DNA from: Candidatus Zapsychrus exili
GTDB taxonomy: Bacteria; Omnitrophota; Gorgyraeia; Zapsychrales; Zapsychraceae
NCBI GenBank assembly: GCA_030765585.1
Contig: JAVCCJ010000075.1
Coordinates: 37,482 to 101,481 of the forward strand
DNA length: 64,000 nt
Reading direction: 5' to 3'
Shown: in pieces, positions 1 to 64,000 of the stretch
How the letters are laid out: every line of letters starts with the position of its first letter
Position numbering within the stretch: position 1 is the stretch's first letter
Translations under genes and position numbers: made by a program
The notes under the pieces: generated by a model
What the model was told of the DNA's origin: nothing
The model's database searches: none
What the model saw: the letters and a program-made list of their open reading frames with translations, nothing else

Positions 1-11
1 TTGCCTTTCTT

Positions 12-572
12 ATGTGGGTATATTTTTTCCGTGGATTTTTATTTAATAAGCTTTTTCTTTCCGGAGACGCTATGGCGTACTTCGAGCATACGAGATTTTA
101 TATAGACAATATAAGTCGTGGAATTTATCCAATGTGGGAGTCAACAAGGCAGCTTGGTGTTCCAGCTGAGTTTTTTATGAGAAGGATAGGCTCTTATAAT
201 CCGGCGTATTTCTTTATTATTGTTTTAAATAAACTAGGTATGCCATATGTTAATTCTTATCTTTTGTTTTTAGCGGGTTATTATTTTCTTGGTGTTTTAG
301 GGTTTTATTTATTGGCTAAACAAATGTTTAAAGATTCAAATATTGCTTTTTTGGCATATATTTTATTGTTGTTCTCTTCTTTAGGAACAAAGGCTTTTGA
401 GTCTTACATACTTTTGGTATCTGTTCCTACTATATGGTTTTTCTTCTTTCTATTTGCTTTTACCCAGAAACAGAATAAATTTCATTTTCTTGGTATTATT
501 TTTTCTTTGATGATAATTTTGATCACCTATATTCCATTTTATTTTATAACGGTTTTTTGCCCTTTTTTCTAA
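12..572 (+). CDS. YfhO-family-like polytopic membrane protein, N-terminal fragment; gene enters from upstream of the window and is frameshifted relative to the next ORF
   Basis: Highly hydrophobic multi-TM translation. It ends inside a T-rich run (ggttttttgcccttttttc), where the downstream ORF continues in another frame. Confidence 0.4.
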   Translation: MWVYFFRGFLFNKLFLSGDAMAYFEHTRFYIDNISRGIYPMWESTRQLGVPAEFFMRRIGSYNPAYFFIIVLNKLGMPYVNSYLLFLAGYYFLGVLGFYLLAKQMFKDSNIAFLAYILLLFSSLGTKAFESYILLVSVPTIWFFFFLFAFTQKQNKFHFLGIIFSLMIILITYIPFYFITVFCPFF

Positions 573-2161
573 TTTCAGCTAGTATTTATTTTAAAGAATT
601 AAAAGCTTTGTTTTTCGCAACATTGAAATTTTGCAATGTTAATAAAGTTTTTGCATCGATGTGTATATTTATTTTGCTATTGTCTGCCTTCCCCGGAACA
701 TTTTTCTCTTTAGAATTTAAAAAAGGTGAAATAGTTCTGCCTATGAGGCATGCCGAACTCTATGACGCTAAAACGCAAGCTTCTAAAGTAGAAGATTATA
801 TGGTAGTTGGCATTAATAATATAAACACTGGAGGGAAGCAGGCGACAACCTTATACGATGATTTTATGATGGATGCTAAAGATTTTGAGGTAGGTAGATT
901 CTATGTACCTGTTTTTTTGATTTTGTTAATTTTGCTTGGGTCGATAACCCTCATTAATAGAAGATTAGTTCTATTGGCAGCACTTGTCTATTTATTTCAT
1001 CTAATATGTTTAACAGACGCAACTCCTGTTGCGAAATTTTTATATGATCATATATTCTTTTTCAAATATTTCAGAAATTATAGTCATTTTTATTGGATAG
1101 TAATGGTTCAGGCGTTAATTTTGATTTCTGCAGAGTTTTTTAATTCGTTGTTAAAATATTCACCTAAAAATGATATTCAGCGAAAGATTGTTTTTGCTTT
1201 TATTGTGTTAGTCCATTTGGGAGTTGCTGTTTTTATTTTATTTCATGATATTTCCGTCATTACAGCCTATGCAGCTATAGTTGTTAGTTTTGTTTTCTTT
1301 ATTTTGTATTTCTTAAAGAAAATTGAGAAAAATAGCGTGATTTTCTTATTTTTATTGTTGTTTATTGTAGCTGTCCAATCTTTTGAAATGTATTATCATT
1401 TGAACAAGAACTCTCGCGTAGTTCCAGCAGCAAATGTAGAGCCTTATAGATATGGTGGTAAAAATCCGTTTCTTGTTTTTAATCTTCCTGAAACCAAAGC
1501 TTTTACAAAACCTAGTGAAGAATATTTTGATACTTATTTTCAAACTAGAGTATATAAGAAAAATGTTTGGATGGCGACCAAATGGAATATTCTGTTAAAT
1601 GATAATTTAGAAGTTAAAATCATGGCTAAGTATTCTGTTGGGGGTAAGCTTTTAGTCTATGATAGAATTAAAATTGTTCACGATGGTCAGCTAGATTTTA
1701 AAGAAATAAGGGATGTGTTTGATAAAAGCAGAAATATAGCTTTTGTTATTGATACAGGAGATCAAGTGATTAGGTTGAAAAATAGTGTGATAAATCCATC
1801 AGATAGGCCAGAGTCTATTTTAAAAAATTCTAAGCTTGTGGAAGTTTTAGATTTTGATGTTAATTATATAAAACTTAAGATAAATTTTAATGTGGACAAA
1901 TTTCTTGTTTATAATGATTGCTATTCTAGCAAGTGGAGAGCTTTTATTGATGGAGAAAAAACGAATTTATTACGAGCTAATATTGCTTTTAAAGGGCTGT
2001 GGGTACCCGCAGGAGAACACGTGGTGTTTTTGCGTTATGGTAGAAGGTGGAGATATATTTTAGATTATTCTTTTATTGTTTTGTTTAGTATTGTTTTTAT
2101 GTATTTGTTATTCTTGGCGCTCTATTCTAATAGAAAAGAAAGTTCTAATTTTGTATTATAA
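557..2161 (+). CDS. YfhO-family-like membrane protein, main portion (multi-TM region plus C-terminal extracytoplasmic domain)
   Basis: More than 10 predicted TM helices are followed by a soluble C-terminal domain ending in ...YNDCYSSKWRAFIDGEKTNLLRANIAFKGLWVPAGEHVVFLRY. This is the characteristic C-terminus of YfhO-type bacterial membrane proteins. The TTG start overlaps the previous ORF by 16 nt. Confidence 0.5.
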   Translation: MPFFLISASIYFKELKALFFATLKFCNVNKVFASMCIFILLLSAFPGTFFSLEFKKGEIVLPMRHAELYDAKTQASKVEDYMVVGINNINTGGKQATTLYDDFMMDAKDFEVGRFYVPVFLILLILLGSITLINRRLVLLAALVYLFHLICLTDATPVAKFLYDHIFFFKYFRNYSHFYWIVMVQALILISAEFFNSLLKYSPKNDIQRKIVFAFIVLVHLGVAVFILFHDISVITAYAAIVVSFVFFILYFLKKIEKNSVIFLFLLLFIVAVQSFEMYYHLNKNSRVVPAANVEPYRYGGKNPFLVFNLPETKAFTKPSEEYFDTYFQTRVYKKNVWMATKWNILLNDNLEVKIMAKYSVGGKLLVYDRIKIVHDGQLDFKEIRDVFDKSRNIAFVIDTGDQVIRLKNSVINPSDRPESILKNSKLVEVLDFDVNYIKLKINFNVDKFLVYNDCYSSKWRAFIDGEKTNLLRANIAFKGLWVPAGEHVVFLRYGRRWRYILDYSFIVLFSIVFMYLLFLALYSNRKESSNFVL

Positions 2162-2164
2162 ATT

Positions 2165-3100
2165 ATGAATATAGATATATTAAAAAATTTGTTGAGAAAA
2201 ATAATTGAAATCATAAAGTGGTTGTCTAGACGTGTAATTGCTGTATATTTTGTTATTTTTTTATTGTCTTTGCTTGTTGTCAACAATGTCAAAGTAGAGC
2301 GCAAAAGACTTAATCATTTGATGCCTTTATATTATGAAACCCTTGTTGACGAAAATTTTAATGAGAAAAATTTTAATGATATAAAATTGAGGGAGTATAT
2401 AAATTATTATAAAAAAGTTGCTAAAAGTACTCAATCAAAACCAGAAGCTTATAGCATTGTTGGGTATTGCTACTATTATTCGGGAGACGTAAAGAAAGCC
2501 ATTTCTTTTTATAAGAAAGCGATTGATGCTAATCCTTACTTTTTTTGGTTTCATTATAATTTAGGAGTTATTTATTATAAAGAAGGAGATTTTGATAAAG
2601 CTATAAAGTCTCTTAAGGCTGCAGGCTCTACGGCGGCAGAGAATAATCTGATGTTCTTGTCGTCTTCAAAAGTATTCTTTTCATTTATAAAAGACCCTAT
2701 TATATTCGTTGATGGAATAAAAAAGAGATTGAAACAAGGATACTTTGATTGTTTTGCATTGTTGTCGCTAAGCTATCAGAAGACAGAAAATTTTCAAGAT
2801 ATGTTCCATTGCGCTAATTATGCCATTAAGGAAAATATGGGAGATGAAAATATTTTTTACTATTATGGCGGGATTGCCGCATTTAAGCTTAAAAAATATG
2901 AAAAGGCAGTTTATTTCTTCTTAGAGAGTATAAAAAGGAAAAAAACTCATGCAGATTCTTTTAAATATTTAGGATTAGCACTTGAAGCTATGGGTAGAGA
3001 AGAAGAAGCTGATAAATTCTTTGAGAAGTCAGAACGTCTTTCTAGTGTAAATAATACAGTTCTTTTTGATTCAGAAAAGATTAAACTTCAAATTTTTTAA
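2165..3100 (+). CDS. TPR-repeat protein with N-terminal membrane anchor
   Basis: N-terminal TM segment. Several tetratricopeptide-like repeats (AYSIVGYCYYYSGDVKKAISFYKKAIDANP; HYNLGVIYYKEGDFDKAIKSLK; YLGLALEAMGREEEADKFFEKS). Confidence 0.6.
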   Translation: MNIDILKNLLRKIIEIIKWLSRRVIAVYFVIFLLSLLVVNNVKVERKRLNHLMPLYYETLVDENFNEKNFNDIKLREYINYYKKVAKSTQSKPEAYSIVGYCYYYSGDVKKAISFYKKAIDANPYFFWFHYNLGVIYYKEGDFDKAIKSLKAAGSTAAENNLMFLSSSKVFFSFIKDPIIFVDGIKKRLKQGYFDCFALLSLSYQKTENFQDMFHCANYAIKENMGDENIFYYYGGIAAFKLKKYEKAVYFFLESIKRKKTHADSFKYLGLALEAMGREEEADKFFEKSERLSSVNNTVLFDSEKIKLQIF

Positions 3101-3116
3101 TTCATTTAAATAACTA

Positions 3117-3749
3117 ATGTTAAAAACCTCATTTAAAAATGCAGTTTTTCTTATTTTTCTTGGTATTTTTATATCTTTTGTTTTGCTGGAAATAAGTTTA
3201 CGATCTGGTGGTTTTATTTTTACAGTACATCAGGATAAGAAAAATCAAGAAGCTTTAGGTGAGGATAAGATTATAGTCTTATGTATAGGAGAATCAACAA
3301 CTGCTTTAGGAGGGGAAGACTCGTATCCATCGCAACTGCAGGAAGTCTTAAATAAAAAGATTAAAGGCAAAGAGTTTAGAGTGATTAATAAAGGTATAGT
3401 TTCTAGCACTTCTAAGAATATTGCAAATAATATAAAGGGTTGGTTGGTAAAATATAAGCCCAACATTGTTATAAGCATGGTAGGAGTTAATGATAGATAT
3501 AAATCTTTAACTATTGAAAAGCCAAGTTTTACATTTGCATATTTGTTTAGAAATTTAAGAGTTTATAAGTTGTTTAAAATGTCGGCTCTTAAACTGGATG
3601 AGAAAAAAAGAGGTGTTAGTATAAAAAATGTTCGATGGATCCCTAAAGAAGAAAAGAAAGATGCTATTAAAAGTATTTTGAGGGCAATAAATAGTAGTCA
3701 AGAACTTTGGCAGGATTTAAAGAATATTGTAGACTCAAAAGATAAGTGA
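3117..3749 (+). CDS. SGNH/GDSL-type hydrolase-like protein, N-terminal part (blocks I-III) with N-terminal TM segment
   Basis: Block I-like IIVLCIGESTTALGG (Ser in GES), block II-like INKGIVSS and block III-like ISMVGVNDR. It ends at a single in-frame TGA and the next ORF continues in the same frame. Confidence 0.45.
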   Translation: MLKTSFKNAVFLIFLGIFISFVLLEISLRSGGFIFTVHQDKKNQEALGEDKIIVLCIGESTTALGGEDSYPSQLQEVLNKKIKGKEFRVINKGIVSSTSKNIANNIKGWLVKYKPNIVISMVGVNDRYKSLTIEKPSFTFAYLFRNLRVYKLFKMSALKLDEKKRGVSIKNVRWIPKEEKKDAIKSILRAINSSQELWQDLKNIVDSKDK

Positions 3750-3773
3750 GTAAAAGAAGCAGCTATAAAGCAG

Positions 3774-4646
3774 TTGTTGAAATTGAGAATTCAGCAATCT
3801 AATCTTTTGACAGCTGCTGGTAAGTATTATAGAGAACGTAAGAAATATAAAGAGGCTGAGAAATATTTGAGCCTAGCAATTGTGGAGTATTCTAATAATT
3901 TAATCCCGCGAATAGAGCTTGGAGTTTGTTTTAGGGAGCAAAAGAGATATGATAGAGCAGTGCCAATGTTGGCTCAAGTTATTGATATGGCAGGCGGACA
4001 GGCAACGCCAGCAACGATAGAGCTTGCTAGGTGCTTTGATGACCTAGGTCTTAAAGACAAAGCTTATAAATTATATAAGAATGTGGCAAATACAGAATAT
4101 AATAATCTTTGGTCGTATCATGAAGCTGGTATGTGGCTAAAAGAAAATGGATATTTAAAAGACGCCGAAGATGTTTTTTTAAAGTCGATTGCGATGGGAT
4201 CTAGAGACTCTTCTGAGCATTTAGAATTAGCTAAAATGAAAGAAGGCAAGGGCGAGAATAAAGAAGCTGAAGTTTTAAGAAAGAAATATTTAGAACCGTA
4301 CAAAACGTCTGATGGATATTCTAAAGCCACTATTGTTTTTTATAATAAAATAGTAAAACAGGTTTTATCCTCTGGAACAAAAATGGTGTGTGTTCAATAC
4401 CCTTTAAGAGGCGTCGAATCTTTAAAAAATATTATCGAAAACAAAAAATATAAAGAACAAATAGTTTTTGTAGAAAATAAAATTAATTTTGAAGAAGCCC
4501 TAAGCAACAATGCATTTACAGACTATTTTCAAGATAATTTTGCTGGAGATTTTGGGCATTGTACAAGAAAAGGAAACAGCCTTATTGTAGAAAACATTTC
4601 TCGGGCTGTTAAAGAAATAATAAATGAATCTAATAATTCTTTATAA
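3774..4646 (+). CDS. TPR-repeat region followed by SGNH-hydrolase block V-like C-terminus; same frame as 3117..3749, separated only by one TGA
   Basis: TPR-like repeats (YYRERKKYKEAEKYLSLAI, GVCFREQKRYDRAVPML and others). C-terminal ...DYFQDNFAGDFGHCTRKGNSLI carries a DxxH-type motif. Frame 0 is shared with the upstream ORF. Confidence 0.4.
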   Translation: MLKLRIQQSNLLTAAGKYYRERKKYKEAEKYLSLAIVEYSNNLIPRIELGVCFREQKRYDRAVPMLAQVIDMAGGQATPATIELARCFDDLGLKDKAYKLYKNVANTEYNNLWSYHEAGMWLKENGYLKDAEDVFLKSIAMGSRDSSEHLELAKMKEGKGENKEAEVLRKKYLEPYKTSDGYSKATIVFYNKIVKQVLSSGTKMVCVQYPLRGVESLKNIIENKKYKEQIVFVENKINFEEALSNNAFTDYFQDNFAGDFGHCTRKGNSLIVENISRAVKEIINESNNSL

Positions 4647-5334
4647 AAATGATTTTATAGATGGTACTCATATAGCTCGTTTAAAAGATAGACGTTTTAA
4701 ACATATTCGTGAGATACATAAGCCTAAGGTGCAAGAAAGTTTAAACGTAGGGTTAATAGACGGAAAAATGGGGCAAGGCAAGGTAGTTAAGATAGCAGAA
4801 GACCATGTAGACTTGGATGTTTCTTTAAGAGCTAATCCGCCGAAGTCCATTGATGCAATAGTGGCAATTGCGCTTCCAAGGCCAATAATGTTAAAAAGAA
4901 TCCTTTCCTATGTAACTTCAATAGGTATTAAGAAAATTATTTTATTTAATTCACAGAGAGTAGAAAAAAGTTTCTGGCAAAGCTCTGTATTGAAGCAAGA
5001 AAATCTGACAAAATATCTTATAGAAGGCCTTGAACAGGCTAAAGATACAATTTTGCCAGAGGTTTTGTTGAGGCCATTTTTTAAATCTTTTGTTAAAAAT
5101 GATGTTACGCAATTATTAAAGAAAACAAATGTTTTTGTTGCTCATCCTGAAGCATCTAAGAGATGTCCCTCCAAGATAAAAAATCCAGCGACTATTCTGA
5201 TAGGACCTGAGGGTGGGTTTATTCCATCTGAAATAAAGTCTTTGATTGATTGTGGTGTTGAGTCTGTTAATTTGGGGAAAAGAATTTTAAAAGTAGAAAC
5301 TGCTACATATGTTGTGCTCTCGAAGTTGCTTTAA
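4624..5334 (+). CDS. rsmE: 16S rRNA (uracil1498-N3)-methyltransferase RsmE
   Basis: PUA-like N-terminus and SPOUT C-terminal motifs (IILFNSQRVEKSF ... ILIGPEGGFIPSEI ... VNLGKRILKVETA). Length about 236 aa, typical of RsmE. Confidence 0.75.
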   Translation: MNLIILYKNDFIDGTHIARLKDRRFKHIREIHKPKVQESLNVGLIDGKMGQGKVVKIAEDHVDLDVSLRANPPKSIDAIVAIALPRPIMLKRILSYVTSIGIKKIILFNSQRVEKSFWQSSVLKQENLTKYLIEGLEQAKDTILPEVLLRPFFKSFVKNDVTQLLKKTNVFVAHPEASKRCPSKIKNPATILIGPEGGFIPSEIKSLIDCGVESVNLGKRILKVETATYVVLSKLL

Positions 5335-5341
5335 TTGCTTG

Positions 5342-6136
5342 TTATATAAGCGCTGATAATAGTGTAACTCCTCCGAAGAGAAACATAAAATAAGCAAAAT
5401 TTATTTCTTTAGCTAATTTTAGCAAGAAGTGTATAGTAGCTAATCCGAAAATAAATGATGCTAATAATCCAATAATTGATTCTATGGATAGTTGAAATTT
5501 GTTTGTATTTAAGATGATGTTTCCTAACAGAACTATTGGAAGGCTCATCAGAAAACTTAATTTTAAAGCATATTTCTTATCAAATTTTCTTAAAAGTAAA
5601 GTAGATACGGTTAGGCCAGATCTGGACAATCCTGGAAGCGCAGCAAAGCCTTGAGCAATTCCTAGGATAATTCCATCGGTAATTTTTAGATCTCCTATGT
5701 TTTTGTGCCCTGAATGTTTTGCTTTAAATTCTAAATATCCAGTTATAAGAAGAAGACAGCCAATTATTATGGTTATTAATTTTCCGGTTAGATTAAAATG
5801 AAATTCTAAAGATGTTAAGATTTTTATAAGAGCAAGGCCTAGAACGCCACTTATTAATGTTGATATAAAAAGGAATTTTAGAAGGTTTTGATTGTCTTTT
5901 GTTTGAGTTTTGTATTGGATAGCAGTTTTAACTAGCTCAACAACATCTTTATTAAAGTATATAAGAGCGGCGAGAAATGTGCCAAGATGCAGGAAAAGAG
6001 CTTGTTTTATAATTAAATCGATGCTAAATTCAGAAGAAAGAAAGGTTTTTTTGACCAATATCAGTAAACCCTCGGAGCTTACTGGCAACCATTCAGCAAT
6101 TCCTTGTATTGTTCCTAATACGATTTGTTCTAACAT
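5342..6136 (-). CDS. uppP: undecaprenyl-diphosphatase (UppP/BacA)
   Basis: Eight-TM protein with the conserved GLSRSG motif (ALPGLSRSGLTVSTLLL) and N-terminal EWLPVSSEG, both typical of BacA/UppP. Confidence 0.85.
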   Translation of the reverse strand: MLEQIVLGTIQGIAEWLPVSSEGLLILVKKTFLSSEFSIDLIIKQALFLHLGTFLAALIYFNKDVVELVKTAIQYKTQTKDNQNLLKFLFISTLISGVLGLALIKILTSLEFHFNLTGKLITIIIGCLLLITGYLEFKAKHSGHKNIGDLKITDGIILGIAQGFAALPGLSRSGLTVSTLLLRKFDKKYALKLSFLMSLPIVLLGNIILNTNKFQLSIESIIGLLASFIFGLATIHFLLKLAKEINFAYFMFLFGGVTLLSALI

Positions 6137-6248
6137 AATATTTAAATATTTAATTACTATTAATAATTTTTTATTATTATAACAGGATTTGGCTTGTTTA
6201 GTATTTTGATTTAAGATAAAATAAGCAATCTTAGAAAGAAATAAATTT

Positions 6249-6725
6249 ATGTTAAAGCCTAATAAAAAATATATGACTATGGCTATCGAAAAAGCTAAAC
6301 AGGGGGTGATTACTGGTCAGACACCTTTTGGAGCCTGTATTGTAAAAAATGGCAAGGTGCTTGCCTGTGAACATAATGTGGTTTTTAAAAGTACGGATAT
6401 AACTGCACATGCTGAAATTAATGCAATAAGGGTGGCATGTAAGAAGACAGGGTCTGTCGATTTAAAAGGCAGTGTAATATACTCTACATGCGAGCCATGT
6501 CCGATGTGCTTTAGTGCTTGTCATTGGGCAAACATCTCAATGATAGTTTATGGTGCAAAAATTAAGAATGCAAAGTTTGCAGGTTTTAATGAATTGGATA
6601 TTTCCAATAAAAGGCTAAGAACTTTGGGCGGGTCATCTATTGAGATAGTAGATGGTTTTATGAAAGAAGACAACGAAGAGCTATTTAGGTTTTGGATGAA
6701 CAAAAAGGATAAGAGGAGCTATTAA
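6249..6725 (+). CDS. CDA-fold nucleotide/tRNA adenosine deaminase (TadA-like)
   Basis: Zinc-binding motifs HAEINAI and CEPCPMC. About 158 aa. Confidence 0.7.
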   Translation: MLKPNKKYMTMAIEKAKQGVITGQTPFGACIVKNGKVLACEHNVVFKSTDITAHAEINAIRVACKKTGSVDLKGSVIYSTCEPCPMCFSACHWANISMIVYGAKIKNAKFAGFNELDISNKRLRTLGGSSIEIVDGFMKEDNEELFRFWMNKKDKRSY

Positions 6726-6726
6726 T

Positions 6727-7353
6727 ATGGCAAAAAAGTCGAAAGGTATTATTGTTTTGGGTGTGCTCCTGATTTTATTAGGAACATTTTGGTTGTCGTT
6801 AATTTATCAAAGAGGAAAAAGTTTTATTCCAAAAGAAAAACAACCATATTTTAAGGAGTATGGAGTAAAAGCAATTGATTATGTAGCATTAGGAAATGAA
6901 ATGAAAGAGATTCTTGCCGAGTCTAAAAGATCTTCGGCAGTAAACGTTCCAACTTTAGATAGGAAAGCCATTATTGTATTTTGGATCATTGTTTGTTTTG
7001 AGCTTATATGTGCTTTTTTATATCTGGGGTCAGGGATCTCTCTTCTGAGATTTCATTCGCTTGCAAGAGGATTTACAATCTTTACTTTGCTATTTGACTC
7101 TTTTTTAAAATGTGCGGCAGTTGTTTATCAAAGCTATATTTTAGAATTATTAGGTCAGTCTGTTTCTAAAAACATAGTTTTTAATTATTTTGCACCCACC
7201 AATGGTTTTATGTCAAAGGTATCTGCCTATTTAACAGGTGTAGGATTTGTTCAGAAAGATTCTTTGATTTATATATTGAGTTATTTGTTCTGCTTATTCT
7301 TATGTTTTTATTTTCTTACTAGGAAAAGTGTTATTAAACAATTTAATCAGTAA
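6727..7353 (+). CDS. hypothetical integral membrane protein
   Basis: Several hydrophobic helices. No recognisable catalytic motif. Confidence 0.35.
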   Translation: MAKKSKGIIVLGVLLILLGTFWLSLIYQRGKSFIPKEKQPYFKEYGVKAIDYVALGNEMKEILAESKRSSAVNVPTLDRKAIIVFWIIVCFELICAFLYLGSGISLLRFHSLARGFTIFTLLFDSFLKCAAVVYQSYILELLGQSVSKNIVFNYFAPTNGFMSKVSAYLTGVGFVQKDSLIYILSYLFCLFLCFYFLTRKSVIKQFNQ

Positions 7354-7359
7354 AGTTTT

Positions 7360-7806
7360 GTGCGAGGAGATATTATGAGAAAAGTTTTTATTATTTTTGT
7401 ATGTGTTTTTTGTGCAGGATGCATGGCGATAAACGCAGAGCCTGAAGGCTTTAAAAGTGTTGTGTTAAAGAGCACAGAGTTTACTCATATTGCCCAGATT
7501 AAAAATGGTATGAGTAAGGAAACAGTTTTTGATATTATGGGCAGCAAAGTTGTTATTGGTTATAAAGAAAGTGAAACATTCGAGAATACATTTGAACCGA
7601 TTGTCGTAACTAATCCCCACCGTAGTGAGGTTTTAAAAGGGAAAAATAAAGTTTACGATGTAGTATATTATTTTACTTCTGTGAAGAATTCTGATGGTAA
7701 AGTTTCTGACGATGAATTGACTCCACTTGTTTTTCAAGGCGATAGGTTTGTTGGAAAAGGATGGAAGTATTTATCTAAACTAAAAAGAAAAATTTCTAAA
7801 AAATAA
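7360..7806 (+). CDS. hypothetical lipoprotein
   Basis: Signal peptide with a lipobox-like FCAGCMA. Small soluble domain. Confidence 0.35.
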   Translation: MRGDIMRKVFIIFVCVFCAGCMAINAEPEGFKSVVLKSTEFTHIAQIKNGMSKETVFDIMGSKVVIGYKESETFENTFEPIVVTNPHRSEVLKGKNKVYDVVYYFTSVKNSDGKVSDDELTPLVFQGDRFVGKGWKYLSKLKRKISKK

Positions 7807-7824
7807 CAATAAAGCTTAATTGAA

Positions 7825-8760
7825 TTGAAAGATTGTTTACTAACGCCACTTATTTCTTTATCTAAAGAAAAATATCCTATAGAATGGAGCGAAGAGTTCT
7901 TGTTAGGCTCTTTGCTGGATGTTGAGATAGGCTTTGGGACTGGTGAATTCCTTATCGCAGAAGCCATTAATAACCCAGGCAGAAATTATGTAGGTATTGA
8001 GCAAAATTGGGAAAGAATTGTTAAGACTCTTAAAGTAATTACACGTCTGCATAAAGAAGGTAAGCCACTAAACAATATTAGAATTCTTCGCATAGATGCA
8101 ACTGTTGCTTTTGAAAGACTATTTGCGCAAAAAAGCATTAATTCTATTTATTGTCTTTACCCATGTCCTTGGCCAAAGAAGGGACACATAAAAAACAGAT
8201 TATTCTCATGTAGTTTTTTAAAACTTTTAAATAGTCGTTTAAAGGTAGGCGGAGATTTAAGAATTGTTACAGATTTTTATCTTTATTTTGAGTGGGTTAT
8301 AGAGCAGTCAGAGGATGCAGGCTTTAGCGTATTAACAAATAGAGTTAAGCCAAAATATAATACAAAGTTTGAGCTTAAGTGGTGTGAAGGGGGACAAGAA
8401 GAATTTTTTGAGATAAAAATGCACAAAAAAAGCCACGTTAATGTTATTGAAAGGCAAGGTGTAGAGTTGAAAACATATAAAGTAAAAGATTTTGCATATG
8501 ACAATTTTAGTTTTGAGAATAAAAAAGGCGAGATATCTGTTATTTTAAAAGATAAGCTTTTTGATAAAGATAATAAAAGGGCAATGATTTATGTAATTGT
8601 TTCAGAGCAAAATTTGACACAACATCTTTGGGTTTCTATTATTAAAGGTAAGGATTTCTGGTATATTGCTCGTGCAGAAGGACAAAAATTTTTTGCTACG
8701 CCAGCAATTTCAGAAGCAATAAAACTAATCTATGAAGCAGCTAAGTTAAGCAGTGAATAA
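7825..8760 (+). CDS. trmB: tRNA (guanine46-N7)-methyltransferase TrmB with C-terminal extension
   Basis: SAM-binding EIGFGTGEF. TrmB motifs YVGIEQ and LYPCPWPKKGH (equivalent to the PDPWxKKRH block). An extra C-terminal domain of about 100 aa. Confidence 0.75.
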   Translation: MKDCLLTPLISLSKEKYPIEWSEEFLLGSLLDVEIGFGTGEFLIAEAINNPGRNYVGIEQNWERIVKTLKVITRLHKEGKPLNNIRILRIDATVAFERLFAQKSINSIYCLYPCPWPKKGHIKNRLFSCSFLKLLNSRLKVGGDLRIVTDFYLYFEWVIEQSEDAGFSVLTNRVKPKYNTKFELKWCEGGQEEFFEIKMHKKSHVNVIERQGVELKTYKVKDFAYDNFSFENKKGEISVILKDKLFDKDNKRAMIYVIVSEQNLTQHLWVSIIKGKDFWYIARAEGQKFFATPAISEAIKLIYEAAKLSSE

Positions 8761-8766
8761 GCGAGA

Positions 8767-9588
8767 ATGAAAGTAAAAATAATAAGAAAAATAATTTTTT
8801 TAAGTTTTGTTTTTGTAGCAGTAGTTTCTTGTCCTGTATTGGCAATAAAAAGTTACAATGTATCGTGTAAGTCTGCAATTTTTTCAGATAGCACTAAGGT
8901 AAAAAGGTTGTATGGTAAAAATGTTCATAAAAAAGTAATACCTGCAAGTACAACTAAAGTAATGACAGCATTGCTTGTTTTAGAGCATTTGTCTTTAGAC
9001 AAATATGTGACAGTAAGAAAAAGTGCTACGGGAGTTCAACCTACAAAGCTTTATCTTAAAGTTGGAGAAAAGTATAGGGTAAGAGATTTGCTCTATGCGA
9101 TTATTATTAAATCTGCTAATGATGCGAGCATTGTTTTGGCTGAGGCGGTTTCAGGTTCAGAAGCTAGTTTTGTTAAGTTAATGAATAAAAAGGCAAAAGA
9201 GATTGGGGCAAAACATACAAATTTTGCAAATTCTAATGGTTTGCCTTCAAAAAGAGTCAGACAATATACAACAGCTTATGATATGTATTTGATATTTAGA
9301 AAGGCTTTGCGTCATAGTTTTTTTAGAAAGGCTATTAAGTACAAATATAAAAATATTTATTCAAAGGCTGGGAGAAAAATAGCCCTTGAAAGTCATAATA
9401 AAATTTTGTTTAAAGATTGGAAGAGAAAAGTGTATGGCAAAACTGGCTATACAAAGGCAGCGGGGGCTTGTTTTGTGGGAACTATTGAAAAGAAAGACAG
9501 TACGTTGATAATAGGCGTTTTTAATTGTCCAAAACGATGGTATGATATCAAATATATTATTAGACGCTTTGGAGGAATATCGCTTTAG
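8767..9588 (+). CDS. D-alanyl-D-alanine carboxypeptidase (serine peptidase S11, DacA-like)
   Basis: Signal peptide. SxxK (ASTTKVMT), SxN (KSANDAS) and KTG (KTGYT) penicillin-binding motifs. Confidence 0.75.
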   Translation: MKVKIIRKIIFLSFVFVAVVSCPVLAIKSYNVSCKSAIFSDSTKVKRLYGKNVHKKVIPASTTKVMTALLVLEHLSLDKYVTVRKSATGVQPTKLYLKVGEKYRVRDLLYAIIIKSANDASIVLAEAVSGSEASFVKLMNKKAKEIGAKHTNFANSNGLPSKRVRQYTTAYDMYLIFRKALRHSFFRKAIKYKYKNIYSKAGRKIALESHNKILFKDWKRKVYGKTGYTKAAGACFVGTIEKKDSTLIIGVFNCPKRWYDIKYIIRRFGGISL

Positions 9589-9717
9589 TGGTTAAATAAA
9601 TGTTCTAGCTTTTATTTAGGAATCGTGATATTCTTTGGTTTGCGTTTAAAGCAGGATTAGACATTAAATACATATAATAAGTAGTTATTTTAATAAATAC
9701 TTTAAAAGGAGTCTTAA

Positions 9718-10563
9718 ATGGAAAAGAAAAAAAGAATTTTAGCTTTTGTAAGTATTTTGGCTTGGGGCATGTTTTTGGGAATGGTTGTCTTAGCTGCACA
9801 GCTTTTTGCTAATAGAATGTTAAGTCAGCAGAGTCAGATATTAAAGTCTCAAAAAGGGATAGAGCAGGCTTTGAAAGTTCAATTTGTTCCAGAAACTTCA
9901 ATAATGACTGATGTTCTAAAAGCGCAGAAAGATCTTATTGCTAGAGTGGCAAGATTAGAAAACACTTTAAACATTGTGAAAGCAAATCTTGGTGATAGAC
10001 AGGCAAAAAGACAAGCACCACCATCTGAAGATTACAACAAGGTACATGAGATACCAGTTGAGCATTCCCAGATAAGCGGTTCAAAAGACTCTCCAATAAC
10101 AATAGTTGAGTTTGCAGATTTTCAGTGTCCGTATTGCGCTAAATTTCATGGTCCTATTTTAGAGGTTTTAAAAGCTTATCCTGGCAAAGTTAAATATGTT
10201 TTAAAGAATTTTCCTTTAGGTTTTCACAAGGAAGCAAAACCTGCATCAAAAGCAGCTTTTGCAGCTGGCGAACAAGGAAAATATTGGGAAATGGTGGAAT
10301 TGCTTTTAGAAAATGGAAAGAATTTAAATCAGGAAAAATTTGAGGAGCTTGCAAAAGAAATAGGTTTAAACGTAAAGAAATTCTTAAAAGCCTTAAAAGA
10401 TAATGATGCAAAATATGAAGAATTCATTAAGAAAGATATTGATTTGGCGGGTAAGATAGGTGTTCGTGGTACGCCAACGTTCTTTCTTGATGGCAAGAAA
10501 ACAAGGGCAAGAAATTTTGAGGGATTTAAAAAAGAAATAGATGCAATATTAAATAAAAAATAA
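9718..10563 (+). CDS. membrane-anchored DsbA-family thiol:disulfide oxidoreductase
   Basis: N-terminal TM segment and coiled-coil linker. Thioredoxin-fold CxxC active site (FADFQCPYCAKFH) and cis-Pro region (GVRGTPTFF). Confidence 0.65.
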   Translation: MEKKKRILAFVSILAWGMFLGMVVLAAQLFANRMLSQQSQILKSQKGIEQALKVQFVPETSIMTDVLKAQKDLIARVARLENTLNIVKANLGDRQAKRQAPPSEDYNKVHEIPVEHSQISGSKDSPITIVEFADFQCPYCAKFHGPILEVLKAYPGKVKYVLKNFPLGFHKEAKPASKAAFAAGEQGKYWEMVELLLENGKNLNQEKFEELAKEIGLNVKKFLKALKDNDAKYEEFIKKDIDLAGKIGVRGTPTFFLDGKKTRARNFEGFKKEIDAILNKK

Positions 10564-10649
10564 TAAGTATTAAAGAATAAATAATAAAAGAACATTATCG
10601 TCCTTGTATTACAAATTGATCGGAACGATAATAAATGGAGGAGTAAATA

Positions 10650-10904
10650 ATGACAAAAGTTGGCGGTTTAACAAGTAAATATTATAAAGAGACTCGTGGG
10701 GTTAAAGTGTCTGGAGGTCAGGTTGTCAAGTCTGGTACTGTTTTGACTCGTCAAGGAGATAAGTGGAAACCAGGTTTAAATGTTATTGGAAGGACTCTTT
10801 TAACAGCTGCTTGTGATGGTGAAGTTTACTTTACTAAGAAAAAAGGAAATTATAAGAAAGAAGTTACGTACATTAATATTAAACAAATAGAGAAGAAGTC
10901 TTAG
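10650..10904 (+). CDS. rpmA: ribosomal protein bL27-like (divergent N-terminus)
   Basis: Aligns with the bL27 core (RGVKVSGGQVVKSGTVLTRQGDKWKPGLNVIGRTLLTAACDGEVYF against the [46 protein letters not shown] pattern). Lacks the canonical N-terminal AHKK motif. Strong RBS AGGAGTAAATAATG. Confidence 0.5.
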   Translation: MTKVGGLTSKYYKETRGVKVSGGQVVKSGTVLTRQGDKWKPGLNVIGRTLLTAACDGEVYFTKKKGNYKKEVTYINIKQIEKKS

Positions 10905-10915
10905 TTTAGCAAGTT

Positions 10916-12748
10916 ATGTGTGGAATAATTGGTTATGTTGGAGACAAACAAGCGCCGCCAATACTCATTGAAGCGCTTAAGAAGTTAGAGTACAGAGGAT
11001 ACGACTCAAGTGGAGTGGGTATTGTAGCTAAAGATCAAAATAAGATTTTTGCTCAAAAGACTCATGGCAAGATTGCTAGTCTTGAAAGTTTGATCAAGTC
11101 CCATCCTTTTCCGAAAGGGTCTGTGGGCATCTCTCATACACGTTGGGCTACGCATGGTGCGCCAAACAAAATAAATTCACATCCACATTTCGATTGTACT
11201 AAAAAGATACTAATAGTTCATAACGGTATTATTGAAAATTATGAGAGACTAAGAGAGGGCCTAAAAAAAAGAGGCCATAAGATAGTTTCAGATACTGATA
11301 CTGAGATTATTGCTCACCTAATTGAAGAAAGTTATAAGGGCAATCTTTTAAAAGCTACCCAAAAGACTATTAAGCAGCTAAGAGGCGCATTTGCGCTAGG
11401 CGTTATTTGTTCTGATGAACCGGATGTTCTAGTTGCTGCTCGTCTAGGTTCTCCTTTAATTATCGGAGTTGGTAAGAATGAGAATTTTATTGCATCGGAT
11501 GTTCCTGCCATTTTAAATCATACTAATAAAGTAATTTATTTAAAAGAAGGTCAGCTAGCTGCTATTAAGAAGAACAGTATTGCAACTTTTGATTTTGACG
11601 GAAAATCGGTTAAATCAAAAATCAATAAAGTAAATTTTAAGCCTAATTCAGTTAAGAAGCAGGGTTATCCACATTTTATGCTTAAAGAGATTCATGAGCA
11701 GCCGGATGTTTTAAAACAAATGTTCCGTGAAAGAATTAGCGGTAATAATATTCATTTAAAAGGATTGAATTTAACTGACAAACAGTTAGGGAAAATAAAA
11801 AATATTGTTATTGTTGCTTGTGGTACGGCATATCATGCAGGTATGGTGGGTAGATATTTAATTGAATCTTTGTCGGGAATTCCTGTTTCAATAGATGTTT
11901 CAAGTGAGTTTAGATATCGCGATCCAATTATCACAAAAAATAGTTTAGTTGTTGCTGTTAGTCAATCAGGTGAAACTGCAGATACTCTGGCGGCTGTTAA
12001 GGAAGCAAAGCAAAAGGGTGCAAATATTGTATCTGTTTGCAATGTGTTAGGTTCATCTTTAGCACGTGTATCAGATGGCATTCGTTATACTCATGCAGGT
12101 GCTGAAATAGGAGTTGCGTCAACTAAGGCATATACAGCACAGTTGGGTATTTTTTATTTGTTGGCAATAAAGCTAGGTCTTACAAATAAGAAATTGTCTA
12201 AAAAAGAAGCTGTAAAGATAATCAAAGATTTAAAACATGTACCATCGCATTATGCGCATATTTTAAAGAATAAAAATGTGATAGCAAGAATCGCAAGAGC
12301 TAATTCTCATTTTGGATGTTTTCTTTTCTTAGGAAGAAATATTAATTTCCCATCAGCGCTTGAGGGCGCTTTAAAGCTTAAAGAGATATCTTATATCCCA
12401 GCAGAGGGATATGCTGCAGGTGAAATGAAGCATGGTCCAATTGCACTTATTGACGAATATAGAGCTGTTATTTGCATTACTCCTGAATCTGATACTTACG
12501 AGAAAATGGTATCAAATATTCAAGAGATAAAGTCAAGAAAGGGTAAGATCATTGCAATTGCAACAGAAGGTGATGCTGGTATTAAAAAGCATGCCGGAAA
12601 TGTAATTTATGTGCCAAAAGTAAATAAGCTCTTAACTCCATTACTTACAGCTCTTCCGCTACAGTTAATTGCGTATTATATTTCAGTTAAACGAGGTTGT
12701 GATGTTGATCATCCTCGCAACTTAGCAAAATCAGTTACAGTCGAATAG
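10916..12748 (+). CDS. glmS: glutamine--fructose-6-phosphate aminotransferase GlmS
   Basis: N-terminal MCGIIGY glutaminase nucleophile. Two SIS domains. C-terminal ...KSVTVE. 610 aa. Confidence 0.95.
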   Translation: MCGIIGYVGDKQAPPILIEALKKLEYRGYDSSGVGIVAKDQNKIFAQKTHGKIASLESLIKSHPFPKGSVGISHTRWATHGAPNKINSHPHFDCTKKILIVHNGIIENYERLREGLKKRGHKIVSDTDTEIIAHLIEESYKGNLLKATQKTIKQLRGAFALGVICSDEPDVLVAARLGSPLIIGVGKNENFIASDVPAILNHTNKVIYLKEGQLAAIKKNSIATFDFDGKSVKSKINKVNFKPNSVKKQGYPHFMLKEIHEQPDVLKQMFRERISGNNIHLKGLNLTDKQLGKIKNIVIVACGTAYHAGMVGRYLIESLSGIPVSIDVSSEFRYRDPIITKNSLVVAVSQSGETADTLAAVKEAKQKGANIVSVCNVLGSSLARVSDGIRYTHAGAEIGVASTKAYTAQLGIFYLLAIKLGLTNKKLSKKEAVKIIKDLKHVPSHYAHILKNKNVIARIARANSHFGCFLFLGRNINFPSALEGALKLKEISYIPAEGYAAGEMKHGPIALIDEYRAVICITPESDTYEKMVSNIQEIKSRKGKIIAIATEGDAGIKKHAGNVIYVPKVNKLLTPLLTALPLQLIAYYISVKRGCDVDHPRNLAKSVTVE

Positions 12749-12774
12749 CTAGTAAAATACAAAACACAAGTAAT

Positions 12775-12904
12775 TGTCATCCCTGCGAATGCACGTAAAG
12801 TCTCGTTGGGACCACGTCCCTTTACGGGCAGGGATCTCCGTTTTTAAGATTAACGTTTCTCAAATTGTTAAGCAAGATTCCTGCATTCGCAGGAATGATA
12901 GCAG
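12775..12904. repeat. Intergenic element of about 130 bp bounded by a 17-bp terminal inverted repeat (TCATCCCTGCGAATGCA ... TGCATTCGCAGGAATGA); MITE-like or structured RNA
   Basis: Inverted termini read directly from the sequence. Internal GGGAccacgTCCC hairpin. Related termini recur at 18314..18338 and 24974..25104. Confidence 0.5.
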
Positions 12905-12913
12905 GTATTAAAA

Positions 12914-13576
12914 ATGTTATTTATTGTTTCAACTCCAATCGGAAATTTAGGCGACATTACCTTTCGTGCTGTTGAGGTACTTAAGGGTGTTGATTTGATC
13001 GCTGCAGAAGATACTCGTCATACTAAAACTCTTCTTAATCATTACAATATTAAAACTCCTCTCACAAGTTATTTTGAACATAATAAAATTAAGAAAGCTG
13101 ATAAAATCTTAGATCTACTAAAGGGTGGTCAAGATGTTGCTCTTGTAACTGATGCTGGCACGCCAGGCATTAGCGACCCAGGATATAGATTGATAAATCT
13201 CGCCAAAGAACAAGGGCTAGAGGTGAATGTTGTGCCAGGGGCAACGGCGCTTATTGCTGCTTTATCAGCATCAGGCTTGCCATCTGATAGGTTTGTATTT
13301 GAGGGGTTTTTGCCGCCCAAAATGGTTGCTCGTAAAAAACGTTTATTAAAGTCGCAAGATGCAAATTGTACTGTTATTTTTTATGAATCTCCGCATAGGA
13401 TACTTAAAACTTTAGAAGACGTTTCAGCGGTCCTGCCGCACGTCAAGGTCGTGGTTGCACGTGAGCTTACAAAGAAGTTTGAAGAAGTAAAAGAGGGTAC
13501 CGCAAGGGAGCTTGTTGATCATTTCACTAAAAACAAACCTCGTGGCGAGTTTGTTTTGTTGCTTAGTAAAAAATAG
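12914..13576 (+). CDS. rsmI: 16S rRNA (cytidine1402-2'-O)-methyltransferase RsmI
   Basis: Tetrapyrrole-methylase fold motifs TPIGNLGDITFRAVEVLKGVDLIAAEDTRHT and ALVTDAGTPGISDPG. Confidence 0.85.
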   Translation: MLFIVSTPIGNLGDITFRAVEVLKGVDLIAAEDTRHTKTLLNHYNIKTPLTSYFEHNKIKKADKILDLLKGGQDVALVTDAGTPGISDPGYRLINLAKEQGLEVNVVPGATALIAALSASGLPSDRFVFEGFLPPKMVARKKRLLKSQDANCTVIFYESPHRILKTLEDVSAVLPHVKVVVARELTKKFEEVKEGTARELVDHFTKNKPRGEFVLLLSKK

Positions 13577-13593
13577 AGGTAGTTTATTTTTTC

Positions 13594-13622
13594 TTGACAA
13601 TATTGTCTTTAAATGGCATACT
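13594..13622 (+). promoter_or_regulatory. sigma70-like promoter of the pyr operon (TTGACA-N17-CATACT)
   Basis: Perfect -35 TTGACA at 13594..13599, a 17-nt spacer and a -10-like CATACT. Confidence 0.45.
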
Positions 13623-13650
13623 CTTTTCAATAAACATTAACCTTTAAATT

Positions 13651-15234
<1,584 letters not shown>

Positions 15235-15235
<1 letters not shown>

Positions 15236-16512
15236 TGTCATTATTAATAAAGAATGCAATCATAGTTAGTTTTAAAAATATTTCTAAAGAAAAACAAGAT
15301 ATATTAATTGAAAAAGGTTTGATAAAGAAAATAGGTACATCAATAAAAGAGAAGGCAGCAAAGACAATTGATGCAAAGGGTAAAATTGTCATGCCAGGTT
15401 TTATAGATTTACATTCGCATCTTCGTGAGCCTGGACGAGAAGATAAAGAAACAATAGAGACAGGTTCTCTAGCAGCAGCAAAAGGCGGGTTTACAACAAT
15501 TATGTGCATGGCAAATACAAACCCTGTTATTGATAATTGTATGATAGTTGAGTCTATAATAAAAGAAGCGAAAAGAGTTGGATTGGTTAATGTAATTCCT
15601 GTTGGAGCAATAACTAGGGGATTAAATTCGGAAGAATTGACTGATATGGTTGAGCTAAAAAGCGCTGGATGTTTAGCGCTTTCCGATGATGGCAGGTCGG
15701 TGTTAAATAGCAATTTGATGCGCCTTGCTCTGCAATATTCTAGCATGGCTGAGATATTGCTTATTGAACATTGTGAAGACGACTTTTTAAGTAGCGGCGG
15801 TATGATGAACGAAGGGTATAACTCTACACTTCTTGGTATTAAACCAGACCCCGGAGTGTCAGAGACAGTTATATTGGCAAGGGACATAGAACTTGTTAAT
15901 TATACAAAAACTAAGATACATTTTGCACACATAAGTTTAAAACGTTCGACGGAACTTATTAAAAATGCAAAGAAAAGCGGTATAAATGTGACGGCAGAGG
16001 CATGCCCACATCATTTTACACTGACCGATGATGCAGTGAAGAGTTTTGATACGAGCACAAAAGTCAAACCACCTTTAAGAAGTAAAGAAGATGTGGATGC
16101 AATAAAACAGGCTTTATCTGATGGGACGATTGATTGTATATCAACAGATCACGCTCCTCATTCGAAGGAAGATAAAGAAGCTGATTTTGATAATGCGCCT
16201 TTTGGAATGATAGGTTTTGAGACAGCTTTAGGGCTTGCAATCAAAGAGTTGGTTGATGCAAAAGTAATAGCTTTACCTAAGTTGGTTGAGCTTATGTCAA
16301 AGAATCCTGCAGGAATCATAGGGCTTAAAAACAAGGGTGATATAAAAGAAGGAATGGATGCTGACATAGTTATCGTAGACGATAAAAAGGATTGGGAGTT
16401 TAAGAAAGAAGATATTGCCTCTAAATCAAAGAATTCTCCTTTCATAGGAATGATGTTAAAAGGAGAGGTTCAGACAACAATTTGTGCAGGAAAAATAACA
16501 TATCAGAAATAA
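15235..16512 (+). CDS. pyrC: dihydroorotase
   Basis: Metal-binding HSH (IDLHSHLREPG) and DHAPH motifs. Confidence 0.9.
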
Positions 16513-16576
16513 GGATTAAGGTTTAAGGATTAAGGTAAAGAATAATAAATTAAAAACTTTGGGATTTTAATAAAAA

Positions 16577-17092
16577 ATGGTTAATTTAAAAACTCCCGAG
16601 GCTAAAGAAAAAGAAGAAATAATCATGAATCAAAAAATAGTTATTTCAGTTATAGGCGGACATGATGTAGATGAAGATACAATTGATCTTGCATATAAAG
16701 TAGGTTCTATTGTAGCAAAGTCAGGTGCTATACTTGCATGCGGAGGTTTGTTTGGAGTTATGGAGGCTGCATCAAAAGGAGCAAAAGAGGCAGGTGGCTT
16801 AACGATAGGTCTTTTGCCAGGAAAAGATAAACAAGAAGCTAACCCCTACATTGATATTGCACTACCCACCACTATAGGCTACGCCAGAAATGCTATGGTT
16901 GTAGCATCAGCAAATATTGTTATTGCGCTACCAGGAAGTCACGGTACTTTATCAGAAATATGTTATGGACTGGTTTATAAAAGACCCATCATTGATTTAG
17001 GCAATTGGGATAAAGATGGGCTTATTAAAGTTGATAATTTAGAAGATTTGTCAAATAAAATTGCTGAATTGATCAGTGAAATCAATGTTTAA
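16577..17092 (+). CDS. LOG/TIGR00725-family Rossmann-fold protein inserted in the pyr operon
   Basis: GGxxG-type VISVIGGHD motif and the LOG-like PGSHGTLSEI motif (compare PGGxGTxxE). Confidence 0.6.
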   Translation: MVNLKTPEAKEKEEIIMNQKIVISVIGGHDVDEDTIDLAYKVGSIVAKSGAILACGGLFGVMEAASKGAKEAGGLTIGLLPGKDKQEANPYIDIALPTTIGYARNAMVVASANIVIALPGSHGTLSEICYGLVYKRPIIDLGNWDKDGLIKVDNLEDLSNKIAELISEINV

Positions 17093-17171
17093 TTAGATAT
17101 TTGCAATATTTGCTATTTGGACTATAATATCCAACATATAAATATAATACTAATAATAATATAAATTTAGT

Positions 17172-17963
17172 ATGATTAAGTCGCAGAACACATATAAAAT
17201 CATCTCAAACAAACAGGTAAGCGAGAAATTCTTTCATATTTGTATTGATGCAAAATCAATATTAAAGAAGATTAAGCCGGGTCAGTTTGTTCATGTCAAA
17301 ATAGATGACACTTTAACACCTTTTTTAAGAAGGCCATTTAGCATACATAGAGCTGATAGTTGCTTAGAAATTCTTTATGAGATTTTAGGTGAAGGCACAA
17401 AGAAACTTGCCAAGAAAAAGAAGGGTGACTCTTTAGACATTATTGGCCCTTTGGGAAATAACTTTAGCGCTCCACCAGAAGGTACAAAGAATATAACTAT
17501 TGTTACAGGCGGTGTTGGGGTAGCGCCATTTTTAGCTTTAACAGATATTCTTAAAAATAAGAAATATAATATTACGCTGCTTTATGGCGGACGTAATAGC
17601 GACTATGTGTTTAGTCTAAAAAGTTTTCTAAAGAACAAATGCAAGGTGTTTATATCTACTGATGATGGAAGCGTAGGGGTTCACGGAAGAGTTGATAAGT
17701 TTTTCAAAAATATAAGTTTTGAAGATGCATTTATTTATACTTGCGGTCCTGAGCCTATGATAAAAGAAGTACAGAAATTTGCAGTTAAGAATAAAATAAA
17801 AGGAGAAGCATCTTTAGAAGAAGTTATGGCTTGTGGCATAGGAGCTTGTTTAGGCTGTGCAACAAAAACAAAAGATGGTTTTAAATTGGTTTGTTATGAT
17901 GGGCCAGTATTTGATTTAGAAAAATTAGACTTTAATGCAAACGGGAAATGCAAATGCAAATAG
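17172..17963 (+). CDS. pyrK: dihydroorotate dehydrogenase electron-transfer subunit
   Basis: FAD/NAD-binding ferredoxin-reductase fold (RRPFSI). C-terminal 2Fe-2S cysteine cluster CGIGACLGC. Confidence 0.85.
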   Translation: MIKSQNTYKIISNKQVSEKFFHICIDAKSILKKIKPGQFVHVKIDDTLTPFLRRPFSIHRADSCLEILYEILGEGTKKLAKKKKGDSLDIIGPLGNNFSAPPEGTKNITIVTGGVGVAPFLALTDILKNKKYNITLLYGGRNSDYVFSLKSFLKNKCKVFISTDDGSVGVHGRVDKFFKNISFEDAFIYTCGPEPMIKEVQKFAVKNKIKGEASLEEVMACGIGACLGCATKTKDGFKLVCYDGPVFDLEKLDFNANGKCKCK

Positions 17964-18307
17964 TTTTATATGTATTGTTAGGATTAATAGGTGGTGGAGT
18001 CGGAGGTGCTCTTGGATTAGGAGGAGGGTCGATATTGGTTCCTGGGCTGGTATTTCTTTTTGGGCTAAGTCAGCACGAAGCACAGGGAACATCGCTTGCA
18101 GTAATGCTTCCGCCTATATTTATTTTAGCTGTTATGCGTTATTATCATGCAGGCCATGTAAATGTTAAAATGGCAGCTATCATTGCGATAGGATTTGTTG
18201 TTGGAGCTTTAATTGGAGCACATTGTGCTCAATATATACCAGACACTCATTTAAAAAAAATATTTGGAACATTCCTGATACTTATGGGGATTAAAATGTT
18301 AATATAG
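17948..18307 (+). CDS. small TauE/SafE (TSUP, DUF81)-like membrane protein, half-size, 4 TM
   Basis: Gly-rich TM motifs (GGGVGGALGLGGGSILVPGLVF) typical of the TSUP/DUF81 family. Overlaps the pyrK end by 16 nt. Confidence 0.5.
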   Translation: MQMQIVLYVLLGLIGGGVGGALGLGGGSILVPGLVFLFGLSQHEAQGTSLAVMLPPIFILAVMRYYHAGHVNVKMAAIIAIGFVVGALIGAHCAQYIPDTHLKKIFGTFLILMGIKMLI

Positions 18308-18313
18308 TTGCCC

Positions 18314-18338
18314 TGTCATCCCTGCGCAGGAATGACAG
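18314..18338. repeat. 25-bp near-perfect palindrome TGTCATCCCTGCGCAGGAATGACAG between the TauE-like gene and pyrD
   Basis: Same terminal sequence as the inverted-repeat element at 12775..12904, with the two arms abutting. Confidence 0.5.
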
Positions 18339-18351
18339 CAGAGAAGAAATT

Positions 18352-19260
18352 ATGAATTTAAAAGTAAAAATAGGAAAATTAAAATTTAGCAATCCAGTTA
18401 CAGTCGCGTCTGGTACTTTTAGTTATATGAAAGAATATAGCTCTATTGCCGAAATAAAAAAGCTGGGGGCCGTAGTTGCTAAAACAATTACTTTAAATGC
18501 TAGAGAGGGAAACCCATCTCCAAGAATTGTTGAAACAGCTGCAGGAATGGTTAATGCAATAGGTATTGAGAATAGAGGCGCAGATTATTTTATTGAAACA
18601 AAATTGCCTGAGCTTAAAAAGTTGGGTGTGCCGCTTGTTGTTAGTGTGTCTGCCAAAGAAGATAAAGAGTTGATATCATTAGTTAAAAAATTAAACAAAG
18701 CAAAAGGTATCGCCGCAATTGAATTAAATCTATCTTGTCCGAATTTAAAACATAAAACACTTGTTGCTCAGGATAAATATGCGACGTACAGAGTAATAAA
18801 AGCTGTTAAGAAGGCAACCAAATTACCTATAATTGCAAAACTATCTCCAAATGTAACTGATATAGTGCTTATTGCAAAATCTGCAGAGCGTGCAGGCGCT
18901 GATGCGTTAAGCTTGGTTAATACATTTTCAGCTATGGTAATAGATATTGATAAACGTAAATCTAAAATAGGAAACTTTACGGGCGGCTTAAGCGGGCCTG
19001 CGATAAAACCAATAGCAGTCAAGATGGTATATGATGTTGCACAGACGGTTAAGATACCAATTATTGCAATGGGTGGCATTATGAATGCAGATGATGCATT
19101 AGAATTTATTATAGCAGGCGCTAGTATGGTTGCTGTGGGTACTGCTAATTTTGTTAATCCATCAGCGCCAAAAGAAATTCTTGCTGGCATAAAAAGTTAT
19201 ATGAAGAAAAATAAAATTAGAGACATAAAGAAATTAATTGGAAGCATAAAGAAGGGCTAG
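18352..19260 (+). CDS. pyrD: dihydroorotate dehydrogenase catalytic subunit (class 1B)
   Basis: FMN-binding TIM-barrel motifs, NLSCPN active-site loop and GGIMNADDALEFIIAGASMV. Confidence 0.9.
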   Translation: MNLKVKIGKLKFSNPVTVASGTFSYMKEYSSIAEIKKLGAVVAKTITLNAREGNPSPRIVETAAGMVNAIGIENRGADYFIETKLPELKKLGVPLVVSVSAKEDKELISLVKKLNKAKGIAAIELNLSCPNLKHKTLVAQDKYATYRVIKAVKKATKLPIIAKLSPNVTDIVLIAKSAERAGADALSLVNTFSAMVIDIDKRKSKIGNFTGGLSGPAIKPIAVKMVYDVAQTVKIPIIAMGGIMNADDALEFIIAGASMVAVGTANFVNPSAPKEILAGIKSYMKKNKIRDIKKLIGSIKKG

Positions 19261-19263
19261 AAG

Positions 19264-20025
19264 ATGTCTATCAATAAAAAAGGTGAAATTATAGTAGCAG
19301 TAGATGTCCCAACGTTTGAAGAGGCGAGCAAAATCGTTGATTCATTAGTTGATAAAATTGATATATTTAAAATTGGGAGTCAGCTTTTTACAGCATGTGG
19401 TCCATTTATTATTCGCTATGTTGCAGCAAAGGGAAAGAAAATATTCTTAGATCTTAAGTTTCATGACATACCAAATACTGTAGCAAACGCGGTTACCGCA
19501 TCTGTCAATCTTAATAAAGCTGTTTTTGATTTAGCATCAGAAGATGACAAGAGAATAGAAATAAGCCCTGATGCTGGAATATTTATGCTTACAGTTCATA
19601 CTTTAGGTGGAGAGGAAATGCTTAAAAGAGCGGTTGAGGCAGCAGAATCCCAAGCAAAAGAATTAGGAGTTTTACGACCTAAAATAGTAGGTATTACAGT
19701 TTTGACAAGTGATGTGAAAACAGAGAATGTAGCTCAAATTGTATTAGAAAGAGCTACTTTAGCGAAGAAATGTGGGCTTGATGGTGTTGTTGCATCATCC
19801 TGCGAGGCGGCGATGATAAGAAAAGAATTAGGGGAAGATTTTATTATAATAACACCTGGTATTCGCCCGTCTGGGGCAGATGCAGGTGACCAAAAAAGAG
19901 TTACTACGCCAAGCGAGGCAATAAAAAATGGTAGCAACTTTTTAGTTATAGGTAGACCAATAGTTAAAGCAGATGATCTAGCTGTTGCTGCAGAAAATAT
20001 ATTAAAAGAAATAAACAATTTATAG
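19264..20025 (+). CDS. pyrF: orotidine 5'-phosphate decarboxylase
   Basis: DxKxxDIPNT motif (DLKFHDIPNTV), KIGSQLF and the C-terminal GRPI motif. Confidence 0.9.
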   Translation: MSINKKGEIIVAVDVPTFEEASKIVDSLVDKIDIFKIGSQLFTACGPFIIRYVAAKGKKIFLDLKFHDIPNTVANAVTASVNLNKAVFDLASEDDKRIEISPDAGIFMLTVHTLGGEEMLKRAVEAAESQAKELGVLRPKIVGITVLTSDVKTENVAQIVLERATLAKKCGLDGVVASSCEAAMIRKELGEDFIIITPGIRPSGADAGDQKRVTTPSEAIKNGSNFLVIGRPIVKADDLAVAAENILKEINNL

Positions 20026-20122
20026 ATTCCGACGTTTGCTTGCGCAAAGTCGGGATAAATTCGCACTTATGATTTATGATTCTTCCAATCGCATAAATCA
20101 TGTGCTCATTTAGGAGATAGGT

Positions 20123-20734
20123 ATGACTCAGCAAATACAAGAACTTATTAATAAAATAAAATCAGAGGGCGTAGAAGAGGCACAATCTAAAGCACAAGAG
20201 ATAGAGGCTGACGCTCAATCTCAGTCTAAGATAATTTTAGAAGATGCTAAGAAAAAAGCAGAGAAGATGATAAATGATGCAAATGCTGAAATAGAAAAAA
20301 CAGAGCAAGCATCTAAAATGAATCTTTTGCAGGCGTCGAGAGATGTTGTTCTCTCTTTAAGAGAAGAATTGCAAAACATATTAAGCAAGGTAGTAAGTAA
20401 AAATGTGAAATCAAGCCTATCAGCTGATAAGCTTTCTAAAATTATTGAAGACATAATTGAGAAGTCGGCAGAAACAAAATCTTTGGATGAAAGCATAGAG
20501 GTTGTTTTAAGTCCGAAGGATTTGGACTCTTTAAAGGAAAGCCTTTTATCCGGTTTAGGTAAGAAGCTTGAAGGCAAGATTGAGTTAAAAGCATCTGAAG
20601 ATATATCAAGCGGATTTACAATTAGCTTTGATGAAGGAAAATCTTGTTTTGATTTTACTGACGAGAGTTTGACAGAATATTTAAGCGTGTATTTAAACTC
20701 ACAATTATCTGATTTAATAAATAATTCAAAATAA
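20123..20734 (+). CDS. atpE: V/A-type ATP synthase subunit E
   Basis: Long N-terminal coiled coil rich in A, E, K and Q. Sits as the first gene of the V-ATPase cluster. Confidence 0.7.
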   Translation: MTQQIQELINKIKSEGVEEAQSKAQEIEADAQSQSKIILEDAKKKAEKMINDANAEIEKTEQASKMNLLQASRDVVLSLREELQNILSKVVSKNVKSSLSADKLSKIIEDIIEKSAETKSLDESIEVVLSPKDLDSLKESLLSGLGKKLEGKIELKASEDISSGFTISFDEGKSCFDFTDESLTEYLSVYLNSQLSDLINNSK

Positions 20735-20741
20735 AAATATA

Positions 20742-21296
20742 ATGGGACAAAAATATTATTATTTAGTGGCAAGTTTGCCAATTATAAACTTTGATAGTAA
20801 GCCTTCAATATCAGTTAAGGAGTTTTTATCAGATTGTAAAAGGCTTTTGCATGCAGAAGATTATGAATTGCTTAGCATGGCTTTATCAGGCAAAGAACAT
20901 TATGATAAAACAACCAATAATTTTCTTAATACATGGATAGAATTTAATAGAAGTTGTTGCAATGAAATGGCTTGTTTTAGATCTTTAAAGAAAGACAAAG
21001 ATCCTTCAAGTTATATAAGAGGAGATCGTTCTATACAGGCAAATATTATAGAGGTTTTAAATCAAGCTTTTAAGGCACCTGATCTTTTATCAGGAGAAAA
21101 GATTTTAGATAAAGCTAAATGGATATTTTTAGATAATTTACTTTCACAACATTATTTTGACTTTGAATGTGTGTTATCTTATGGATTTAAATTAAAGATT
21201 TTAGAACGCTATCAAGAGTTTGGTTCTGGAAAAGGAAAAGAAGTTTTAGAACAATATAAAATAATAGAAAAGTTAGACAAAATACTTGTTAATTAA
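20742..21296 (+). CDS. conserved hypothetical protein at the position between V-ATPase E and A subunits (chlamydia/spirochaete-type operon)
   Basis: Operon position only; no recognisable motif. 6-nt gap from atpE. Confidence 0.4.
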   Translation: MGQKYYYLVASLPIINFDSKPSISVKEFLSDCKRLLHAEDYELLSMALSGKEHYDKTTNNFLNTWIEFNRSCCNEMACFRSLKKDKDPSSYIRGDRSIQANIIEVLNQAFKAPDLLSGEKILDKAKWIFLDNLLSQHYFDFECVLSYGFKLKILERYQEFGSGKGKEVLEQYKIIEKLDKILVN

Positions 21297-21310
21297 TAGA
21301 AGAGGTATAT

Positions 21311-23041
21311 ATGCAAGATAAAATAAAAAGATGTGGTAAAGTTCTTGGAGTGAACGGCAATATGGTTGCTGTTCAATTTACAGATAAGGTTATACAAAAT
21401 GAAGTAGCTTATGTTGTGATGGGGGACGAAAGGCTAAAGTCTGAGGTCATTCGCGTTAAAGGTTCTCGCTGCGATCTTCAGGTATTTGAAGATACCATTG
21501 GCATAAGAATAGGAGATAAGGTTGAGTTCTCTGGAGAGTTATTGAGCGTTGAATTAGGCCCAGGTCTTTTGGGTCAAGTCTATGATGGTCTACAAAATCC
21601 GCTTTCTAGACTTGCTGAGCAGCATGGATTTTTCTTAAAAAGAGGATCATATTTAGAAGCTTTGGACAAAGAGCAAACTTGGGAGTTTACTCCTGAAGTA
21701 AAAGTAGGAGATAAGTTACGCGCAGGACAGCAAGTAGGTAGCGTTCCTGAAAAAGTTTTTAAGCATAAAATAATGGTTCCTTTTGATTTGAAAGGCACTC
21801 TTGAAGTTGTAAGCATTAAAGATAAAGGCGAGTATAAAATACATGACCAAATGGCAGTTTTAAAAGACGAGATAGATAAAGAACATGTTTTAACTATGGT
21901 TCAGAATTGGCCAGTTAAAGAACCGATAAAAGCGTATGCCGAAAAATGTAAGCCAACAGAACCTTTGATTTCAAAAATAAGAATTATAGATACGTTTGTT
22001 CCTGTTGCTATCGGGGGGACATTTTGCACTCCAGGACCATTTGGCGCAGGCAAAACAGTTTTGCAACATTTGTTGAGTCGTCATGCTGAGGTTGATATCG
22101 TTGTAGTAGCCGCTTGTGGTGAACGTGCAGGTGAAGTTGTTGAAATATTAGAAGAGTTTCCAGAGCTTATTGATCCTCGCACAGGAAAGAGTTTGATGGA
22201 GCGTACAATAATAATTTGTAATACAAGTTCAATGCCTGTTGCTGCTCGCGAATCAAGTGTTTATACAGCAGTTACCTTGGCTGAATATTATAGGCAAATG
22301 GGGTTAAATGTTCTTTTGCTAGCTGATTCTACTTCGCGTTGGGCTCAGGCTATGAGAGAAATGTCAGGAAGATTAGAAGAGATTCCAGGTGAAGAGGCGT
22401 TTCCAGCTTATCTTGAGTCGAGGATAGCATCGTTTTATGAGCGTGCAGGACTTGTTAAATTAAGAGATGGCAGTATGGGATCTGTAACAATAGGTGGCGC
22501 TGTTTCTCCTGCTGGAGGAAATTTTGAAGAGCCTGTAACGCAGGCAACGCTTAAAGTTGTTGGCGCTTTTCATGGCCTTTCAAGAGATAGAGCGAACGCA
22601 AGAAAATATCCTGCAATTGACCCGCTAGATAGTTGGAGTAAATATAAAAGTTTTATTGATGCTGATAAGGTTGCTTTGAGCATTTCGGCTTTAAAGAGAT
22701 CTCAAGATGTAGATCAGATGATGAAAGTTGTTGGAGAAGAGGGCACATCTATTGATGATTTTGTTGATTATTTAAAAGGCGATTTCTTTGATGATGTTTA
22801 TTTGCAACAGAATGCTTTCGATAAGACAGACGAGGCAACCGCATCTGAACGTCAGAAATATGTATTTGATATTATAAGTGAAATTATGGATCAAGATTTT
22901 AGTTTTGATGATAAAGATTCTGCAAGAAAGTTCTTTCAAGAATTAAGACAAATTTTTATTAATTGGAATTCTTGTGGTTTTGATACAGATGAATTTAAGA
23001 AACAAGAAGAAGAGATAAAGAATAAAATCGCAAACGCGTAA
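21311..23041 (+). CDS. atpA: V-type ATP synthase catalytic subunit A
   Basis: Walker A GPFGAGKT. The non-homologous region insertion typical of V/A-type A subunits. Confidence 0.9.
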
Positions 23042-23057
23042 GATCGGGGTTTATAAA

Positions 23058-24359
23058 ATGCAAAAAATATATAGTCAGATTATACAAATAGCAGGTGACG
23101 TTATAACAGTTGAAGCAGAAGGTATCTCGTATAAAGAATTAGCTGAAGTAAAGACTAGTCGTGGCATTGCTTTGGCGCAAGTAATTCGTTTAGATGGAAA
23201 TAAGGTATATCTTCAGGTTTTATCTGGAAGTCGAGGTATTGCAACAAACGATAAGGTACGTTTTTTAAAGCATCCTGTTCAAGTATCATTTTCAGATAAT
23301 CTTTTAGGTAGAGTTTTTACTGGTTCAGGTGATTCAAGGGATAACGGACCAGCGCTGAGAGATAATATGATAGACATTGGCGGCCCGTCAGTTAATCCAA
23401 CAAAAAGGATTGTTCCGAAGAATATGATACGAACAGGTATTCCAATGATTGATATTTTTAATTCATTGGTTGAGTCTCAAAAGCTTCCTATTTTTTCAGT
23501 TGCAGGCGAGCCGTATAATCCTCTCTTAGCTCGTATAGCGATGCAAGCTGAAGTTGATATGATAGTTTTGGGCGGCATGGGTCTTAAGCACGATGATTAT
23601 TTATTTTTTAAAGATACTTTAGAGGAGCATGGAGCATTATCAAAATCAATTTTATTTGTTCACACTGCATCAGACCCAACAGTTGAATGTTTGCTAGTTC
23701 CTGATATGTGTTTAGCTGTTGCTGAACAATTTGCTTTGCAAGGCAAGAAGGTTCTGGTTCTTTTAACTGATATGACGAATTTTTGTGATTCTTTAAAAGA
23801 GATTGCAATTACGATGGAACAAATTCCATCAAATCGTGGTTATCCAGGAGATCTTTATAGCCAACTAGCATCAAGATATGAAAAGGCAGTTGATTTCTCT
23901 GATGCAGGATCAATTACTGTTTTAGCTGTAACAACTATGCCAGGAGACGATGTTACTCATCCAGTTCCTGATAATACTGGATATATTACCGAGGGGCAAT
24001 TTTATCTTCGCGACGGTCATATTGAACCATTTGGTTCTTTAAGTAGATTAAAACAACAAGTTAATGGAGATACTCGTTCAGATCATAGAACTATAATGGA
24101 TCGCATGATACAGCTTTTTGCAGATTATAGAGAAACTAAAGAAAAGCAATCAATGGGGTTTCAAATGAGCTCGTGGGATAAAAAGCTTTTAGACTACGGA
24201 AAGCGTTTTGAAACAGATTTAATGGATTTATCTGTAAACATTCCTTTAGAGCAAGCCCTTGATTTGGGATGGAAAATATTATCTGATATCTTCGAACCTA
24301 CAGAAATAGGAATTAAAGAATCTTTAGCAAAGGAATATTGGCCAAAACAGGCTGCCTAA
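23058..24359 (+). CDS. atpB: V-type ATP synthase subunit B
   Basis: A/B-family fold without a functional P-loop (SVAGEPYN). About 433 aa. Confidence 0.9.
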
Positions 24360-24360
24360 G

Positions 24361-24966
24361 ATGAGTAAAATAAAATTAACAAAAGGTGCGTTAAGGCTAC
24401 AAAGAGATAATCTAGAACGTTTTAGACATTATCTTCCGACCTTACAATTAAAAAAGCAACAGCTTCAAAAGAAAATAGTTGAGGCTCGTGGTGTATTAGA
24501 CCAGAAATCCACCGCTCTTAAATCTAAGCAACAAGACATTGATAAATGGTCTGGTCTTTTAGCTGATTCTAGGGTGGATATTTCAGAATGGGTTAAGCCA
24601 ATTGAAATTATAACAGGGATTAGCAATGTTGCTGGAGCCAATCTTCCTGTTTTTGAAAGTGTAAAATTTCAGGAAGCTGAGTATGATTTGTTTTTGACAC
24701 CTTTTTGGATTGATCGTGGTATAGAAGAATTACGTGATTTAGTTATCTTAATTGTCGAGATGGATATTATAAAAAAACAAGTTTCGATTCTTACTCAGGA
24801 ACTTAGGATTACGACGCAAAGAGTTAATCTTTTTGAAAAAGTTAAAATACCTGAATGTATTGAAAATATAAGAGTGATAAGAATTTATTTAGGCGATCAA
24901 CAAGCAAATGCTGTTGGAATAAGTAAGGTAGCTAAGAAGAAAATTGAATTAGTTGAGGCGGTATAG
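24361..24966 (+). CDS. atpD: V-type ATP synthase subunit D
   Basis: N-terminal MSKIKLTKGALRLQRDNLERFRHYLPTLQLKKQQL, characteristic of the D-subunit coiled-coil rotor stalk. Confidence 0.8.
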   Translation: MSKIKLTKGALRLQRDNLERFRHYLPTLQLKKQQLQKKIVEARGVLDQKSTALKSKQQDIDKWSGLLADSRVDISEWVKPIEIITGISNVAGANLPVFESVKFQEAEYDLFLTPFWIDRGIEELRDLVILIVEMDIIKKQVSILTQELRITTQRVNLFEKVKIPECIENIRVIRIYLGDQQANAVGISKVAKKKIELVEAV

Positions 24967-24973
24967 GATTGTT

Positions 24974-25104
24974 GTCATTGCGAGGAGCGAAGCGACGCGG
25001 CAATCTTATATCAAATGACGAGTGTTAATCTAGAAGAGATTGCCATACTCGGTTTTCGCCTGCCTGGCTAACGCCAGTCAGTCAGACCTCGTTCGCAATG
25101 ACAG
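24974..25104. repeat. Inverted-repeat-bounded element of about 131 bp (TGTCATTGCGAGG ... CCTCGTTCGCAATGACA) inside the V-ATPase operon between atpD and atpI
   Basis: Terminal inverted repeat TGTCATTGCGA / TCGCAATGACA. Internal hairpins GGCAATCTt...AAGAGATTGCC and CTGGCtaacGCCAG. Confidence 0.5.
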
Positions 25105-25121
25105 AAATTTTTTAATTTATT

Positions 25122-26876
25122 ATGATAGTTCCGATGAAGAAAATTTATATGATAGTGCAATCTAAGGATATTGGTAGTGCTCTTAAGTCCTTAAGAAAGA
25201 TAGGGACAGTACACGTAGAGCAGCAAGTTTTTAAGCCTTCTGACGAAATTGGTAAACTGAAAGATGATATAAAATATCTTAGTCGCATAGTTGATGTCTT
25301 GTCTCGTAAAAACATAGCAAAGCAATCGAAGCTAGAGGATTTAGATGCGCAGGCAAAGAAAATCTTACATGACTTGTCTTTGATAGACAATTTAGAAGAG
25401 TCTATTGAAATAAGAAAAGCTACGATACATAAATGGGAGCATTGGGGAGACTTTAATCCTGCTGATATAAAAGATCTATTGAGTAGTGGCATTTATGTTG
25501 GGCTTTTTAAAATACCTGTTATTGAACTCGTAAATTTATCAGAAAGCTTGATAGTAGATGTTGTGAGCAAGGTAGGCGGGATAGCTAATTGTATTATTGT
25601 ATCTAAGAATTCTTTAGATATTGGTTTTGATCAAATTAAACTTCCTGATTTAAGTTTATCTGAAATGTTAAAGCTACAGGATGAGGATAAAACTAAGATA
25701 GAAGATATAAGGCAATGTCTTTTAGGTGATGCAAAATATCTTAATGTTTTTAAAAAAGCTTTAGACGTGCAGAAAGATTCTCTTAAATTTAAAGAAGTAG
25801 TAGATTCTATGACGGAAGTTGAAAATTTATCTTGGCTTCGTGGATTTTGTCCTAAAGAAGCATGTGCTGCTCTAAAAGAAGATGCAGGAAAACATCATTG
25901 GGGGCTTTTAATAGAGGAACCTAAAGAAGATGAACAAGTTCCTACATTGCTTCGCAACCCTAAATGGGTTGAGCTTATAAAACCAGTATTTTCAATGATA
26001 GATATTTTGCCAGGGTATAAGGAAGTGGATATAAGCTTCTTTTTTCTTACGTTTTTTTCGTTTTTCTTTGGCATATTAATAGGCGATGCTGGTTATGGTT
26101 TGATATTTTTGTTTTCAACATTTCTGGCCAAAGTTAAGTTGGGCAAAAAGGTAAAGGATAAATCTCCATTCGGATTAATGTATCTTTTAAGTATTGTTAC
26201 AATAATTTGGGGTGTTTTATCAGGTACATTCTTTGGTCAACAGTGGTTATTTGCATTAAATATAAAAGCGCTTGTGCCTTGGTTACAAGATGCCAACAAT
26301 GTACAGATGCTATGTTTTTTAATAGGCGCTGTACATTTAAGTATAGCTCATATTTGGAGAGCTATTTTAAAATTTCCTCATGCAAGTTTTTTAGGCGAGG
26401 TGGGTTGGCTTTTGATTTTATGGGGTATGTTCTTTGTGGCTAAGATGTTGGTTTTAGATATGGCATTTCCATTGCATGCAAAGTATTTGTTTATGGTAGG
26501 ACCAGCACTAGTAATATTTTTCACTAAACCTAATTTTAATCCTTTAAAAGCAATTGGACCAGGAATAGGAGATTTTCTTCTTAACATAGTAAACACCTTT
26601 GCAGATATAGTTTCATATATCAGACTTTTTGCAGTTGGTCTTGCAAGTGTTGCGGTTGCAGATGCGTTTAATTCAATGGCACTAGATATAGGGTTTAGTT
26701 CCGTTTTAGCAGGATTTTTGTCTGCTATAATTTTAGTTTGTGGACATGTGTTTAATATTATTTTAGGTGCAATGTCTATTTTGGTCCACGGTTTACGTTT
26801 AAATGTGCTAGAGTTTTCAGGACATTTAAATATGGAGTGGGCAGGATTTAAATACGAACCTTTTAAGAAAAGATAG
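25122..26876 (+). CDS. atpI: V-type ATP synthase subunit I (a-subunit)
   Basis: Hydrophilic N-terminal domain of about 300 aa followed by about 7 TM helices. Conserved Arg-containing C-terminal helices (SYIRLFAVGLAS). Confidence 0.8.
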   Translation: MIVPMKKIYMIVQSKDIGSALKSLRKIGTVHVEQQVFKPSDEIGKLKDDIKYLSRIVDVLSRKNIAKQSKLEDLDAQAKKILHDLSLIDNLEESIEIRKATIHKWEHWGDFNPADIKDLLSSGIYVGLFKIPVIELVNLSESLIVDVVSKVGGIANCIIVSKNSLDIGFDQIKLPDLSLSEMLKLQDEDKTKIEDIRQCLLGDAKYLNVFKKALDVQKDSLKFKEVVDSMTEVENLSWLRGFCPKEACAALKEDAGKHHWGLLIEEPKEDEQVPTLLRNPKWVELIKPVFSMIDILPGYKEVDISFFFLTFFSFFFGILIGDAGYGLIFLFSTFLAKVKLGKKVKDKSPFGLMYLLSIVTIIWGVLSGTFFGQQWLFALNIKALVPWLQDANNVQMLCFLIGAVHLSIAHIWRAILKFPHASFLGEVGWLLILWGMFFVAKMLVLDMAFPLHAKYLFMVGPALVIFFTKPNFNPLKAIGPGIGDFLLNIVNTFADIVSYIRLFAVGLASVAVADAFNSMALDIGFSSVLAGFLSAIILVCGHVFNIILGAMSILVHGLRLNVLEFSGHLNMEWAGFKYEPFKKR

Positions 26877-26886
26877 GAGAATAAAT

Positions 26887-27339
26887 ATGGATTCAGTATT
26901 AGTTCAATTTAAAGATTTAGGTTTGGCTGCATCAATTTGTCTTGCAGCTCTTGGATCAGCTATGGGAACAGGTATAGCGGGTATGGCTGCTATTGGAGCA
27001 TGGAAAAAATGTTATGCTCAAAGTAAGACAGCGCCTTTTATGTTGCTTGTTTTTGTAGGAGCTCCGCTTACTCAAACTATTTATGGTTTGATTTTGATGA
27101 ATGTAATTGCAACTACAGCAGCCGCAGGACAGTATTTTTGGGGAGTTGGCATACTAGGCGGACTTGCAATGGGTACTTCTGCTATGATGCAAGGCAAAGC
27201 AGCAGCAGGCGCATCAGATGCTCTTGCAGAAACAGACAAAGGATTTACAAATTATTTGATAGTTTTGGGTATTATTGAGTCAGTAGCGTTGTTTGTTATG
27301 GTTTTTTTAAGAGGAAAAGTGCTAGCGTTAGCAGGATAA
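26887..27339 (+). CDS. atpK: V-type ATP synthase proteolipid subunit K (c-subunit)
   Basis: Four-TM Gly/Ala-rich proteolipid with the essential carboxylate in the last hairpin (GIIESVALFVMV). Confidence 0.8.
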   Translation: MDSVLVQFKDLGLAASICLAALGSAMGTGIAGMAAIGAWKKCYAQSKTAPFMLLVFVGAPLTQTIYGLILMNVIATTAAAGQYFWGVGILGGLAMGTSAMMQGKAAAGASDALAETDKGFTNYLIVLGIIESVALFVMVFLRGKVLALAG

Positions 27340-27347
27340 CTTGACTA

Positions 27348-27376
27348 TTGACATAATTGATAAGTTGTAATATTAT
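27348..27376 (+). promoter_or_regulatory. sigma70-like promoter for the tRNA-Val/tRNA-Asp unit (TTGACA-N17-TATTAT), preceded by a second TTGACT
   Basis: Perfect -35 TTGACA, 17-nt spacer and -10 TATTAT. About 28 nt upstream of tRNA-Val. Confidence 0.5.
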
Positions 27377-27403
27377 AACTGACTTGATTTTGTAGTATTT
27401 ATG

Positions 27404-27480
27404 GGGCGATTAGCTCAGTTGGTTAGAGCACCTGATTTACATTCAGGGGGTCGTAGGTTCGAGTCCTACATTGCCCACCA
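27404..27480 (+). tRNA. tRNA-Val (anticodon UAC), CCA encoded
   Basis: Folded by hand. Acceptor GGGCGAT/ATTGCCC. D-arm GCTC...GAGC. Anticodon stem CCTGA/TCAGG with loop TTTACAT. T-arm GTAGG-TTCGAGT-CCTAC. 3' ACCA. Confidence 0.85.
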
Positions 27481-27545
27481 TTTTAAAAGATATCTTTACA
27501 AAATGAACCTCAGATATTAAACTGTAGTTCAATTTTGACCTTTAA

Positions 27546-27620
27546 GGACCCGTGGTGTAGCTTGGTTAACATGTCAGATTGTCGATCTGAAGATCGCGAG
27601 TTCAAATCTCGTCGGGTCCG
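27546..27620 (+). tRNA. tRNA-Asp (anticodon GUC)
   Basis: Acceptor GGACCCG/CGGGTCC. Anticodon stem TCAGA/TCTGA with loop TTGTCGA (GTC). T-arm GCGAG-TTCAAAT-CTCGT. Discriminator G; no CCA encoded. Confidence 0.85.
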
Positions 27621-27634
27621 TTTAAATATAAAAA

Positions 27635-27663
27635 CCTCAGACTTTTTAGTCTGGGGTTTTTTA
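27635..27663 (+). terminator. rho-independent terminator after the tRNA genes
   Basis: Hairpin CCTCAGACT-tttt-AGTCTGGGG followed by TTTTTT. Confidence 0.7.
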
Positions 27664-27775
27664 TTAGAAATTATTTATTATTTTATTTATAGATTTTGCG
27701 TTCCAACTTTTTTGTTTTCAAAAGTTAGAAATCATTGTATGATAACCCAACAAAAACATTTAATAAAGAAGGGGG

Positions 27776-28693
27776 ATGGTTATGAAAACTTTAAAAATTC
27801 AGGTTCTTTCTTTGATGGCGTTATTCTCTTCAAAGTTAGCTTTTGCACAAGAACAGCCACAGAATATTACTGATATGGCAACTCAACAATTAGATACAGT
27901 TAAGAATCTAGTACAAGTTATTACAGAGTTTGGTGTTAAATATAGTTTTCAAGTCATTGGCGGACTTATTGTTTTGGCCTTAGGTTGGGTGGTGGCAGGC
28001 TATATAGGCAAAATTATCATAGGGATGCTTGAAAAGAAAAATGTAGATGTCACTGTATCTAAGTTTCTTGTAGGTACGGTTAAGTTTATTATTATTGCTT
28101 TTGCTGGAATTGTTGCTTTAGGTAAGTTTGGAATTGAAATTGCTCCGTTGATTGCTGGTGTATCGGTAGCTGGTTTTGGTTTAAGTTTTGCTCTTCAAGG
28201 GCCTTTATCAAATTATGCTTCAGGTGCCACACTTATCTTTACTAAGCCGTTTAAAGTAGGCGAAATAATAGAGGTGGCAGGTGTCATGGGAGAAGTAACT
28301 GATATGAAGCTTCCTCGCACTGAGATTAGAACAATGGATGGGGATTTGGTTTTTATTCCAAACAAACATATAGTAGGTGAGGTTATACATAATTATTCTA
28401 CAGACAAGAGATTAGATTTAAATGTTGGAGTAAGTTACAGTGCTGATATAGGTCGTGCAATAAAGATAGTTGAAGATTCTATTAAGATTGATAAGCGTGT
28501 AACTAAAGGTCCTAAGGTTGGAATTACGGAATTTGCAGACTCAAGTGTAAATATTTATGCAAGAGTTTGGTGTAGGCAAGACGATTATTTAGATGTAATG
28601 TTTGATGCGAATAAAAACATATTTGATTCCTTAAAGAAAAATAATATTGAAATACCATTTCCTCAGAGAGATGTACGTATAGTTAAAGAATAA
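27776..28693 (+). CDS. small-conductance mechanosensitive channel (MscS family)
   Basis: Signal/TM region, a pore helix rich in Gly/Ala (IAGVSVAGFGLSFALQ) and a conserved beta-domain (GEIIEVAGVMGEVTDMKLPRTEIRTMDGDLVFIPN). Confidence 0.8.
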   Translation: MVMKTLKIQVLSLMALFSSKLAFAQEQPQNITDMATQQLDTVKNLVQVITEFGVKYSFQVIGGLIVLALGWVVAGYIGKIIIGMLEKKNVDVTVSKFLVGTVKFIIIAFAGIVALGKFGIEIAPLIAGVSVAGFGLSFALQGPLSNYASGATLIFTKPFKVGEIIEVAGVMGEVTDMKLPRTEIRTMDGDLVFIPNKHIVGEVIHNYSTDKRLDLNVGVSYSADIGRAIKIVEDSIKIDKRVTKGPKVGITEFADSSVNIYARVWCRQDDYLDVMFDANKNIFDSLKKNNIEIPFPQRDVRIVKE

Positions 28694-28708
28694 AACTTAG
28701 GAGTATTT

Positions 28709-29872
28709 ATGGAAGGATTTATTTTTGACTTAAGCATTATATTGGTAGGGGCTGCTATTTTATCGTTTTTAGCAGTTGTGTTTAAGCAACCCATAATTAT
28801 TGCTTATATTATTTGTGGAGTAATCGTTGGGCCTTTGGGATTAGGATGGATTAAGCATCCTGAGTTTATAGGAGACATATCTCATTTAGGTATAACGCTT
28901 TTGCTTTTTTTGGCAGGCCTTTGCTTACATCCTCAGAAGCTTATTAAATTGTTTAAGAAAACAACACTTGCAACTATTGGCAGTTGTTTGGTGTCTTTTG
29001 TTTTAGCATTCGGTTTTTCTTTAATATTTGAGTTTGGATTAATTGATAGTCTTTGCATAGGTTTGGCTTTGATGTTCTCGAGTACGATTTTGACTGTTAA
29101 GCTTCTGCCTACAACAAAATTGCATCAGCAGAGAATGGGAGCTATCTGTATTAGCGTTTTGATAATACAAGATTTAATAGCAATAGCAGTTCTTGCTTTT
29201 ATTCGTTCTTTAAATTTATCTCATTCTGTAACTCCAAACTTTCCTTTATTGATTGTTAAGTTGATACTTTTTGTAGGAGCTTTGGTTTTATTTGAGCAAT
29301 TTGTTTTAAGAAAGGTAATGAAAAAAGTAGATCATTTTCATGAGGCTTTGTTTATACTAGGGCTAGCTTGGTGCTTTGGCATAGCAACAATATCTGAGAA
29401 GATGGGACTTTTTTATGAGACGGGAGCTTTTGTTGCAGGTGTTGTTTTAGCAAGGCACAAAATATCTTTGTTTATATCAGAAAGTTTAAAACCGTTAAGA
29501 GACTTCTTTTTAGTTCTGTTCTTTTTTACTCTTGGAGCTAAGCTAGATTTTTTAGCTATGAGAATGGTATTTTTTCCTGCACTATTTATGGCTACTTTGT
29601 TTATTATTGTTAAGCCATGGTTATTTAAAAAATTATTTTTACTGTCTGGAGAAAAGGAATATTTTTCAGAAGAGGTCGGTATAAGATTAGGACAATTGAG
29701 CGAGTTTTCTTTGTTAATCGCGTTACTTGCATTTGAACTAGGGCATATAAGCAATAACGCATCTCAATTGATACAGCTGGTCACAATTATTACATTTGTT
29801 ATTTCAAGCTATATAGTAGTATTTAAATATCCAACGCCTATAGGCACAACTGAAAAAATGATAAGGGATTAA
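28709..29872 (+). CDS. monovalent cation:proton antiporter (CPA2 / Na+-H+ exchanger family)
   Basis: About 12 TM helices. Motifs typical of the KefB/NapA-type family (GVIVGPLGLG, GLEL-like region). 387 aa with no KTN domain. Confidence 0.75.
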   Translation: MEGFIFDLSIILVGAAILSFLAVVFKQPIIIAYIICGVIVGPLGLGWIKHPEFIGDISHLGITLLLFLAGLCLHPQKLIKLFKKTTLATIGSCLVSFVLAFGFSLIFEFGLIDSLCIGLALMFSSTILTVKLLPTTKLHQQRMGAICISVLIIQDLIAIAVLAFIRSLNLSHSVTPNFPLLIVKLILFVGALVLFEQFVLRKVMKKVDHFHEALFILGLAWCFGIATISEKMGLFYETGAFVAGVVLARHKISLFISESLKPLRDFFLVLFFFTLGAKLDFLAMRMVFFPALFMATLFIIVKPWLFKKLFLLSGEKEYFSEEVGIRLGQLSEFSLLIALLAFELGHISNNASQLIQLVTIITFVISSYIVVFKYPTPIGTTEKMIRD

Positions 29873-29874
29873 TT

Positions 29875-30258
29875 ATGGATCAAACTTTTGTAACAGCAAT
29901 AAATTGTATCGATGGTAGGGCTCAACAACCAGTTATTAGTTATTTAACTAAGAAGTATAATGTTAATTTTGTTGATATGATAACTGAGCCAGGAATCAAC
30001 AAAATATTGTTTTCAGATTGCGATAAGGAAGCTGTTGAATCTATAAGAAGAAAAGTTTCATTAACTGTAGTCAACCATAATTCTTCGATTATTGCTATTG
30101 TGGGGCATCATGGATGTGTTGGCAATCCATCTTCTTTTGAAGATCAAAAAAAACATATTCTGGGTGCTATAGATTGCGTAAAAGAATGGAATTTTGTTGT
30201 GGATGATGTCATAGGTTTGTGGATTGATGAAGAGTATAATGTTGTAGAAATAAATTAA
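29875..30258 (+). CDS. small hypothetical protein translationally coupled to the CPA2 antiporter; carries CxDxR and HxxC motifs
   Basis: NCIDGRAQ and IVGHHGCVGN motifs recall the beta-carbonic-anhydrase zinc ligands, but the protein is only 127 aa. 2-nt gap from the antiporter stop. Confidence 0.3.
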   Translation: MDQTFVTAINCIDGRAQQPVISYLTKKYNVNFVDMITEPGINKILFSDCDKEAVESIRRKVSLTVVNHNSSIIAIVGHHGCVGNPSSFEDQKKHILGAIDCVKEWNFVVDDVIGLWIDEEYNVVEIN

Positions 30259-30287
30259 TAAATAAGATTTTTAAGAAGGGGATAATA

Positions 30288-30593
30288 ATGATTTCTATTG
30301 AAGACTTTGCAAAAGCGGAAATAAAAATAGCAAAAATAAAAGAAGTAGAAGACCATCCGAATGCAGATAGATTATATGTTGTGAAAATTGATTTAGGAGA
30401 AGAAGAGCGACAAATAGTGGCAGGTATTAAGTCGAGCTATGAAAAAGAATATTTGATTGGAAAATTAATAGCGGTTGTGACTAATCTAGAGCCAGCTACT
30501 ATTAGAGGAGTGGAGTCTAATGGAATGCTTTTAGCTGCTTCAGATGAAAATAGCTGTATTCCTTTCTCCCAAGAAAAAAGTAAAGCTTGGTAG
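30288..30593 (+). CDS. tRNA-binding domain protein (CsaA / EMAP-II-like OB fold)
   Basis: AKAEIKIAKIKEVEDHPNADRLYVVKIDLGEE...QIVAGI matches the Trbp111/CsaA/MetRS C-terminal tRNA-binding OB fold. Confidence 0.7.
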   Translation: MISIEDFAKAEIKIAKIKEVEDHPNADRLYVVKIDLGEEERQIVAGIKSSYEKEYLIGKLIAVVTNLEPATIRGVESNGMLLAASDENSCIPFSQEKSKAW

Positions 30594-30683
30594 TAGAGTT
30601 AAATGACATGGTTGTGATTATAAAGTATTTATCGTTTTCTACAGAAGTTTATCCAATCTTAATAAATAGAATATTAAAATAAA

Positions 30684-32087
30684 ATGAACGTTATTAGCGA
30701 AAGTAATAGTTTGTATAAAATTATTGATTTTAAACATTGTGCTATAGATTTGCTTAAAGTTTTTAAAGATGAAAGTCATGTTTTTTGCTTAGATAGCAGT
30801 TTTCAAGGTAGTAAAAGAGGTCAATTTTCTTTTATCGGATTTGACCCTTTTGATGTCTTTGAACATAAGGGGGCTGATACTTTAAAATTGCTTAAGGAAA
30901 AATATTTAAAGTATTCTCATGCCAAGATAGACTCGCCGTCTCCCTTGTCCTCGGGTATTATAGGATTTCTAGGGTATGATTATGGATTAACTCAAGAAAG
31001 AATAAAATTAAATGCAGTTGATGATTTAAATTTGCCAGATTGTTTCTTTGGGTTTTATGATGTAATTCTTACGATAGATCATATAAATAGCAAACTTATA
31101 ATAACTTCATCAGGTCTTCCAGAACAAGATATTGAATTAAGAAAAGAAAGAGCAAGCAGTAGGCTTCAATTTGTTTTAGAAAAGATTACGTTGATAGATA
31201 AATTTACTGATAGCAGTAATACACATTGTGAGGAATCAAGTTTTTATGATATAGACAAAAGACTTGTTTGTAATTTTAAGAAGTCTGAATATTTACAAGC
31301 AGTTGAAAAGTCGCTTGATTATATAAAAGAAGGCGATATTTATCAGGTAAATTTGTCTCAAAGATTTGAAGTTGATTCTAAAGACGAAATTGATTCTGTT
31401 AAAGTTTATGCTCATTTAAGAAATTTGTCACCAGCTCCATTTGGAGGTTATTTGGATTGTGGAAATTTTAAGGTTATTAGCGTATCTCCTGAAAGATTTT
31501 TAAAAGTTGTTGATAGAAAAGTTGAGACAAGGCCGATGAAAGGTACTCGGCCAAGAGGAGAAAACCCAAATCAAGACGAGATTTTAAAGAGCGAGATAGT
31601 AGAGAGCGATAAAGATAAAGCAGAGCTTTTGATGATTACGGATTTAGAGAGGAATGATTTAGGTAGAGTTTGCGACTATGGTTCAGTTAAGGTAAATCAA
31701 ATGCGCGAAGTTGAAGAGTACTCAACGGTATTTCAGACAACATCTGAGGTTAGCGGTACTTTGCAAGATGATAAGGATATTTTTGATCTTATTTCCGCAG
31801 CTTTTCCTGGAGGCTCTATCACAGGTGCCCCTAAAATTCGTGCAATGGAAATTATAGAAGAATTGGAGCCTACTAGACGAGGAATTTATACTGGATCGTT
31901 AGGTTATTTAAGTTTTGATGGAAATATGGATTTAAATATTTTGATAAGAACTTTACTTTGTAAAAAGAACAAGATTTTATTTCAAGTAGGAGGAGGGATT
32001 GTCTCAGACTCTGACCCAGAAAAAGAATATCAGGAGACACTTGTTAAGGCGAAGGCTATTATGCAAACATTAAAAGAGGTTTTATAA
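30684..32087 (+). CDS. pabB: aminodeoxychorismate synthase component I (chorismate-binding enzyme; PabB-like)
   Basis: Chorismate-binding motifs PERFLKV, RPMKGTRPRG, DLERNDLGRV and GGSITGAPKIRAMEIIEELE. Confidence 0.75.
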   Translation: MNVISESNSLYKIIDFKHCAIDLLKVFKDESHVFCLDSSFQGSKRGQFSFIGFDPFDVFEHKGADTLKLLKEKYLKYSHAKIDSPSPLSSGIIGFLGYDYGLTQERIKLNAVDDLNLPDCFFGFYDVILTIDHINSKLIITSSGLPEQDIELRKERASSRLQFVLEKITLIDKFTDSSNTHCEESSFYDIDKRLVCNFKKSEYLQAVEKSLDYIKEGDIYQVNLSQRFEVDSKDEIDSVKVYAHLRNLSPAPFGGYLDCGNFKVISVSPERFLKVVDRKVETRPMKGTRPRGENPNQDEILKSEIVESDKDKAELLMITDLERNDLGRVCDYGSVKVNQMREVEEYSTVFQTTSEVSGTLQDDKDIFDLISAAFPGGSITGAPKIRAMEIIEELEPTRRGIYTGSLGYLSFDGNMDLNILIRTLLCKKNKILFQVGGGIVSDSDPEKEYQETLVKAKAIMQTLKEVL

Positions 32088-32095
32088 AATAAGAT

Positions 32096-32893
32096 ATGAA
32101 GGTATTTTTAGCCGGTAAAATAAAAGATATTAATAAAAAAGAGATTGAGAGCTTGTCCCCTGGAGTCTTAAAAGCTCGTGGAGTATTTGAAACTTTAAAG
32201 GTTTATGATGGTAAAATATTCTTTTTAAATGAACATTTAGAAAGGATGAGAAGAGGGCTCATTGCTTTAAAGCTAAGAAATATCTTAAGTGGTGCGACGA
32301 TAAATAAGAAAGTTATCGAGCTTCTTAAAATAAATAAGTTAAAGAATGCAAGGGCTAGAATATCTATTTGGAAAGAGGGAACAAAACAAAGAGCTTGTAT
32401 TATAGTAATGCCTTTAAATAGGTCTAAGAGAAATGGTTTTAATGCAAATTTATCCAAGACTAAAAAGAATAGGTCGTCAATTTCGCATCTTAAAACTTTT
32501 TCTTATAGAAATTGTCTAGATGCATTTTTAGATGCACAATCAAAAGGCTTTGATGAAGCCATTCTTCTTAACAACAAAGGATTTATTGCAGAGGCTTCAA
32601 GAAGCAATATATTTTTTATAAAAAGAGGCAAGCTTTTTACACCTTCTATTGATTGCGGTTGTTTGAATGGAATCACAAGAGGTGTTGTTATGAAAATAGC
32701 TAAAGATATAGGTATTAATGTAGAAATAGGCAGGTTTCAGCTTAAAAATTTATTGAGTTCTGAAGAGGCTTTTTTAACGAATTCTTTAATTGGAGTAATG
32801 CCATTATTTGCGGTAAATAGAAAAAAGATAGGTAAGCCCCATATTGGGAAAATGACAGAAAGCATTGCAAAGCAGTATAAAACAATGATTTAA
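32096..32893 (+). CDS. class IV aminotransferase (aminodeoxychorismate lyase PabC-like)
   Basis: Fold-type IV PLP motifs (GVFETLKVYDG, EAFLTNS). Adjacent to pabB. Confidence 0.65.
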   Translation: MKVFLAGKIKDINKKEIESLSPGVLKARGVFETLKVYDGKIFFLNEHLERMRRGLIALKLRNILSGATINKKVIELLKINKLKNARARISIWKEGTKQRACIIVMPLNRSKRNGFNANLSKTKKNRSSISHLKTFSYRNCLDAFLDAQSKGFDEAILLNNKGFIAEASRSNIFFIKRGKLFTPSIDCGCLNGITRGVVMKIAKDIGINVEIGRFQLKNLLSSEEAFLTNSLIGVMPLFAVNRKKIGKPHIGKMTESIAKQYKTMI

Positions 32894-33092
32894 TTTTTAT
32901 TTCTTAAAGCTATTTATTGCGCTAAGTCCCACTACTTATGGCATAAAGACATATAAAAAGTCACTGTTGTTGTTTGCTCTAAGAAATTTTTGTTTTTTTG
33001 GAAATGTTTTGAGGTTATGAAGCTTTTTATTTTTTATTTGCTCATTTGCTTTAAAGCAAGTAGAATTAGATAACTAATATTAGAAAGATGAT

Positions 33093-34118
33093 ATGATAAA
33101 AATAAATTTAAGAATATTAATATTAATTAACGTTATTTTGTTATTTGTTGCCAGAGGTGCATTCTCTGATCAAAGATCAGCAGCTAGTAGAGCATTAATG
33201 GATACAGAAATATTGTTAGATTCTTATGGAGATGATGTTTTAGGGCAAATAAAAAAAGAAGCTGTTTCTGTAGAGAAAATAAATAAAGAGTTAGAGCATG
33301 AGCATGATATCGTTAATAAAGAATTAAATATATTTGCTAAAACAATTGCACAATATAAAAAGAAAATCATTTCTCTTAAAGCTGATCTTGAAAATTTAGA
33401 GGGTTATCAAGAAAATAGTAAAGATTCGTTTATTGAGCAGAAGAGCTTGCAGAAATTAGAAGACAATATTTTGATTAATAAAAGTAAGAACATTTATCTC
33501 AAAGGTCAGCTTATGGATGCTGACGAAGAACTAAGATTAAAAAAGATGAAGCTTGCTGATTCAGAATATAATCTTAGGCAAGAAAAGTTAGATTATAAAA
33601 TTAAGAAACACGCGTTTAATGAAGAACAGAGAAGAAAGAAGGTCGATAATAATAAGTTGCGAAAAGAATTGCAGGGGAATTTAAATAAGACAATACGGAT
33701 AGAGCAGAGTTTAAGTGATATTGGAAAAAGGTCTGCTTATTTTTCCGAGAGTATACAAAGGCTAGCCGAAGAAAATAAGAGGCTAGAGGATAAAATAGGA
33801 GAAATAGAAGAAAGAAAAGATTTCAAATCGAAGGAAGTTTCTCTTTTGAAGAAAAAGATTGAGTTTGCGAGAAAGTCTTTGGAGGTGGATGTATTACCTA
33901 AAGAGAAGAAAATAAGAGGTTTGATTGGCAATGTTAATAAGCTAAATAAAGAATATAATTTCTTAAATGATTCTCTTAAGTCGTCTCTTATTATGAGGGA
34001 TGAGAAAAGAGATCTTATGAAAAAAATAATTGAGCATGATAAGGAAAATCAAGAGCTAATAGATAAAATATTATTATTAGAGGAAAAACCAAAAGACTAC
34101 GGAGAGTATATAAATTAG
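33093..34118 (+). CDS. secreted coiled-coil protein (hypothetical)
   Basis: Signal peptide followed by about 300 aa of heptad-rich, low-complexity coiled coil rich in K, E, L and N. Confidence 0.35.
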   Translation: MIKINLRILILINVILLFVARGAFSDQRSAASRALMDTEILLDSYGDDVLGQIKKEAVSVEKINKELEHEHDIVNKELNIFAKTIAQYKKKIISLKADLENLEGYQENSKDSFIEQKSLQKLEDNILINKSKNIYLKGQLMDADEELRLKKMKLADSEYNLRQEKLDYKIKKHAFNEEQRRKKVDNNKLRKELQGNLNKTIRIEQSLSDIGKRSAYFSESIQRLAEENKRLEDKIGEIEERKDFKSKEVSLLKKKIEFARKSLEVDVLPKEKKIRGLIGNVNKLNKEYNFLNDSLKSSLIMRDEKRDLMKKIIEHDKENQELIDKILLLEEKPKDYGEYIN

Positions 34119-34203
34119 TTTAAGCTAGAGAAATATTTTTATTTTAACTTTTTGGTTTAATTAATAATTTTAAGAAATAAGTTTATTCTTAGAGGAGGAA
34201 TAT

Positions 34204-34689
34204 ATGGATGAAATATTAGAAGCTTTATCGAATGACGCAAGAATAACGCCGCAAGAATTGTCTAAGCTAACAGGTAAAAGTTTGGCAGCAGTTAAAAGTG
34301 ATATAAAGAAATATGAGAAAAAAGGGGTAATAGTAAAGTATAAAGCAGTTATAAATAATGACTTGTTAGATGATTCAAAGCCAAAGGTACGTGCTTTAAT
34401 TGAGGTTAGCATAGTTCCCCAGAAAGATGTTGGATTCGACAGGATAGCAGAAAGAATTTATAGTTTTGATGAAGTAATAAGTTGTTCTTTGGTTTCTGGG
34501 ACTTATGATCTTTTGGTTATTGTTGAAGGAGATAATATACAGACAGTTTCTAATTTTATAGCTTCTAAACTTTCTCCTATGGAGCATGTAAGGGGTACAG
34601 CAACACACTTTTTGCTTAAGAAATACAAAGAAGACGGACAAATTCTAAAGAAAAAAAGAAAAATGGCAAGACTTAATATATCTTATTAA
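34204..34689 (+). CDS. Lrp/AsnC-family transcriptional regulator
   Basis: N-terminal HTH (NDARITPQELSKLTGKSLAAVKSDIKKYEKKGVI) and C-terminal RAM domain. Confidence 0.8.
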   Translation: MDEILEALSNDARITPQELSKLTGKSLAAVKSDIKKYEKKGVIVKYKAVINNDLLDDSKPKVRALIEVSIVPQKDVGFDRIAERIYSFDEVISCSLVSGTYDLLVIVEGDNIQTVSNFIASKLSPMEHVRGTATHFLLKKYKEDGQILKKKRKMARLNISY

Positions 34690-34695
34690 TAAAAT

Positions 34696-34737
34696 TATAC
34701 TTATTTAAGCTGCTGGGCCGCAGCTTAAATAAGTATA
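34696..34737 (+). other. perfect 18-bp stem hairpin (TATACTTATTTAAGCTGC-tgggcc-GCAGCTTAAATAAGTATA) downstream of the lrp-like gene
   Basis: Perfect inverted repeat read from the sequence. No U-tract follows, so it may be a terminator or processing hairpin. Confidence 0.5.
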
Positions 34738-34805
34738 AATTCGTACGGGCTAACTTGATGTTCGCCTCGTAAATTACTCGGCCCCATAAGTTAGGTGCTC
34801 ATTTA

Positions 34806-35963
34806 ATGGAATTTAAAATATCTAAAAAAGTAGAAGAGATGCAACCATCAGGCATTAGGGCTTTCTTTGATTTAGTGTTGGGCATGAAAGATGTTATTTC
34901 GTTAGGCGTAGGAGAGCCGGACTTTGTAAGTCCTTGGAATGTTAGAGAGAAAGCTATTTATTCTTTAGAGCAAGGGTACACATCTTATACGTCAAATAAA
35001 GGGATGCCAGAGCTAAGAAAGCAAATATCAAGTTTCTTGAAAAAACGCTATAGTTTGTCTTATGGCTGGGATGATGAAGTTCTTATAACTGCAGGTGTAA
35101 GCGAGGGTCTGGATTTAGTTATGAGAACTATTTTAAATCCAGGAGATAAGGTTTTGATACCTGAACCTTCGTATGTTTCTTATGGTCCTGTGGTGTCTTT
35201 GACAGGAGGCGTACCTATATTTATAGAGACAAGCGTTAAGAATGATTTTAAGGTTACGCCAAAACAAATTAGTGATAAATGTGGTAAAGGTGTAAAAGCT
35301 ATTCTTTTTAATTATCCATGTAATCCTACGGGAGCATCTTATACAAAAAAAGAATTAAAAGAAATTGCTTCTGTAGTCAAGAAACATAATTTATTAGTTA
35401 TAAGCGATGAAGTTTATGATGAGCTTACATATGATTTTGATCATACAGCATTTCCTTCTTTAAAGGATATGAAAAATAGAACGATTTATTTAAATGGTGT
35501 ATCTAAGTCATATGCTATGACAGGTTTTCGTATTGGTTGGGCAGTTGGTCCTAAAAAAATAATTGCTGGTATGACAAAAATACATCAGTACACAATGCTT
35601 TGTACATCTATTAACAGTCAGATAGCAGCATCAGAGGCTTTAAAGAACGGGTTTAATAGTGTTCAATTTATGAAAAGAGAATATCAAAGACGCCGCAGGT
35701 ATATTGTAGACGCTTTAAATGATATTGGATTAGAGTGTCATTGTCCGCAAGGCACGTTTTATGTCTTTCCTTCTATAAAGAGTACAAAACAAAAGTCAAT
35801 AGACTTTGCCAAGAACCTTCTTAAATCCAAGAAAGTCGCATTGGTTCCAGGAGTAGCTTTTGGTAAATCCTGTGAAGGACATGTACGCATTTCGTATGCT
35901 TCAAGCTATGAAGACTTAAAGGAAGCTATATTTAGGATTCAAAGCTATCTTAAAAAAATCTAG
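34806..35963 (+). CDS. aspartate/aromatic aminotransferase (PLP fold type I)
   Basis: NYPCNPTGA and the PLP-lysine motif SKSYAMTGFRIGW. Confidence 0.8.
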   Translation: MEFKISKKVEEMQPSGIRAFFDLVLGMKDVISLGVGEPDFVSPWNVREKAIYSLEQGYTSYTSNKGMPELRKQISSFLKKRYSLSYGWDDEVLITAGVSEGLDLVMRTILNPGDKVLIPEPSYVSYGPVVSLTGGVPIFIETSVKNDFKVTPKQISDKCGKGVKAILFNYPCNPTGASYTKKELKEIASVVKKHNLLVISDEVYDELTYDFDHTAFPSLKDMKNRTIYLNGVSKSYAMTGFRIGWAVGPKKIIAGMTKIHQYTMLCTSINSQIAASEALKNGFNSVQFMKREYQRRRRYIVDALNDIGLECHCPQGTFYVFPSIKSTKQKSIDFAKNLLKSKKVALVPGVAFGKSCEGHVRISYASSYEDLKEAIFRIQSYLKKI

Positions 35964-36059
35964 TAATCTTAAAATTTATTTAGAAAAGCGAAGATCCTTT
36001 TAGAGCAAATAAGGATAGTTGCCTATTTTTATATTTTTCTATACGACAAGAAATAATTA

Positions 36060-36443
36060 ATGGCAAAAAGTACTAAGAAATTAGATGATACGGATTTTGA
36101 AATCCAGTTTTATGAAGGCGTGTTAGATAAGGCTCCAGATTTCTTTGAGGCCCTTAGTGCATTAGGTGATTTGTATACAAAAAAGGGCAGATACAAAGAA
36201 GGATTAAAAGTTGATTTGAGATTAATTGTTTTTAAGCCAGACGATCCGATTGTTTTATATAATCTTGCTTGTAGCTATTCTTTATTGGAAGATATTGATA
36301 AAGCCTTAGTGATGTTTAAGAAGGCAATAAAGTTTGGGTACAGCGATTTTGCTCATCTTCAAACTGATAGTGATTTGGAAAATCTTAAGAAAGATGCTAG
36401 GTTTAAAAGATATATGCTGAGAATTAAAAAAAAGGAATTGTAA
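36060..36443 (+). CDS. small TPR-like protein
   Basis: TPR-like helices (ALSALGDLYTKKGRYKEGLK; LYNLACSYSLLEDIDKALVMFKKAIKFG). 7-nt gap to the next gene. Confidence 0.4.
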   Translation: MAKSTKKLDDTDFEIQFYEGVLDKAPDFFEALSALGDLYTKKGRYKEGLKVDLRLIVFKPDDPIVLYNLACSYSLLEDIDKALVMFKKAIKFGYSDFAHLQTDSDLENLKKDARFKRYMLRIKKKEL

Positions 36444-36449
36444 AAAAAT

Positions 36450-38327
36450 ATGTTTTCAAACAAACAAGAAAAAGAGAACGCTAACGAAAGACAGTACATT
36501 CGTTTAAAAAGCGTTTTTCCTGTAGAATTTACCGTTGTTCGTCTTCCAGATAATTTGTTTGGGATTAATTGGCTACAAGGATATACGAGCAATGTTAGTA
36601 AAGGTGGTATTTGTCTTGAGACATCTTACTTGGATGAACGTATTTTTTCTTATTTAGAAAAAGAAGATACGTATTTAGAAACGCGAATACATATACCGCT
36701 CTTTTTGCCACCTATAAAGGCAATAACAGAAGTAGCATGGATTAAAAAAGAGTCTGGTGAAAACTCCCTTAAGTATAGAATTGGATTAAAATTTAAATCA
36801 ATAAATCCTGCTGATCTTAGAAGAATGTTAAGGCAGGCCAGATGGATAAGATTTTCATTTAAAGCCGTTGTTGTTTTGGCAATAAGTTTTCTTGTTGCAT
36901 TCTCTGTAGCTAGTTTTCGTAATTATACGCTTAGAGCAACAAATCGTAAATTAATAAATAAGTTTGTGACTGTTCAGCAACAGCATATACAAGAAAAAGA
37001 AGAATTAAATAGAGTGTCTGATGAAAAAAGAGTTATTCTTAGGCAAATTGAAGGACAAGCAGACACTGTAACAACTCGCAAAGAACTTCAGCTAGAGTAT
37101 GAAGTTCTTGCTAGACAAGAAAAACAGATATCAGATAGATTTAATATGCTTGAGGGAAAAAGAGAAGGCCTCGAAAAACAAGTTTTAGAAAAAATGTACT
37201 TATGGCTTAAGAATCATCAAAGCCCATCTACTGGTTTAGTTTTAAGTTTCGAAGGAAGTGTTGGCATAATAAATCACTGGTCTTTTACATATGATCAAGC
37301 TTTGGCTGTTAATGTTTTTATGTTGTTTGAAGATTACCAAGCAGCTAAGAAAATATTAGATTTTTTTAATAAAGAAGCAAAGAATAAATTTGGCGGATTT
37401 GCTAATGCATATTATTTTGATTCTGGGGATGTGACAGAATTTGTTGTACATTGTGGCCCTAATATTTGGTTAGGAATTGCAATTATGCAATATACAAAAA
37501 ATACAGGTGATTATTCGTATATGCCTTTAGCGCAGAAAATAGCTGACTGGACGATACATATTCAAGACGAGGACCCTGTAGGTGGCATAAAAGGGGGCCC
37601 AGAAAGTTCTTGGTTTGCCACTGAGCATAATTTAGATGCATATGCATTCTTTGAAATGATTTACAGCATGACAAAAGACACTAAGTATGAACTAGCTAAG
37701 CAGAAGTCATTATTCTGGCTTAAAACTTATGCTATGATTCCGCATTCAAAGGATTATAAATCTCCTCCTATCAAAAGAGGGAAAGGGGATGCAACTATTG
37801 CCACGGATACTTTTGCGTGGTCTCTTGCTACTTTGGGTCCAGAGAAGCTTATAAAAATTGGTATGGATCCTGAACAAATAATGAATTTTGCTGAAAAACA
37901 TTGTAAAGTAAATATTAAATTTAAAAGACCAAGTGATGTAGTAGTTGACGTAGAGGGTTTTGATTTTTCTAAGGAGACGCATATGCCAAGAGGCGGATTA
38001 GTTTCTCCAGAATGGACTTCGCAAATGATTATATCTTTCCAGATATTAAGTGAATACTTTGAAGGTCAAGGTAATTCTATCAAGGCAGGTTACTATATTG
38101 AGAAATCAGAAAAGTATTTAAATGAATTAAAAAAACTTATTATCTCAAGTCCTTCTGCTAGAGGACAAGGAGAAGGCTGTCTTCCCTACGCAACTTTAGC
38201 AAACGCTGATACGGGACATGGATGGAATACCCCTTTTGGAATAGATACTTGTTCTGTCGCAGGAACTGCGTATATGATTATGGCGTTGAAAGATTTTAAT
38301 CCTTTGATGTTTGACTTGCCCCGTTAG
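36450..38327 (+). CDS. PilZ-domain protein with a TM/coiled-coil linker and a C-terminal (alpha/alpha)6 glycosidase-like domain
   Basis: PilZ motifs RQYIRLKS (RxxxR) and DISKGGICLE (D/NxSxxG). TM helix (AVVVLAISFLVAFSVA). Coiled coil. C-terminal domain with six-hairpin-glycosidase-like repeats (HWSFTYDQALAVNVFML, GPNIWLGIAIMQY). Confidence 0.55.
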   Translation: MFSNKQEKENANERQYIRLKSVFPVEFTVVRLPDNLFGINWLQGYTSNVSKGGICLETSYLDERIFSYLEKEDTYLETRIHIPLFLPPIKAITEVAWIKKESGENSLKYRIGLKFKSINPADLRRMLRQARWIRFSFKAVVVLAISFLVAFSVASFRNYTLRATNRKLINKFVTVQQQHIQEKEELNRVSDEKRVILRQIEGQADTVTTRKELQLEYEVLARQEKQISDRFNMLEGKREGLEKQVLEKMYLWLKNHQSPSTGLVLSFEGSVGIINHWSFTYDQALAVNVFMLFEDYQAAKKILDFFNKEAKNKFGGFANAYYFDSGDVTEFVVHCGPNIWLGIAIMQYTKNTGDYSYMPLAQKIADWTIHIQDEDPVGGIKGGPESSWFATEHNLDAYAFFEMIYSMTKDTKYELAKQKSLFWLKTYAMIPHSKDYKSPPIKRGKGDATIATDTFAWSLATLGPEKLIKIGMDPEQIMNFAEKHCKVNIKFKRPSDVVVDVEGFDFSKETHMPRGGLVSPEWTSQMIISFQILSEYFEGQGNSIKAGYYIEKSEKYLNELKKLIISSPSARGQGEGCLPYATLANADTGHGWNTPFGIDTCSVAGTAYMIMALKDFNPLMFDLPR

Positions 38328-38336
38328 AGATAAGAA

Positions 38337-38597
38337 ATGTATTATACTTATATTTTGAGAAGTAAAAAAGATAATTTATGGTATACAAGTTATATAAAAG
38401 ATTGAGATGTGCGGTTAAAAAAGCATAATAAGGGTAAAGTGTTATCAACAAAAAATAGAGCGCCTTTTTAGTTGATTTATTATGAGGCTTGCATAGATGA
38501 AAGAGATGCTATTGCAAGAGAGAAATATTTAAAATCTGGGATGGGAAAACGTTATTTAAGAAATAGAATGAAGTTTTTCTTATCTCTAACGGGGTGA
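38337..38597 (+). pseudogene. GIY-YIG nuclease-family small ORF inactivated by two in-frame stop codons
   Basis: Single-frame translation MYYTYILRSKKDNLWYTSYIKD*DVRLKKHNKGKVLSTKNRAPF*LIYYEACIDERDAIAREKYLKSGMGKRYLRNRMK. This matches the GIY-YIG pattern (YxYIL, YxG, RLxxHN, YxE, KxxxxK), with TGA and TAG at conserved Leu and Glu positions. Confidence 0.6.
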
Positions 38598-38603
38598 ATA
38601 AAT

Positions 38604-39023
38604 ATGAAGTCTTATAAACAAGAATTATGGTTTGATACAAAATCACGACGAGATTATGTTAATATAACCAGAGAAGTGCAAGAAGAAATAGATAAAAGTG
38701 GAATTAAGGAAGGCCTTTGTCTTGTTAATGCTATGCATATAACAGCAAGTGTATATATAAATGATGATGAGAGTGGGCTTATCGGTGATTATGATAAATG
38801 GCTTGAAAAGTTAGCTCCGCATCAACCCCTTTCTCAGTATAATCATAATAATACTGGAGAGGATAATGGCGATGCACATTTAAAAAGACAGATAATGGGT
38901 CGAGAAGTGGTTGTGGCAGTAACTGATGGAAAGCTTGATTTTGGACCTTGGGAACAGATTTTCTATGGAGAGTTTGATGGCCGTAGAAGGAAAAGAGTAT
39001 TAGTTAAAATAATTGGAGAATAA
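38604..39023 (+). CDS. YjbQ/UPF0047-family protein (secondary thiamine-phosphate synthase-like)
   Basis: Conserved UPF0047 blocks ([58 protein letters not shown]). Confidence 0.75.
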
Positions 39024-39046
39024 ACAAGATATAAGGAGAGAATTAA

Positions 39047-39952
39047 ATGTCTTTGATTGCATTAGGAACAGTTGCCTTAGATGATATTAAAACACCTAAA
39101 GGGGTAAAAAAGGACTTGCTCGGAGGGTCTGCGTCTCATTTTTCAATGAGCGCATCACTTTTTACAAAAACTCATATAGCTGGAATTATAGGAGAGGATT
39201 TTCCAGAGAAGCATATGGCCTTGTTCAAGAAGAAAAAAGTAGATACTACAGCTATAATTAAAAAGAAAGGTAAAACTTTTCATTGGTACGGCGAATATAA
39301 AAAAGGAGATTTTAATAGTGCGATAACTATTAAGACAGAGTTGGGAGTAATAACTGAATATGAGCCAATATTGAGTGTAAGCCAAAAAAATATCCCGAAT
39401 GTATTTTTAGCAAATATAGATCCTATTACTCAGATGAAGTTTTTAAAAGTTATGAAAAATCCTAAATTCGTCGGATTAGACACTATGAATTTATGGATAG
39501 ATACTATGCGAGGAGATGTTGTTAAATTGATGAAGAAAATAGATTTATTTGTTTTAAATGATGGTGAAGCAAGGATGTTAGCAGAGGAGACTAATTTAAT
39601 AAAAGCAGCAAAGATTTTACGTAAAATGGGACCGTCATTAATTGTAATAAAAAAAGGTGAGAATGGAGTTTTGTTTTATTGTGATAAGTTTATGTTTTCA
39701 TTCCCAGCATTTCCTGTTACAGAAGTCGTAGATCCAACAGGTGCGGGAGACACTTTTGCAGGTGGACTTATGGGATATTTAATTAAACAGAAAAAAATAA
39801 ATGAAAAAACATTAAGAGCGGCTTTGGTTTATTCTACAATACTTTCTTCGTTTAATGTGGAAGGTTTTGTTGCAGACAAAACAGCTTCGCTTAATTTAAC
39901 AAAAGTTAATAAAAGAAGAAAAGAGTTTATAAGGTTTATAGCGCCTAATTAA
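39047..39952 (+). CDS. PfkB-family carbohydrate kinase
   Basis: N-terminal GG motif and the C-terminal anion-hole DPTGAGDTFAGG. Confidence 0.75.
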   Translation: MSLIALGTVALDDIKTPKGVKKDLLGGSASHFSMSASLFTKTHIAGIIGEDFPEKHMALFKKKKVDTTAIIKKKGKTFHWYGEYKKGDFNSAITIKTELGVITEYEPILSVSQKNIPNVFLANIDPITQMKFLKVMKNPKFVGLDTMNLWIDTMRGDVVKLMKKIDLFVLNDGEARMLAEETNLIKAAKILRKMGPSLIVIKKGENGVLFYCDKFMFSFPAFPVTEVVDPTGAGDTFAGGLMGYLIKQKKINEKTLRAALVYSTILSSFNVEGFVADKTASLNLTKVNKRRKEFIRFIAPN

Positions 39953-39953
39953 T

Positions 39954-40229
39954 ATGGAAATGAGTATAATAGAAAAAATAGGATTCGTTGCTGCCGTTGT
40001 GCTCCCATTCTGGAATATTCCTTTGGTAGTTAAGATTATAAAGAGAAAATCTTCTAAGGATATTAGTTTGTTGTGGGTAACAGGAGTGTGGATTTGCATT
40101 CTACTTATGGCGCCGGCAGGATTCAGATCAAGTGATATTGTTTGGAGAGCGTTTAATATAACAAATCTAGTATTGTTTACTATAGTTTTTTTTGTAGCAG
40201 TACGTTTTAGGAGTGGTAATGGAAAATAA
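39954..40229 (+). CDS. small hypothetical membrane protein
   Basis: Two or three hydrophobic helices. Overlaps the era start. Confidence 0.3.
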   Translation: MEMSIIEKIGFVAAVVLPFWNIPLVVKIIKRKSSKDISLLWVTGVWICILLMAPAGFRSSDIVWRAFNITNLVLFTIVFFVAVRFRSGNGK

Positions 40230-41139
40230 AAAAAGTTTTAAATGTGGAGTGGTATCAATTGTAGGAAGACCGAATACGGGCAAGTCTACGCTTTTAAATA
40301 AAATTGTAGATGAAAAAATAGCTATTGTATCTAAGATTCCACAGACGACTAGGAATCAAATAAGAGGTATATATAATGATGAACGAGGTCAAATTATATT
40401 TATTGATACTCCTGGTTTTCATTATGCAAGAGATAATTTTGATAAGCTTATGAACCAATCTTCATCTGTTGCTATGCAAGATATGGATTGTATAATTTAT
40501 TTGGTTGATGCGAATAAAAGAATAGGAGAGGAAGAGGAGATTGTCGCAAGCAAGTTAAAGGGAGTAAAATGTCCTTTAGTTTTGGGTCTTAATAAAGTTG
40601 ATCTAAAAGGTGGCAAGATACCAGAATATATTGCTTTTTGGGAAAGAATTAAGGGGAAACCAATTAACGAAATAGATGATTTTACGCTTCTTCCTATTGC
40701 AGGAGAAAGAGGCACTAATATAGAAAAACTTATAGATATTCTTTTTTCTTATTTGCCAGAAGGTCCAGCGCTTTATCCAACTGATATTATAAGCGATGTG
40801 CCAAAGAAGATGGTTATTTCTGATATTATAAGAGAAAAATTCCTTAGAATATTAAGACAGGAGATTCCTCACTCTTTAGGTGTTTTTATAGAGCATATGC
40901 AACCAAGAAGAGGAAAGGTTTTGCATATAAAAGTGGTAGTTTTTATAGAGAAAATGAGTCAAAAAGAAATAGTAATAGGTAGGAATGGAAAAGTTTTAAA
41001 ACAAGTTGGTACGCAGGCCAGAGCTGAGCTAGAAGAATTGCTTGAATCAAAGGTTTTTTTAGATCTTCATGTGAAGGTTCAAAAGAATTGGAGAGATAAG
41101 CTTTCTTTCTTGCAAGAAGTTGGATACGAGACTAGATAA
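40213..41139 (+). CDS. era: GTPase Era
   Basis: G1 GRPNTGKST, G3 DTPG, G4 NKVD and a C-terminal KH domain. Confidence 0.9.
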   Translation: MVMENKKSFKCGVVSIVGRPNTGKSTLLNKIVDEKIAIVSKIPQTTRNQIRGIYNDERGQIIFIDTPGFHYARDNFDKLMNQSSSVAMQDMDCIIYLVDANKRIGEEEEIVASKLKGVKCPLVLGLNKVDLKGGKIPEYIAFWERIKGKPINEIDDFTLLPIAGERGTNIEKLIDILFSYLPEGPALYPTDIISDVPKKMVISDIIREKFLRILRQEIPHSLGVFIEHMQPRRGKVLHIKVVVFIEKMSQKEIVIGRNGKVLKQVGTQARAELEELLESKVFLDLHVKVQKNWRDKLSFLQEVGYETR

Positions 41140-41227
41140 TAGCCCACCTTAATTTTACCTTGCCTTTTTAATATAATTTAGTTTATACTATTTGAAATAA
41201 TTAATATTAATATTATAAATATTAAGT

Positions 41228-41896
41228 ATGAAAAGAAAAGTTGCTTCTGTTAAGCAAATACAGAATTTAGATAAAAGAGCTATAAAAGATTTTGGTGTTG
41301 CGTCTATTGTTCTTATGGAAAATGCAGGAAGAGCTGCTGCGCATGAAATTGCTAGTATTTTAAAGAACAAAAGGAGTCCAAAAGTAGCTATAGTTTGTGG
41401 ATTTGGTAATAATGCAGGAGATGGTTTTGTAATAGCAAGGCATTTAATAAACAGGAAAGTTGATGTAGGTATATTTTTAGTTGGTAGCGCAAAGGCTTTA
41501 AAACAAGATGCTTTGGTTAATTATAAGATATTAAAGAAGTGTAAATATAATATTGTTGAATGTGTAAGCAAAGAAGTTCTTGAAAAAGTAGTTACAAAAT
41601 TTGATTTGATTGTTGATGCTATCTTTGGTGTTGGTTTAAGTCGAGAGGTTAAAGATCCTTTTAAAGGAATAATCGAGATTTTAAACAAAACAAACAAAAA
41701 GATTGTATCTGTAGATGTTCCTTCTGGTTTAGACGGAACAACCGGAAACATATATGGTTGTTGTATTAAGGCTAGCAAAACAGTTACTTTTAGCTTTGCA
41801 AAACAAGGGTTTTATAAGAATTGTGGTCCAAAATATGTTGGCAAGACAGTAGTGGTAGATATCGGAATACCCAAGGAACTGATGGATGAGGTTTAG
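41228..41896 (+). CDS. nnrE: NAD(P)H-hydrate epimerase (YjeF N-terminal domain)
   Basis: YjeF_N motifs (VLMENAGRAAA, CGFGNNAGDGFVIARHL). About 222 aa with no C-terminal dehydratase domain. Confidence 0.75.
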   Translation: MKRKVASVKQIQNLDKRAIKDFGVASIVLMENAGRAAAHEIASILKNKRSPKVAIVCGFGNNAGDGFVIARHLINRKVDVGIFLVGSAKALKQDALVNYKILKKCKYNIVECVSKEVLEKVVTKFDLIVDAIFGVGLSREVKDPFKGIIEILNKTNKKIVSVDVPSGLDGTTGNIYGCCIKASKTVTFSFAKQGFYKNCGPKYVGKTVVVDIGIPKELMDEV

Positions 41897-41965
41897 GGTT
41901 CAAGGTTACAGGTTTAAATAAAAATTTATTCTTATGCCTTATAACTTAAGCCTGAGATCTTTAAA

Positions 41966-42625
41966 ATGATATCAAATAAAAACATCTCACAGGTCATTAA
42001 GCTTCTAAAGCGTGAAGTTAAAGAATTGCCAGATCCTTCGGTAACATTGGTTGGTAAAAAGTGGAAAGATCCATTTAAAGTCCTGATATCTTGTATTTTA
42101 AGTTTAAGAACTAAAGATGAAACAACATTACCTGCATCAATTCGTTTATTTAAAATTGCTGGTAATGTCAAAGACATGCTTAAGTTGAGTCAAAGTAAGA
42201 TTGAGAAGACTATATTTCCAGTAGGTTTTTATAAAACGAAAGCTAAGAATATTCTAGGGATAGCTAAGCGTTTGATAGATGAGTTTGAATGTAAGGTTCC
42301 TGATGACTTAGATGTTTTATTGACTTTCAAAGGAGTAGGCAGAAAGACAGCGAATCTTGTTTTAACAGAAGGTTTTGGAAAATTAGGCATTTGTGTTGAT
42401 ACACATGTTCATAGAATATCTAATAGATTTGGGTATGTTAAAACAAAAACGCCAGAAAAAACAGAAGGTGTTTTAAGAAATTGCTTACCAAAGAAACATT
42501 GGATTGGATATAATGCGCTTTTAGTTCTTTGGGGTCAGAATGTTTGTAGGCCAGTGTCACCAATATGTTCTAAATGTACGCTTAGTAAAATGTGTTTTAA
42601 AGCAGGAGTAGATGTTTCAAGATAA
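41966..42625 (+). CDS. nth: endonuclease III (HhH-GPD DNA glycosylase with 4Fe-4S cluster)
   Basis: HhH-GPD motif (LTFKGVGRKTANLVL), catalytic Lys/Asp region and C-terminal Cx6Cx2Cx5C (CRPVSPICSKCTLSKMC). Confidence 0.85.
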   Translation: MISNKNISQVIKLLKREVKELPDPSVTLVGKKWKDPFKVLISCILSLRTKDETTLPASIRLFKIAGNVKDMLKLSQSKIEKTIFPVGFYKTKAKNILGIAKRLIDEFECKVPDDLDVLLTFKGVGRKTANLVLTEGFGKLGICVDTHVHRISNRFGYVKTKTPEKTEGVLRNCLPKKHWIGYNALLVLWGQNVCRPVSPICSKCTLSKMCFKAGVDVSR

Positions 42626-42642
42626 AAACAGAAGAGGTTAAG

Positions 42643-43929
42643 ATGAGATTGTTTATATATTTATCAGAAATATTAGGTCGAACTGTTCAGGATTCTCAAG
42701 GGAAAACCTTAGGGAAACTTTGCGATGTTTCTATGTTCTTAACCGAAGAGGTGTTTCCTCGCGCAGAAGGACTTGTTGTCAAAAGAGGAATCCTGGCGGG
42801 TAAGCATGCTTTTATTCATATAGACAATATAAAAAGTCTTGGCAAGATAATAAGTTTAAAAGTTGGCGAAGAAAACGTAAGGTTTCAAAGTGATCCGATT
42901 AAGCCAGAATTTTCTCTTTGTCGCGATGTTTTGGATCAACAAGTAGTTGATACTGATGATCAAAAGGTAGTTCGTGTAAATGATGTGCATTTGTTAAATG
43001 TAGATAATCAGCTTTACTTGGGCCATGTAGATGTGGGCTTACGCGGAATAGTTCGCCGTCTAGGTTGGACAAGTTTCGTAGATTCTGTTGTTAAATTTTT
43101 TTCTTTAAACTCTCCATATTTAAAAGAAGAAGAATTAATTTCTTGGAAAAATTCACAAGTACTTACTATTGGTCGCTTAAGGAATGTACTTCGTTCGGAT
43201 GTGGCGCGTCAAAAGCTTTCTAAAATACCTGCAACAGAGTTGGCCGATATTATGGAGGATTTAGATATCTTTGAGAGAGCATCTTTGTTTAAGACTTTTA
43301 GTACTGATCTTCAAAGAAAAGTATTTGCTGATATGGCAAATCATGAAAAAGAAGAGCTTATTGATCAGCTTACCGATCGCGAAGCAGGCAACTTGCTTGA
43401 AAATATACCCGCCGATGAAGCTACAGACCTTTTAAATAATCTTCCAAAAGATAAAGTAAGACATTTGATGCGTTTTATACATTCTGAAACATCAAAACAG
43501 CTTCGCAAATTGTTAGGGTATAAACAGGATACCGCTGGTGGTTTAATGACAACAGAATATTTATGTTTAAAACAAGATGCTCTTGTTCGTGACGCTATGC
43601 AATTGATTAAGGATAATACTGAATATCCAGGAAATATATTCTTTATTTATATAGTAGACGATCAAAATCGTCTTGTAGGAACAACATCTTTAAGGCGTTT
43701 TATTAATGTTGATGAAAACACTCCTGTAGTTGAAACGCGTTATCTGAGCGAAACATTTGTTAGAACAGATGATGAGATGGAAGAGGTAGCTCTTTTGTTA
43801 GAGAAATACAAGTTTTCATCTATTCCTGTTTTAAATGAAGAGGATGTAATTGAAGGGGTTATTACAAGTGATGACGTTATGGAAGAATTAATTTCATTAA
43901 CTTGGAAGAAATATAAAGATCAGTTATGA
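42643..43929 (+). CDS. soluble PRC-barrel-like + MgtE N-terminal domain + tandem CBS protein (MgtE cytoplasmic module without a membrane domain)
   Basis: Acidic helical MgtE_N-like region (TELADIMEDLDIFERASLFKTF...EELIDQLTDREAGNLLENIPADEATDLLNNLPKDKVRHL), then a CBS pair (TTEYLCLKQDALVRDAMQLIKDNT...; VALLLEKYKFSSIPVLNEEDVIEGVITSDDVME). No TM segments. The stop overlaps the next gene's start. Confidence 0.6.
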   Translation: MRLFIYLSEILGRTVQDSQGKTLGKLCDVSMFLTEEVFPRAEGLVVKRGILAGKHAFIHIDNIKSLGKIISLKVGEENVRFQSDPIKPEFSLCRDVLDQQVVDTDDQKVVRVNDVHLLNVDNQLYLGHVDVGLRGIVRRLGWTSFVDSVVKFFSLNSPYLKEEELISWKNSQVLTIGRLRNVLRSDVARQKLSKIPATELADIMEDLDIFERASLFKTFSTDLQRKVFADMANHEKEELIDQLTDREAGNLLENIPADEATDLLNNLPKDKVRHLMRFIHSETSKQLRKLLGYKQDTAGGLMTTEYLCLKQDALVRDAMQLIKDNTEYPGNIFFIYIVDDQNRLVGTTSLRRFINVDENTPVVETRYLSETFVRTDDEMEEVALLLEKYKFSSIPVLNEEDVIEGVITSDDVMEELISLTWKKYKDQL

Positions 43930-45182
43930 AAAAACTTTTTGAAAAAATTAGAAATTCAGCTCCAGTTAGAAATTTTTTATTGTTTTTAGCTGTTATGGGT
44001 CCAGGTATTATTACTGCAAATGTAGATAACGATGCTGGTGGCATAGCTACGTATTCTCTTGCTGGTGCACATTTCGGATATATGCTTCTATGGTCGTTGA
44101 TACCGATTACGCTAGCGCTTATTGTTGTGCAGGAGATGTGCGCTCGTATGGCTGTTGCAACAGGTAAAGGATTAGCTGATCTTATAAGAGAGAATTATGG
44201 AGTTAAGGTAACATTTTATTTGATGTTTGCTTTGTTTTTTGTAAATCTTACAAATGTTATGGCCGAATTTGCTGGTATTGCGGTCAGTCTTGAGATATTT
44301 CATATTAGCAAATTCTTTTCAGTTCCTTTGTCGGCATTTTTTGTTTGGGTAATTGTAGTAAAAGGCACGTATAAGTCAGTTGAAAAGATTTTCTTGTTCG
44401 CTTGTCTTTTTTATGTTGCGTATATTATATCTGGTTTTATTGCTAAGCCAGACTGGTATGAAGTATTTCAACAAACACTTTCTCCGAAGATAAATTGGAA
44501 CATTGGATATGTTGTTATGTTAGTTGGTGTAATTGGAACTACAATCGCTCCATGGATGCAGTTTTATTTGCAATCATCAATTGTTGAAAAAGGTATTACT
44601 CCAGAAGAGTATAAACATTTACGGCTAGATGTTGTAGGCGGTTGTGTTATTGCTCCTGTTGTAGCTTTTTTTATTGTTGTAGCTTGTGCAGCAACATTAT
44701 TTAAAGCAGGTGTTACTATTGAATCAGCACAAGACGCTGCAATAGCGTTGAAACCTTTGGCAGGAAGGTATGCATCTTGGTTATTTGCTTTCGGACTATT
44801 TAATGCTTCTATATTTGCAGCTTCTATTTTACCGCTTTCTACGTCGTACAGTATTTGTGAGGGTATGGGATGGGATGCTGGAGTGGACAAAAGGTTTGAG
44901 GAGGCGCCGCAATTCTTTTGGCTATATGCAACTATGATAGTAATTGGAGCAGGAGCAGTTCTTATTCCAAGATTTCCGCTATTAGGTATAATGTATTTTT
45001 CTCAGGTAGGAAATGGAATTCTTCTTCCATTTATTTTGATTTTTATGCTTTCGCTTATTAACAATAAAGACATAATGGGTGAGTTTACTAATAACAAAAT
45101 TCTTAATATTATAACTTGGGCAACAGTTGTTATAATTATAGGTTTAACACTAGTAATGGTTGTTTTTACTTTTATACATTAA
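43926..45182 (+). CDS. NRAMP/SLC11-family transporter with non-canonical metal-site motifs (DAGG instead of DPGN; APW instead of MPH); NRMT-like putative Mg2+ transporter
   Basis: 11-12 TM helices. TM1 MGPGIITANVDNDAGGIATYSLAGAHFGY aligns with the MntH motif ...[20 protein letters not shown]. TM6 TIAPWMQFYLQSS aligns with ATIMPHVIYLHS. Confidence 0.65.
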   Translation: MKKLFEKIRNSAPVRNFLLFLAVMGPGIITANVDNDAGGIATYSLAGAHFGYMLLWSLIPITLALIVVQEMCARMAVATGKGLADLIRENYGVKVTFYLMFALFFVNLTNVMAEFAGIAVSLEIFHISKFFSVPLSAFFVWVIVVKGTYKSVEKIFLFACLFYVAYIISGFIAKPDWYEVFQQTLSPKINWNIGYVVMLVGVIGTTIAPWMQFYLQSSIVEKGITPEEYKHLRLDVVGGCVIAPVVAFFIVVACAATLFKAGVTIESAQDAAIALKPLAGRYASWLFAFGLFNASIFAASILPLSTSYSICEGMGWDAGVDKRFEEAPQFFWLYATMIVIGAGAVLIPRFPLLGIMYFSQVGNGILLPFILIFMLSLINNKDIMGEFTNNKILNIITWATVVIIIGLTLVMVVFTFIH

Positions 45183-45185
45183 GAT

Positions 45186-46196
45186 ATGGGAAAAATTGTT
45201 GGTCTAACATATGACATAAAGTCAGATTGGATTATTGATTCGTCTGATACTTACGATGCTAACGCAGAGTTTGATAAGCCTAAGACTGTTGATAAGGTTG
45301 TAAAGGCTTTAGAATCTGGTGGGCATATCGTTAGACGAATAGGTAATGTGCATAGCCTTCTTAAACAAATAGATGAGCTAGATGTAGATATTGTTTTTAA
45401 TATTTGTGAAGGCATAAGCACAAGAAATAGAGAATCTCAAGTTCCTATTTTGCTTGAGACTAAAGGTATTCCTTATGTCGGATCTGATGGGCTTACTTTA
45501 GGAATAACTCTAGACAAAGTTATTGCTAAAAGATTGTTTTTAGCAGAGAATATCCCAACCCCACGATATTTTGAAGTTTCATCTACTAATAATTTAATAG
45601 ATTTAAATATAGTCGATTTTCCTCTAATCGTCAAAACTCGCCATGAAGGTTCTTCTAAGGGCATTTCACAGAATTCGCGCGTTGTAGATTATCAAGGTTT
45701 AGAGAGGCAAGTCAATCTGATAAATAATGTTTATAATCAGCCTGCGCTTGTTGAAGAGTTTATAAGGGGCACAGAATTTACTGTAGCTGTCTTGGGAAAT
45801 GATAGCCCAGAGGCTATGCCAGTTGTCCAGGTTAGCGTCGATGGCAATACAAATTTAGGGGACCAGTTTTATACTTTTGATAGAATTTCTTCAGATACAT
45901 TACAGTATGTCTGTCCTGCAAAAATAAGTGATGAATTAAAAGAGAACATACAAGACTTGGCTGTTAAGGCTTATAGTTGTGTAGGTTGCCGAGATTTTGG
46001 AAGAGTAGATTTTAGAGTAGATGAAAAAGGCAATCCGTATGTTTTAGAAATCAATCCATTGCCATCATTGGATGAGGAAGATGTTTTTAATTTGTTCCCT
46101 AATGTTTTAGGTTCAGATTATGATAAGACAATAAATAAGATATTAGATTTAGCTTTAGAGAGGTATGGTTTATTAGAATCCGTAGAGGTAAATTAA
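45186..46196 (+). CDS. D-alanine--D-alanine ligase-family ATP-grasp enzyme
   Basis: Ddl-like N-domain and ATP-grasp motifs (PLIVKTRHEGSSKGIS; EEFIRGTEFTVAVLG; DFGRVDFRVDEKGNPYVLEINPLPSL). Confidence 0.7.
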   Translation: MGKIVGLTYDIKSDWIIDSSDTYDANAEFDKPKTVDKVVKALESGGHIVRRIGNVHSLLKQIDELDVDIVFNICEGISTRNRESQVPILLETKGIPYVGSDGLTLGITLDKVIAKRLFLAENIPTPRYFEVSSTNNLIDLNIVDFPLIVKTRHEGSSKGISQNSRVVDYQGLERQVNLINNVYNQPALVEEFIRGTEFTVAVLGNDSPEAMPVVQVSVDGNTNLGDQFYTFDRISSDTLQYVCPAKISDELKENIQDLAVKAYSCVGCRDFGRVDFRVDEKGNPYVLEINPLPSLDEEDVFNLFPNVLGSDYDKTINKILDLALERYGLLESVEVN

Positions 46197-46197
46197 A

Positions 46198-47349
46198 ATG
46201 AAATCTTTAGATGTGAACAATCAAAAGAAATTAACATTGGAAGAAAATCGTGTTATCAATTTTTTCGATGATGCGAAAGTGTTGGATTGGGAAGACTGGA
46301 GATGGCAGGTAAAACATACGATTCGGACTAAAGATATTTTAGGGAAATTAATTGATTTAACAGAAGAGGAAAGACTTGGAATAGAAGGTTGCGGCAAGAA
46401 ACTTTCTATGGCAATTACTCCCTATTTTGCTAGTTTGATTGACCCTAATAATTCGAATTGTCCAATCCGCCTTCAAAGTGTTCCGCAGAAATATGAATTA
46501 GATTTTTCAAAAGAAGAAATGATTGATCCCCTAGAAGAGGAGAAATACTCTCCGGTGCCAGGTCTTATACACAGATATCCCGATAGAGCGTTATTTCTTG
46601 TAAGTGAAATGTGCGCTGTGTATTGCAGACATTGTACGCGTTCTCGTGTTGTAGGAAAGCGTACAAGAAAATTTAATAAAAAAACATGTGAAGCAGCGTT
46701 TGATTATATACGATTTAATAAAAAGATACGTGATGTTTTGATTTCTGGCGGAGATCCGTTTATGTTAGAAGATTCTGATCTAGAGTATGTTATTCAAAGT
46801 TTAAGGTCTATAGAACATGTTGAATTTATAAGATTAGGAACGAGAGTTCCTGTGACTCTTCCTCAAAGAGTTACAGTCAATCTTGTAAATATGCTTAAGA
46901 AGCATGGGCCAATTTGGATTAGCATACATTTCAATCATTCTAAGGAAATTACAAAACGAGTAAAATTTGCTTGTGATTTGTTGTCAGATAATGGAATGCC
47001 TTTGGGCAGTCAAACAGTTTTACTCAAAGGAATTAATGACAAGCCATCTATAATGAAAGAGCTTATGCATGATCTTTTAAAGATAAGGGTTCGTCCTTAT
47101 TATATTTATCAATGTGATCCTGTTTTGGGATCTAAACATTTTCGTACGCCTGTTTCATGTGGTATGAATATAATTCAGAAACTTTATGGTTTTACAACGG
47201 GCTATGCGATACCAACATATGTTATCGATTGCCCTGGTGGTGGCGGTAAAGTCCCTATTGGGTTAGATTCCATTGTTGATAAAAAGGGCGGAACGTATAC
47301 TCTTCGCAATTACGCAGGAAAGTTTTTTACTTATCAGGATCCTGAATAA
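46198..47349 (+). CDS. lysine 2,3-aminomutase (KamA)-family radical SAM protein
   Basis: CxxxCxxC radical-SAM motif CAVYCRHCTRS. KamA-type blocks (PIRLQSVPQ, ISGGDPF, GLDSIVDKKGGTYTLRNYAG) and C-terminal zinc-cysteine region. Confidence 0.8.
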   Translation: MKSLDVNNQKKLTLEENRVINFFDDAKVLDWEDWRWQVKHTIRTKDILGKLIDLTEEERLGIEGCGKKLSMAITPYFASLIDPNNSNCPIRLQSVPQKYELDFSKEEMIDPLEEEKYSPVPGLIHRYPDRALFLVSEMCAVYCRHCTRSRVVGKRTRKFNKKTCEAAFDYIRFNKKIRDVLISGGDPFMLEDSDLEYVIQSLRSIEHVEFIRLGTRVPVTLPQRVTVNLVNMLKKHGPIWISIHFNHSKEITKRVKFACDLLSDNGMPLGSQTVLLKGINDKPSIMKELMHDLLKIRVRPYYIYQCDPVLGSKHFRTPVSCGMNIIQKLYGFTTGYAIPTYVIDCPGGGGKVPIGLDSIVDKKGGTYTLRNYAGKFFTYQDPE

Positions 47350-47557
47350 TTAGTAGTTATTTATATGTGTTAGACAGTGTTTTATCAAAATATTGACCAT
47401 AGTTTGCTCTTGTGGTAGTATTATGCCCTATATAAAATATAGTTTTACTTTTTAAAGAGTTGTAATATAATACGTATTCTATTTATTATTAATTTTATAT
47501 AAAATGTTTTTAAACAATATATTATTTAAAAATGCTCGCAAAAGGTGGTGATTTAGA

Positions 47558-47716
47558 GTGATTGAAGTAAAAGTTTCTGATCCGCATAATTTTGAAAAAG
47601 CTATGCGTATATTTAAAAAAGCATGTCAAAAAGATGGTTTTATGATGGAGTTGAAAGAAAGACGATATTATTGTAAGCCTTCTGAAAAAAAGAGACATAA
47701 AGGTAAGAAAAGATAA
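47558..47716 (+). CDS. rpsU: ribosomal protein bS21
   Basis: 52-aa GTG-start ORF absent from the ORF track: VIEVKVSDPHNFEKAMRIFKKACQKDGFMMELKERRYYCKPSEKKRHKGKKR. Matches the S21 pattern (I.V...E..E.AlrrFkr.c.k.g...e.rrr..yekpse.rk). SD AGGTGG 8 nt upstream. Confidence 0.75.
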   Translation: MIEVKVSDPHNFEKAMRIFKKACQKDGFMMELKERRYYCKPSEKKRHKGKKR

Positions 47717-47825
47717 ATATTGTATTAATTTGGCTTTGCGCCATGAGTTTGTTGTTTTGTGTCCTAATAGCTAGGCATAAACATAAAGCTTTGGCGTAAA
47801 GCCATTATTTATTTAAGGAATCATA

Positions 47826-49379
47826 ATGATTAAGGTTAAAAGAGCGCTTATAAGTGTTTCAGACAAGAAAGGCATATTGCCTTTTGCTAAAAGATTACAT
47901 TCTTTTGGAGTTGAAATACTTTCTACGGGCGGAACAGCTCGTCAATTAAGAGATGCTGGAATTCCAGTTATTGAAGTATCAGATTATACTGGATTCCCTG
48001 AGATGTTAGATGGAAGAGTAAAGACTCTTCATCCTAAAATTCATGGCGGACTCCTTGCGCTTAGGAACAAAAAAGAGCATATGGATCAAATAGCCGAGCA
48101 TAGTATTGGCCTGATAGATATGGCTGTTGTAAACCTTTATCCTTTTGAAAGTGTTATAAAAAAGAAAAAAGTATCAATGGAAGAAGCTATAGAAAATATT
48201 GATATTGGCGGGCCTTCAATGCTTCGTTCAGCTGCTAAAAATTATAAAAGTGTTGCGGTTGTATGTAATCCTGAAAAATATGGAGAGATTTTAAAAGAGC
48301 TTGATGTAAACAGCGGAATTCTTTCTGATTTCTTTTTATTCCGCCTTTCAGTTGAAGCATTTAAATGCACTGCGCGTTATGATCAGATTATATTTGGATT
48401 CTTAACAGAACGCTTATCAGGAGATTTAGCACCACTTCCAAAAACATTAGACCTTAATTTAACAAAAGCTTTTGATTTGCGATATGGAGAAAATCCACAC
48501 CAAAATGGCGCTCTTTATCGTCAAGGAGGTCAAGATTGTGGCCTTACTAACATTCGTCAATTACATGGCAAAGAGTTGTCTTTTAATAATTTTCTTGATT
48601 TAAGTGCAGCTGTTAATTTCATTAAAGATTTTGATAAGCCTACAGCAGTTATTATTAAACATAATAATCCTACTGGAATTGCTGAAGATACTACATTACT
48701 AAATGCGTTTAAGAATGCATTAAAATGCGACCCTATTTCTGCATTTGGTGGCATTATAGGATTTAATAAGGCAGTTGACGTAAAAACAGCAAAAGAAATT
48801 TTTAAGAGTGGATTTATGGAATGCGTTATTTCTCCTAAATTTAATAAAGATGCGTTAGAGGTTTTAAAGGTTAAGAAAAACTTACGATTAATAGAGTTTG
48901 ATTTTAATAAACAAGTTTCTGATAAGTTTGATTATAAGAAAGTTTGTGGTGGTTTTCTTGTTCAAGAAAAAGATAATAGGGCTCTTAACGCGAATGAGTT
49001 AAAGGTTGTAACTAAGAAGAAACCAACAAAAGCACAAATGGACTCGATGTTATTTGGTTGGAAAGTAATTAAAAATGTAAAATCTAATGCAATTGTTTTA
49101 GTAAAAGGTAAAAAAACCATAGGCATTGGTTGTGGACAAACAAGTCGTATTGAGAGTGTCAGAATATCAATAAAACAAGCTGGCAAAGAAGCAAAAGGAT
49201 CAGTTCTTATATCTGATGCATTTTTACCAAAGACAGATAATATAAAAGCAGCAGCAAAGGCTGGAATCAAAGCAATTATTCATCCTGGAGGTTCTATCGC
49301 AGACGCTGATGTTATAAAAGAAGCGGATAAAGTTAACATAGCAATGGTTGCAACAGGTGTACGCCACTTTAAACACTAA
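47826..49379 (+). CDS. purH: bifunctional AICAR transformylase / IMP cyclohydrolase
   Basis: MGS-like N-terminus (RALISVSDKKGI...STGGTA) and AICARFT domain. 517 aa. Confidence 0.9.
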   Translation: MIKVKRALISVSDKKGILPFAKRLHSFGVEILSTGGTARQLRDAGIPVIEVSDYTGFPEMLDGRVKTLHPKIHGGLLALRNKKEHMDQIAEHSIGLIDMAVVNLYPFESVIKKKKVSMEEAIENIDIGGPSMLRSAAKNYKSVAVVCNPEKYGEILKELDVNSGILSDFFLFRLSVEAFKCTARYDQIIFGFLTERLSGDLAPLPKTLDLNLTKAFDLRYGENPHQNGALYRQGGQDCGLTNIRQLHGKELSFNNFLDLSAAVNFIKDFDKPTAVIIKHNNPTGIAEDTTLLNAFKNALKCDPISAFGGIIGFNKAVDVKTAKEIFKSGFMECVISPKFNKDALEVLKVKKNLRLIEFDFNKQVSDKFDYKKVCGGFLVQEKDNRALNANELKVVTKKKPTKAQMDSMLFGWKVIKNVKSNAIVLVKGKKTIGIGCGQTSRIESVRISIKQAGKEAKGSVLISDAFLPKTDNIKAAAKAGIKAIIHPGGSIADADVIKEADKVNIAMVATGVRHFKH

Positions 49380-49389
49380 ATAGGGCGCA

Positions 49390-50679
49390 ATGAACTTTAT
49401 AGAAGTAACAGCATATCTAAATTCCTTCATTAATTATGAATCAAGTCTACATAAAATAAAAGCAGAACAGTTTAGCTTAAATGGCATCAAAGCTTTGATG
49501 CATGCCCTAGGGAATCCACAAGATAATTTAAGAATTGTACATGTAGCAGGCACAAAAGGTAAAGGGTCTGTAAGCGCCATGACGGCTTCTATATTAAAAG
49601 AAGCAGGTTATAAGGTTGGCTTGTATACTTCGCCACATTTAAATAATCTTAGAGAGAGGATTAGAATACTTGTTTTAGACAAGAATTCTATATCAGATGT
49701 AGATGATATATTTTTAGATTCAATAACAGAAAATGAATTATTTAATATATTAGAAGAGATCAAGCTAAAAATAGATCAAGTAAGGGCGGCTCAACCTTTA
49801 ACCTTCTTTGAAGTTTTAACTGCCATAAGTCTTTATTATTTTTCTAAAGAAAATGTAGATTTTGTAGTTTTAGAAACGGGATTGGGCGGAAGGCTTGATG
49901 CTACCAATGTTGTTAAGTCAGAGGTTGCGGTAGTTACGCCTATTAGTTTGGAGCATACAAATATTTTAGGTAATAATTTAAAAGAGATAGTTATAGAAAA
50001 AGCAGCTATTATTAAAGACAAGGGACAGAAAGTTGTTTTGTCTCCACAAGAGAAAGAAATAAAAGATATCTTAATTGATAGATGTAATAAATTTAGTATT
50101 AAACCTTTTTGTGTAGATAAAGATAAGGTGGACAATTTAGAAATAAGTTTATTAGGCAAGCATCAAAAAATAAATGCCGCAGTTTCGATAGGAATAATAA
50201 ATGCTTTAATTGAGAACGGATTTGATATTAAAGAAAACGCTATACGTCAAGGTTTGAAGAATTTATTCTGGCCGGGAAGATTTGAAGTTATGAAAAAAGA
50301 TGGGTTTACAATTGTTTTAGATTGTGCACATAATGTTGATTCAATGAAGACAGTAGTGGAAACTATAAAAGAAAACTTTTCTCCCTGCAAGGTCGTAGCT
50401 GTTTTGGGTCTATCTGCTGATAAGGATAGGGTTGGAATTTGCCAGGAATTAAACAACATATCTGATGAAATTATAGCTACGAGATCACAACATCCAAGAG
50501 CTTATAGTTTTAACGTTGATGAGCTAAAAAGCTTGTTTAAGGGTAAGTCGTGTTCTATAATTTACGACATTAAAGATGCTCTCGAAGAGGCGCAAAATAA
50601 AGCAGATCATAAAAGTGTTATTTTAGTAACAGGCTCGTTGTTTGTTGTTAATGAGGCAAGACAATTATGCATAAATTAA
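49390..50679 (+). CDS. folC: folylpolyglutamate synthase / dihydrofolate synthase
   Basis: Mur-ligase P-loop HVAGTKGKGS and the Mur ligase middle and C-terminal domains. Confidence 0.85.
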   Translation: MNFIEVTAYLNSFINYESSLHKIKAEQFSLNGIKALMHALGNPQDNLRIVHVAGTKGKGSVSAMTASILKEAGYKVGLYTSPHLNNLRERIRILVLDKNSISDVDDIFLDSITENELFNILEEIKLKIDQVRAAQPLTFFEVLTAISLYYFSKENVDFVVLETGLGGRLDATNVVKSEVAVVTPISLEHTNILGNNLKEIVIEKAAIIKDKGQKVVLSPQEKEIKDILIDRCNKFSIKPFCVDKDKVDNLEISLLGKHQKINAAVSIGIINALIENGFDIKENAIRQGLKNLFWPGRFEVMKKDGFTIVLDCAHNVDSMKTVVETIKENFSPCKVVAVLGLSADKDRVGICQELNNISDEIIATRSQHPRAYSFNVDELKSLFKGKSCSIIYDIKDALEEAQNKADHKSVILVTGSLFVVNEARQLCIN

Positions 50680-52067
50680 AAAACATAGAAGATACTATAG
50701 CTGCTATTTCTACTCCGGCGGGAACAGGCGGAATAGGCATAGTTCGCTTAAGTGGCCCCGAGTCTTTAAATATAGCAGAGAAAATCTTTTTGTCTAAAAC
50801 GGGCAAGAAAGTAGTTCAGTTTAAAAGTTTTTCTGTACATTATGGCTGGGCCATTGATAAAGATAATAATAATGAAATTATTGATGAAGTATTGCTCTCT
50901 GTTATGCGAGCGCCTAAAAGTTACACTACGGAAGATATTGTTGAAATAAGTTGTCACGGCGGCGGAGTTGCCTTACGTTCAATTCTCAAAGCAGTAATCA
51001 ATTTAGGCGCAAGATTAGCTGAGCCAGGAGAATTTACAAAAAGGGCATTTTTAAATGGAAGAATAGATTTAACTCAAGCTGAAGCAGTTTTAGACATAAT
51101 TAATTCAAAAACAGATGCATTCTTGAAAGTAAGCACACATCAATTAAAAGGAGACTTATCTTTAGAATTAGAAAGTATTAGAGAAGAGTTGATGAATATA
51201 TATACAGAAATAGAAGCTTTTGTTAATTTTCCAGAAGATGAAATAGATGTTCAAGGTAAAAAGAATTTAATGCTTGATATTGAATCATCGAAAGCGAGAG
51301 TGGATAGTCTGCTTAGTACGAGCGATCAAGGTAGGATATTAAAGGAAGGTATTAAAATTGTTCTTTGTGGAAGAACCAATATCGGGAAATCTTCTTTGCT
51401 AAATGTTTTATTGAAAACCCCACGTGCTATTGTATCTGATATTGCAGGCACGACGAGAGATACTATAGAAGAAACTACTCAGATAAATGATATTCCTTTT
51501 CAGATTATTGATACTGCGGGGATATTAACTCCAAATAACACAATAGAACAAGAGGCAATTAAAAGAAGTCATGATTCGATTGAAAGCTCTGATTTAGTTA
51601 TTCTAATTTTGGATTCAAGTTTCCCATTATCTAGAGAAGATGAAGATATAATAGAAAATGTTAAAGATAAGAACGTTCTGGTTGTTCTTAATAAATCTGA
51701 TTTAGAGAACAATTTAGATGAAAAAAGAATTAGAGAAACATTTTTAAATAAAAATATTCTAAAAATCTCCGCACTTAATAAAATTGGTATTGATGGGCTA
51801 AAAGAAGCTATTGTTAATTTTGTGCTCCATGGAGAAACCATTAAGACAGATGGTATATTCATTAGTAATTTAAGGCATATTCAGTCGCTTCAAAATGGGC
51901 AGAAAGCCTTAATGTTAGCAGGTAAGAATTTAAATAGGGAGATGTCTTTAGAGTTTGTTTCTGAAAGCATAAAGGAAGCAATTAATTTCTTAGACGAAAT
52001 AACAGGTCGTAATGCTAATCAAGATCTTCTTGATAAAATCTTTTCTCAATTTTGTATAGGTAAGTAA
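50667..52067 (+). CDS. mnmE: tRNA modification GTPase MnmE (TrmE)
   Basis: N-terminal THF-binding domain, G-domain GRTNIGKSSLLN / DTAG / NKSD, and C-terminal CIGK. Confidence 0.9.
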   Translation: MHKLKNIEDTIAAISTPAGTGGIGIVRLSGPESLNIAEKIFLSKTGKKVVQFKSFSVHYGWAIDKDNNNEIIDEVLLSVMRAPKSYTTEDIVEISCHGGGVALRSILKAVINLGARLAEPGEFTKRAFLNGRIDLTQAEAVLDIINSKTDAFLKVSTHQLKGDLSLELESIREELMNIYTEIEAFVNFPEDEIDVQGKKNLMLDIESSKARVDSLLSTSDQGRILKEGIKIVLCGRTNIGKSSLLNVLLKTPRAIVSDIAGTTRDTIEETTQINDIPFQIIDTAGILTPNNTIEQEAIKRSHDSIESSDLVILILDSSFPLSREDEDIIENVKDKNVLVVLNKSDLENNLDEKRIRETFLNKNILKISALNKIGIDGLKEAIVNFVLHGETIKTDGIFISNLRHIQSLQNGQKALMLAGKNLNREMSLEFVSESIKEAINFLDEITGRNANQDLLDKIFSQFCIGK

Positions 52068-52819
52068 CCCTGCTGCAATAAATTTTCAGAGCTTTTGTTC
52101 ATTTCTTCAGCTTGTTTTAGAACTTCTTTATTTGCATTTATCAAATCTTTTAAAAATTCTTGATCTGAGAATAAGGTTTGCATTTTTGGATCAGTCATTA
52201 GGCCTACAATATTCCCATCTTGCAGTTTTTCTTTGATGACTTCATCTGTAACAAAACTTTCAAAATCTTTATGAGACATTAATTTCTTAAATTTCTCAGA
52301 AGATCTTATGTTGCTTACCACTCCTTTGTTACTGATGAGGGCGGTAGTTTTTGCCATAATATCTTTAGAAGTAGGGATTTTGTATCCAGTTAACTTATTT
52401 GCTGTTTTATATGTTTTAGATTTGGATATATCAGTTTGAATTCTTTCAAGCCATTCATGTTTAGGTGGTACGATGGATATTATAATAATTAAAATGGCAA
52501 GTATGGTACCTTTCCAAAGTAAGCAAAATAAACTTCCTAGTGCTTTGCTTAAGATTGAATATTTCTCTTTAGTTCCGCTCGCTTTATTTAAAACTTTTCG
52601 TAAAAGATAAAAAGATATTTTAATAATAAAGGGTCCTATCATTGGGATAAGCGCAGCTTTAAACATATCTTTGCAAATACTGTAATATAAGAGGCCTATT
52701 AAGGAGCACACTATTAAGGAAATGGGCCCTAAGGCAGAGTTTAAAAATCCTTGTTTCCATCCTCTGTAAAGCAGGTAAATACCCGCTAAAATAACAATAT
52801 AATCTGTTATTGAGTTCAT
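52046..52819 (-). CDS. CvpA-family membrane protein with C-terminal extension
   Basis: N-terminal CvpA-like helices (DYIVILAGIYLLYRGWKQGFLNSALGPISLIVC). Converges on and overlaps mnmE by 22 nt. Confidence 0.5.
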   Translation of the reverse strand: MNSITDYIVILAGIYLLYRGWKQGFLNSALGPISLIVCSLIGLLYYSICKDMFKAALIPMIGPFIIKISFYLLRKVLNKASGTKEKYSILSKALGSLFCLLWKGTILAILIIIISIVPPKHEWLERIQTDISKSKTYKTANKLTGYKIPTSKDIMAKTTALISNKGVVSNIRSSEKFKKLMSHKDFESFVTDEVIKEKLQDGNIVGLMTDPKMQTLFSDQEFLKDLINANKEVLKQAEEMNKSSENLLQQGYLPIQN

Positions 52820-53206
52820 TTATTCTCTTTTTTTGTAGGTTAACTATTACGTATAATAGTATAGCATTGTTAATATTTTATTCAATAGAGGGCTTCATTA
52901 ATGTGTAAGTTTTAAAAAAGTTCAAAACTTGCACTTTATTCTAAAAATAGTTTAAAATAATCGCTTATAAATTTGCATTTTGTTCTTTTATGTATTATAT
53001 TTAAGGTGAAGTAAACGCTTCCTTTTTAAGAAAGAAGGCATTTACTAATTCCAGCCACGAAAGTTATAGTTCTTAATTCCAGCCACAGGTAGTTTTGTTA
53101 GAATTTTAGCTTAATAAAAAATAAATTTCTTGATAATCAGTGATTTAGGCATTAAAATAAAAATATATTTGTTGCAGAGCGTTGATAATAAATAACTTAT
53201 AAAGAT

Positions 53207-53530
53207 ATGATTGATCAAACAAACAAAAGAAAACATGAAAGACTAAGCTGCGTTGTCCCCATTGAGGCAAGAGCAGACAGTTTCTTTAGAAATGTTAAGA
53301 CCACTGACCTTAGCAAGGGTGGAGTAGGCCTAGTTTCTGAATTTGAAGTCTCTATTGGACAAGAAATTGCCATAGAAATACAATTAGGGAAAAGCTCAGA
53401 CTCAGTACTTGCAATAGGAAAGGTTCAATGGGTTGAACTGAATTCTAATCAGCTTAATTATAGAATAGGTATGCATTTTAAGGAAGTTTTACAAGGATCA
53501 AAAAGTAGGTTAAATAAGTTCTTTTCTTAA
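53207..53530 (+). CDS. stand-alone PilZ-domain protein (c-di-GMP receptor-like)
   Basis: RxxxR-like KRKHERL and D/NxSxxG (TTDLSKGGVGLVS) motifs. Confidence 0.6.
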   Translation: MIDQTNKRKHERLSCVVPIEARADSFFRNVKTTDLSKGGVGLVSEFEVSIGQEIAIEIQLGKSSDSVLAIGKVQWVELNSNQLNYRIGMHFKEVLQGSKSRLNKFFS

Positions 53531-53544
53531 ATAGAGGAAATAAT

Positions 53545-53877
53545 ATGCTTTTAGAAGAACAGGGTATAGACGGTAGACTTTTTGAAAGATTTCAAGCCAG
53601 GTTTCCTGCAAGATTTAAAGATACTCGCAGCGATTTTGGAGATAATGTAAGATTGCGTGATGCGTCAGCTCAAGGAGCGAAATTAACTACGAAAGATCGT
53701 CTTTATCTGCATGATAGTGTGTCTGTAGAGGTTAAACTTCCTGATGGACAAGATCCTTTAGTTATGAGAGGTAAGGTTGTTTGGTCTAAAAACAATGATC
53801 CTGACAATTGGGATATAGGTATAAGATTCCATAAAGTTAGCCTTATGAACATGTCTCGTCTTTTTAAATTTGTTTAA
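53545..53877 (+). CDS. stand-alone PilZ-domain protein (second tandem copy)
   Basis: ERFQARFPARF (R-rich switch) and DASAQGAKLTT (DxSxxG) motifs. Confidence 0.6.
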   Translation: MLLEEQGIDGRLFERFQARFPARFKDTRSDFGDNVRLRDASAQGAKLTTKDRLYLHDSVSVEVKLPDGQDPLVMRGKVVWSKNNDPDNWDIGIRFHKVSLMNMSRLFKFV

Positions 53878-53990
53878 TCTTCATCCCACCTTTGTTAAAA
53901 TACTTAATTATTCATATAATTTATTATACTTGTCTAAAAAAGACTATCGTATTAGAATGTATTTCCTAAAATAAACATAAGAGGATAGCT

Positions 53991-56696
53991 ATGGAATTTG
54001 ATTATTCGTATTTAGAAGACAGAATAAGCTTTAAATCTGACAATGCAAAGAGCTTAAGAACGATTTATTTCCCTTTATCTGGCATAGATGAAAAAGGTAT
54101 AAAATCTTCTATAACACCTTATTTATCAGGTGATATTAAAATAGATAAAAATTGCTATCTCACCAAACCAGTATCAACTGAAGACCTACGTTGTTCCCTA
54201 CGTAATTTCTTTTTATATTTAGAAGACAAACAAGTTCTATCAATAGCAAATGAAGAAGATTCTGAGTGTGAGTCTACTTTTCTTGAAGCTGGACAACTTT
54301 GGCAAGGTCTAACTAAACAATGCAAAAAAGGAATTGAGCTTAAAGCTTTGAATTTTGTTCCTGTTACAGGGCAAAATGTTGAGCTTATGAAAATAACAGT
54401 GCGAAATACTTCTAAAGATAATATTAAGTTTGTTCCAACAGCGGCCGTTCCAATATTTGCTAGATGTTTATCAAATAAGCATGATCATGAGCATGTTAGC
54501 TCTTTGTTAAATAGAATCAAACAGACGCCCGAGGGTGTTGTGGTTAAGCCTTCTATGGTATTTAACGAGGAGGGTCATAGAGAGAATAATACTATTTATT
54601 ATGTGGTAGGCGTAGATGATACTAGTAAATTACCAGAAGGAACATTTCCTACAGTAAATAGTTTTTTGGCAGATAACACAACGTTTTTAAATCCAGAAGC
54701 TGTTGTTAAGAATATAACTCCAGAGGTTTTAACTAATGTCCAACTGCAAGGAAAAGAGGCTGTTGGCGCTTTACGTTTTAATTTAATTGAATTGAAGCCT
54801 GAAGAGTCAAAAGAATATTTTATTTTGATGGGCGTAGCTCAAAATGAGAAAGAAATTAAGGAAGTATTTAATAGTTTTAATTCAAAAGAAAAATTTGATA
54901 AAGCTTTGTCAGAAAATAAAAAGCATTGGAAAGATATAACAGGTGCAATAACATTTTCTACAAAGGATGAAGATTTCAACTCTTGGATGAGGTGGGTGAC
55001 GTTACAGCCGATTCTTAGAAGGATTTTTGGATGTTCTTTTTTACCTGACCATGATTATGGAAAAGGAGGAAAAGGCTGGAGAGACATTTGGCAAGATCTG
55101 CTTTCTTTGATTTTAATTGAGCCTGATCAAGTAAGAGATACTCTTGTAAATAATTTTGCAGGTGTAAGAATTGATGGTTCAAATGCAACTATAATAGGAT
55201 CTAAGCCAGGTGAATTTATCGCCGATAGAAATGCTATATCTAGAGTTTGGATGGATCATGGAGTATGGCCTTTTACAGCGCTTCTTCTTTATATAAATCA
55301 AACGGGTGATTTTGATATTCTTTTTGAGAATCAAGCTTACTTTAAAGATCTTCAGTTATCTCGTTGTTCGGGAAAAGATATTTCTTGGAATTTAGCGCAA
55401 GGCAATCAATTAAAGAACGAGAAAGACAATGTTTATAAGGGCTCTTTGATAGAACATGTTTTAGTTCAACATTTAGTCCAGTTTTTTAATGTAGGGGAGC
55501 ACAATATTACAAAGTTAGAGAATGCTGATTGGAATGATGGTTTAGATATGGCAGCTAAACGTGGTGAAAGCGTTGCTTTTATGAGTTTTTATGGCGGCAA
55601 TATGCTTGCACTTGCTGATCTTTTAGAAAAAATAGCTAAAGAAAAAAATATATCAGAAATACCTGTCCTAGAGGAACTTTCAACTCTTTTAGATTCTGTT
55701 TCAAAAGATAGCGTTGACTATTCGAGCGTAAAACAGAAGCAAGATTTTTTATATGAGAAATATTTTAAATCTGTACAGCCTAAAGTAAATGGTAAACAGG
55801 TAATGCTTAAAATACAAGACATTGTGATTGATTTGCGTAAAAAGGGTCAATGGATTTTTGATTATATTAGAAATAATGAGAAAATTAAGTCCGGTGGTAA
55901 CTTATGGTTTAATGGATATTATGATAATGAAGGCAAAAAAGTTGAAGGAGATATTAAAGGCAAGACTAGAATGACTTTGACGGGGCAGGTTTTCCCTGTT
56001 ATGAGCGGTCTAGCAACAGAGGATGAAATAAAAAGTATTGTTGAATCAGTAGAAGAGCATTTGATTGATAAGGATTTAGGAGGAGTAAGGCTAAATACTG
56101 ATTTTGGAATAGATAATTATTTAAGTCTTGGTCGTGCGTTCGGATTTGCTTATGGTACAAAAGAAAATGGAGCGTTCTTTAGTCATATGACAGTTATGTA
56201 TGCTTATGCTTTATACTCTCGAGGTTTTGCTAGGGAAGGTTATAAAATATTGCAATCTATATATAAAATGGCAGCTGATACTAAAAAATCAAAGATTTAT
56301 CCTGGAATACCGGAGTATTTTGATTCAGAGGGAAAGGCTATGTATCATTATTTAACAGGTTCAGCAAGTTGGCTTGTTTTGACAGAGCTTACTCAAAGTT
56401 TTGGTATAAGGGCAGATGCTGGAGATCTTGTTTTTGATCCTAAGCTTGTAAAAGAAGAGTTTAATAGCGATGGAACTGCTTCAGCCACTTGTAATATGTT
56501 TGGTAAGGCGCTAACGGTTGTTTATGAAAATAAAGATTTATTAGATTATGGCTTCTATGAGGTTAAAGATATTGTTCTAAATGACACTAAGTTTGATGTT
56601 AATGTAAACTCTGATAATTTGAATAAAGTTATAAAAGAAAAGATTATTAAATTGTCTTCACCATTAAAATTTCGCATAATTCTTGGTAAAAAATAG
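53991..56696 (+). CDS. GH94-like (alpha/alpha)6-barrel glycoside phosphorylase/hydrolase (cellobiose/cellodextrin/chitobiose-phosphorylase-like)
   Basis: N-terminal beta-sandwich followed by an (alpha/alpha)6 domain with the ENADWNDGLDMA motif (DWND is my recollection of the GH94 catalytic Asp environment). 901 aa, no signal peptide. Confidence 0.5.
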   Translation: MEFDYSYLEDRISFKSDNAKSLRTIYFPLSGIDEKGIKSSITPYLSGDIKIDKNCYLTKPVSTEDLRCSLRNFFLYLEDKQVLSIANEEDSECESTFLEAGQLWQGLTKQCKKGIELKALNFVPVTGQNVELMKITVRNTSKDNIKFVPTAAVPIFARCLSNKHDHEHVSSLLNRIKQTPEGVVVKPSMVFNEEGHRENNTIYYVVGVDDTSKLPEGTFPTVNSFLADNTTFLNPEAVVKNITPEVLTNVQLQGKEAVGALRFNLIELKPEESKEYFILMGVAQNEKEIKEVFNSFNSKEKFDKALSENKKHWKDITGAITFSTKDEDFNSWMRWVTLQPILRRIFGCSFLPDHDYGKGGKGWRDIWQDLLSLILIEPDQVRDTLVNNFAGVRIDGSNATIIGSKPGEFIADRNAISRVWMDHGVWPFTALLLYINQTGDFDILFENQAYFKDLQLSRCSGKDISWNLAQGNQLKNEKDNVYKGSLIEHVLVQHLVQFFNVGEHNITKLENADWNDGLDMAAKRGESVAFMSFYGGNMLALADLLEKIAKEKNISEIPVLEELSTLLDSVSKDSVDYSSVKQKQDFLYEKYFKSVQPKVNGKQVMLKIQDIVIDLRKKGQWIFDYIRNNEKIKSGGNLWFNGYYDNEGKKVEGDIKGKTRMTLTGQVFPVMSGLATEDEIKSIVESVEEHLIDKDLGGVRLNTDFGIDNYLSLGRAFGFAYGTKENGAFFSHMTVMYAYALYSRGFAREGYKILQSIYKMAADTKKSKIYPGIPEYFDSEGKAMYHYLTGSASWLVLTELTQSFGIRADAGDLVFDPKLVKEEFNSDGTASATCNMFGKALTVVYENKDLLDYGFYEVKDIVLNDTKFDVNVNSDNLNKVIKEKIIKLSSPLKFRIILGKK

Positions 56697-56742
56697 GAAT
56701 TTTAATGGTATATCCTGCTTAAACTAAACTTAAAATTCTATT

Positions 56743-56771
56743 TTGACAATTATATTCCCTAATGATATACT
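56743..56771 (+). promoter_or_regulatory. sigma70-like promoter (TTGACA-N17-TATACT) upstream of the ABC transporter genes
   Basis: Perfect -35 TTGACA, 17-nt spacer and -10 TATACT. About 50 nt upstream of the ATG at 56824. Confidence 0.45.
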
Positions 56772-56823
56772 CATTGCTCTATACTTAATATCGTATAATA
56801 ATTATATGTTTTTAGGAGGTTAA

Positions 56824-58119
56824 ATGAAGCGAGTATTAAGCTTGTTTTTATGCTGTTTTTTAATTCTTTCAATAGGATGTGGAAAGAAAAAGAAAGATTC
56901 AAATACAATTACAATATGGCATTGGATGACAGATCGCCATAAGACTTTTGAGAGCCTTGCACAGAAATATGAAGAACAAACAGGAATAAAAGTTCAAATA
57001 GATTTATACGCCCCATCAGATGTATTTACCCACAAAATTATAGCTTCCGCCCAAGCAAGAGTACTTCCAGATATTTATGGAATTTTGGATAAAAAGAAAG
57101 TTTTTGCTTCTTTTATCGAGAACGGATTTGTTGCTGATTTAACAGAAGAATTTAAGAAAAATGATTCAGAATGGGAAAAGGCTATATTTCCAAAAGCATT
57201 AGATGTAAATCGTTTTAAAGAAGGAAATATATATAATATAAGACCAGGCATCTATGGAGAGCCTTTAGATGTTACTAATATTCAAATGCTTTATAATAGA
57301 AAGCTCCTTGAAAAGATAGGAGTTAAAACTCCTCCTGTGACATTTGAAGATTTTATCAATATAGCAGAATCTTTAAAGAGAATAGGTATATCAAGTTTAG
57401 TTTCTGGATGGGGTGAATTGTGGATGATAGAATGCTTTGCTTCTAATTACGCGTTTAATATTATGGGTGAGAAGAAAGTTATGGATACATTTAAAGGAGA
57501 AGTACCTTATACAGATCCTGATTGGATAAAGGTTTTTAGTATATTTAAAGATTTAGCTGATAGAGGTATTTTAGTAGAAGGCGTTGTTACTAAACCAAAT
57601 AAATTTGCTGAACAAGATTTCGCTCTTGAGCGTGCAGCATTTGCATTTAATGGATCGTGGTGTGTAAATGTTTATAATGATATGAATCCTGATCTTGAAT
57701 ATGGCGCTATGTTGCCGCCGTCAATTAATCCTAAATTGCCTATGAGAATATGGGGCGGAGCAGGGTCTTCTTTTGTTGTTAATCAAGATTCAACAAATAA
57801 GGACAAAGCTATCGCTTTCTTAAAATGGATAACAAACAAAGAGCAACAATCTTATTTGGCAAAAGAAACAAAAAATCTTCCTTCAAATCGTCAGGCCTTA
57901 TCTGATATACCTAAGATATTGTCTGAATTTGCAAGAGTCATGGATTACACGACTTATCCTTCTATTTGGGAATATAATGAAGCAGCATTGGTTTCAGAGA
58001 AATTTAACAGAGGTATTCAGTCTATCATTATAGGTGAGAAAACACCTCAAGAAGTAGCAGAAGAAGTGCAGGCGGTTAAACAAAAAGAATTGGAAAAAGC
58101 TAAGAGAAAAAGAAAATAA
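56824..58119 (+). CDS. ABC transporter extracellular solute-binding lipoprotein (carbohydrate, family 1)
   Basis: Lipoprotein signal (LILSIGCGKKKK). Sugar-binding-protein-family length and motifs. First gene of the SBP-permease-permease trio. Confidence 0.8.
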   Translation: MKRVLSLFLCCFLILSIGCGKKKKDSNTITIWHWMTDRHKTFESLAQKYEEQTGIKVQIDLYAPSDVFTHKIIASAQARVLPDIYGILDKKKVFASFIENGFVADLTEEFKKNDSEWEKAIFPKALDVNRFKEGNIYNIRPGIYGEPLDVTNIQMLYNRKLLEKIGVKTPPVTFEDFINIAESLKRIGISSLVSGWGELWMIECFASNYAFNIMGEKKVMDTFKGEVPYTDPDWIKVFSIFKDLADRGILVEGVVTKPNKFAEQDFALERAAFAFNGSWCVNVYNDMNPDLEYGAMLPPSINPKLPMRIWGGAGSSFVVNQDSTNKDKAIAFLKWITNKEQQSYLAKETKNLPSNRQALSDIPKILSEFARVMDYTTYPSIWEYNEAALVSEKFNRGIQSIIIGEKTPQEVAEEVQAVKQKELEKAKRKRK

Positions 58120-59043
58120 ATGCCAGCAATACGCAAAAATAATTTATTAGCTAAAGCAATAGATAATTCTGTTAATTTTTCTTTTGTTCTACCAGCTATT
58201 GCTATATTTTCAATTTTTTATATTTATCCTTTTTATGATATTTTTAATTTATCGCTTCATGAATGGAACGGTATTAGCTCTTATAGGGAATTTGTTGGTT
58301 TAGCTAATTTTAAAGAATTGATGGTAGACAAAATTTGGTGGAAGTCAATTTGGCATGCTGGTTTTATAACTATAATAGCTTTAACTTTTCAAAATATGCT
58401 TGCATTTTCATTAGCTCTTGTTTGTGATAGACAAATTCGTTTAAAGAAATTTTATAGGACAGTGTTTTTTATTCCACCTGTTTTATCTGAGATAGTTGTT
58501 GGTTTAATTTGGCAGTGGATTCTTTATGCAGGAACTCAATCAGGAGAGCATATAGGTCTTCTTAATTATGTTCTTGTTAAAAGCGGATTACCGCATTTGG
58601 TTAATAATTGGTTATCTAATCCAAAAACAGCCTTAACATGCATAGCCCTTGTTCATTGTTGGAAAGGTTTTGGCTGGGGATTTATCATTCTGCTTGCAGG
58701 TTTGCAGACAATTGATAGTCAGTTGTATGAAGCTGCACGTGTAGATGGTGCTGGAAGCTGGAAGACATTTAGGCATGTGACTCTTCCTATGATGATGCCT
58801 GTGATTCTAGTTGTTATTATTCTAACAGTGCTCGGTTCTATGCAGGTGTTTATCTTGATAATATCTATGGTAGGACAAGGACTTGGATACCATACAGAAG
58901 TTCCTGTCACGAGAATACTTTCATCTATGATGGGGACAGGTAGATATGGTTATGCATGTGCGATGGGAGTTAGCTTTGGAGCGATATTGATTACTATCTC
59001 AGCAGCGTTTAAATATTTATCTAATAAAACAAAACAAGTTTAA
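58120..59043 (+). CDS. ABC sugar transporter permease (MalF/UgpA-like)
   Basis: Six TM helices. EAA loop EAARVDGAGSWKTFRHVTLP. Confidence 0.85.
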   Translation: MPAIRKNNLLAKAIDNSVNFSFVLPAIAIFSIFYIYPFYDIFNLSLHEWNGISSYREFVGLANFKELMVDKIWWKSIWHAGFITIIALTFQNMLAFSLALVCDRQIRLKKFYRTVFFIPPVLSEIVVGLIWQWILYAGTQSGEHIGLLNYVLVKSGLPHLVNNWLSNPKTALTCIALVHCWKGFGWGFIILLAGLQTIDSQLYEAARVDGAGSWKTFRHVTLPMMMPVILVVIILTVLGSMQVFILIISMVGQGLGYHTEVPVTRILSSMMGTGRYGYACAMGVSFGAILITISAAFKYLSNKTKQV

Positions 59044-59047
59044 ATTT

Positions 59048-59890
59048 ATGATAAACAAATATACAATTAAGAAATTCTTTATATCTATAATTACTCATAT
59101 TTTTTTAATGACTGTTGCGATGTCGTGCTTGTTTCCGCTTTTTTGGATGTTACGTTGTGCATTAATGACCAATGAAACTGTATTTGTTGATAAATCGATT
59201 ATTCCAAGCCAGATGAATTTTGGAAATTTTATTACTGCTTGGGTAGAAGGTGGTTTTGGAATATATTTCTTAAATAGTATTATTTATACAGCATCGGTTG
59301 TTTTTGGCATTGTTATAATTGCTTCATTAGCTGGTTACGCATTTTCTCGACTGAGATTCCCAGGAAAGAACCTATTTTTCTATATGTTTATTGCGGCCCT
59401 AATGATACCTTTGCCGGGAAGCTTTGTTCCCTTAGTAGTGCTTATGAACAAACTAGGCTGGGCAAATACTAGATATGGTTATATACTTTGTATGATAAAT
59501 GTAGGTTTATCTATGAGCATATTATTGTTTAAGACATTTTTTGATAAAATGTCTCCCGACTTAGAAGATGCTGCAAGAATCGATGGATGTGGCAGGTTAG
59601 GTATTTGGTGGCACGTAGCGCTTCCTTTAGCAAGGCCTGCAATTGCGGTTGTTGTTATTTTTAATTCTTTAAATGTATGGAATGAATATATTTTGGCGAA
59701 TCTTTTACTGAATGATAAATCTCTTATGCCTTTGCAAAGAGGATTAATGGTATTTCAAGGTTCGCATAGTGTAGATTATCCATTGTTGATGTCTGGTTTA
59801 GCTATTGCGGTAGTTCCGATTGTAGTAGTTTATTTAGTTATGCAAAAGCATATTATAAAAGGACTTTCGTCGGGCATTACTGTTGGATAA
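59048..59890 (+). CDS. ABC sugar transporter permease (MalG/UgpE-like)
   Basis: Six TM helices. EAA loop EDAARIDGCGRLGIWWHVALPLARPA. Confidence 0.85.
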   Translation: MINKYTIKKFFISIITHIFLMTVAMSCLFPLFWMLRCALMTNETVFVDKSIIPSQMNFGNFITAWVEGGFGIYFLNSIIYTASVVFGIVIIASLAGYAFSRLRFPGKNLFFYMFIAALMIPLPGSFVPLVVLMNKLGWANTRYGYILCMINVGLSMSILLFKTFFDKMSPDLEDAARIDGCGRLGIWWHVALPLARPAIAVVVIFNSLNVWNEYILANLLLNDKSLMPLQRGLMVFQGSHSVDYPLLMSGLAIAVVPIVVVYLVMQKHIIKGLSSGITVG

Positions 59891-59919
59891 TTTTTGTATT
59901 AATTAAAAAGAGTAAAATT

Positions 59920-62307
59920 ATGAATATTAAAACAAAGATAATCAGTATTTTCTTAATTGCATTTTTTCTGTGTATAGCGAGTTCTGTGCATTCTGAAGAA
60001 GAAGTTGTTAGCCGAGATCAAGAAATATCTGAAATATTGCAAGATGTTTATGAGGAAGAGCTTGTTGTGTCTGAAGAAGCTATGTCTTCTTCAGAGTTTG
60101 TAAAATTGTTATGGGAAGCTTCTAGTAAGAGAGACTTGAAAAGAGTAGAGATCTTAGTAAGCGAATGCCTTGCTTTATATGGTCAAGAGGCAAAACTTTT
60201 AGAGGAGCAATTAGAAGGATTTCCTACAAGAGGAGAGGAAGAAAATTATAAATCTTTAAACGATGTTGCGACTTGTCTTTTTATTAGAGCTGAATTTTAT
60301 ATGAATAGTGGAAAAGGCGAAGAAGCGGTTAAGAAATTTCAAGAAATAATTGTTTTATATCGTTGGGCTCAAGCCTGGGATCCTCGTGGCTGGTATTGGT
60401 CTGTTGCAGAAAAGTCTCAAGCCAGTATAGATGTTTTGACAGGAAAGGCGCAAGAAGAAGCAGATAAAGACCAAGAAAAAGTTGATCTCATCTTGCCTAA
60501 TATTGCTACAAAAGGGACGGAAGATATTATAGATTACAGCAAGTATGGAAAGTTTCTTAATGTAGGAAAAGAGAATTATCATTATTCCATAAAAGATCTT
60601 GATGGTCTAAAGCAGGCTTTAGGAGAAGGTATTTATCCTAATACAAGAGATGTTTATAAAAATCCTAGATATAAAGAAGTTAAAAAAGAAGGTCGTTTAA
60701 ATGGAAGCCATTGGGATTTTGTAAACACGTACGATTTGGAAGCTGCTTATTTTAAATGGGTTGCTGCTCCTGATACTTGGGGAGTTAGACTTTTTTATTT
60801 AGGTATGGTATTTGAGAAATCAGGTATGTATTACGAGGCCCTTAAGGCATACCACTCTTTAATAATACATTTTCCAAAGACAATTGGATGGACATATTGG
60901 CAAACCCCTTGGTATCCTGCACAAGCTGCGATAGCAAAAATTAAATATATTATTCGCTCGCATCCAGAGTTGAATGTTAAAGCTAAATGGATGAAGATTG
61001 AAGTTAAGAACGGTTATGATAATGATGACAAGAATGATACTATTGTGACGTATCCTGGAAGAATTTTGCCAAAAGGTATTATTGATAGGGTTAAAGATGC
61101 ATTTAATTTAGAGGAAAGAGTTATTCTAAAGAAGGTAATTAAAAAGGTTGGGAAAGGCAAGGTTAGACTTGTTCAGTATGATAATGGTCATTGGCAACTT
61201 CTAGTAGAAAATAAGCCTTATGTGATAAAAGGCATTACTTATGTGCCTACTAAGGTAGGGCAAAGCCCTGATAAGGGTACGCTTGTTAATTGGATGGAAG
61301 AAGATAGTAATAAAAATGGTAATATTGACGGTCCATTTGATTCGTGGGTTGATAAAAATAAAAATAACGAGCAAGATGAGGACGAGCCAATTGTAGGTGA
61401 TTTTCAACTTATGAAAGAAATGGGAGCAAATACTTTAAGAATTTATCATGTACCTGAAATTCCAAATAAAGAACTTTTAAGGAAGATGTATAAGGATTAT
61501 GGTATTAGAGTTATTATGGGAGATTTTATTGGTAAATATGCTATAGGTTCTGGAGCTAGTTGGACTGAAGGAACAGATTATGAAAATCTTGATCATAAAA
61601 AGAAAATGCTTGAATCTGTGAGGAAAATGGTAATGGAACATAAAGATGAGCCTTACCTTTTAATGTGGCTTTTAGGAAATGAGAATAATTATGGAGTTGC
61701 TTGTAACGCTGATAAAAAACCAGAGGCATATTTTAAATTTGCAGATGAAGTAGCTAAGATGATTAAGAGTATTGACAAAAATCATCCTGTTGCTGTGAAT
61801 AATGGAGATACTCTTTTCCTAGATGTATTTGCTAAAAATTCTCCTAATGTGGATATTTTCTCAGCGAATGTATATAGAGGAAATTATGGTTTTGGTTCTT
61901 TTTGGGAACAAGTTTTTGACGCTAGCGGAAAGCCTGCATTTATAACAGAATATGGTTGCCCTGCATATGCCCCTCATCTAACTTTAGAAGAAGGTGAGGA
62001 AGTTCAAGCCGAGTATCATAAGGGTAATTGGATGGATATTGAAGAAAATTTTGCTGGACGTAGCACAGGAATTGGAAACTCTTTAGGTGGAGTTACGTTT
62101 GAATGGATGGATGAATGGTGGAAAAATTATGAACCTTATATGCATGATAGAAAATCAGATGCTGTAGGTCCTTTTCCAGGTGGGTATTATTTTGAGGAAT
62201 GGTTTGGACTTGTTAGCCAGGGAAAAGGAAGAGAAAGCCCCTTCTTAAGACAGCCTAGAAAAAGCTATTTTACATATAAAGAGCTTTGGAATCGTAACCT
62301 TCCTTAA
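59920..62307 (+). CDS. secreted two-module protein: N-terminal unrecognised WDPxGWxW domain plus C-terminal clan GH-A (TIM-barrel) glycoside hydrolase-like domain
   Basis: Signal peptide. The N-terminal domain carries SLNDVATCLF...WAQAWDPRGWYWSVAEKS. The C-terminal domain carries GANTLRIYH, the acid/base LLGNENNYG, the nucleophile ITEYGCPAY and an EF-hand/dockerin-like loop DSNKNGNIDGPFD. Confidence 0.55.
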   Translation: MNIKTKIISIFLIAFFLCIASSVHSEEEVVSRDQEISEILQDVYEEELVVSEEAMSSSEFVKLLWEASSKRDLKRVEILVSECLALYGQEAKLLEEQLEGFPTRGEEENYKSLNDVATCLFIRAEFYMNSGKGEEAVKKFQEIIVLYRWAQAWDPRGWYWSVAEKSQASIDVLTGKAQEEADKDQEKVDLILPNIATKGTEDIIDYSKYGKFLNVGKENYHYSIKDLDGLKQALGEGIYPNTRDVYKNPRYKEVKKEGRLNGSHWDFVNTYDLEAAYFKWVAAPDTWGVRLFYLGMVFEKSGMYYEALKAYHSLIIHFPKTIGWTYWQTPWYPAQAAIAKIKYIIRSHPELNVKAKWMKIEVKNGYDNDDKNDTIVTYPGRILPKGIIDRVKDAFNLEERVILKKVIKKVGKGKVRLVQYDNGHWQLLVENKPYVIKGITYVPTKVGQSPDKGTLVNWMEEDSNKNGNIDGPFDSWVDKNKNNEQDEDEPIVGDFQLMKEMGANTLRIYHVPEIPNKELLRKMYKDYGIRVIMGDFIGKYAIGSGASWTEGTDYENLDHKKKMLESVRKMVMEHKDEPYLLMWLLGNENNYGVACNADKKPEAYFKFADEVAKMIKSIDKNHPVAVNNGDTLFLDVFAKNSPNVDIFSANVYRGNYGFGSFWEQVFDASGKPAFITEYGCPAYAPHLTLEEGEEVQAEYHKGNWMDIEENFAGRSTGIGNSLGGVTFEWMDEWWKNYEPYMHDRKSDAVGPFPGGYYFEEWFGLVSQGKGRESPFLRQPRKSYFTYKELWNRNLP

Positions 62308-62410
62308 AAGTTCAAAATTGGCATTTTTCGAAGAAATAGTGTATACTTTATTTTACAATTCTAATATATAATAATATAAGATTAATATTAACATAATAGG
62401 AGGAGAAAGA

Positions 62411-63289
62411 ATGAGAAAGACTTTAACAGTATTTTTGCTGGCAGCTATTTGTTTAGTAGCCCCTAAAATCGCCCTTGCATATAATTTTGGTGATTTTGGA
62501 TCTGCCACTTTGGTTAATAAGGCCTGGCAAGCACATAGTCAAGGAGATGTTGAAGGCGTGTTGGCCTATACAAACAAGTGTCTTGAGCTTTATGCAGAAC
62601 AGGCTCAACAAATGCAAAGTGAGCTTGATAGTTATGTAGAAGGTTCAAATGAAAAGATTTTTGAGAAATGGGCATTGAATGATGTGGCAACTGCTTTGTT
62701 TGTTCAAGCAGAAGCTTATCGTATGGCAGGTATGGCAGAAGAAGCAAGTAAGGTGTACACCAGTATAATTGAGAATTATGCTTATGGGCAAACGTGGGAT
62801 GCAGGCGGATGGTTTTGGAAACCGGCAGAAGCTTCTCGTGATCAATTAAAGATAATTGAGACAGGTTTAGTTTTAGATTTTGGAAATAGTTCTTCTTCAT
62901 TCTTAGTAGGTCAAGCTTGGAAGTCTTTGCATAATAATGCACATGATGCAGTTGTTATTTATGTTAAGAAAGCTTTAGAACTATATGAAGGCGAAGCAAA
63001 AAATATGCAAGATTCTCTGACAGAATATCCTTGGGAATCTAATGATAAAATTCTTACATATTGGGCATTAAATGATATTGGAACTGCTCTTTTTATCTTG
63101 GGCGAATCTTATAAAAAAGTAGAAGACCGAGAAGGAGCTAGAGAGGCATATAAGAAATTAATTAATGATTTTTATTATGCTCAGTGTTGGGATCCTAAAG
63201 GATGGTTTTGGAAACCAGCAGAAGTTGCTCAGCAAGCACTAGAAGATCTAGGCAACCTTCCAGATACAAATCTTGAAAGATTTAAATAA
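62411..63289 (+). CDS. secreted protein made of two tandem copies of the WDPxGWFWKPAE domain
   Basis: Signal peptide. Repeat 1 carries ALNDVATALF...GQTWDAGGWFWKPAEAS; repeat 2 carries ALNDIGTALF...AQCWDPKGWFWKPAEVA. Paralogous to the N-terminal domain of 59920..62307. Confidence 0.45.
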   Translation: MRKTLTVFLLAAICLVAPKIALAYNFGDFGSATLVNKAWQAHSQGDVEGVLAYTNKCLELYAEQAQQMQSELDSYVEGSNEKIFEKWALNDVATALFVQAEAYRMAGMAEEASKVYTSIIENYAYGQTWDAGGWFWKPAEASRDQLKIIETGLVLDFGNSSSSFLVGQAWKSLHNNAHDAVVIYVKKALELYEGEAKNMQDSLTEYPWESNDKILTYWALNDIGTALFILGESYKKVEDREGAREAYKKLINDFYYAQCWDPKGWFWKPAEVAQQALEDLGNLPDTNLERFK

Positions 63290-63309
63290 TATTTGAAGTT
63301 TTAATTTAA

Positions 63310-63357
63310 CCTAATGTCAATTTTATAATTTTTAAATTGGCATTAGGTAGTTTTGTT
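63310..63357 (+). terminator. terminator-like hairpin CCTAATGtCAAT-N14-ATTGGCATTAGG followed by a T-rich tract
   Basis: 12-bp stem with one mismatch, then TAGTTTTGTTT. Downstream of 62411..63289. Confidence 0.4.
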
Positions 63358-63377
63358 TAATAAGGAAAGTTTAATTA

Positions 63378-64000
63378 ATGTTAGTAAAAAAGTTTTTATT
63401 TGTATTAGTTTGTATATGTTTTTTATTTTCAGGGTGTTCAGAGTACAATAAAAGTAAAGAACAATCCCCTGTTGATTTAGATCAAAAATCTCTTTATGTA
63501 TCTGATATAGCAGATGTATTTGATAATAAAATATTGAATGTAAAACAAAAAGATGTCGTTGATTATAGCTCTTTAGAAGAATCAGTTGTATATCAAGAGT
63601 ATGGCGTCGAGCAAACAGCAGGAAATACATTGCAGCAAGCTTTTGAACCTTTTTATGTTTATTATGAAAAAGGTTCTCCTCAAAATCATTATATACCCTC
63701 AGGTTTTATGCCAAACGGAAAATGTCTTTCTTTAAGTGATGGATGGATGTCGGATTGTCATTCTGCGCAGACATGTATAAAGGTAGAGTATGATTTACAA
63801 TGTTCAAGACAGGATCAAAGATGGGCAGGAATTTATTGGTTAAATCCAGCAAATAATTGGGGAGGCCGAAAAGGTGGATTTAATCTGACTGGTGCAGAGA
63901 AATTAGTTTTTTGGGCAAAGGGAAATAAAGGCGGAGAGCAGATAAACGAAGTTATAGTCGGTGGAATTTCTGGAGATTATCCTGATTCAGATAAAACTTG
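63378..64000 (+). CDS. secreted lipoprotein, partial (runs off the window end)
   Basis: RBS AAGGAAAG. Signal peptide with lipobox LFSGCS. Open frame to the window end (not in the ORF track because no stop falls inside the window). Confidence 0.5.
   Translation, partial: MLVKKFLFVLVCICFLFSGCSEYNKSKEQSPVDLDQKSLYVSDIADVFDNKILNVKQKDVVDYSSLEESVVYQEYGVEQTAGNTLQQAFEPFYVYYEKGSPQNHYIPSGFMPNGKCLSLSDGWMSDCHSAQTCIKVEYDLQCSRQDQRWAGIYWLNPANNWGGRKGGFNLTGAEKLVFWAKGNKGGEQINEVIVGGISGDYPDSDKT

Follow-up and report, generated by a model that had tools for sequence, protein, structure and literature searches.

The intergenic element that follows glmS at positions 12775-12900 of the window (the 64-kb stretch of DNA analysed here, from the Omnitrophota MAG Candidatus Zapsychrus exili) is an Omnitrophota member of the NTS/SRM repeats of Ssn nucleases, a kind of repeat that has already been described. 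This 126-bp feature (element 1) is real and probably mobile-derived, and when all observations are taken jointly we consider it likely that it is a gene-less inverted doublet of oriented NTS/SRM-type hairpins derived from a hairpin-ssn-hairpin unit. What appears to be new, judged from its sequence, is the phylum and a stem variant that lies outside the published search pattern.

The Neisseria Transformation Sequence (NTS), CGTCATTCCCGCGMAVGCGGGAATCYRG, has dRS3 within it, and the paper that defines it also gives a degenerate version, the Ssn-related motif or SRM (PMC11893778). The dRS3 core has been known for more than two decades, and the pairing of the repeat with a nuclease was published in 2025 in Nat Commun (PMC11893778). 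In that work SsnA, a GIY-YIG nuclease of 94 aa, binds and cuts the NTS hairpin as ssDNA only, is inactive on RNA, and places its cut 5' of the GTCAT side at a distance of a few nucleotides. Genes for Ssn (single-domain GIY-YIG, cd10448) usually carry the motif at either end, and the authors likened this IS-like arrangement to REP/RAYT (PMC11893778).

Element 1 occupies the spacer between glmS (10916-12748, + strand; Pfam SIS and GATase domains) and rsmI (12914-13576, + strand), which encodes the 16S rRNA C1402 2'-O-methyltransferase (PF00590; 100% identical to a Candidatus Zapsychrus exili protein); both genes are given for context only. The original prediction had drawn a MITE-like element from 12775 to 12904 with 17-bp terminal inverted repeats. 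Its left end is retained here, and its right end is moved to 12900. The outer arms, TGTCATCCCTGCGAATGCA (12775-12793) and TGCATTCGCAGGAATGATA (12882-12900), are inverted with respect to each other and match at 17 of 19 positions, which agrees with the 16 of 17 first counted (from TCAT inward), and they enclose 88 nt that include the internal GGGAC-CAC-GTCCC hairpin (12808-12820), also correctly seen at the outset. The inverted arms are therefore real, but they are the outer halves of two oriented hairpin units, each of which is self-complementary by itself, and the semblance of terminal inverted repeats arises because the units are opposed, each having its GTCAT end on the outside.

The left unit (12775-12839, + strand), delimited from the sequence, from its fold as ssDNA and from a structural scan, is long-looped, and runs from TGTCAT through the stem ATCCCTGC (12779-12786), a loop of 41 nt and the returning stem GCAGGGAT (12828-12835) to CTCC. 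Its fold as ssDNA has an energy of -12.7 kcal/mol (z -3.3), and the structural scan for GTCAT, a stem and ATC recovers it with 8 pairs. Its loop contains an insertion of 34 nt (12794-12827, + strand) that has no counterpart in the short unit and makes a hairpin of its own, CGTAAAG...CTTTACG around GGGAC-CAC-GTCCC. The right unit (12873-12900, - strand), delimited from the sequence and the ssDNA fold, is the short form: on its own strand the sequence is TATCATTCCTGCGAATGCAGGAATCTTG, in which an 8-bp stem ATTCCTGC/GCAGGAAT closes the loop GAAT, and it folds as ssDNA at -7.8 kcal/mol (z -5.3); its 5' flank is ATC, not GTC. Left and right units are each perfectly self-complementary alone, and the long-range pairing of the outer arms contains a C/T mismatch. 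An AT-rich spacer of 33 nt that begins GTTTTT (12840-12872) separates the two units; its position is that of the ssn ORF in the coding units of other genomes. Two independent metagenome assemblies agree at every base of element 1.

Two other sites in the window belong beside it. The 13-mer TGTCATCCCTGCG has two exact occurrences in the window, at 12775 and 18314, and each has a reverse-complement partner, the one at 12888-12900 with 2 mismatches and the one at 18325-18337 with 1; by our own calculation about 0.002 occurrences would be expected by chance in 128 kb (both strands). Element 2 (18314-18337) is, as had been reported, an abutted palindrome of the terminal words, TGTCATCCCTGCG/CGCAGGAATGACA, in which the outer left and outer right arms are joined (ATCCCTGCG running into CGCAGGAAT) with the same C/T arm asymmetry as in element 1; the fold energy is -8.2 kcal/mol for its - strand, where a G.T pair forms, and -6.1 kcal/mol for its + strand, which has a C.A mismatch. 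Its sequence suggests a collapsed doublet that would have arisen by deletion.

Element 3 (24973-25103) was first taken for a diverged copy of element 1 at 24974-25104. The two do share their TGTCAT/ATGACA termini and their architecture, but nothing beyond these, and the stems of element 3 are ATTGC...GCAAT; it is a sister hairpin class, not a diverged copy. Its plan is that of element 1 reversed, with the short-looped unit on the left and the long-looped unit on the right. The left unit (24973-25007, + strand), TGTCATTGC-GAGGAGCGAAGCGACGCG-GCAATCTT, was recognised from its sequence, and its ssDNA fold is no better than those of shuffles; a spacer (25008-25035) follows, and then the right unit (25036-25103, - strand; sequence and ssDNA fold), which on the - strand consists of TGTCATTGC, a 52-nt loop with CTGGC-GTTA-GCCAG, and GCAATCTC, and which folds as ssDNA at -12.5 kcal/mol (z -2.3). 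The class of element 3, GTCATTGCGAG...GCAATC, is present in at least 120 viral contigs and forms doublets elsewhere. No Ssn gene was found beside this class (ATTGCGAG) in 118 viral loci, nor was any found within units of about 360-390 bp bounded by it.

The 64-kb window thus has three elements, counted as five full hairpin units plus a collapsed pair of arms. All are intergenic, as originally claimed and as the gene positions bear out: elements 1, 2 and 3 lie between + strand genes in the glmS/rsmI, tauE-like/pyrD and ntpD/ntpI (V-type ATPase subunits D/I) spacers, respectively. Elements 1 and 3 are local peaks of G+C in a window of about 33% G+C. Elements 1 and 3 comprise four units, every one of which finishes in ATC; GTCAT begins three of these four as well as both ends of element 2, the exception being the right unit of element 1 (ATCAT). 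That the three sites are unrelated chance palindromes or ordinary terminators might be argued from their small number in the window and from the 13-mer count at up to 3 mismatches, which is insignificant (8 found versus 4.7 expected), a figure that is uninformative for exact matches. Against it are the two exact copies of the 13-mer with their inverted partners and, above all, exact matches of 19-22 nt that recur, flanks and architecture included, in over 230 unrelated contigs; these matches refute the chance reading, and we discount it almost completely.

The family to which these hairpins belong extends far beyond the window. Direct comparison identifies TATCATTCCTGCGAATGCAGGAATC, the short unit, as an AT-variant of the NTS/dRS3 hairpin of Neisseria with compensated stem changes; by our count about 5-6 of 28 positions differ. 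Two of these form a compensating pair in the stem, and there are further differences in the loop and at a few bases of the flanks. Both units of element 1 are semi-palindromes with an ATTCC(C)-type stem, and the orienting flanks of the NTS/SRM repeats, GTC(AT) on the 5' side and C after the stem, are present. The published NTS pattern and the SRM regex match none of the units, and the SRM regex matches nowhere in the window, so membership rests on direct comparison together with the adjacency of ssn in other genomes. A search with the pattern TCATYCCYGCGAAWGCRGGRAT returned at least 120 viral stretches, on contigs of 40-71% G+C, and the AT-variant pattern TRTCATYCCTGCGAATGCA at least 119 stretches in species-representative genomes, whose hosts include Ignavibacteria/Kapaibacterium, Bacteroidota, KSB1, Daviesbacteria and Gracilibacteria (candidate-phyla-radiation), Leptospirales, Spirochaetota, Omnitrophota, Proteobacteria and others. 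What had been proposed as a small repeat family of this window is instead a cross-phylum one. The 22-nt core of the right unit recurs exactly in two contigs (L004 and L092) and in a 19-nt form in four (L123, L139, L199 and L239). Loop insertions occur in other members of the family (L238, L189, L131, L375, L377 and L382).

A conserved hairpin is borne out by covariation in the stem. Both variable stem pairs are Watson-Crick in 147 of the 153 TCATYCCYGCGAAWGCRGGRAT matches listed, and 20 of the matches have C-G at the first variable pair, where independent variation of the two sides would give about 3; this indicates selection on the hairpin. Family hairpins also encode spurious peptides, among them RFRGND, FAGMT and VIPAKAGIQ; the short unit resembles the hairpin behind such database peptides, and a literature search with these hairpin-encoded peptides returned nothing relevant.

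Inverted doublets are common in the family. Among the genome matches listed, 54 of 125 forward units (43%) have an inverted partner, ending ATGACR, within 200 nt; these 54 doublets have a median length of 74 bp (range 53-157), and in 40 of them the stem of the partner differs from that of the forward unit. Doublets are thus one of the normal forms in which family members occur, and element 1, a long one, owes its length to the loop insertion. A search of PMC11893778 by terms found no description of the gene-less doublet form.

A profile built from the GIY-YIG ORFs in the retrieved loci detected ten Ssn-like ORFs, and the two that were checked against Pfam both proved to be PF01541. ORFs of about 95 aa with a GIY-YIG domain lie inside GTCAT...ATGAC units of 358-403 bp at six loci (L040, L045, L141, L165, L219 and L247); the last is an Omnitrophota contig, and its Ssn is 71% identical to a Leptospirales Ssn. 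In these other genomes the hairpin upstream of ssn is in forward orientation and often long-looped. In three loci (L141, L219 and L217) the hairpin directly 3' of ssn reads GATTCCTGCATTCGCAGGAATGACA and so differs from the right unit of element 1 by a single terminal base, and the hairpin variant of that unit flanks PF01541 ORFs of about 95 aa in five (L141, L163, L219, L217 and L247). In one Kapabacteria genome ssn is present twice, as near-identical copies at separate loci, each within arrays of forward-reverse doublets in which ssn fills one forward-reverse interval. Element 1 has this hairpin-ssn-hairpin layout minus the gene. The profile found no Ssn ORF in the 64-kb window, and the 18 window ORFs that were compared with Pfam belong to housekeeping or uncharacterised families, with no nuclease or transposase among them; NCBIfam holds no model for Ssn-like proteins.

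Omnitrophota genomes keep the gene order dsbA-L27-glmS-rsmI, and the spacer between glmS and rsmI varies among them. It measures 165 nt in the window, where it holds element 1, and it is empty in three relatives, at 1 nt (L243 and L244) and 0 nt (L371). In L245 it is 257 nt long and contains two GTCAT hairpins of other classes, including the canonical GTCATTCCCGCGAAAGCGGGAATCC, and in L370 it is 227 nt long and contains a doublet of a third class, TGTCATCCTGAACGAAGGGAAGGATC...CAGAATGAC. Since one spacer has been occupied independently by different classes, insertion is favoured over inheritance. The filled and empty sites compared are those of different genera (about 70% RsmI identity) and not of strains, and at that identity the precise junctions are unreadable base by base. 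One candidate for a filled site at the strain level (L242, 156 nt versus 1 nt) was rejected as a scaffold gap of Ns with duplicated flanks.

A small intergenic element whose inverted repeats match at 17 of 19 positions and whose orthologous site is empty in relatives might also be described as a classical MITE, derived from an IS with a DDE transposase and moved by cut-and-paste through terminal inverted repeats of 17-19 bp. We give this account very little credence. Its arms are halves of local hairpins, each compensated alone, and a transposase binding terminal inverted repeats would not tolerate the different partner stems of 40 of the 54 doublets listed; the coding relative, moreover, holds a nuclease of 95 aa and not a transposase. 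Near-identical whole-element copies, the mark of a MITE, are lacking among the three window elements, which differ from one another, and the exact long-looped form of element 1 was found at its own locus alone among 13 matches in the metagenome scan. The check for target-site duplications that had been proposed was negative: direct repeats are absent from the flanks of all three elements. Because there is neither a target-site duplication nor a DDE-type parent, we conclude that element 1 is not a classical MITE; the original MITE-like or REP-like reading nonetheless suits its architecture, for the repeat is real, its ends match those of a gene-coding unit, and its site is empty in relatives.

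The same sites could owe their presence to a function in RNA, as host-selected stem-loops that terminate or stabilise the glmS and ntp transcripts or as an FtrB-like small RNA. The 151-nt regions around elements 1 and 3 do fold as RNA far better than shuffles, at -47.8 kcal/mol (z -4.5) and -52.3 kcal/mol (z -4.1), respectively; the terminator scan flags the stem that ends at 12835, after which the T-run CTCCGTTTTT follows the left unit, and element 3 is likewise followed by a T-run (AAATTTTTT; GAAATTTTTT). In a permissive Rfam scan the right unit weakly matched RF02748 FtrB, whose consensus has the same hairpin (20.1 bits, E 0.27-0.4, with the hairpin alone aligning), and FtrB is a verified Francisella transcript of 115 nt (PMC3091763). 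However, that score is far from the 66-bit gathering threshold, and membership in RF02748 was rejected; at gathering thresholds Rfam recognised only two tRNAs in the window. Promoter and terminator scans of the window gave counts equal to shuffle expectation, terminator-like sites being unenriched (7 versus 6.9 expected). Related genomes have a glmS-rsmI spacer of 0-1 nt, so the element is not required, and elsewhere the same spacer carries unrelated hairpin classes. Moreover, SsnA does not act on RNA (PMC11893778), and deletion of ftrB had no phenotype (PMC3091763). A main role in RNA is therefore rather unlikely in our estimation, although an effect on termination or mRNA decay is plausible as a side effect and compatible with a doublet derived from an Ssn unit.

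A doublet of Ssn-type hairpins could have come about as follows. Each unit runs 5'-(T)GTCAT, stem, loop, stem, ATC-3', and two such units are placed head-out; the doublet would be a non-autonomous, internally deleted derivative of a hairpin-ssn-hairpin unit. It may have entered the glmS-rsmI spacer by Ssn-dependent or recombination-dependent copying that left no target duplication, and because the units are inverted, the cuts are predicted to fall just outside each end, on opposite strands. In this genome element 1 is most likely a decaying passenger, as suggested by the right unit, which has ATC in place of the GTC needed for cleavage, and by the collapsed copy at 18314-18337. Because element 1 lies within transcription units, it would form a very stable stem-loop in mRNA, which may incidentally affect termination or decay.

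On the mobility of Ssn units, PMC11893778 only remarks on the IS-like layout; the hypothesis was raised there, and its authors made no transposition test. We extend it tentatively, and with more doubt than confidence, to the proposal that the doublets are miniature counterparts, comparable to MITEs or PATEs, of a minimal mobile element some 360-400 bp long whose sole gene is the 95-aa Ssn, and that Ssn would thus drive a hitherto unrecognised class of hairpin-ended ssDNA elements in which interchangeable hairpin classes (ATTCCSGC, ATTGCGAG and ATCCTGA) spread across phyla, are carried by phages and recolonise the same spacers. Gene-less doublets with the ends of ssn units are what would be expected if Ssn units behave as insertion sequences with miniature derivatives, and it is this hypothesis of minimal mobile elements that gives the observations their wider interest. 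For the window itself their import is small, the elements being passengers in the spacers of housekeeping operons. The hairpin repeats tied to Ssn do, however, reach AT-shifted variants and phyla (Omnitrophota, candidate-phyla-radiation, Ignavibacteria and KSB1) that the published pattern missed. The hairpins also give rise to recurrent spurious peptides and to one sRNA family entry (FtrB), and recognising them would clean annotation.

Several known systems resemble these elements in part. IS200/IS605 elements have hairpin ends that are unequal on the left and right, use ssDNA chemistry and give rise to miniature gene-less derivatives, the PATEs. Element 1 is like them in its hairpin ends, its unequal hairpins, the ssDNA chemistry and the existence of gene-less miniatures; it is unlike them in that its units are inverted, whereas both end hairpins of IS200/IS605 are on the same strand, and in that the enzyme family is different. 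The resemblance to RF02748 FtrB lies in a consensus that contains guCauuCcCGCGuAGGCGgGaauCUC, the same hairpin unit, and its case shows that loci of this sort are able to give rise to a stable RNA of about 115 nt (PMC3091763).

REP/REPIN-type doublets moved by a RAYT (a Y1 HUH tyrosine transposase), such as the BIMEs of Pseudomonas and E. coli, have an architecture equal to that of element 1, in that imperfect palindromes are inverted across a short spacer, lie between genes and lack a target duplication, and they too are linked to a single-copy gene flanked by the repeat. REPs reportedly obey a GTAG rule, said to go back to Nunvar in 2010 and to Bertels and Rainey in 2011. The inverted doublet with its short spacer is found here, but the conserved 5' word is GTCA(T) and not GTAG, the gene repeatedly enclosed by these ends encodes a GIY-YIG nuclease and not a flanked Y1 (HUH) transposase, and near-identical sequence recurs across many phyla, unlike the lineage-specific REPs. 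Even with the parallel drawn by PMC11893778 itself, we thus consider movement by a RAYT very unlikely.

With the Neisseria dRS3/NIME repeats (ATTCCC-N8-GGGAAT) the elements share the hairpin core, and the AT-variant also occurs in tandem arrays; Neisseria-like NIME arrays appeared in the TCATYCCYGCGAAWGCRGGRAT scan (for example, L042, L077 and L084). The dRS3 repeat is a target of phage integration. The exact ATTCCC-N8-GGGAAT is absent from element 1, which reads ATTCCTGC...GCAGGAAT and ATCCCTGC...GCAGGGAT and is hosted by Omnitrophota. Finally, element 1 departs from the NTS in having a CCTGC/GCAGG stem in place of CCCGC/GCGGG, a compensatory change, with the loop GAAT, and from SRM units in being a gene-less inverted doublet with a loop insertion of 34 nt in a window that has no ssn; it is like both in its oriented hairpin with GTCAT on the 5' side, an ATTCC-type stem and ATC on the 3' side, in its intergenic and repeated occurrence, and in that the same hairpin variant lies immediately beside Ssn-family genes in other genomes, in a hairpin-ssn-hairpin layout.

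The collapsed hairpin element of the pyrK-pyrD region, in which the outer left and right arms are abutted, directly follows a 119-aa ORF (window 17948–18307) recognized by its match to the TauE/SafE profile. This ORF overlaps the end of pyrK (17172–17963) by 16 nt, is followed on its other side by pyrD (18352–19260), and covers only the C-terminal half of the profile (positions 129–237 of 237). It may be a transporter of half the usual size or, alternatively, what is left of a truncated gene at a rearrangement junction.

Elsewhere in the window, the three longest non-coding gaps (38328–38603, 47350–47825, and 52820–53206; 276–476 nt) contained neither an Rfam match at gathering thresholds nor a member of the hairpin family. 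The structural scan for GTCAT, a stem, and ATC did pick up TGTCATTCTGCGCAGACATG at 63757–63776, within a large ORF; because shuffled sequences give ∼5 such matches, this one is probably due to chance.

The Rfam family RF02748 (FtrB), a Francisella sRNA, aligned below threshold to the minus strand of the window at 12845–12922, and an NTS/SRM-type hairpin (guCauuCcCGCGuAGGCGgGaauCUC) is present in the consensus of that family. The FtrB sRNA may be the transcript of a repeat element belonging to the NTS/SRM hairpin family. Translation of hairpin arrays was also seen to yield the recurrent pseudo-peptides SFPRKRES, VIPAQAGIQ, DSRLRGND, and IPACAGMT (L042, 17–463; L024 and L084–L086), and such pseudo-peptides would probably be called as spurious small proteins during annotation.

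The glmS-rsmI spacer was compared with its counterparts in relatives. An apparent 156-nt insertion in one of these, L242, was rejected as a scaffolding artefact: the stretch at 3576–3675 is made up of Ns, and the sequence flanking it is duplicated. In another Omnitrophota, the spacer carries a doublet of a third hairpin class, TGTCATCCTGAACGAAGGGAAGGATC ... CTCAGAATGAC (L370, 2378–2448). Related units of the form GTCATTCTGA...AGAATC adjoin the AT-variant, a stem-compensated form of the Neisseria NTS hairpin, in five genome loci (L124, L194, L198, L209, and L239).

Doublets were also found in other settings. In a single Kapabacteria genome (GCA_026418625.1), two near-identical copies of the ssDNA nuclease gene ssn lie at unrelated loci (L385 and L386, each at 1250–2100). 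The two share ∼540 bp, including the flanking doublets; their forward units start with GTCAC, and the stems of these units are ACTCCTGC. A phage contig (L004) carries two 71-bp AT-variant doublets 1.5 kb apart (7116–7186 and 8616–8686), whose central 23-nt spacers are reverse complements of each other while their ends and outer flanks retain the same orientation; it looks as if the core was flipped between the two palindromic hairpins. Finally, five metagenome contigs (L374, L376, L378, L381, and L384) contain tandem arrays of two or three forward units; the 17–22-nt spacer is repeated along with the units, and one inverted unit usually closes the array. These tandem arrays resemble the NIME arrays of Neisseria or BIME arrays.

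Follow-up and report, generated by a model that had tools for sequence, protein, structure and literature searches.

A conserved gene pair in Candidatus Zapsychrus exili: an NRAMP-related magnesium transporter and a soluble MgtE-like protein as its possible sensor

Two overlapping genes of Candidatus Zapsychrus exili encode a soluble homologue of the cytoplasmic domain of MgtE, which lacks the pore, and a transporter of the SLC11/NRAMP family assigned by its sequence to the NRMT clade. NRMT and the MgtE-like partner form a conserved gene pair, and the locus is an ordinary copy of a two-gene module known from Shin et al. 2014 (PMC4072509), who had already reported the pairing and put forward a regulatory hypothesis. 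The explanation proposed here, which we regard as marginally probable, is that an nrmT operon of this type would combine a Mg2+ carrier with a cytoplasmic Mg2+ sensor that acts in trans and slows uptake. All the coordinates are those of the window, the 64,000-nucleotide stretch of contig JAVCCJ010000075.1 that was analysed.

The partner gene (42643..43929, + strand; 428 aa, soluble; ORF, Pfam, NCBIfam and AF2) is followed by the transporter gene (43926..45182, + strand; 418 aa, 11 TM by homology; Pfam and EleNRMT alignment). Both ORFs are present exactly as it had been claimed in the original prediction, including their 4-nt overlap, which is a stop/start ATGA at 43926..43929 (+ strand). Direct reading also places a Shine-Dalgarno-like GAAGAGG (42631..42637, + strand) 5 nt before the partner ATG. 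Judged from the nucleotides, the overlap implies that partner and carrier are co-transcribed, and their translation is probably coupled. The window is a closely packed run of unrelated genes on one strand, with tiny gaps, and for this reason the overlap by itself is weak evidence in this genome. The neighbours of the pair encode Era, NAD(P)HX epimerase, Nth, a Ddl-like ATP-grasp protein, a KamA-family enzyme and PurH; a metal-homeostasis island around the pair was rejected, since the flanking genes are unrelated housekeeping genes.

The nth gene upstream ends only 17 nt before the partner gene, so that a leader or riboswitch cannot fit between them. In an Rfam scan of the whole window at the gathering threshold neither an M-box nor any other cis-regulatory RNA turned up (the sole matches were two tRNAs), and a permissive scan (E up to 10) of positions 41100-43000 for riboswitches upstream of the partner gene returned noise alone. 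Control of the pair by an M-box or another riboswitch is ruled out by these scans, whereas the M-box Mg2+ riboswitch has been reported upstream of a subset of such operons (PMC4072509). The scans for promoter-like and terminator-like sites between 40000 and 48000 were uninformative (32 against 32.4 expected, and 1 against 2.9 expected, respectively).

The downstream protein, whose identical entry in NCBI is named 'Nramp family divalent metal transporter', is by sequence comparison a member of the NRMT clade of PF01566. The Pfam Nramp profile is matched over positions 1-356 of 357 (E 9.9e-103), and the best solved relative is EleNRMT of Eggerthella lenta (7QIA; E 5e-110, 47% identity over 400 residues), with which the transporter aligns end to end, sharing its length, its 11-TM layout and its ion-site residues (PDB 7QIA/7QIC/7QJI/7QJJ; Ramanadane et al. 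2022, PMC8806188). The SLC11/NRAMP homologue with 11-12 TM that had been predicted is thus borne out. On the other hand, the canonical NRAMP/MntH Mn2+/Fe2+:H+ symporters (DraNramp, ScaDMT, EcoDMT) belong like this protein to PF01566, with the LeuT fold and an Asp on TM1, but they match it some 80 orders of magnitude less well than EleNRMT does (DraNramp about 1e-29, best MntH 2e-29), and the transporter stays below the cutoffs of MntH (152.6 < 430) and TIGR01197 (66.3 < 272.5).

Canonical NRAMPs contain DPGN on TM1 and A-x-x-M-P-H on TM6, and the roles of the residues at the ion site have been established from the structure and mutagenesis of EleNRMT (PMC8806188). In the window transporter these motifs are replaced by DAGG, at D36-A37-G38-G39 (44031..44042, + strand; EleNRMT D55-A-G-G58), and by T-x-x-A-P-W, at T205-T-I-A208-P209-W210 (44538..44555, + strand; EleNRMT T224-T-I-A227-P-W229). 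The alignment with EleNRMT, from which both were located, confirms the changes from DPGN to DAGG and from MPH to APW with the Asp kept, and the absence of canonical DPGN/MPH agrees with the proposed identity as an NRMT. All five signature positions are the same in both proteins, W210 standing in for the first His of canonical TM6. The NRMT clade is further marked by the loss of proton-path residues on alpha3 and alpha9 and of the second alpha6b His; on this path the comparison covered the alpha3 Glu, which is retained (E114, EleNRMT E133). Among the 59 members of the transporter family the D, G and G of TM1 and the A, P and W of TM6 are invariant (59/59), and the TM6 T is found in 58/59. The Ala-to-Thr ligand change (T205), which was missing from the list of substitutions in the original prediction, is present as well; the Thr at this position is an extra oxygen ligand in EleNRMT, a transporter that carries Mg2+ and Mn2+ and is not H+-coupled (PMC8806188).

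The upstream protein, identical to 'CBS domain-containing protein [Candidatus Zapsychrus exili]' in NCBI, is composed of a tandem PRC-barrel, an MgtE_N domain and a CBS pair, in this order. The first PRC-barrel (residues 1-80; 42643..42882, + strand; PF05239, AF2 and Foldseek) is recognised by Pfam at residues 5-77 (E 2.9e-6; 27.6 bits, where the cutoff is 21.2), is modelled by AF2 as a beta-barrel with pLDDT about 85-95, and has Foldseek matches to the PRC barrels 1pm3, 8onw, 3htr and the RC-H subunit. There is moderate evidence, from hhalign and Foldseek, that residues about 83-175 (42889..43167, + strand) form a second PRC-barrel-like module with a helical insert: it has no Pfam match, its profile aligns with that of the first module with a probability of 74% (hhalign, E 2.8e-5), and both barrels together match CdpB1/CdpB2 (8qzo) across 150-160 columns. 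The AF2 model of residues 1-185 alone has a pLDDT of 72.8, below that of the same region within the full-length model. This second module is the best-conserved block of the family (L97, D98, Q100, D103, R111-V-N-D114, D130, G132, R138, R139 and W168). CdpB1/CdpB2 of Archaeoglobus fulgidus (8QZO, 8ONW) show a two-barrel arrangement like that of the N-terminal 175 residues, but the identity is only about 15% and the rmsd across the two barrels is 9-12 A, so that they resemble the partner in fold alone; besides, CdpB proteins are not linked with metal transport.

A flexible linker (residues 176-185; 43168..43197, + strand; pLDDT <50 in full-length AF2) connects the PRC module to the MgtE-like module, whose two parts are defined by Pfam, MgtE alignment and structure match: the helical MgtE_N domain (residues about 186-296; 43198..43530, + strand; Pfam at 197-296, E 2.1e-19) and the CBS pair (residues about 297-416; 43531..43890, + strand; two Pfam stretches, E 6.9e-15). 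The best matches of the partner are MgtE cytoplasmic domains both in sequence (8gpv 7.6e-30, 2yvy 5.4e-27) and in structure (target TM-score 0.79-0.87, rmsd 2.5-3.4 A), the fold of N-domain and CBS being common to the known MgtE structures (T. thermophilus 2YVY/2ZY9; 8GPV, 2OUX, 8GPS). The NCBIfam mgtE equivalog (TIGR00400) scores 149.5, short of its cutoff of 232.75, and is matched only between profile positions 21 and 253 (of 450), and therefore the MgtE homology of the partner covers the cytoplasmic part only. The MgtE pore domain PF01769 has no match in the protein and no transmembrane helix appears in its full-length AF2 model (pLDDT 85.8), so that the predicted architecture of PRC, MgtE_N and two CBS domains with no membrane domain stands. 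Unlike MgtE, the partner has no pore and is no MgtE channel, and it has about 185 extra residues at its N-terminus.

The residues of the partner were mapped onto T. thermophilus MgtE (TtMgtE) by one pairwise alignment of about 28% identity, using the published definitions of the Mg2+ sites (PMC5882242). By this low-identity mapping, the counterparts of Mg4 and Mg6 appear to be kept and Mg5 half kept, whereas the counterpart of Mg7 appears lost in the window partner, although it is acidic in 49/61 relatives. In MgtE_N, TtMgtE D91 and D95 correspond to D258 and D262, and E59 to K226; in the CBS pair, D247 and D250 correspond to D411 and E414, and D226 to K390; when the alignment is extended without gaps, E258/D259 correspond to K422/K423 in the tail. 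Across the partner family an Asp is found at the counterpart of D95 (Mg6) in 58/61 members and at those of D91 and D247 (Mg4) in 47/61 and 48/61, respectively. The short C-terminal tail (I417-L428, ISLTWKKYKDQL; 43891..43926, + strand; MgtE alignment, family tails and AF2), which belongs to an AF2 helix at 409-424, stands where the acidic plug helix of MgtE begins; it is basic in the window partner, and in the family it is short and often basic. The partner lacks Mg2 and Mg3, which are sites of the plug helix. Besides, just 2/5 of the ATP-ligand side chains of MgtE are kept, at positions that vary across the family, and sensing of ATP by the CBS pair as in MgtE is not supported.

The original prediction that the pair is conserved as neighbours in other genomes is sustained. 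Among the 72 informative loci, which are those with enough upstream sequence, 63 have a full-length partner as the next gene upstream, in the same orientation, and five more have it within 5 kb. It is missing at four loci (L034, L053, L069 and L080), from which it follows that the transporter can exist alone. The loci belong to Omnitrophota, Acidobacteriota, Desulfobacterota, Nitrospirota, Planctomycetota, Zixibacteria, Spirochaetota and other phyla, and at least 596 species genomes contain a close NRMT relative. The median identity is 31% for the partner against about 60% for the carrier, so the partner evolves much faster. No fusion of partner and carrier was found in the best 120 homologues of either protein, all of them about 400-445 aa. 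Natural fusion was also discarded as evidence of interaction at L052, where the apparent 831-aa ORF has an in-frame TGA between the genes, and at L078, which is alike.

The arrangement had, contrary to what was claimed, been described before. According to Shin et al. [quoted passage not shown] In the later literature on an NRMT partner (searched as NRMT with CBS, or SLC11, MgtE-like and PRC-barrel) nothing was found, and the EleNRMT paper (PMC8806188) makes no mention of a partner protein, whereas the window transporter, from an Omnitrophota MAG, has one.

In the mechanism proposed, the downstream protein would be a NRAMP-related magnesium transporter, a carrier of LeuT fold whose ion site is widened, with Asp, Thr and backbone ligands and with Gly/Ala in place of Asn/Met. 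It would take largely hydrated Mg2+, and also Mn2+, and move it inward without proton coupling. Since EleNRMT is not H+-coupled, we infer that a carrier of this kind has to be braked before Mg2+ overloads the cell; CorA and MgtE have this brake in their own cytoplasmic domains, and the partner would supply that of NRMT. In MgtE delta-N the loss of gating was revealed by hypersensitivity to Co2+/Ni2+ at high Mg2+. The partner would be a soluble descendant of the Mg2+-sensing cytoplasmic module of MgtE with a tandem PRC-barrel in front, and the ATGA overlap would place both proteins on a single transcript, so that they are produced jointly. At high free Mg2+ the N and CBS domains of the partner could clamp through the retained acidic sites of Mg4/Mg6 type, as in MgtE, and the clamped partner might dock on the cytoplasmic face of the carrier and so slow uptake; the docking surfaces are probably the second PRC-barrel, which is strongly conserved, and the basic tail at the C-terminus. 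Regulation of an NRMT by an MgtE-type sensor, which had been suggested for this locus, is a plausible hypothesis. The identities, the motifs, the fold and the conserved pairing are what the sequences and models show, and binding of the partner to the carrier, sensing of Mg2+ and inhibition are what the mechanism supposes.

Several observations go against the sensor view. MgtE closure requires all the sites (PMC5882242), and E59, D226 and E258/D259 are lysines in the partner (K226, K390 and K422/K423). The plug helix, of which the partner has no equivalent, takes part in Mg2, Mg3 and Mg5 of MgtE. Besides, when the Acidobacterium capsulatum pair Acp2976/Acp2977 was co-expressed the partner added no effect, and the C. 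acetobutylicum NrmT proteins transported Mg2+ without it (PMC4072509).

It is tentatively suggested, as a rather doubtful extension, that the partner could be more than a leftover MgtE fragment, namely a distinct and widespread class of gating subunit acting in trans, in which the PRC-barrel docks and the N and CBS domains provide the Mg2+ switch. The conserved tandem PRC-barrel, above all its invariant LDxQ...RVND...D.G...RR block, would then be the docking element on the LeuT-fold carrier, and such a protein, if real, would be the first soluble ion sensor that controls an SLC11-type carrier in trans.

The discovery value of the locus is small, as Shin et al. had already presented the gene pair, its wide distribution and the regulatory hypothesis in 2014, and a structure of the transporter family has been available since 2022. 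Two small additions are made here, the tandem PRC-barrel in the N-terminal 175 residues of the partner and the short, often basic tail that replaces the plug helix, and they offer concrete targets for truncation and interaction work. Across the genomes sampled the partner mostly goes with the carrier, and the one co-expression test that bears on its function was negative. The question behind the module is how an uncoupled Mg2+ carrier avoids overloading the cell.

An unlikely explanation is that the module serves mainly for Mn2+, or mixed Mn2+/Mg2+, uptake and that the partner senses Mn2+ or another signal. The A. capsulatum transporter, from the same partner-associated group, behaved mainly as a Mn2+ importer, which rescued a Mn2+-transport mutant and, only weakly, a Mg2+ mutant (PMC4072509), so Mg2+ specificity is not assured by the gene pairing. 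The acidobacterial relatives in the set share DAGG/TxxAPW, and consequently these motifs cannot tell Mg2+ from Mn2+ carriers; the Mn2+ transport by EleNRMT and the absence of a Mg2+ riboswitch at the locus point in the same direction. Nevertheless, T205 is equivalent to EleNRMT T224, which is specifically needed for Mg2+ transport (PMC8806188), the carrier lacks the Met whose thioether favours transition metals, and the acidic sites kept in the partner bind Mg2+ in MgtE (PMC5882242).

It also seems improbable that the partner, instead of gating the carrier, handles metal in the cytoplasm as a chaperone or buffer, or helps the carrier to assemble or to reach its place, for instance as a PRC-barrel tether to a cellular structure. 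The chaperone alternative was offered by Shin et al. and is in line with the unchanged transport-dependent growth on co-expression (PMC4072509), and conservation peaks in the PRC module rather than in the MgtE-derived sensor, the nearest tandem-PRC structures (CdpB1/CdpB2) being protein-protein scaffolds; the fast evolution of the partner fits as well. However, the MgtE_N and CBS architecture and the interdomain acidic residues are kept across phyla, which would be needless for a simple tether, and no further conserved neighbour hints at a larger complex.

Incidental adjacency of two functionally unrelated genes, which the packing of the window could favour, is effectively refuted because the pairing, independently reported in 2014 (PMC4072509), is conserved across phyla and the flanking genes are outside this pattern. 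The gene order is also that of the nrmT operons Ca_c0685 and Ca_c3329 in C. acetobutylicum and of Acp2976/Acp2977 in A. capsulatum, with the MgtE-like gene immediately 5' of the carrier gene, but the C. acetobutylicum partner is split whereas that of the window is a single gene.

The partner gene (42643..43929, + strand; an ORF of 428 aa) and the carrier gene (43926..45182, + strand; 418 aa) were both found where the original prediction had placed them, and the overlap of the two ORFs is an ATGA. An SD-like GAAGAGG can be read 5 nt upstream of the partner ATG, and a gap of only 17 nt separates the nth stop from the partner gene; the neighbouring genes are unrelated housekeeping genes. No M-box riboswitch was found by Rfam searches upstream of the pair, and a promoter and terminator scan gave a result at chance level. 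The proteins of both ORFs are already present in NCBI under generic names, from the Candidatus Zapsychrus exili MAG. Such gene units have been named mgtE-nramp operons by Shin et al. (2014, PMC4072509; their Fig. S5), who found that most nrmT genes have as neighbour a gene encoding a soluble relative of the cytoplasmic MgtE domain, and who also speculate that the MgtE fragment acts in cytoplasmic feedback regulation or as a metal chaperone. The earlier belief that the arrangement was undescribed is therefore wrong; the observation and the identification are correct, and the locus is an uncharacterised further example of a published arrangement. The partner is mentioned neither in the EleNRMT paper (PMC8806188) nor in Cellier's phylogenetic work, and no later literature characterising it was found. 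What is new here is limited to two features recognised in the partner, its conserved tandem PRC-barrel and its basic tail, plus the quantitative confirmation of the pairing.

The carrier is recognised by the Pfam Nramp profile (E 9.9e-103) and falls under the curated MntH and TIGR nramp cutoffs of NCBIfam. Among all PDB sequences the top match is to 7QIA, which is EleNRMT, the NRAMP-related Mg2+ transporter of Eggerthella lenta (E 5e-110, 47% identity over 400 aligned residues; PMC8806188), whereas DraNramp, the top canonical NRAMP match, reaches only ~2e-29. The predicted DAGG of TM1 and APW of TM6 are seen at D36-G39 and A208-W210, and all the ion-site positions set by the EleNRMT structure are identical in the window carrier: D36 (EleNRMT D55), G39 (G58; Asn in NRAMPs), T205 (T224; Ala in NRAMPs, an extra oxygen ligand required for Mg2+), A208 (A227; Met in NRAMPs) and W210 (W229; the first proton-path His in NRAMPs). 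The alpha3 Glu is also retained (E114, EleNRMT E133). Because these residues match EleNRMT and are invariant or nearly so in 59 relatives from many phyla, the carrier is assigned on sequence grounds to the NRMT clade, as had been proposed. Homology predicts that its substrates are partly hydrated Mg2+ and also Mn2+, and that their transport is not coupled to protons.

The partner has the predicted domains, with Pfam matches to PRC-barrel (residues 5-77, E 2.9e-6, above cutoff), MgtE_N (residues 197-296, E 2.1e-19) and two CBS stretches (E 6.9e-15). The NCBIfam mgtE equivalog covers it below cutoff and only through profile positions 21-253 of 450, the cytoplasmic part. Residues 186-416 resemble MgtE cytoplasmic domains in sequence (8gpv, 7.6e-30; 2oux, 4.5e-28; T. 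thermophilus 2yvy, 5.4e-27), and an AF2 model built from 56 homologues (mean pLDDT 85.8) matches these domains with target TM-scores of 0.79-0.87 and rmsd of 2.5-3.4 A; it contains no membrane helix. Nothing in MgtE corresponds to the first ~175 residues. The PRC-barrel is formed by residues 1-80, residues ~83-175 have no Pfam match, and residues 176-185 are modelled as a low-confidence linker to the MgtE-like part. The region ~83-175 is beta-rich in the model and aligns in register with the first barrel in profile-profile comparison (probability 74%, E 2.8e-5). The top structural matches of the N-terminal model are CdpB1/CdpB2, proteins with two PRC-barrels (150-160 columns), followed by single PRC-barrels; these results point to a second, divergent PRC-barrel. 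It holds the best-conserved block of the family (L97, D98, Q100, D103, R111-V-N-D114, D130, G132, R138, R139 and W168).

Conservation of the pair was analysed in the best 80 of at least 596 relatives found by an NRMT-alignment scan with one genome per species; these loci belong to Omnitrophota, Acidobacteriota, Desulfobacterota, Nitrospirota, Planctomycetota, Zixibacteria, Spirochaetota, Actinomycetota and others. Of these, 72 extend 1400 nt or more upstream. A full-length partner, covering query residues ~1-415 with the PRC region included, lies directly upstream on the same strand in 63 of the 72; it is elsewhere within 5 kb in five and absent from four. Three of these four (L034, L053 and L069: Ca. 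Magnetobacterium, Magnetominusculus and a related Nitrospirota MAG) lack the gene despite 5 kb of upstream sequence, an absence that is lineage-specific to magnetotactic Nitrospirota. In the other eight loci, upstream sequence was too short to judge (a partial partner ended by the contig end in four, none in four). Divergence is much faster in partner sequences than in those of the carrier (median identity 31% vs ~60%), and the pairing is clearly under selection. A partner-carrier fusion considered at locus L052 was rejected, as an in-frame TGA divides the genes. In a Coriobacteriia MAG (L076, DASXUP010000019.1), the NRMT gene (5001-6203) is preceded by one (3190-4995) whose 601-aa product carries PRC, MgtE_N and two CBS domains. 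The ~190 C-terminal residues of this product are hydrophobic, with a weak sub-threshold match to PF01769 (24.5 bits, cutoff 27.6); it may be a full-length MgtE channel bearing PRC, and so a possible evolutionary intermediate toward the soluble partner.

The Mg2+ sites of TtMgtE (PMC5882242) were transferred to the partner through a phmmer alignment and counted in 61 family members. The acidic residue is retained at D262 (Mg6, TtMgtE D95; D in 58/61), at D258 and D411 (Mg4, D91 and D247; D in 47/61 and 48/61) and at E414 (Mg5, D250; E or D in 34/61). K390 replaces D226 of Mg5, a variable position in the family, and K226 replaces E59 of Mg7, where 49 of the 61 have E or D. In the plug helix, E258/D259 (Mg2/Mg3) correspond to K422/K423, without acidic counterpart. 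The partner ends 12 residues past the CBS pair, and this tail (43891-43926) takes the place of the acidic plug helix of MgtE. It is K/R-rich in many orthologues (loci L005, L006, L009, L018, L027, L039, L070 and others), with RKRRRRV, RKKRRKR or RRGRRRLR, and short and neutral in other lineages such as Syntrophales and Bryobacterales. The MgtE ATP ligands are poorly retained. From this comparison of sites, tail and ligands, the interdomain N-to-CBS Mg2+ clamp plausibly survives, and all the elements coupling it to the MgtE pore appear to have been replaced.

We infer that the partner could be a Mg2+-responsive brake on the carrier, in which Mg2+-driven closure of the N/CBS clamp would set whether the carrier is inhibited, and the conserved block of the second PRC-barrel and the basic tail would form the contact surface with the carrier or the membrane. 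Since EleNRMT is an uncoupled carrier (PMC8806188), a post-translational brake would make physiological sense, more so at this locus, which has no M-box riboswitch. The sole published functional test, in A. capsulatum, was negative: adding the partner to the carrier caused no change (PMC4072509). The same carrier gave good rescue of a Mn2+ mutant and only weak rescue of a Mg2+ mutant (PMC4072509), a precedent for a system that may be mainly a Mn2+ importer, whose partner senses Mn2+ or something else. The partner may also be a chaperone or scaffold instead of a gate. Incidental adjacency of the genes is excluded by the conservation of the pairing across phyla.

The NRMT gene is directly followed by genes for a Ddl-like ATP-grasp ligase (gap of 3 nt) and, 1 nt later, a radical-SAM aminomutase of the KamA family (45186-47349, +). 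The ligase is under every D-Ala-D-Ala ligase cutoff, and the aminomutase passes the KamA subfamily model alone, with scores under the equivalog cutoffs for Lys-, Glu- and Arg-2,3-aminomutases; they may be a pair making and ligating a beta-amino acid. Upstream, at 36450-38327 (+), a 625-aa protein with no NCBIfam match shows by eye a putative PilZ-like N-terminus (RQYIR ... NVSKGG), with a membrane segment behind it, then a coiled coil and finally a large domain at the C-terminus. At gathering threshold, Rfam matches nothing in the window except two tRNA genes (27404-27477 and 27546-27620, both +). Every 2-kb bin of 1-64000 has a positive GC skew (0.10-0.32; GC ~33%), and the real-looking genes between 36 and 51 kb are all on the + strand with very short gaps or overlaps, which fits a compact genome that is read along its leading strand.

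Follow-up and report, generated by a model that had tools for sequence, protein, structure and literature searches.

What is made by a lysine 2,3-aminomutase-like radical-SAM enzyme whose gene begins one nucleotide behind the gene of an ATP-grasp protein resembling D-alanine–D-alanine ligase (Ddl)? The arrangement occurs in Candidatus Zapsychrus exili (Omnitrophota, GCA_030765585.1), in a 64,000-nt stretch of contig JAVCCJ010000075.1 (37,482–101,481, forward strand) that was analyzed as a whole and is referred to as the window. The features that bear on the question are:

42643–43929, + strand: MgtE_N/CBS protein, cytosolic, with PRC-barrel, MgtE_N and CBS domains (Pfam matches); the "MgtE-like fragment" partner of NrmT
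43926–45182, + strand: NRAMP-related Mg2+ transporter of the NrmT/NRMT type (PF01566, E = 1e-102)
45186–46196, + strand: putative Ddl-fold ATP-grasp amide ligase, 336 aa, of the "type 1" KamA-linked family (PF07478, Dala_Dala_lig_C, E = 2e-35)
46198–47349, + strand: predicted short-form lysine 2,3-aminomutase, a KamA-family radical SAM/PLP enzyme, 383 aa (LAM_C and Radical_SAM; TIGR00238)
47558–47716, + strand: rpsU (bS21), 52 aa, GTG start (PF01165, E = 2.9e-14)
47731–47804, + strand: long stable hairpin with a U-rich tract on its 3' side, in the interval between rpsU and purH (folding energy −39.2 kcal/mol, z = −5.8 relative to shuffled sequences)

The first four genes share the + strand and are closely packed, as the preliminary description had stated: the MgtE_N/CBS and NRAMP genes overlap by 4 nt, 3 nt separate the NRAMP and ligase genes, and 1 nt separates the ligase and KamA genes. 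The list of open reading frames matches this packing exactly, and both Pfam and NCBIfam back the domains. The 476-nt "gap" placed 3' of the KamA gene is not empty, since rpsU lies inside it. The hairpin beyond rpsU, which has no Rfam family match, probably terminates the gene string. In Ca. Z. exili the ligase–KamA pair closes a tightly packed string, right behind a Mg2+ importer. The neighbors of the ligase are era, nnrE, nth, the Mg2+ transporters, rpsU, purH and folC.

The transporter pair is a known and separate module. Read from its translation, the NRAMP binding-site signature is D-A-G-G ("DAGG") in TM1 and T-x-x-A-P-W ("TTIAPW") in TM6, which agrees with the N→G, A→T, M→A and H→W substitutions of NRMT proteins (PMC8806188). 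The pairing of NrmT with an MgtE-like fragment, homologous to the cytosolic domain of MgtE, was described previously (PMC4072509). Compared to that module (Shin et al. 2014; Ramanadane et al. 2022), the window shares the NRMT substitutions and the partner; however, the partner has an extra N-terminal PRC-barrel domain, and no M-box riboswitch, which Shin et al. took as a sign of Mg2+ specificity, was found in the window. An NrmT-type pair lies upstream of ligase and KamA in just 7 of 45 related loci, so that the four genes are not the conserved cassette that had been proposed. MgtE or CorA can fill the slot elsewhere; in about 18 of the 45 type 1 loci the gene directly upstream encodes either an MscS-like channel or a Mg2+ transporter, the transporters belonging to three unrelated families.

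The ligase and KamA genes themselves are a different matter. A neighborhood survey with the window ligase as query retrieved 80 related loci, and a KamA gene adjoins the ligase relative on the same strand in all 71 that could be evaluated (42/42 of the Omnitrophota type, so that the pair is present in every evaluable Omnitrophota locus retrieved, and 29/29 from other phyla). The pairing is not due to chance, and because the linkage is complete the genes are taken to be a functionally coupled pair, as the preliminary description had supposed. Two architectures were observed. In type 1, found in Omnitrophota, the ligase gene precedes the KamA gene. In type 2, found in many bacterial phyla and one archaeon (Methanomassiliicoccaceae, locus L052), KamA is followed by two ligases and then by a GNAT, a deacetylase of the HDAC/acetylpolyamine-amidohydrolase type, or both. 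A single MAG carries both cassettes (loci L011 and L057). Neither the cassette ligases nor the HDAC–GNAT fusion have an NCBIfam model of their own. Within type 1, mean identity of the pair proteins is 55–63%, rpsU is downstream of KamA in 21 loci, and a gene for a P-II nitrogen-signal protein is 3' of KamA in 10. The surroundings are those of translation and housekeeping (era, rpsU, mnmE), joined in a second Omnitrophota clade by genes for EF-G-like and YchF proteins; the rpsU synteny is missing from that clade and from type 2 loci. According to the record titles of the retrieved loci, type 1 host genomes were recovered from both fresh groundwater and saline sites.

The KamA protein of the window is predicted from its sequence to be a lysine-type 2,3-aminomutase that converts L-lysine to β-lysine. 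It scores 350.3 bits against the KamA subfamily model TIGR00238 (cutoff 199.2), and its highest-scoring model is AblA (TIGR03820, 493.1 bits), where the lack of the C-terminal ~55 positions keeps it under the cutoff of 525.4. The alignment with the lysine 2,3-aminomutase (LAM) of C. subterminale (2A5H) is gapless (E = 3e-133, 52% identity). The radical-SAM CxxxCxxC motif C139/C143/C146 corresponds to LAM C125/129/132, the PLP Schiff-base lysine K351 to K337, and R148, D307 and D344 to the substrate residues R134, D293 and D330. In LAM, R134 binds the α-carboxylate of lysine while D293 and D330 bind the ε-ammonium; glutamate 2,3-aminomutase has Lys/Asn at these two Asp positions. When 61 ligase-linked KamA proteins were scored (the window, 37 of type 1 and 23 of type 2), the Cys triad and R134 were retained in all 61, and D293, D330 and K337 in 36/37 of type 1 and 23/23 of type 2. 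These proteins are 51–55% identical to authentic LAM and 31% identical to EpmB. The window KamA is a short form, ending one residue past the equivalent of LAM P368. It is without the C-terminal tail that in LAM reportedly carries a Cys-rich Zn site completed by C268, a position occupied by K282 here. The short form is shared by most KamA proteins of type 1 and by roughly half of those of type 2, and no Cys-rich motif was found in the longer tails of the remainder.

An assignment of the window KamA as EpmB was rejected: it is 30% identical to the E. coli protein, TIGR03821 gives it 233.7 bits where the cutoff is 369.3, and neither efp nor epmA was found across the 64 kb of the window or in the ±6 kb examined in each of the 80 related loci. 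Annotation of the flanking genes in those loci covered recurrent clusters and spot-checked ORFs, and within that scope no ablB was found nearby. There are no GNATs in type 1 loci, and those of type 2 miss the AblB model, their only NCBIfam match being rimI, below cutoff. None of kamDE, kdd, kce and kal is among the neighbors in the window or the annotated recurrent or spot-checked neighbors elsewhere, which bears out the earlier view that this is not a lysine-fermentation cluster.

The ligase, in turn, has the fold of a cell-wall enzyme. Its AlphaFold2 model (pLDDT = 89) presents the Ddl fold across all three domains, and the best 50 PDB structure matches are all Ddl or D-Ala-D-Lac ligases (TM 0.72–0.85, with 20–26% identity to Ddl/VanA-type enzymes). 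A PDB sequence search at E ≤ 1e-3 returned 41 sequences, 37 of them Ddl-type (Ddl, D-Ala-D-Lac, VanA), and no RimK or PylC chain. Nevertheless, the protein falls under every NCBIfam Ddl/Van cutoff among the best 25 of 55 models, the closest being NF002378 (174.8 bits vs 243). In DdlB numbering, the ATP, Mg and catalytic residues K97, K144, E148, E180, E187, R255, D257, E270 and N272 are invariant, whereas the D-Ala site is replaced: Y216 by I234, H63 by E75, G276 by S294, S281 by D299 and L282 by V300. From the E15-S150-Y216 triad, S150 is retained and E15 is probably retained as E28. The equivalent of K215 varies in type 1 ligases (Arg in 25, Met in 6, His in 4); MAFFT sets this position and that of E15 one residue off, and both were taken from visual inspection and the HMMER alignment. 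Across type 1 ligases the Y216 position is aliphatic, the G276 position is Ser or Cys, the change of H63 to Glu is invariant, and S281 has become Asp or Glu in 39 of 41 sequences labelled type 1. Every type 1 ligase has E28, D30, R82, E83 and K158, and type 2a keeps them almost without exception (19/20). Relative to Ddl, the ω-loop carries an insertion of 6 residues and the N-terminal part one of about 12; the N-terminal domain can be aligned to Ddl to within ±1 residue. Among the annotated neighbors no locus shows a mur, fts or dcw gene. By its sequence, the window ligase is not a cell-wall Ddl. The preliminary description named two findings that would refute its idea, an aminomutase clustering with EpmB and having a genuine epmA/efp nearby outside the window, and an ordinary cell-wall Ddl with its D-Ala site intact; both were checked and neither applies.

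In most relatives, ligase and KamA have a promoter of their own and a terminator-containing leader. The candidate elements of the type 1 leader are a strong promoter, a Shine–Dalgarno-like GGAGA box with a tiny putative upstream ORF rich in lysine codons, and an intrinsic terminator that abuts the ligase start codon. A lysine riboswitch and an M-box were both considered and rejected, as scans of the window and of 22 related loci at Rfam gathering thresholds detected no riboswitch; the only Rfam matches in the window are two tRNAs. RNAalifold recovered the terminator hairpin in the leader and no aptamer. The mini-ORF is conserved in neither length nor sequence. Its excess of Lys codons (14/21 vs 33%, p ~ 0.002, from non-independent loci and with two false candidates included) is a lead only.

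Taken together, the preferred reading, which is given about an even chance, is that the two genes would encode a conserved two-step pathway that forms β-lysine and then, at the expense of ATP, couples it to a cationic small molecule through an amide bond. From the conserved active-site residues, the short-form KamA would isomerize free L-lysine to β-lysine by radical-SAM/PLP chemistry. From its fold and catalytic residues, the ligase would then use ATP to form an acyl-phosphate and, from it, an amide that incorporates β-lysine into a small molecule, the partner being a second, probably cationic, small molecule. Acidic residues have been gained in both substrate sub-sites of Ddl (E28, D30, E75 and E83 in the N-terminal and central domains; D299 in place of the carboxylate-binding Ser281), and this acidification suggests that both ligase substrates are probably cationic, a view of the second substrate that comes solely from charge changes in the modelled pocket. 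By analogy with Ddl, which itself joins two like molecules, the most parsimonious product would be a β-lysyl-(β-)lysine-type dipeptide, a nitrogen-rich, polyamine-like cationic solute.

Gene context, namely the GNAT and deacetylase of type 2, the P-II gene, and the Mg2+ transporters and MscS-like channels, points to small-molecule, cation and nitrogen physiology. The fresh-groundwater hosts, found besides saline ones, argue against a purely salt-induced osmolyte. A more specific proposal is speculative and on the whole unlikely: that the product is a new β-lysine cationic dipeptide or oligo-amine serving as a polyamine/Mg2+-sparing counter-ion in Omnitrophota. Production would be coupled to Mg2+ import, because three unrelated transporter families share the upstream slot, and would be controlled by an undescribed attenuator made up of the strong promoter, the GGAGA box and mini-ORF, and the terminator at the ligase start. 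The type 2 cassette would make more elaborate, acetylated relatives in many phyla.

AblA/AblB, a lysine 2,3-aminomutase and a β-lysine N-ε-acetyltransferase, make the osmolyte N-ε-acetyl-β-lysine in methanogens and some bacteria. There, as predicted here, a LAM-type enzyme makes β-lysine and an adjacent enzyme at once N-derivatizes it into a small solute; however, the partner in the window is an ATP-grasp ligase and not a GNAT, the AblA cutoff of 525 is missed, and many hosts of the ligase–KamA cassette are from fresh water. In PylB/PylC, a radical-SAM lysine mutase forms an unusual diamino acid that a Ddl-related ATP-grasp enzyme ligates to the ε-amine of a second lysine. The logic of mutase plus Ddl-related ligase is the same, but PylB is neither a KamA-family nor a PLP enzyme, PylC is absent from the PDB matches of the ligase at E ≤ 1e-3, and the context in the window is without pylD or pylS/T. 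In the Pbo cluster of P. syringae, a KamA-like radical-SAM gene likewise adjoins an ATP-grasp gene (pboF/pboG, PMC8473136), although that ligase is of the L-amino-acid-ligase type and resides in a 16-gene secondary-metabolite island.

Protein modification is the first alternative. The translation and housekeeping surroundings would fit a macromolecule-modifying role equally well. The ligase would activate β-lysine or a protein carboxylate so that β-lysine is put on a translation-related protein, in the manner of the EpmA/EpmB β-lysylation of EF-P or of RimK/TTL-type tailing, for example of the adjacent bS21. The neighborhood, rich in translation and housekeeping genes, is conserved (era, rpsU in 21 loci, mnmE, EF-G-like, YchF), the pair is highly conserved in sequence within type 1, and EpmA, which transfers β-lysine onto a Lys amine, sets a precedent for a KamA-family aminomutase working with an ATP-dependent, β-lysyl amide-forming enzyme, as predicted here. 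EpmA, however, is a lysyl-tRNA-synthetase paralogue acting through an adenylate while the window partner is an ATP-grasp enzyme, and the KamA is LAM-like rather than EpmB-like (30% identity, 234 vs a cutoff of 369), with no efp or epmA in the regions searched. Against this alternative also stand the fold, which is that of the small-molecule Ddl enzymes, the absence of RimK and PylC from the PDB sequence matches at E ≤ 1e-3, the polyamine-type acetylation and deacetylation enzymes of type 2 cassettes, and the missing rpsU synteny in the second clade and type 2. On these grounds it is judged distinctly unlikely.

A role in the cell envelope is quite improbable. Here, the ligase would add β-lysine, or an amino acid onto β-lysine, in a peptidoglycan precursor or cross-bridge, on the model of the ATP-grasp D-aspartate ligase of enterococci. 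ATP-grasp enzymes that decorate peptidoglycan stem peptides are known, and the nearest solved relatives of the ligase are all cell-wall Ddl enzymes with which it has the three-domain fold and the ATP, Mg and catalytic residues in common. It differs from Ddl/VanA in its low identity, its replaced D-Ala site, its obligatory KamA linkage and its lack of dcw context. The annotated neighbors include no cell-wall genes, the cassette is also carried by the Methanomassiliicoccaceae archaeon, which is without murein, and we know of no peptidoglycan that contains β-lysine.

There is equally little probability in a reversed order of steps, where the ligase makes a lysine dipeptide first and KamA then isomerizes the lysyl residue inside it. 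The type 1 gene order would suit this, and the loss of the KamA tail could mean a changed quaternary structure or substrate; however, the free-lysine residues are kept (R134 in all, D293/D330 with one exception in type 1), and the gene order of type 2 is the opposite. Very improbable, and already contradicted by the data, is the absence of any coupling between an ordinary D-Ala-D-Ala ligase and a KamA of N-ε-acetyl-β-lysine osmolyte synthesis or lysine fermentation, adjacent by inherited synteny: although the ligase matches Ddl best in both NCBIfam and the PDB and the highest model of KamA is AblA, the linkage spans unrelated phyla and two gene orders, all Ddl cutoffs are missed and the five D-Ala-site residues replaced, AblB-type GNATs are wanting in type 1 and miss the model in type 2, and the annotated neighbors show none of the fermentation genes.

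Full-text literature searches found no published description of a cassette of KamA and a Ddl-like ligase. To our knowledge the fates of β-lysine are few: it is fermented, N-acetylated to the osmolyte, built into antibiotic side chains or used to modify EF-P. The pair probably makes an undescribed β-lysine-containing compound. The database label "D-alanine–D-alanine ligase" that many of these proteins carry is misleading and is now corrected. The module is a compact target, testable in a heterologous host, from a phylum with almost no experimental physiology. If the preferred reading is true, a widespread two-gene module would add a new fate of β-lysine, as a new class of metabolite or a new modification, and the D-Ala-D-Ala ligase scaffold would have been retargeted to cationic substrates.

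In the preliminary description, the ATP-grasp ligase and the KamA-like radical-SAM enzyme formed a four-gene cassette with a transporter pair. The ORF listing confirms that the four genes are co-oriented and tightly packed, and the Pfam/NCBIfam domains fit a ligase and a KamA-like enzyme. The supposedly empty 476 nt that follow KamA hold rpsU and a stable hairpin.

42643-43929, + strand: MgtE_N/CBS protein (ORF listing)
43926-45182, + strand: NRAMP (ORF listing), overlapping the preceding MgtE_N/CBS gene by 4 nt
45186-46196, + strand: ATP-grasp protein, 3 nt after NRAMP; Dala_Dala_lig_C, E = 2e-35 (Pfam/NCBIfam)
46198-47349, + strand: KamA-like protein, 1 nt after the ATP-grasp gene; Radical_SAM and LAM_C
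47558-47716, + strand: rpsU (ribosomal protein bS21, 52 aa, GTG start); PF01165, E = 2.9e-14
47731-47804, + strand: 74-nt near-perfect hairpin then a U-rich tract, between rpsU and purH; -39.2 kcal/mol, z = -5.8

The fourth ORF scores 350 bits against the KamA subfamily model TIGR00238 (NCBIfam, cutoff 199). A 100% identical copy of the window's ligase is recorded for the Omnitrophota MAG Candidatus Zapsychrus exili, reported from Ace Lake, Antarctica; the paper on this organism (PMC8542988) makes no mention of the ligase and KamA genes. GC skew is above zero in every 2-kb bin of the window (1-64000), the cumulative skew climbs monotonically, and the long ORFs (>200 aa) at 40-52 kb are all on the + strand, which fits a long stretch of leading strand with co-oriented genes. 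The GC content is ~33%.

The linkage of ligase and KamA, proposed earlier from the window alone, is strict and conserved across genomes. With the ligase as query, 80 loci were gathered, one genome per species, and their genes were mapped by tblastn; L-numbers denote these loci, each with its own coordinates. Type 1 comprises 45 loci (52-71% ligase identity) from Omnitrophota and MAGs labelled Planctomycetales, and the order ligase-KamA on the same strand was found in 42/42 loci whose downstream sequence was long enough to tell. Type 2 comprises 31 loci, 34-41% identical to the window ligase, from Chloroflexi, Micavibrio, Woeseiaceae, Nitrosomonas, Bacteroidales, Lentisphaerae, Bacillota, a Methanomassiliicoccaceae archaeon and two Omnitrophota. 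In all 29 evaluable loci KamA is followed by the ligase and a second, divergent Ddl-like ligase, the second being only ~24% identical to the first (L050-L080, L083:8731-12437). The KamA of this widespread cassette is of the short form. These loci also encode a GNAT, either on its own or within a GNAT-HDAC-GNAT fusion of ~750 aa, and a tight four-gene KamA-ligase-ligase-GNAT form was seen in one Bacteroidota genome. No curated family model exists for the type 2 cassette, and its ligases often carry the database label 'D-alanine--D-alanine ligase'. Since one MAG holds both types (L011, type 1; L057, type 2), they are paralogous systems. Four loci from Bacillota/Symbiobacteriaceae (L046-L049) hold ligase relatives (38-43% identity) with no KamA neighbour. 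These share the N-terminal 'AEFD' and 'NICEG' motifs of the KamA-linked ligase, neighbour an Acetyltransf_3 GNAT in 3/4 loci and a Lon protease in 3/4, and may mark a related pathway with a different amino acid.

The window KamA aligns without gaps to lysine 2,3-aminomutase (LAM) of C. subterminale (2A5H, E = 3e-133, 52% identity). The radical-SAM cysteines are kept, as are R134, which binds the carboxylate, D293 and D330, which hold the epsilon-ammonium of lysine, and K337, which binds PLP (LAM numbering), a combination that reads as a lysine-type active site. Among linked KamAs, the cysteines and R134 are conserved in 37/37 type 1 and 23/23 type 2 proteins, and D293, D330 and K337 in every one of these but a single type 1 ORF. 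NCBIfam places AblA (493 bits, cutoff 525) ahead of the glutamate (441, 650) and arginine (396, 600) aminomutases and EpmB (234, 369). The C-terminal tail of clostridial LAM reportedly carries an inter-subunit Zn site, as described with the 2A5H structure. Most linked KamAs end 0-2 residues from the equivalent of LAM P368, with C268 absent, and are therefore without this tail, which is missing in EpmB too. The ligase-linked KamAs are short forms, a class of their own among lysine-type aminomutases.

A PDB search with the ligase sequence returned 41 sequences, of which 37 were Ddl-type ligases (Ddl, D-Ala-D-Lac, VanA; up to E = 7.5e-29), one an L-amino-acid ligase and three carboxylase subunits; PylC, RimK and cyanophycin synthetase were not among them. 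The AlphaFold model (pLDDT 89, pTM 0.89) matched Ddl and D-Ala-D-Lac ligases exclusively in its top 50 PDB structures, across the whole three-domain fold (TM 0.72-0.85, 20-26% identity). Residues K97, K144, E148, E180, E187, R255, D257, E270 and N272 (DdlB numbering) are invariant in all ligase groups, and DdlB E15 is probably kept as E28 of an AE motif, where the MAFFT alignment is one residue off. The substrate residues are changed: H63 is invariantly Glu, Y216 is Ile/Val/Leu, G276 is Ser/Cys, S281 is Asp/Glu in 39/41 type 1-labelled sequences and L282 is Val, while the omega-loop has a 6-residue insertion relative to Ddl. In the numbering of the window ligase, E28, D30, T34, N72, E75, R82, E83 and K158 vary little or not at all in type 1 (T34 in 40/41) and are conserved in 19-20 of 20 type 2a sequences. 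Fold and residues thus show a Ddl-fold enzyme whose catalytic residues are all in place, predicted to retain acyl-phosphate to amide chemistry, and whose remodelled site is more acidic in both substrate sub-sites, as would be expected for diamino substrates such as beta-lysine.

Neither of the two refuting cases named in the preliminary description applies. An ordinary cell-wall Ddl does not fit, since D-Ala-site residues are replaced and all NCBIfam Ddl/Van cutoffs are missed among the matches listed (best 175 against 243). Nor does an EpmB with epmA or efp nearby: identity to E. coli EpmB is 30%, neither gene was found in the 64-kb window, which also lacks a second ddl, and none of the 80 genomes has either one within +/-6 kb of the pair. 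Fermentation, cell-wall and AblB partners are likewise absent nearby, with no kamDE, kdd, kce, mur or fts genes among the annotated recurrent neighbours and no AblB-type GNAT among those of type 1 loci.

The transporter pair is a known, separate module. The window NRAMP (TM1 'D-A-G-G', TM6 'T-T-I-A-P-W') carries the N->G, A->T, M->A and H->W binding-site substitutions that define NRAMP-related Mg2+ transporters, NRMT (PMC8806188), and a 2014 study (PMC4072509) had already described such transporters paired with a separate homologue of the MgtE cytosolic domain. At its N-terminus the MgtE-like partner carries an additional PRC-barrel (PF05239), unmentioned in these two papers. While the packing of the four genes holds in the window, the cassette is not a conserved unit, as the transporter pair lies upstream of the ligase in only 7/45 type 1 loci. 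The slot between nth and the ligase instead holds a full-length MgtE in six loci (L008, L012, L027-L029, L043), CorA in three (L017, L019, L021) and a mechanosensitive-channel-like (MscS-like) gene in the two extra-ligase loci (L033, L034). Inheritance alone hardly accounts for three unrelated Mg2+ transporter families (NrmT with an MgtE fragment, full-length MgtE, CorA) sharing one slot in different Omnitrophota lineages; this occupancy gives only a hint that the product is linked to cation homeostasis.

In the main Omnitrophota clade the gene order is era-nnrE-nth-[Mg2+ transporter]-ligase-KamA-[P-II]-rpsU-[DJ-1/PfpI]-purH-folC-mnmE, and rpsU lies 3' of the pair in 21 related loci. The P-II gene (PF00543) follows KamA in 10 type 1 loci (L003, L004, L010, L013-L015, L017, L020, L022, L029) at roughly 25-230 nt, and at 25-65 nt in four loci checked (e.g. 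L014:3035-3337), which points to regulation by nitrogen or energy status. The hairpin at 47731-47804 has no Rfam match and probably terminates the long gene string. A second clade retains the pair with other flanking genes: M20 peptidase, PAC2, HAD and ABC ATPase genes lie upstream, while the downstream side has an EF-G-like gene and YchF.

A dedicated leader precedes the pair in most type 1 loci, in the 100-500 nt 5' of the ligase start (L002-L045; e.g. L004:5822-6000, L019:5646-6000); the window and L011 have none, and in both the ligase abuts the NRAMP gene. Chance would give 0.16 occurrences of the promoter motif TTGACA-N14-TG(T/A)TAAAA, which is present in 30/42 leaders. A TTG lies 9-11 nt beyond an A(A/C)GGAGA(A) box, and a GC-rich hairpin shows compensatory changes in 6/7 pairs; its T-run starts a median of 127 nt past the -10 box and stops short of the ligase ATG by a median of 11.5 nt. 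The spacing of these predicted promoter, GGAGA-TTG and intrinsic terminator elements is attenuator-like in geometry. The implied mini-ORFs vary (MK, MN, MTKF, MNNYK, MTIKT and others) and show an excess of Lys codons (14/21, compared with 33% at control starts, the loci being non-independent). The leaders matched no Rfam family, and no conserved aptamer-like structure was found in them.

From these features, KamA would turn lysine into beta-lysine, and the ligase, using ATP, would join it to a cationic small molecule. A second (beta-)lysine is a possible partner, in which case the product would be a nitrogen-rich solute resembling a polyamine. That the pair modifies a protein is an alternative still alive, consistent with the translation-rich synteny; the GNAT and acetylpolyamine-amidohydrolase-type deacetylase of type 2, together with the P-II and cation-transporter neighbours, favour the small-molecule role. 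The logic of the pair resembles that of AblA/AblB, EpmB/EpmA and PylB/PylC. No description of the cassette was found in the full-text literature, in which most subscription journals are not covered; the closest adjacency in print is pboF/pboG of a toxin-related island in P. syringae, with an ATP-grasp of a different type and an unknown product. Both enzymes are members of known superfamilies, and the ligase-KamA pair is a compact and attractive experimental target.

Follow-up and report, generated by a model that had tools for sequence, protein, structure and literature searches.

Paired PilZ genes head a laminaribiose phosphorylase operon in a predicted β-1,3-glucan utilisation cluster of Candidatus Zapsychrus exili

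Gene clusters built around laminaribiose phosphorylase (LBP), a subfamily of GH94, are known from Paenibacillus sp. YM-1 and Acholeplasma laidlawii, where laminarinase or β-glucosidase genes lie nearby; the Acholeplasma clusters encode an SBP with two permeases and lack an NBD (PMC6484121), and the Paenibacillus and Clostridium LBP loci that we examined have the same transporter set beside LBP. The cluster described here, from a metagenome-assembled genome of the uncultured Omnitrophota bacterium Candidatus Zapsychrus exili, belongs to this known kind, in which LBP is combined with an SBP, two permeases and a β-1,3-glucanase and the ATPase is usually encoded elsewhere. It resembles the Paenibacillus and Acholeplasma clusters in its phosphorylase subfamily (E 1e-261 to PsLBP), its importer without an ATPase gene, a LacI-family regulator nearby and the predicted pairing of extracellular β-1,3-glucanase with intracellular phosphorolysis (PMC6484121; Firmicutes loci L057, L070, L072, L075). 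In contrast to these clusters, its endoglucanase is a GH158-like clan GH-A protein with N-terminal helical repeats rather than a GH16 enzyme, and two PilZ genes, found in none of the Firmicutes loci examined, head the operon. The Bacteroides BuGH158 locus (Déjean et al. 2020, PMC7157763) likewise relies for laminarin depolymerisation on an endo-β-1,3-glucanase of GH158 type that is secreted or surface-located, and both hydrolases have the catalytic Asn-Glu and Glu; however, the Zapsychrus hydrolase is only ~20% identical to BuGH158 and differs in its accessory domains, and its locus has no SusC/SusD, GH16, GH3 or HTCS regulator. Uptake would proceed through an ABC importer, and the disaccharide would undergo phosphorolysis, not hydrolysis.

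The single-domain PilZ adaptors MapZ (with CheR1), HapZ (with SagS) and Xanthomonas PilZ (with PilB and FimX) are the closest counterparts of the two small proteins, sharing a length of ~110 aa, a PilZ core with a C-terminal helix, canonical RxxxR and (D/N)xSxxG motifs and an expected action through a partner protein. Their known partners function in chemotaxis, two-component signalling and pili, with no catabolic glycoside phosphorylase among them, whereas the Zapsychrus type always occurs as tandem paralogues that share an operon with a catabolic enzyme; our literature search found no paper tying PilZ to LBP. A precedent for c-di-GMP acting on a glycan-catabolic enzyme exists in Streptomyces, where the second messenger regulates glycan breakdown post-translationally through GlgX, although in that case c-di-GMP is bound by the enzyme itself, without a PilZ adaptor, and the glycan is an α-glucan (glycogen), not a β-1,3-glucan. 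Within the Omnitrophota, small pilZ homologues with SBP-dependent transporters and glycosyl hydrolases downstream have been reported as a conserved arrangement (West-Roberts et al. 2023 preprint, 10.1101/2023.11.21.568195). That study concerns the same phylum and a similar gene order, with pilZ genes that may or may not be orthologous to the Zapsychrus pair, and associates them with giant genes and the breakdown of prey cell walls, naming no phosphorylase, substrate or operator; no giant gene lies within 53 kb upstream in the Zapsychrus window, by which we mean the whole 64,000-nucleotide stretch analysed.

Sequence comparison identifies the region as a cluster for the utilisation of β-1,3-glucan (laminarin) and laminaribiose, whose genes all lie on the + strand and whose new part is the presence of two c-di-GMP receptor-type PilZ genes at the head of the phosphorylase operon in an otherwise ordinary glucan cluster. 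The central enzyme (53991..56696, 901 aa, predicted cytoplasmic) has the Pfam GH94 catalytic and supersandwich domains and matches the laminaribiose phosphorylase 6GGY (PsLBP) over its full length (E 1e-261, 874 bits; residues 14-870 to 17-879), with DWNDGLD conserved within its ADWNDGLD motif, and is on this homology specifically a laminaribiose-phosphorylase homologue. Given that the hydrolase of the cluster is in turn closest to GH158 endo-β-1,3-glucanases, the substrate is predicted to be β-1,3-glucan rather than cellobiose or chitobiose. Cellobiose phosphorylases match the 901-aa enzyme with an E of only 1e-23. No insertion or residue specific to the PilZ-linked LBPs was found.

The importer is encoded immediately downstream. 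A sigma-70-like promoter (TTGACA-17-TATACT, extended by an upstream TG; 56743..56771, + strand), identified by consensus match only, precedes the SBP gene and is the best such site within 52000..64000, where the total of promoter-like sites is not above shuffled expectation. The SBP (56824..58119) is a 431-aa lipoprotein of the CUT1-type sugar ABC importers (SBP_bac_8, E 1e-28; SBP_bac_1, E 1e-26; lipobox LSIGC) that weakly resembles MalE, NgcE and GanS. It is followed by a 307-aa permease (58120..59043; BPD_transp_1, E 9e-22) resembling GlcT, UgpA and MalF and by a 280-aa permease (59048..59890; BPD_transp_1, E 2e-17) resembling UgpE, GlcU and MalG, and the ABC signature LSGGQ occurs in no open reading frame of the window.

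The hydrolase (59920..62307, 795 aa) is a secreted clan GH-A protein composed of a signal peptide, TPR-like helices, a β-sandwich and a GH2_C-type TIM barrel. Profile searches against the PDB place it nearest to GH158 (9oro, E 2e-15; BuGH158 6pal, E 2e-13), and the six best Foldseek matches of its predicted fold are all GH158 (E 1e-11 to 1e-9). Its N587-E588 and E677, invariant in 30 homologues, align with the NE and TE(F/W)G motifs of GH158 chains, in which N136/E137 and E220 are the named catalytic residues (BuGH158; PMC7157763). Since identity to GH158 structures is only 19-22% and the C-terminal Ig-like domain of BuGH158 is absent from the model, its β-1,3-glucanase specificity is putative. 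Downstream lies a secreted 292-aa protein (62411..63289; TPR_6 and TPR_2 matches) made of two copies of a ~120-aa helical module that recurs as residues 57-173 of the hydrolase (35% and 33% identity, E 6e-22 and 2e-17 by BLASTP), and then a lipoprotein gene (63378..64000) that starts MLVKKFLFVLVCICFLFSGC, has the lipobox LFSGC and runs past the window end. An orthologue of the 292-aa protein comes after the hydrolase gene in 15 related loci, and the lipoprotein, for which no Pfam or PDB match was found, is a conserved cluster member in the same position in 15 related loci (64% identity to the L009 orthologue).

A sequence-only reading of this DNA had anticipated much of the above. Every open reading frame that it listed is present where it was placed, and its proposal of an oligosaccharide uptake and phosphorolysis locus agrees with the GH94, SBP and permease identities; the GH94-like enzyme proved a true GH94, and the SBP with two permeases but no ATPase gene, the promoter (as a consensus match), the secreted GH-A-type glycosidase, its repeat-protein paralogue and the partial lipoprotein, for which it gave no start, were likewise confirmed. 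Among the substrates that it offered, laminaribiose stands; cellobiose and chitobiose do not.

PilZ1 (53207..53530, 107 aa) and PilZ2 (53545..53877, 110 aa) are stand-alone PilZ proteins whose PF07238 matches (E 3.9e-12 and 1.5e-12) both exceed the Pfam gathering score. The absence of RxxxR and DxSxxG had been named in advance as grounds for abandoning a c-di-GMP link, and both motifs are present: R8-KHE-R12 and D34-L-S36-KG-G39 in PilZ1, R11-LFE-R15 and D39-A-S41-AQ-G44 in PilZ2. The PilZ1 residues are at least 90% conserved across 28 sequences (33-53% identity), those of PilZ2 orthologues are invariant at R11, R15, S41 and G44 with D or N at position 39, and RxxxR with (D/N)xSxxG is kept in 27 orthologues of each protein (33-60% identity). 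We therefore predict that the phosphorylase operon opens with two genes for canonical c-di-GMP receptors. The two proteins are paralogues (31% identity, E 2e-12), with PilZ2 nonetheless forming a separate orthologous group, and both are basic (pI 9.2 and 9.5; orthologue medians 9.1 and 8.9, extending down to 4.9). No DNA-binding domain is detectable in either, and among solved structures the PilZ2 profile comes closest to PilZ proteins of the Xanthomonas type IV pilus (3dsg and 3cnr; E 3e-5 to 2e-4). An NCBI protein of Ca. Zapsychrus exili is 100% identical to PilZ2, and several homologues bear the JGI name 'Tfp pilus assembly protein PilZ'. No diguanylate cyclase was seen in the window.

Among 80 LBP loci, the order PilZ1-PilZ2-LBP occurs in 27, representing 27 species-level genomes and all falling in one Omnitrophota LBP clade, which holds 29 PilZ-linked sequences (window included) and 8 without PilZ. 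Independently sampled PilZ2 homologues lie in the same trio in 6/6 cases, with none found away from a GH94 gene, and this recurrence places the arrangement above chance. The trio is retained where other genes stand upstream (GT2/GT9 in L026 and L081, a phage-like insert in L009) and where ychF-prfB-secA replaces the downstream transporter and hydrolase (L012, L035, L083), which ties the PilZ pair to the phosphorylase and not to the transporter. In L081 and L089 the two PilZ genes overlap, sharing 4-8 nt. The gap between PilZ2 and LBP, 113 nt with promoter-like sites in the window, is 8 nt in L089; a gene for 1234-1251 aa separates the pair from LBP in L029 and L087. Because mnmE and cvpA are also kept in 23/27 trio loci, part of this synteny may reflect a generally stable gene order in the clade, and the 8 LBPs without the pair indicate that the enzyme does not need it.

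The control region (52820..53206, + strand) separates PilZ1 from the divergent cvpA and contains an 18-nt inverted repeat (52899-52938), a degenerate LacI-type half-palindrome (GTAAACGCTTCC, 53011-53022), two copies of the direct repeat TAATTCCAGCCAC (53046 and 53074) and promoter-like sites (53130-53158, 53182-53211). The window copy of the palindrome has 2 mismatches and is not significant alone. Over 464 kb, GAAAnCGnTTTC occurs 39 times against ~15 expected; in relatives, 17 of these copies, among them 8 of the 9 perfect matches, are situated no more than 400 nt upstream of PilZ1. A LacI-family gene closes the cluster in 8 relatives, just past the position corresponding to the window end and thus out of sight of the earlier reading. 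We predict from these matches that the relatives' phosphorylase operon is placed behind a LacI-type operator. Conserved trio, gene overlaps and operator together uphold, at the genomic level, the PilZ-enzyme link that had been proposed, but not the accompanying idea that uptake is under c-di-GMP control, given that the pair goes with the phosphorylase.

We favour, with a probability of roughly 55%, a laminarin and laminaribiose cluster in which PilZ adaptors act on the phosphorylase or on pathway flux. The secreted GH158-like endoglucanase, perhaps assisted by the helical-repeat protein and the lipoprotein, would act outside the cytoplasm to cleave β-1,3-glucan, the SBP and two permeases would import the oligosaccharides with power from an ATPase encoded elsewhere, and the phosphorylase would convert laminaribiose to glucose and glucose-1-phosphate. 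The PilZ proteins, possibly paired, would bind c-di-GMP and serve as adaptors, which we infer as the most likely mechanism and by which sugar catabolism would track the cellular c-di-GMP state. A PilZ link to the key enzyme across dozens of related genomes hints at such second-messenger control of sugar breakdown. Counting against it are the 8 clade members that do without the pair, the lack of any LBP feature peculiar to PilZ-linked loci, the possible contribution of stable gene order, the 113-nt gap and degenerate LacI-type site in the window, and the absence of a diguanylate cyclase from the window. The strict adjacency to LBP, with overlapping genes in places, suggests LBP itself as the target and argues against a different role that we consider unlikely, in which the PilZ proteins stand on the output side of the sugar regulon, co-induced with the phosphorylase by β-glucan and targeting some distant partner, for example the ATPase of a type IV pilus or type II secretion system, or motility/attachment machinery. 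Such outputs would couple substrate availability to adhesion or predatory contact, and would accord with the proximity of PilZ2 to PilB/FimX-binding Xanthomonas proteins, with the JGI name, with the LacI-type operator 5' of PilZ1 and with the preprint, which places pilZ and SBP-dependent transporters by giant genes and secretion/pilus loci and reads them as predation; however, pilus, secretion and giant genes are absent from the window and, in most relatives, from the trio flanks.

That the PilZ genes are mere neighbours, preserved by slow decay of gene order and without a role in glucan metabolism, seems to us quite improbable. The unrelated flank purH-folC-mnmE-cvpA is conserved almost as well, the pair has been lost from the 8 LBPs noted above, and the large intervening gene in L029 and L087 is also consistent with that view, but replacement of either flank leaves the trio unbroken, its genes overlap or are nearly contiguous in some genomes, all six sampled PilZ2 homologues stand beside a GH94 gene, and in 17 loci the sugar-type operator lies 5' of PilZ1, not between PilZ2 and LBP. 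Borrelia PlzA ties c-di-GMP to the use of glycerol and chitobiose, and the constant pairing of basic, paralogous PilZ domains would suit a split analogue of MrkH or PlzA, a c-di-GMP-dependent nucleic-acid-binding regulator of the phosphorylase operon. The transcriptional regulator MrkH contains PilZ, and a role in DNA binding has been suggested for its C-terminal helix (10.1101/814665). We regard such a regulator as slightly more improbable still, as neither protein has a detectable DNA-binding domain, the operator and the LacI gene of the cluster already explain transcriptional control, and basicity is not uniform among the orthologues.

The window encodes a third PilZ protein (36450..38327), with PilZ at residues 14-127 (E 1e-6; RxxxR and NxSxxG), a TM helix at about 137-159, a coiled coil and a C-terminal (α/α)6 barrel in the predicted model (pLDDT 83.5). 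The sequence-only reading had described this fusion correctly, and its association with the glucan locus does not hold: the protein is unrelated to that locus, its gene lies 15 kb from the cluster, and the genes of relatives occupy an envelope-type neighbourhood amid M48 peptidase, TPR, Omp85 and housekeeping genes.

The 901-aa protein encoded at 53991..56696 (+) is, by sequence, a homologue of GH94 laminaribiose phosphorylase (LBP; EC 2.4.1.31). Pfam identifies two GH94 domains, the (α/α)6 catalytic one and the N-terminal supersandwich (PF17167, E 2.4e-28; PF06165, E 2.7e-8), and residues 14-870 align with residues 17-879 of the solved and characterized LBP from Paenibacillus sp. YM-1 (PDB 6GGY; 874 bits, E 1e-261), an end-to-end match that gives substance to the GH94-like enzyme of the sequence-only reading. 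The ADWNDGLD segment aligns to GADWNDGLD of PsLBP, with DWNDGLD forming the putative catalytic-site motif. The next-best PDB matches are the GH94 domain of cyclic glucan synthase (1e-25) and cellobiose phosphorylases (1e-23), while cellobiose, chitobiose and other GH94 enzymes together reach only 1e-12 to 1e-25. LBP outscores the enzymes for cellobiose and chitobiose by some 240 orders of magnitude, and we therefore rejected both sugars as the substrate.

Every ORF that had been placed in this region from sequence alone was recovered at its original position. Two stand-alone PilZ-domain genes, PilZ1 (53207..53530) and PilZ2 (53545..53877), precede LBP, which is followed by a solute-binding protein (SBP) with a lipobox, two BPD_transp_1 permeases, a 795-aa secreted hydrolase (59920..62307) with a signal peptide and a GH2_C-type TIM barrel, a 292-aa repeat protein (62411..63289) composed of two copies of the helical module found at hydrolase residues 57-173, and a lipoprotein gene that starts at 63378 and continues past the window end. 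The extracytoplasmic SBP and two MalF/MalG-type permeases constitute a sugar ABC importer of the CUT1 type. Its ATPase, already reported as missing, is indeed not encoded here, as the LSGGQ signature is absent from every ORF of the 64-kb window, and no ABC ATPase was found in the related loci examined. For incomplete LBP clusters, it has been proposed that an ATPase is shared from elsewhere in the genome (PMC6484121). In Acholeplasma, LBP is likewise described with an SBP, two permeases and a nearby laminarinase but no ATPase gene (PMC6484121), and the Firmicutes LBP loci that we recovered carry the same transporter set beside LBP; with its transporter, the window cluster follows this known logic of laminaribiose-phosphorylase clusters. 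The catabolic module of LBP, importer and hydrolase is of an already known kind, and it is the pairing with PilZ genes that differs.

PilZ1 and PilZ2 match the Pfam PilZ family with E 3.9e-12 (46.8 bits) and E 1.5e-12 (48.1 bits), respectively, relative to a PF07238 gathering cutoff of 22.5. The two are paralogous, with 31% identity (E 2e-12), and each consists of one PilZ domain in a protein of 107-110 aa. The sequence-only reading had made its proposal of c-di-GMP control depend on RxxxR/DxSxxG residues in these ORFs, and the RxxxR and (D/N)xSxxG motifs are intact in both proteins, are kept across 28 sequences of each and are retained in both orthologue groups at 33-60% identity. A profile search with PilZ2 returned 369 proteins; among the 120 listed, all are 106-131 aa long and every organism name given is Omnitrophota or Omnitrophica. 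All six PilZ2 homologues whose contigs were inspected lie in a PilZ-PilZ-GH94 arrangement. In the window itself there are no GGDEF, EAL or HD-GYP motifs, and an Rfam scan yielded no c-di-GMP riboswitch, only two tRNAs outside the locus reaching gathering score. At 52980-53050, a FopS match of 29 bits (E 0.16) fell short of its gathering score, 56, and we discounted it as a chance hit.

The operonic link between the PilZ pair and LBP is conserved. From species-representative genomes we collected 80 genomic loci with an LBP homologue, and the window proteins served as queries against the ORFs in all six frames of these loci. In 27/80 loci, orthologues of PilZ1 and PilZ2 lie 5' of LBP and share its strand, all from Omnitrophota MAGs, a few of which carry other phylum labels. 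The pair is directly upstream of LBP in all of these except L029, where a large ORF lies between (26/27), and spacing can be very tight: in L081 and L089 the two PilZ genes share 4-8 nt, and in L089 PilZ2 is separated from LBP by 8 nt. Sixteen loci contain the complete set PilZ1-PilZ2-LBP-SBP-permease-permease-hydrolase, followed in 15 by the repeat protein (L015 stops at the hydrolase gene). After the repeat protein come a lipoprotein (15 loci), a ~450-aa coiled-coil protein (14 loci) and a LacI-family regulator (8 loci).

Across this variation, the PilZ1-PilZ2-LBP trio is the invariant core of the cluster. It is kept where LPS glycosyltransferases stand upstream in place of mnmE-cvpA (L026, L081), where a phage-like insert lies between cvpA and the PilZ pair (L009) and, most tellingly, where the transporter and hydrolase are absent and LBP is followed by ychF-prfB-secA (L012, L035, L083, L084). 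In a neighbour-joining tree, all PilZ-linked LBPs fall within one Omnitrophota clade, in which 29 linked sequences (window included) and 8 unlinked sequences are interspersed, while no LBP of a second Omnitrophota clade or of Firmicutes is PilZ-linked. This distribution is consistent with one origin of the linkage and several losses.

Several relatives carry additional genes in or beside the cluster. In L009, the block between cvpA and the PilZ pair (3746-8891) comprises unknown genes, one with a Peptidase_S74 domain (endosialidase chaperone, phage tail-fibre type), and resembles a mobile insert or the remains of a prophage. An MFS_2 (GPH-type) sugar transporter gene sits between LBP and SBP in L007 (12793-14229), L023 (12818-14293), L045 (9876-11357), L024 (12823-14092) and L089 (10059-11489), which would provide two uptake routes. 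A protein of 1234-1251 aa that matches no Pfam family is encoded between PilZ2 and LBP on the same strand in L029 (3438-7193) and L087 (7484-11188), and a perfect GAAAACGCTTTC site lies immediately upstream of the inserted gene in L029. Assignment of inserted ORFs to GH149/GH161 (958 aa in L045; 1251 aa in L029) was ruled out; they have no Pfam match at all. After secA, L083 (18441-20327) and L084 (16025-17911) contain a large ORF, called at 1442 aa and running beyond the fetched locus end, that may be related to the Omnitrophota giant genes.

A palindrome with the form of a LacI-family operator, GAAAnCGnTTTC, is found 5' of PilZ1 in relatives. At one mismatch or fewer, it has 39 matches in the 27 loci (464 kb) compared with ~15 in shuffles, and 17 of the 39, including eight of the nine perfect matches, lie in the 400-nt stretches preceding PilZ1, which amount to ~2% of the sequence. 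Because this LacI-type palindrome sits upstream of PilZ1, the PilZ genes would lead an operon regulated in the manner of sugar operons; by analogy with relatives, the LacI gene of the window locus would sit just past the window end (position 64000). The window counterpart, GTAAACGCTTCC (53011-53022), deviates from the palindrome at two positions and does not reach significance by itself. The best promoter-like site of the region, TTGACA-17-TATACT with a TG (56743..56771), precedes the SBP gene, in a background where promoter-like sites overall are not above shuffled expectation. The PilZ2-LBP spacer of the window is 113 nt long and contains promoter-like matches, and a comparison of PilZ2-LBP spacers across loci gave no conserved k-mer. 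Given the degenerate operator and this long spacer with its promoter-like matches, we regard co-transcription of the PilZ genes with LBP in Ca. Zapsychrus exili, as read from its sequence, as no more than likely.

Our preferred reading is that the PilZ proteins would bind c-di-GMP and would act as adaptors, either on LBP or on the pathway. In a bolder version, to which we give a probability of only about 0.3, the two PilZ proteins would work as a c-di-GMP-dependent adaptor pair that attaches to LBP itself and switches its activity or direction. Alternatively, they may be co-induced outputs that act on pili, secretion or attachment; their best PDB sequence matches are, weakly (E 3e-5), to the Xanthomonas type IV pilus PilZ, and in a preprint, pilZ and carbohydrate-transporter genes are found next to giant genes of Omnitrophota and set in the context of predation (10.1101/2023.11.21.568195). 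The pair might also represent a split MrkH/PlzA-like regulator, as both proteins are basic, but transcriptional control is already accounted for by the LacI system, and MrkH/PlzA-type regulators carry two PilZ-like domains on a single chain whose nucleic-acid binding has been demonstrated, whereas PilZ1 and PilZ2 have one domain per protein.

The PilZ genes could also be mere neighbours of LBP, and several observations weaken the case for a PilZ-LBP partnership that the persistence of the trio supports. Unrelated flanks are conserved equally well, eight LBPs of the clade have lost the PilZ pair, and the 1234-1251-aa insert separates the pair from LBP in L029 and L087. No LBP feature specific to PilZ-linked genes was found: a search for an indel confined to them gave none, and 11 clade-specific residues are also present in PilZ-less members of the same clade and therefore reflect phylogeny. 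If the bolder version of the adaptor reading is nonetheless true, the pair would be the first PilZ receptor controlling a catabolic glycoside phosphorylase, and β-glucan catabolism in Omnitrophota would be a direct output of c-di-GMP signalling, beside ordinary LacI control.

Most of what is known about PilZ receptors concerns exopolysaccharide synthesis, motility and pili, and single-domain PilZ proteins are a large class, mostly uncharacterised. With two PilZ genes and a catabolic phosphorylase in one conserved operon, sugar breakdown would come within the reach of c-di-GMP control, and LBP would provide a concrete, easily assayed partner for single-domain PilZ proteins. In the literature searched, no paper joins PilZ with laminaribiose phosphorylase or Omnitrophota with laminaribiose, and published surveys of the PilZ family include no glycoside phosphorylase among its partners. 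The nearest earlier remark, in the giant-gene preprint, notes the conservation in Omnitrophota of both pilZ homologues and carbohydrate transporters that depend on an SBP (10.1101/2023.11.21.568195).

The secreted hydrolase has GH158 endo-β-1,3-glucanases as its best PDB family over an alignment of only ~134 residues, with E 1.5e-10 for the single sequence and 2e-15 for a 17-sequence profile; Pfam matches its domain to GH2_C and, weakly, to GH72, and NCBI annotates the protein as 'GH2 TIM barrel-domain protein'. An AlphaFold model was built with 30 homologues (pLDDT 79, pTM 0.78), and the top six Foldseek matches to it are all GH158 (E 1e-11 to 1.4e-9, TM 0.49-0.54 on the target, 19-22% identity), ahead of GH2, GH72 (the β-1,3-glucanosyltransferase family), GH35 and GH5. 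In BuGH158, the catalytic residues are the acid/base N136/E137, an Asn-Glu on β4, and the nucleophile E220 on β7 (PMC7157763). Their counterparts in the hydrolase, N587-E588 and E677, align to the GH158 motifs and are invariant across the 30 homologues. BuGH158 also has a C-terminal Ig-like domain packed on its barrel (PMC7157763), whereas the barrel of the hydrolase model extends to the C-terminus (~790 of 795) and is preceded by a helical region (57-347) and a β-sandwich (353-441). Lacking the C-terminal Ig-like domain, the hydrolase is therefore termed a predicted GH158-like clan GH-A enzyme, on the basis of sequence and model, and not a GH158 member.

PilZ2, the hydrolase and a 625-aa PilZ protein encoded elsewhere in the window each show 100% identity to an NCBI protein of the MAG Ca. 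Zapsychrus exili. This bacterium was described from Ace Lake, Antarctica, in a study stating that the Ace Lake Omnitrophota MAGs lack enzymes for initial polysaccharide depolymerisation and making no mention of PilZ, c-di-GMP or laminarin (PMC8542988). The hydrolase may be an overlooked polysaccharide depolymerase of this group. [quoted passage not shown]

A third PilZ protein (625 aa; 36450..38327) lies outside the glucan locus and has no bearing on it. Its description from sequence as PilZ-TM-(α/α)6 holds at the level of fold: a PilZ domain carrying RxxxR and NxSxxG forms the N-terminus, a single TM helix and a coiled coil of ~100 residues come next, and an (α/α)6 barrel makes up the C-terminus (model pLDDT 83.5). 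Pfam recognizes only the PilZ part, and the C-terminal domain has no Pfam or PDB sequence match even at E 10, its fold being resolved by Foldseek alone, with AGE-type sugar epimerases, GH76, a GH8-like amylase and glucoamylase as the best hits (E 3e-8, TM ~0.6). The protein is conserved across Omnitrophota (42-59% identity), with M48 peptidase, TPR proteins, Omp85, YjbQ, PfkB and Era as neighbours in the window and two relatives. With a cytoplasmic PilZ domain, the modelled barrel should be extracytoplasmic; in such an architecture, c-di-GMP may control a periplasmic glycan-active or glycan-binding domain from the inside out.

The lipoprotein at the end of the cluster (63378-64000; ~220 aa) has a conserved motif, GIYWLNPANNWG, and orthologues such as that at 19409-20074 in L009; the ~450-aa coiled-coil protein of relatives is likewise encoded 3' of the repeat protein. 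Above threshold, Pfam recognizes neither of them, and a PDB search with the lipoprotein gave no match; both may be glycan-binding or surface-anchoring components. Several repeats occur in the non-coding DNA of the locus. Upstream of PilZ1, an exact 13-nt direct repeat, TAATTCCAGCCAC, occupies 53046-53058 and 53074-53086, 28 nt apart, and its second copy abuts AGGTAGTTTTGTT (53087-53099), which recurs exactly at 63345-63357 before the lipoprotein gene. At two mismatches or fewer, AGGTAGTTTTGTT has 11 matches in the window against 3.9 expected and may be a shared regulatory site. The cvpA-PilZ1 intergenic region also contains an 18-nt inverted repeat, TAATGTGTAAGTTTTAAA/TTCAAAACTTGCACTTTA (52899-52938; 83% complementary, 4-nt spacer), which is resembled by a half-site, GTTCAAAATTGGCA, at 62311 before the 292-aa gene. 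GC content of the window is 30-38%, and GC skew is positive in all 2-kb bins (0.10-0.32) with nearly all long ORFs on the + strand, which suggests that the window is part of one replichore with strong gene-strand bias.
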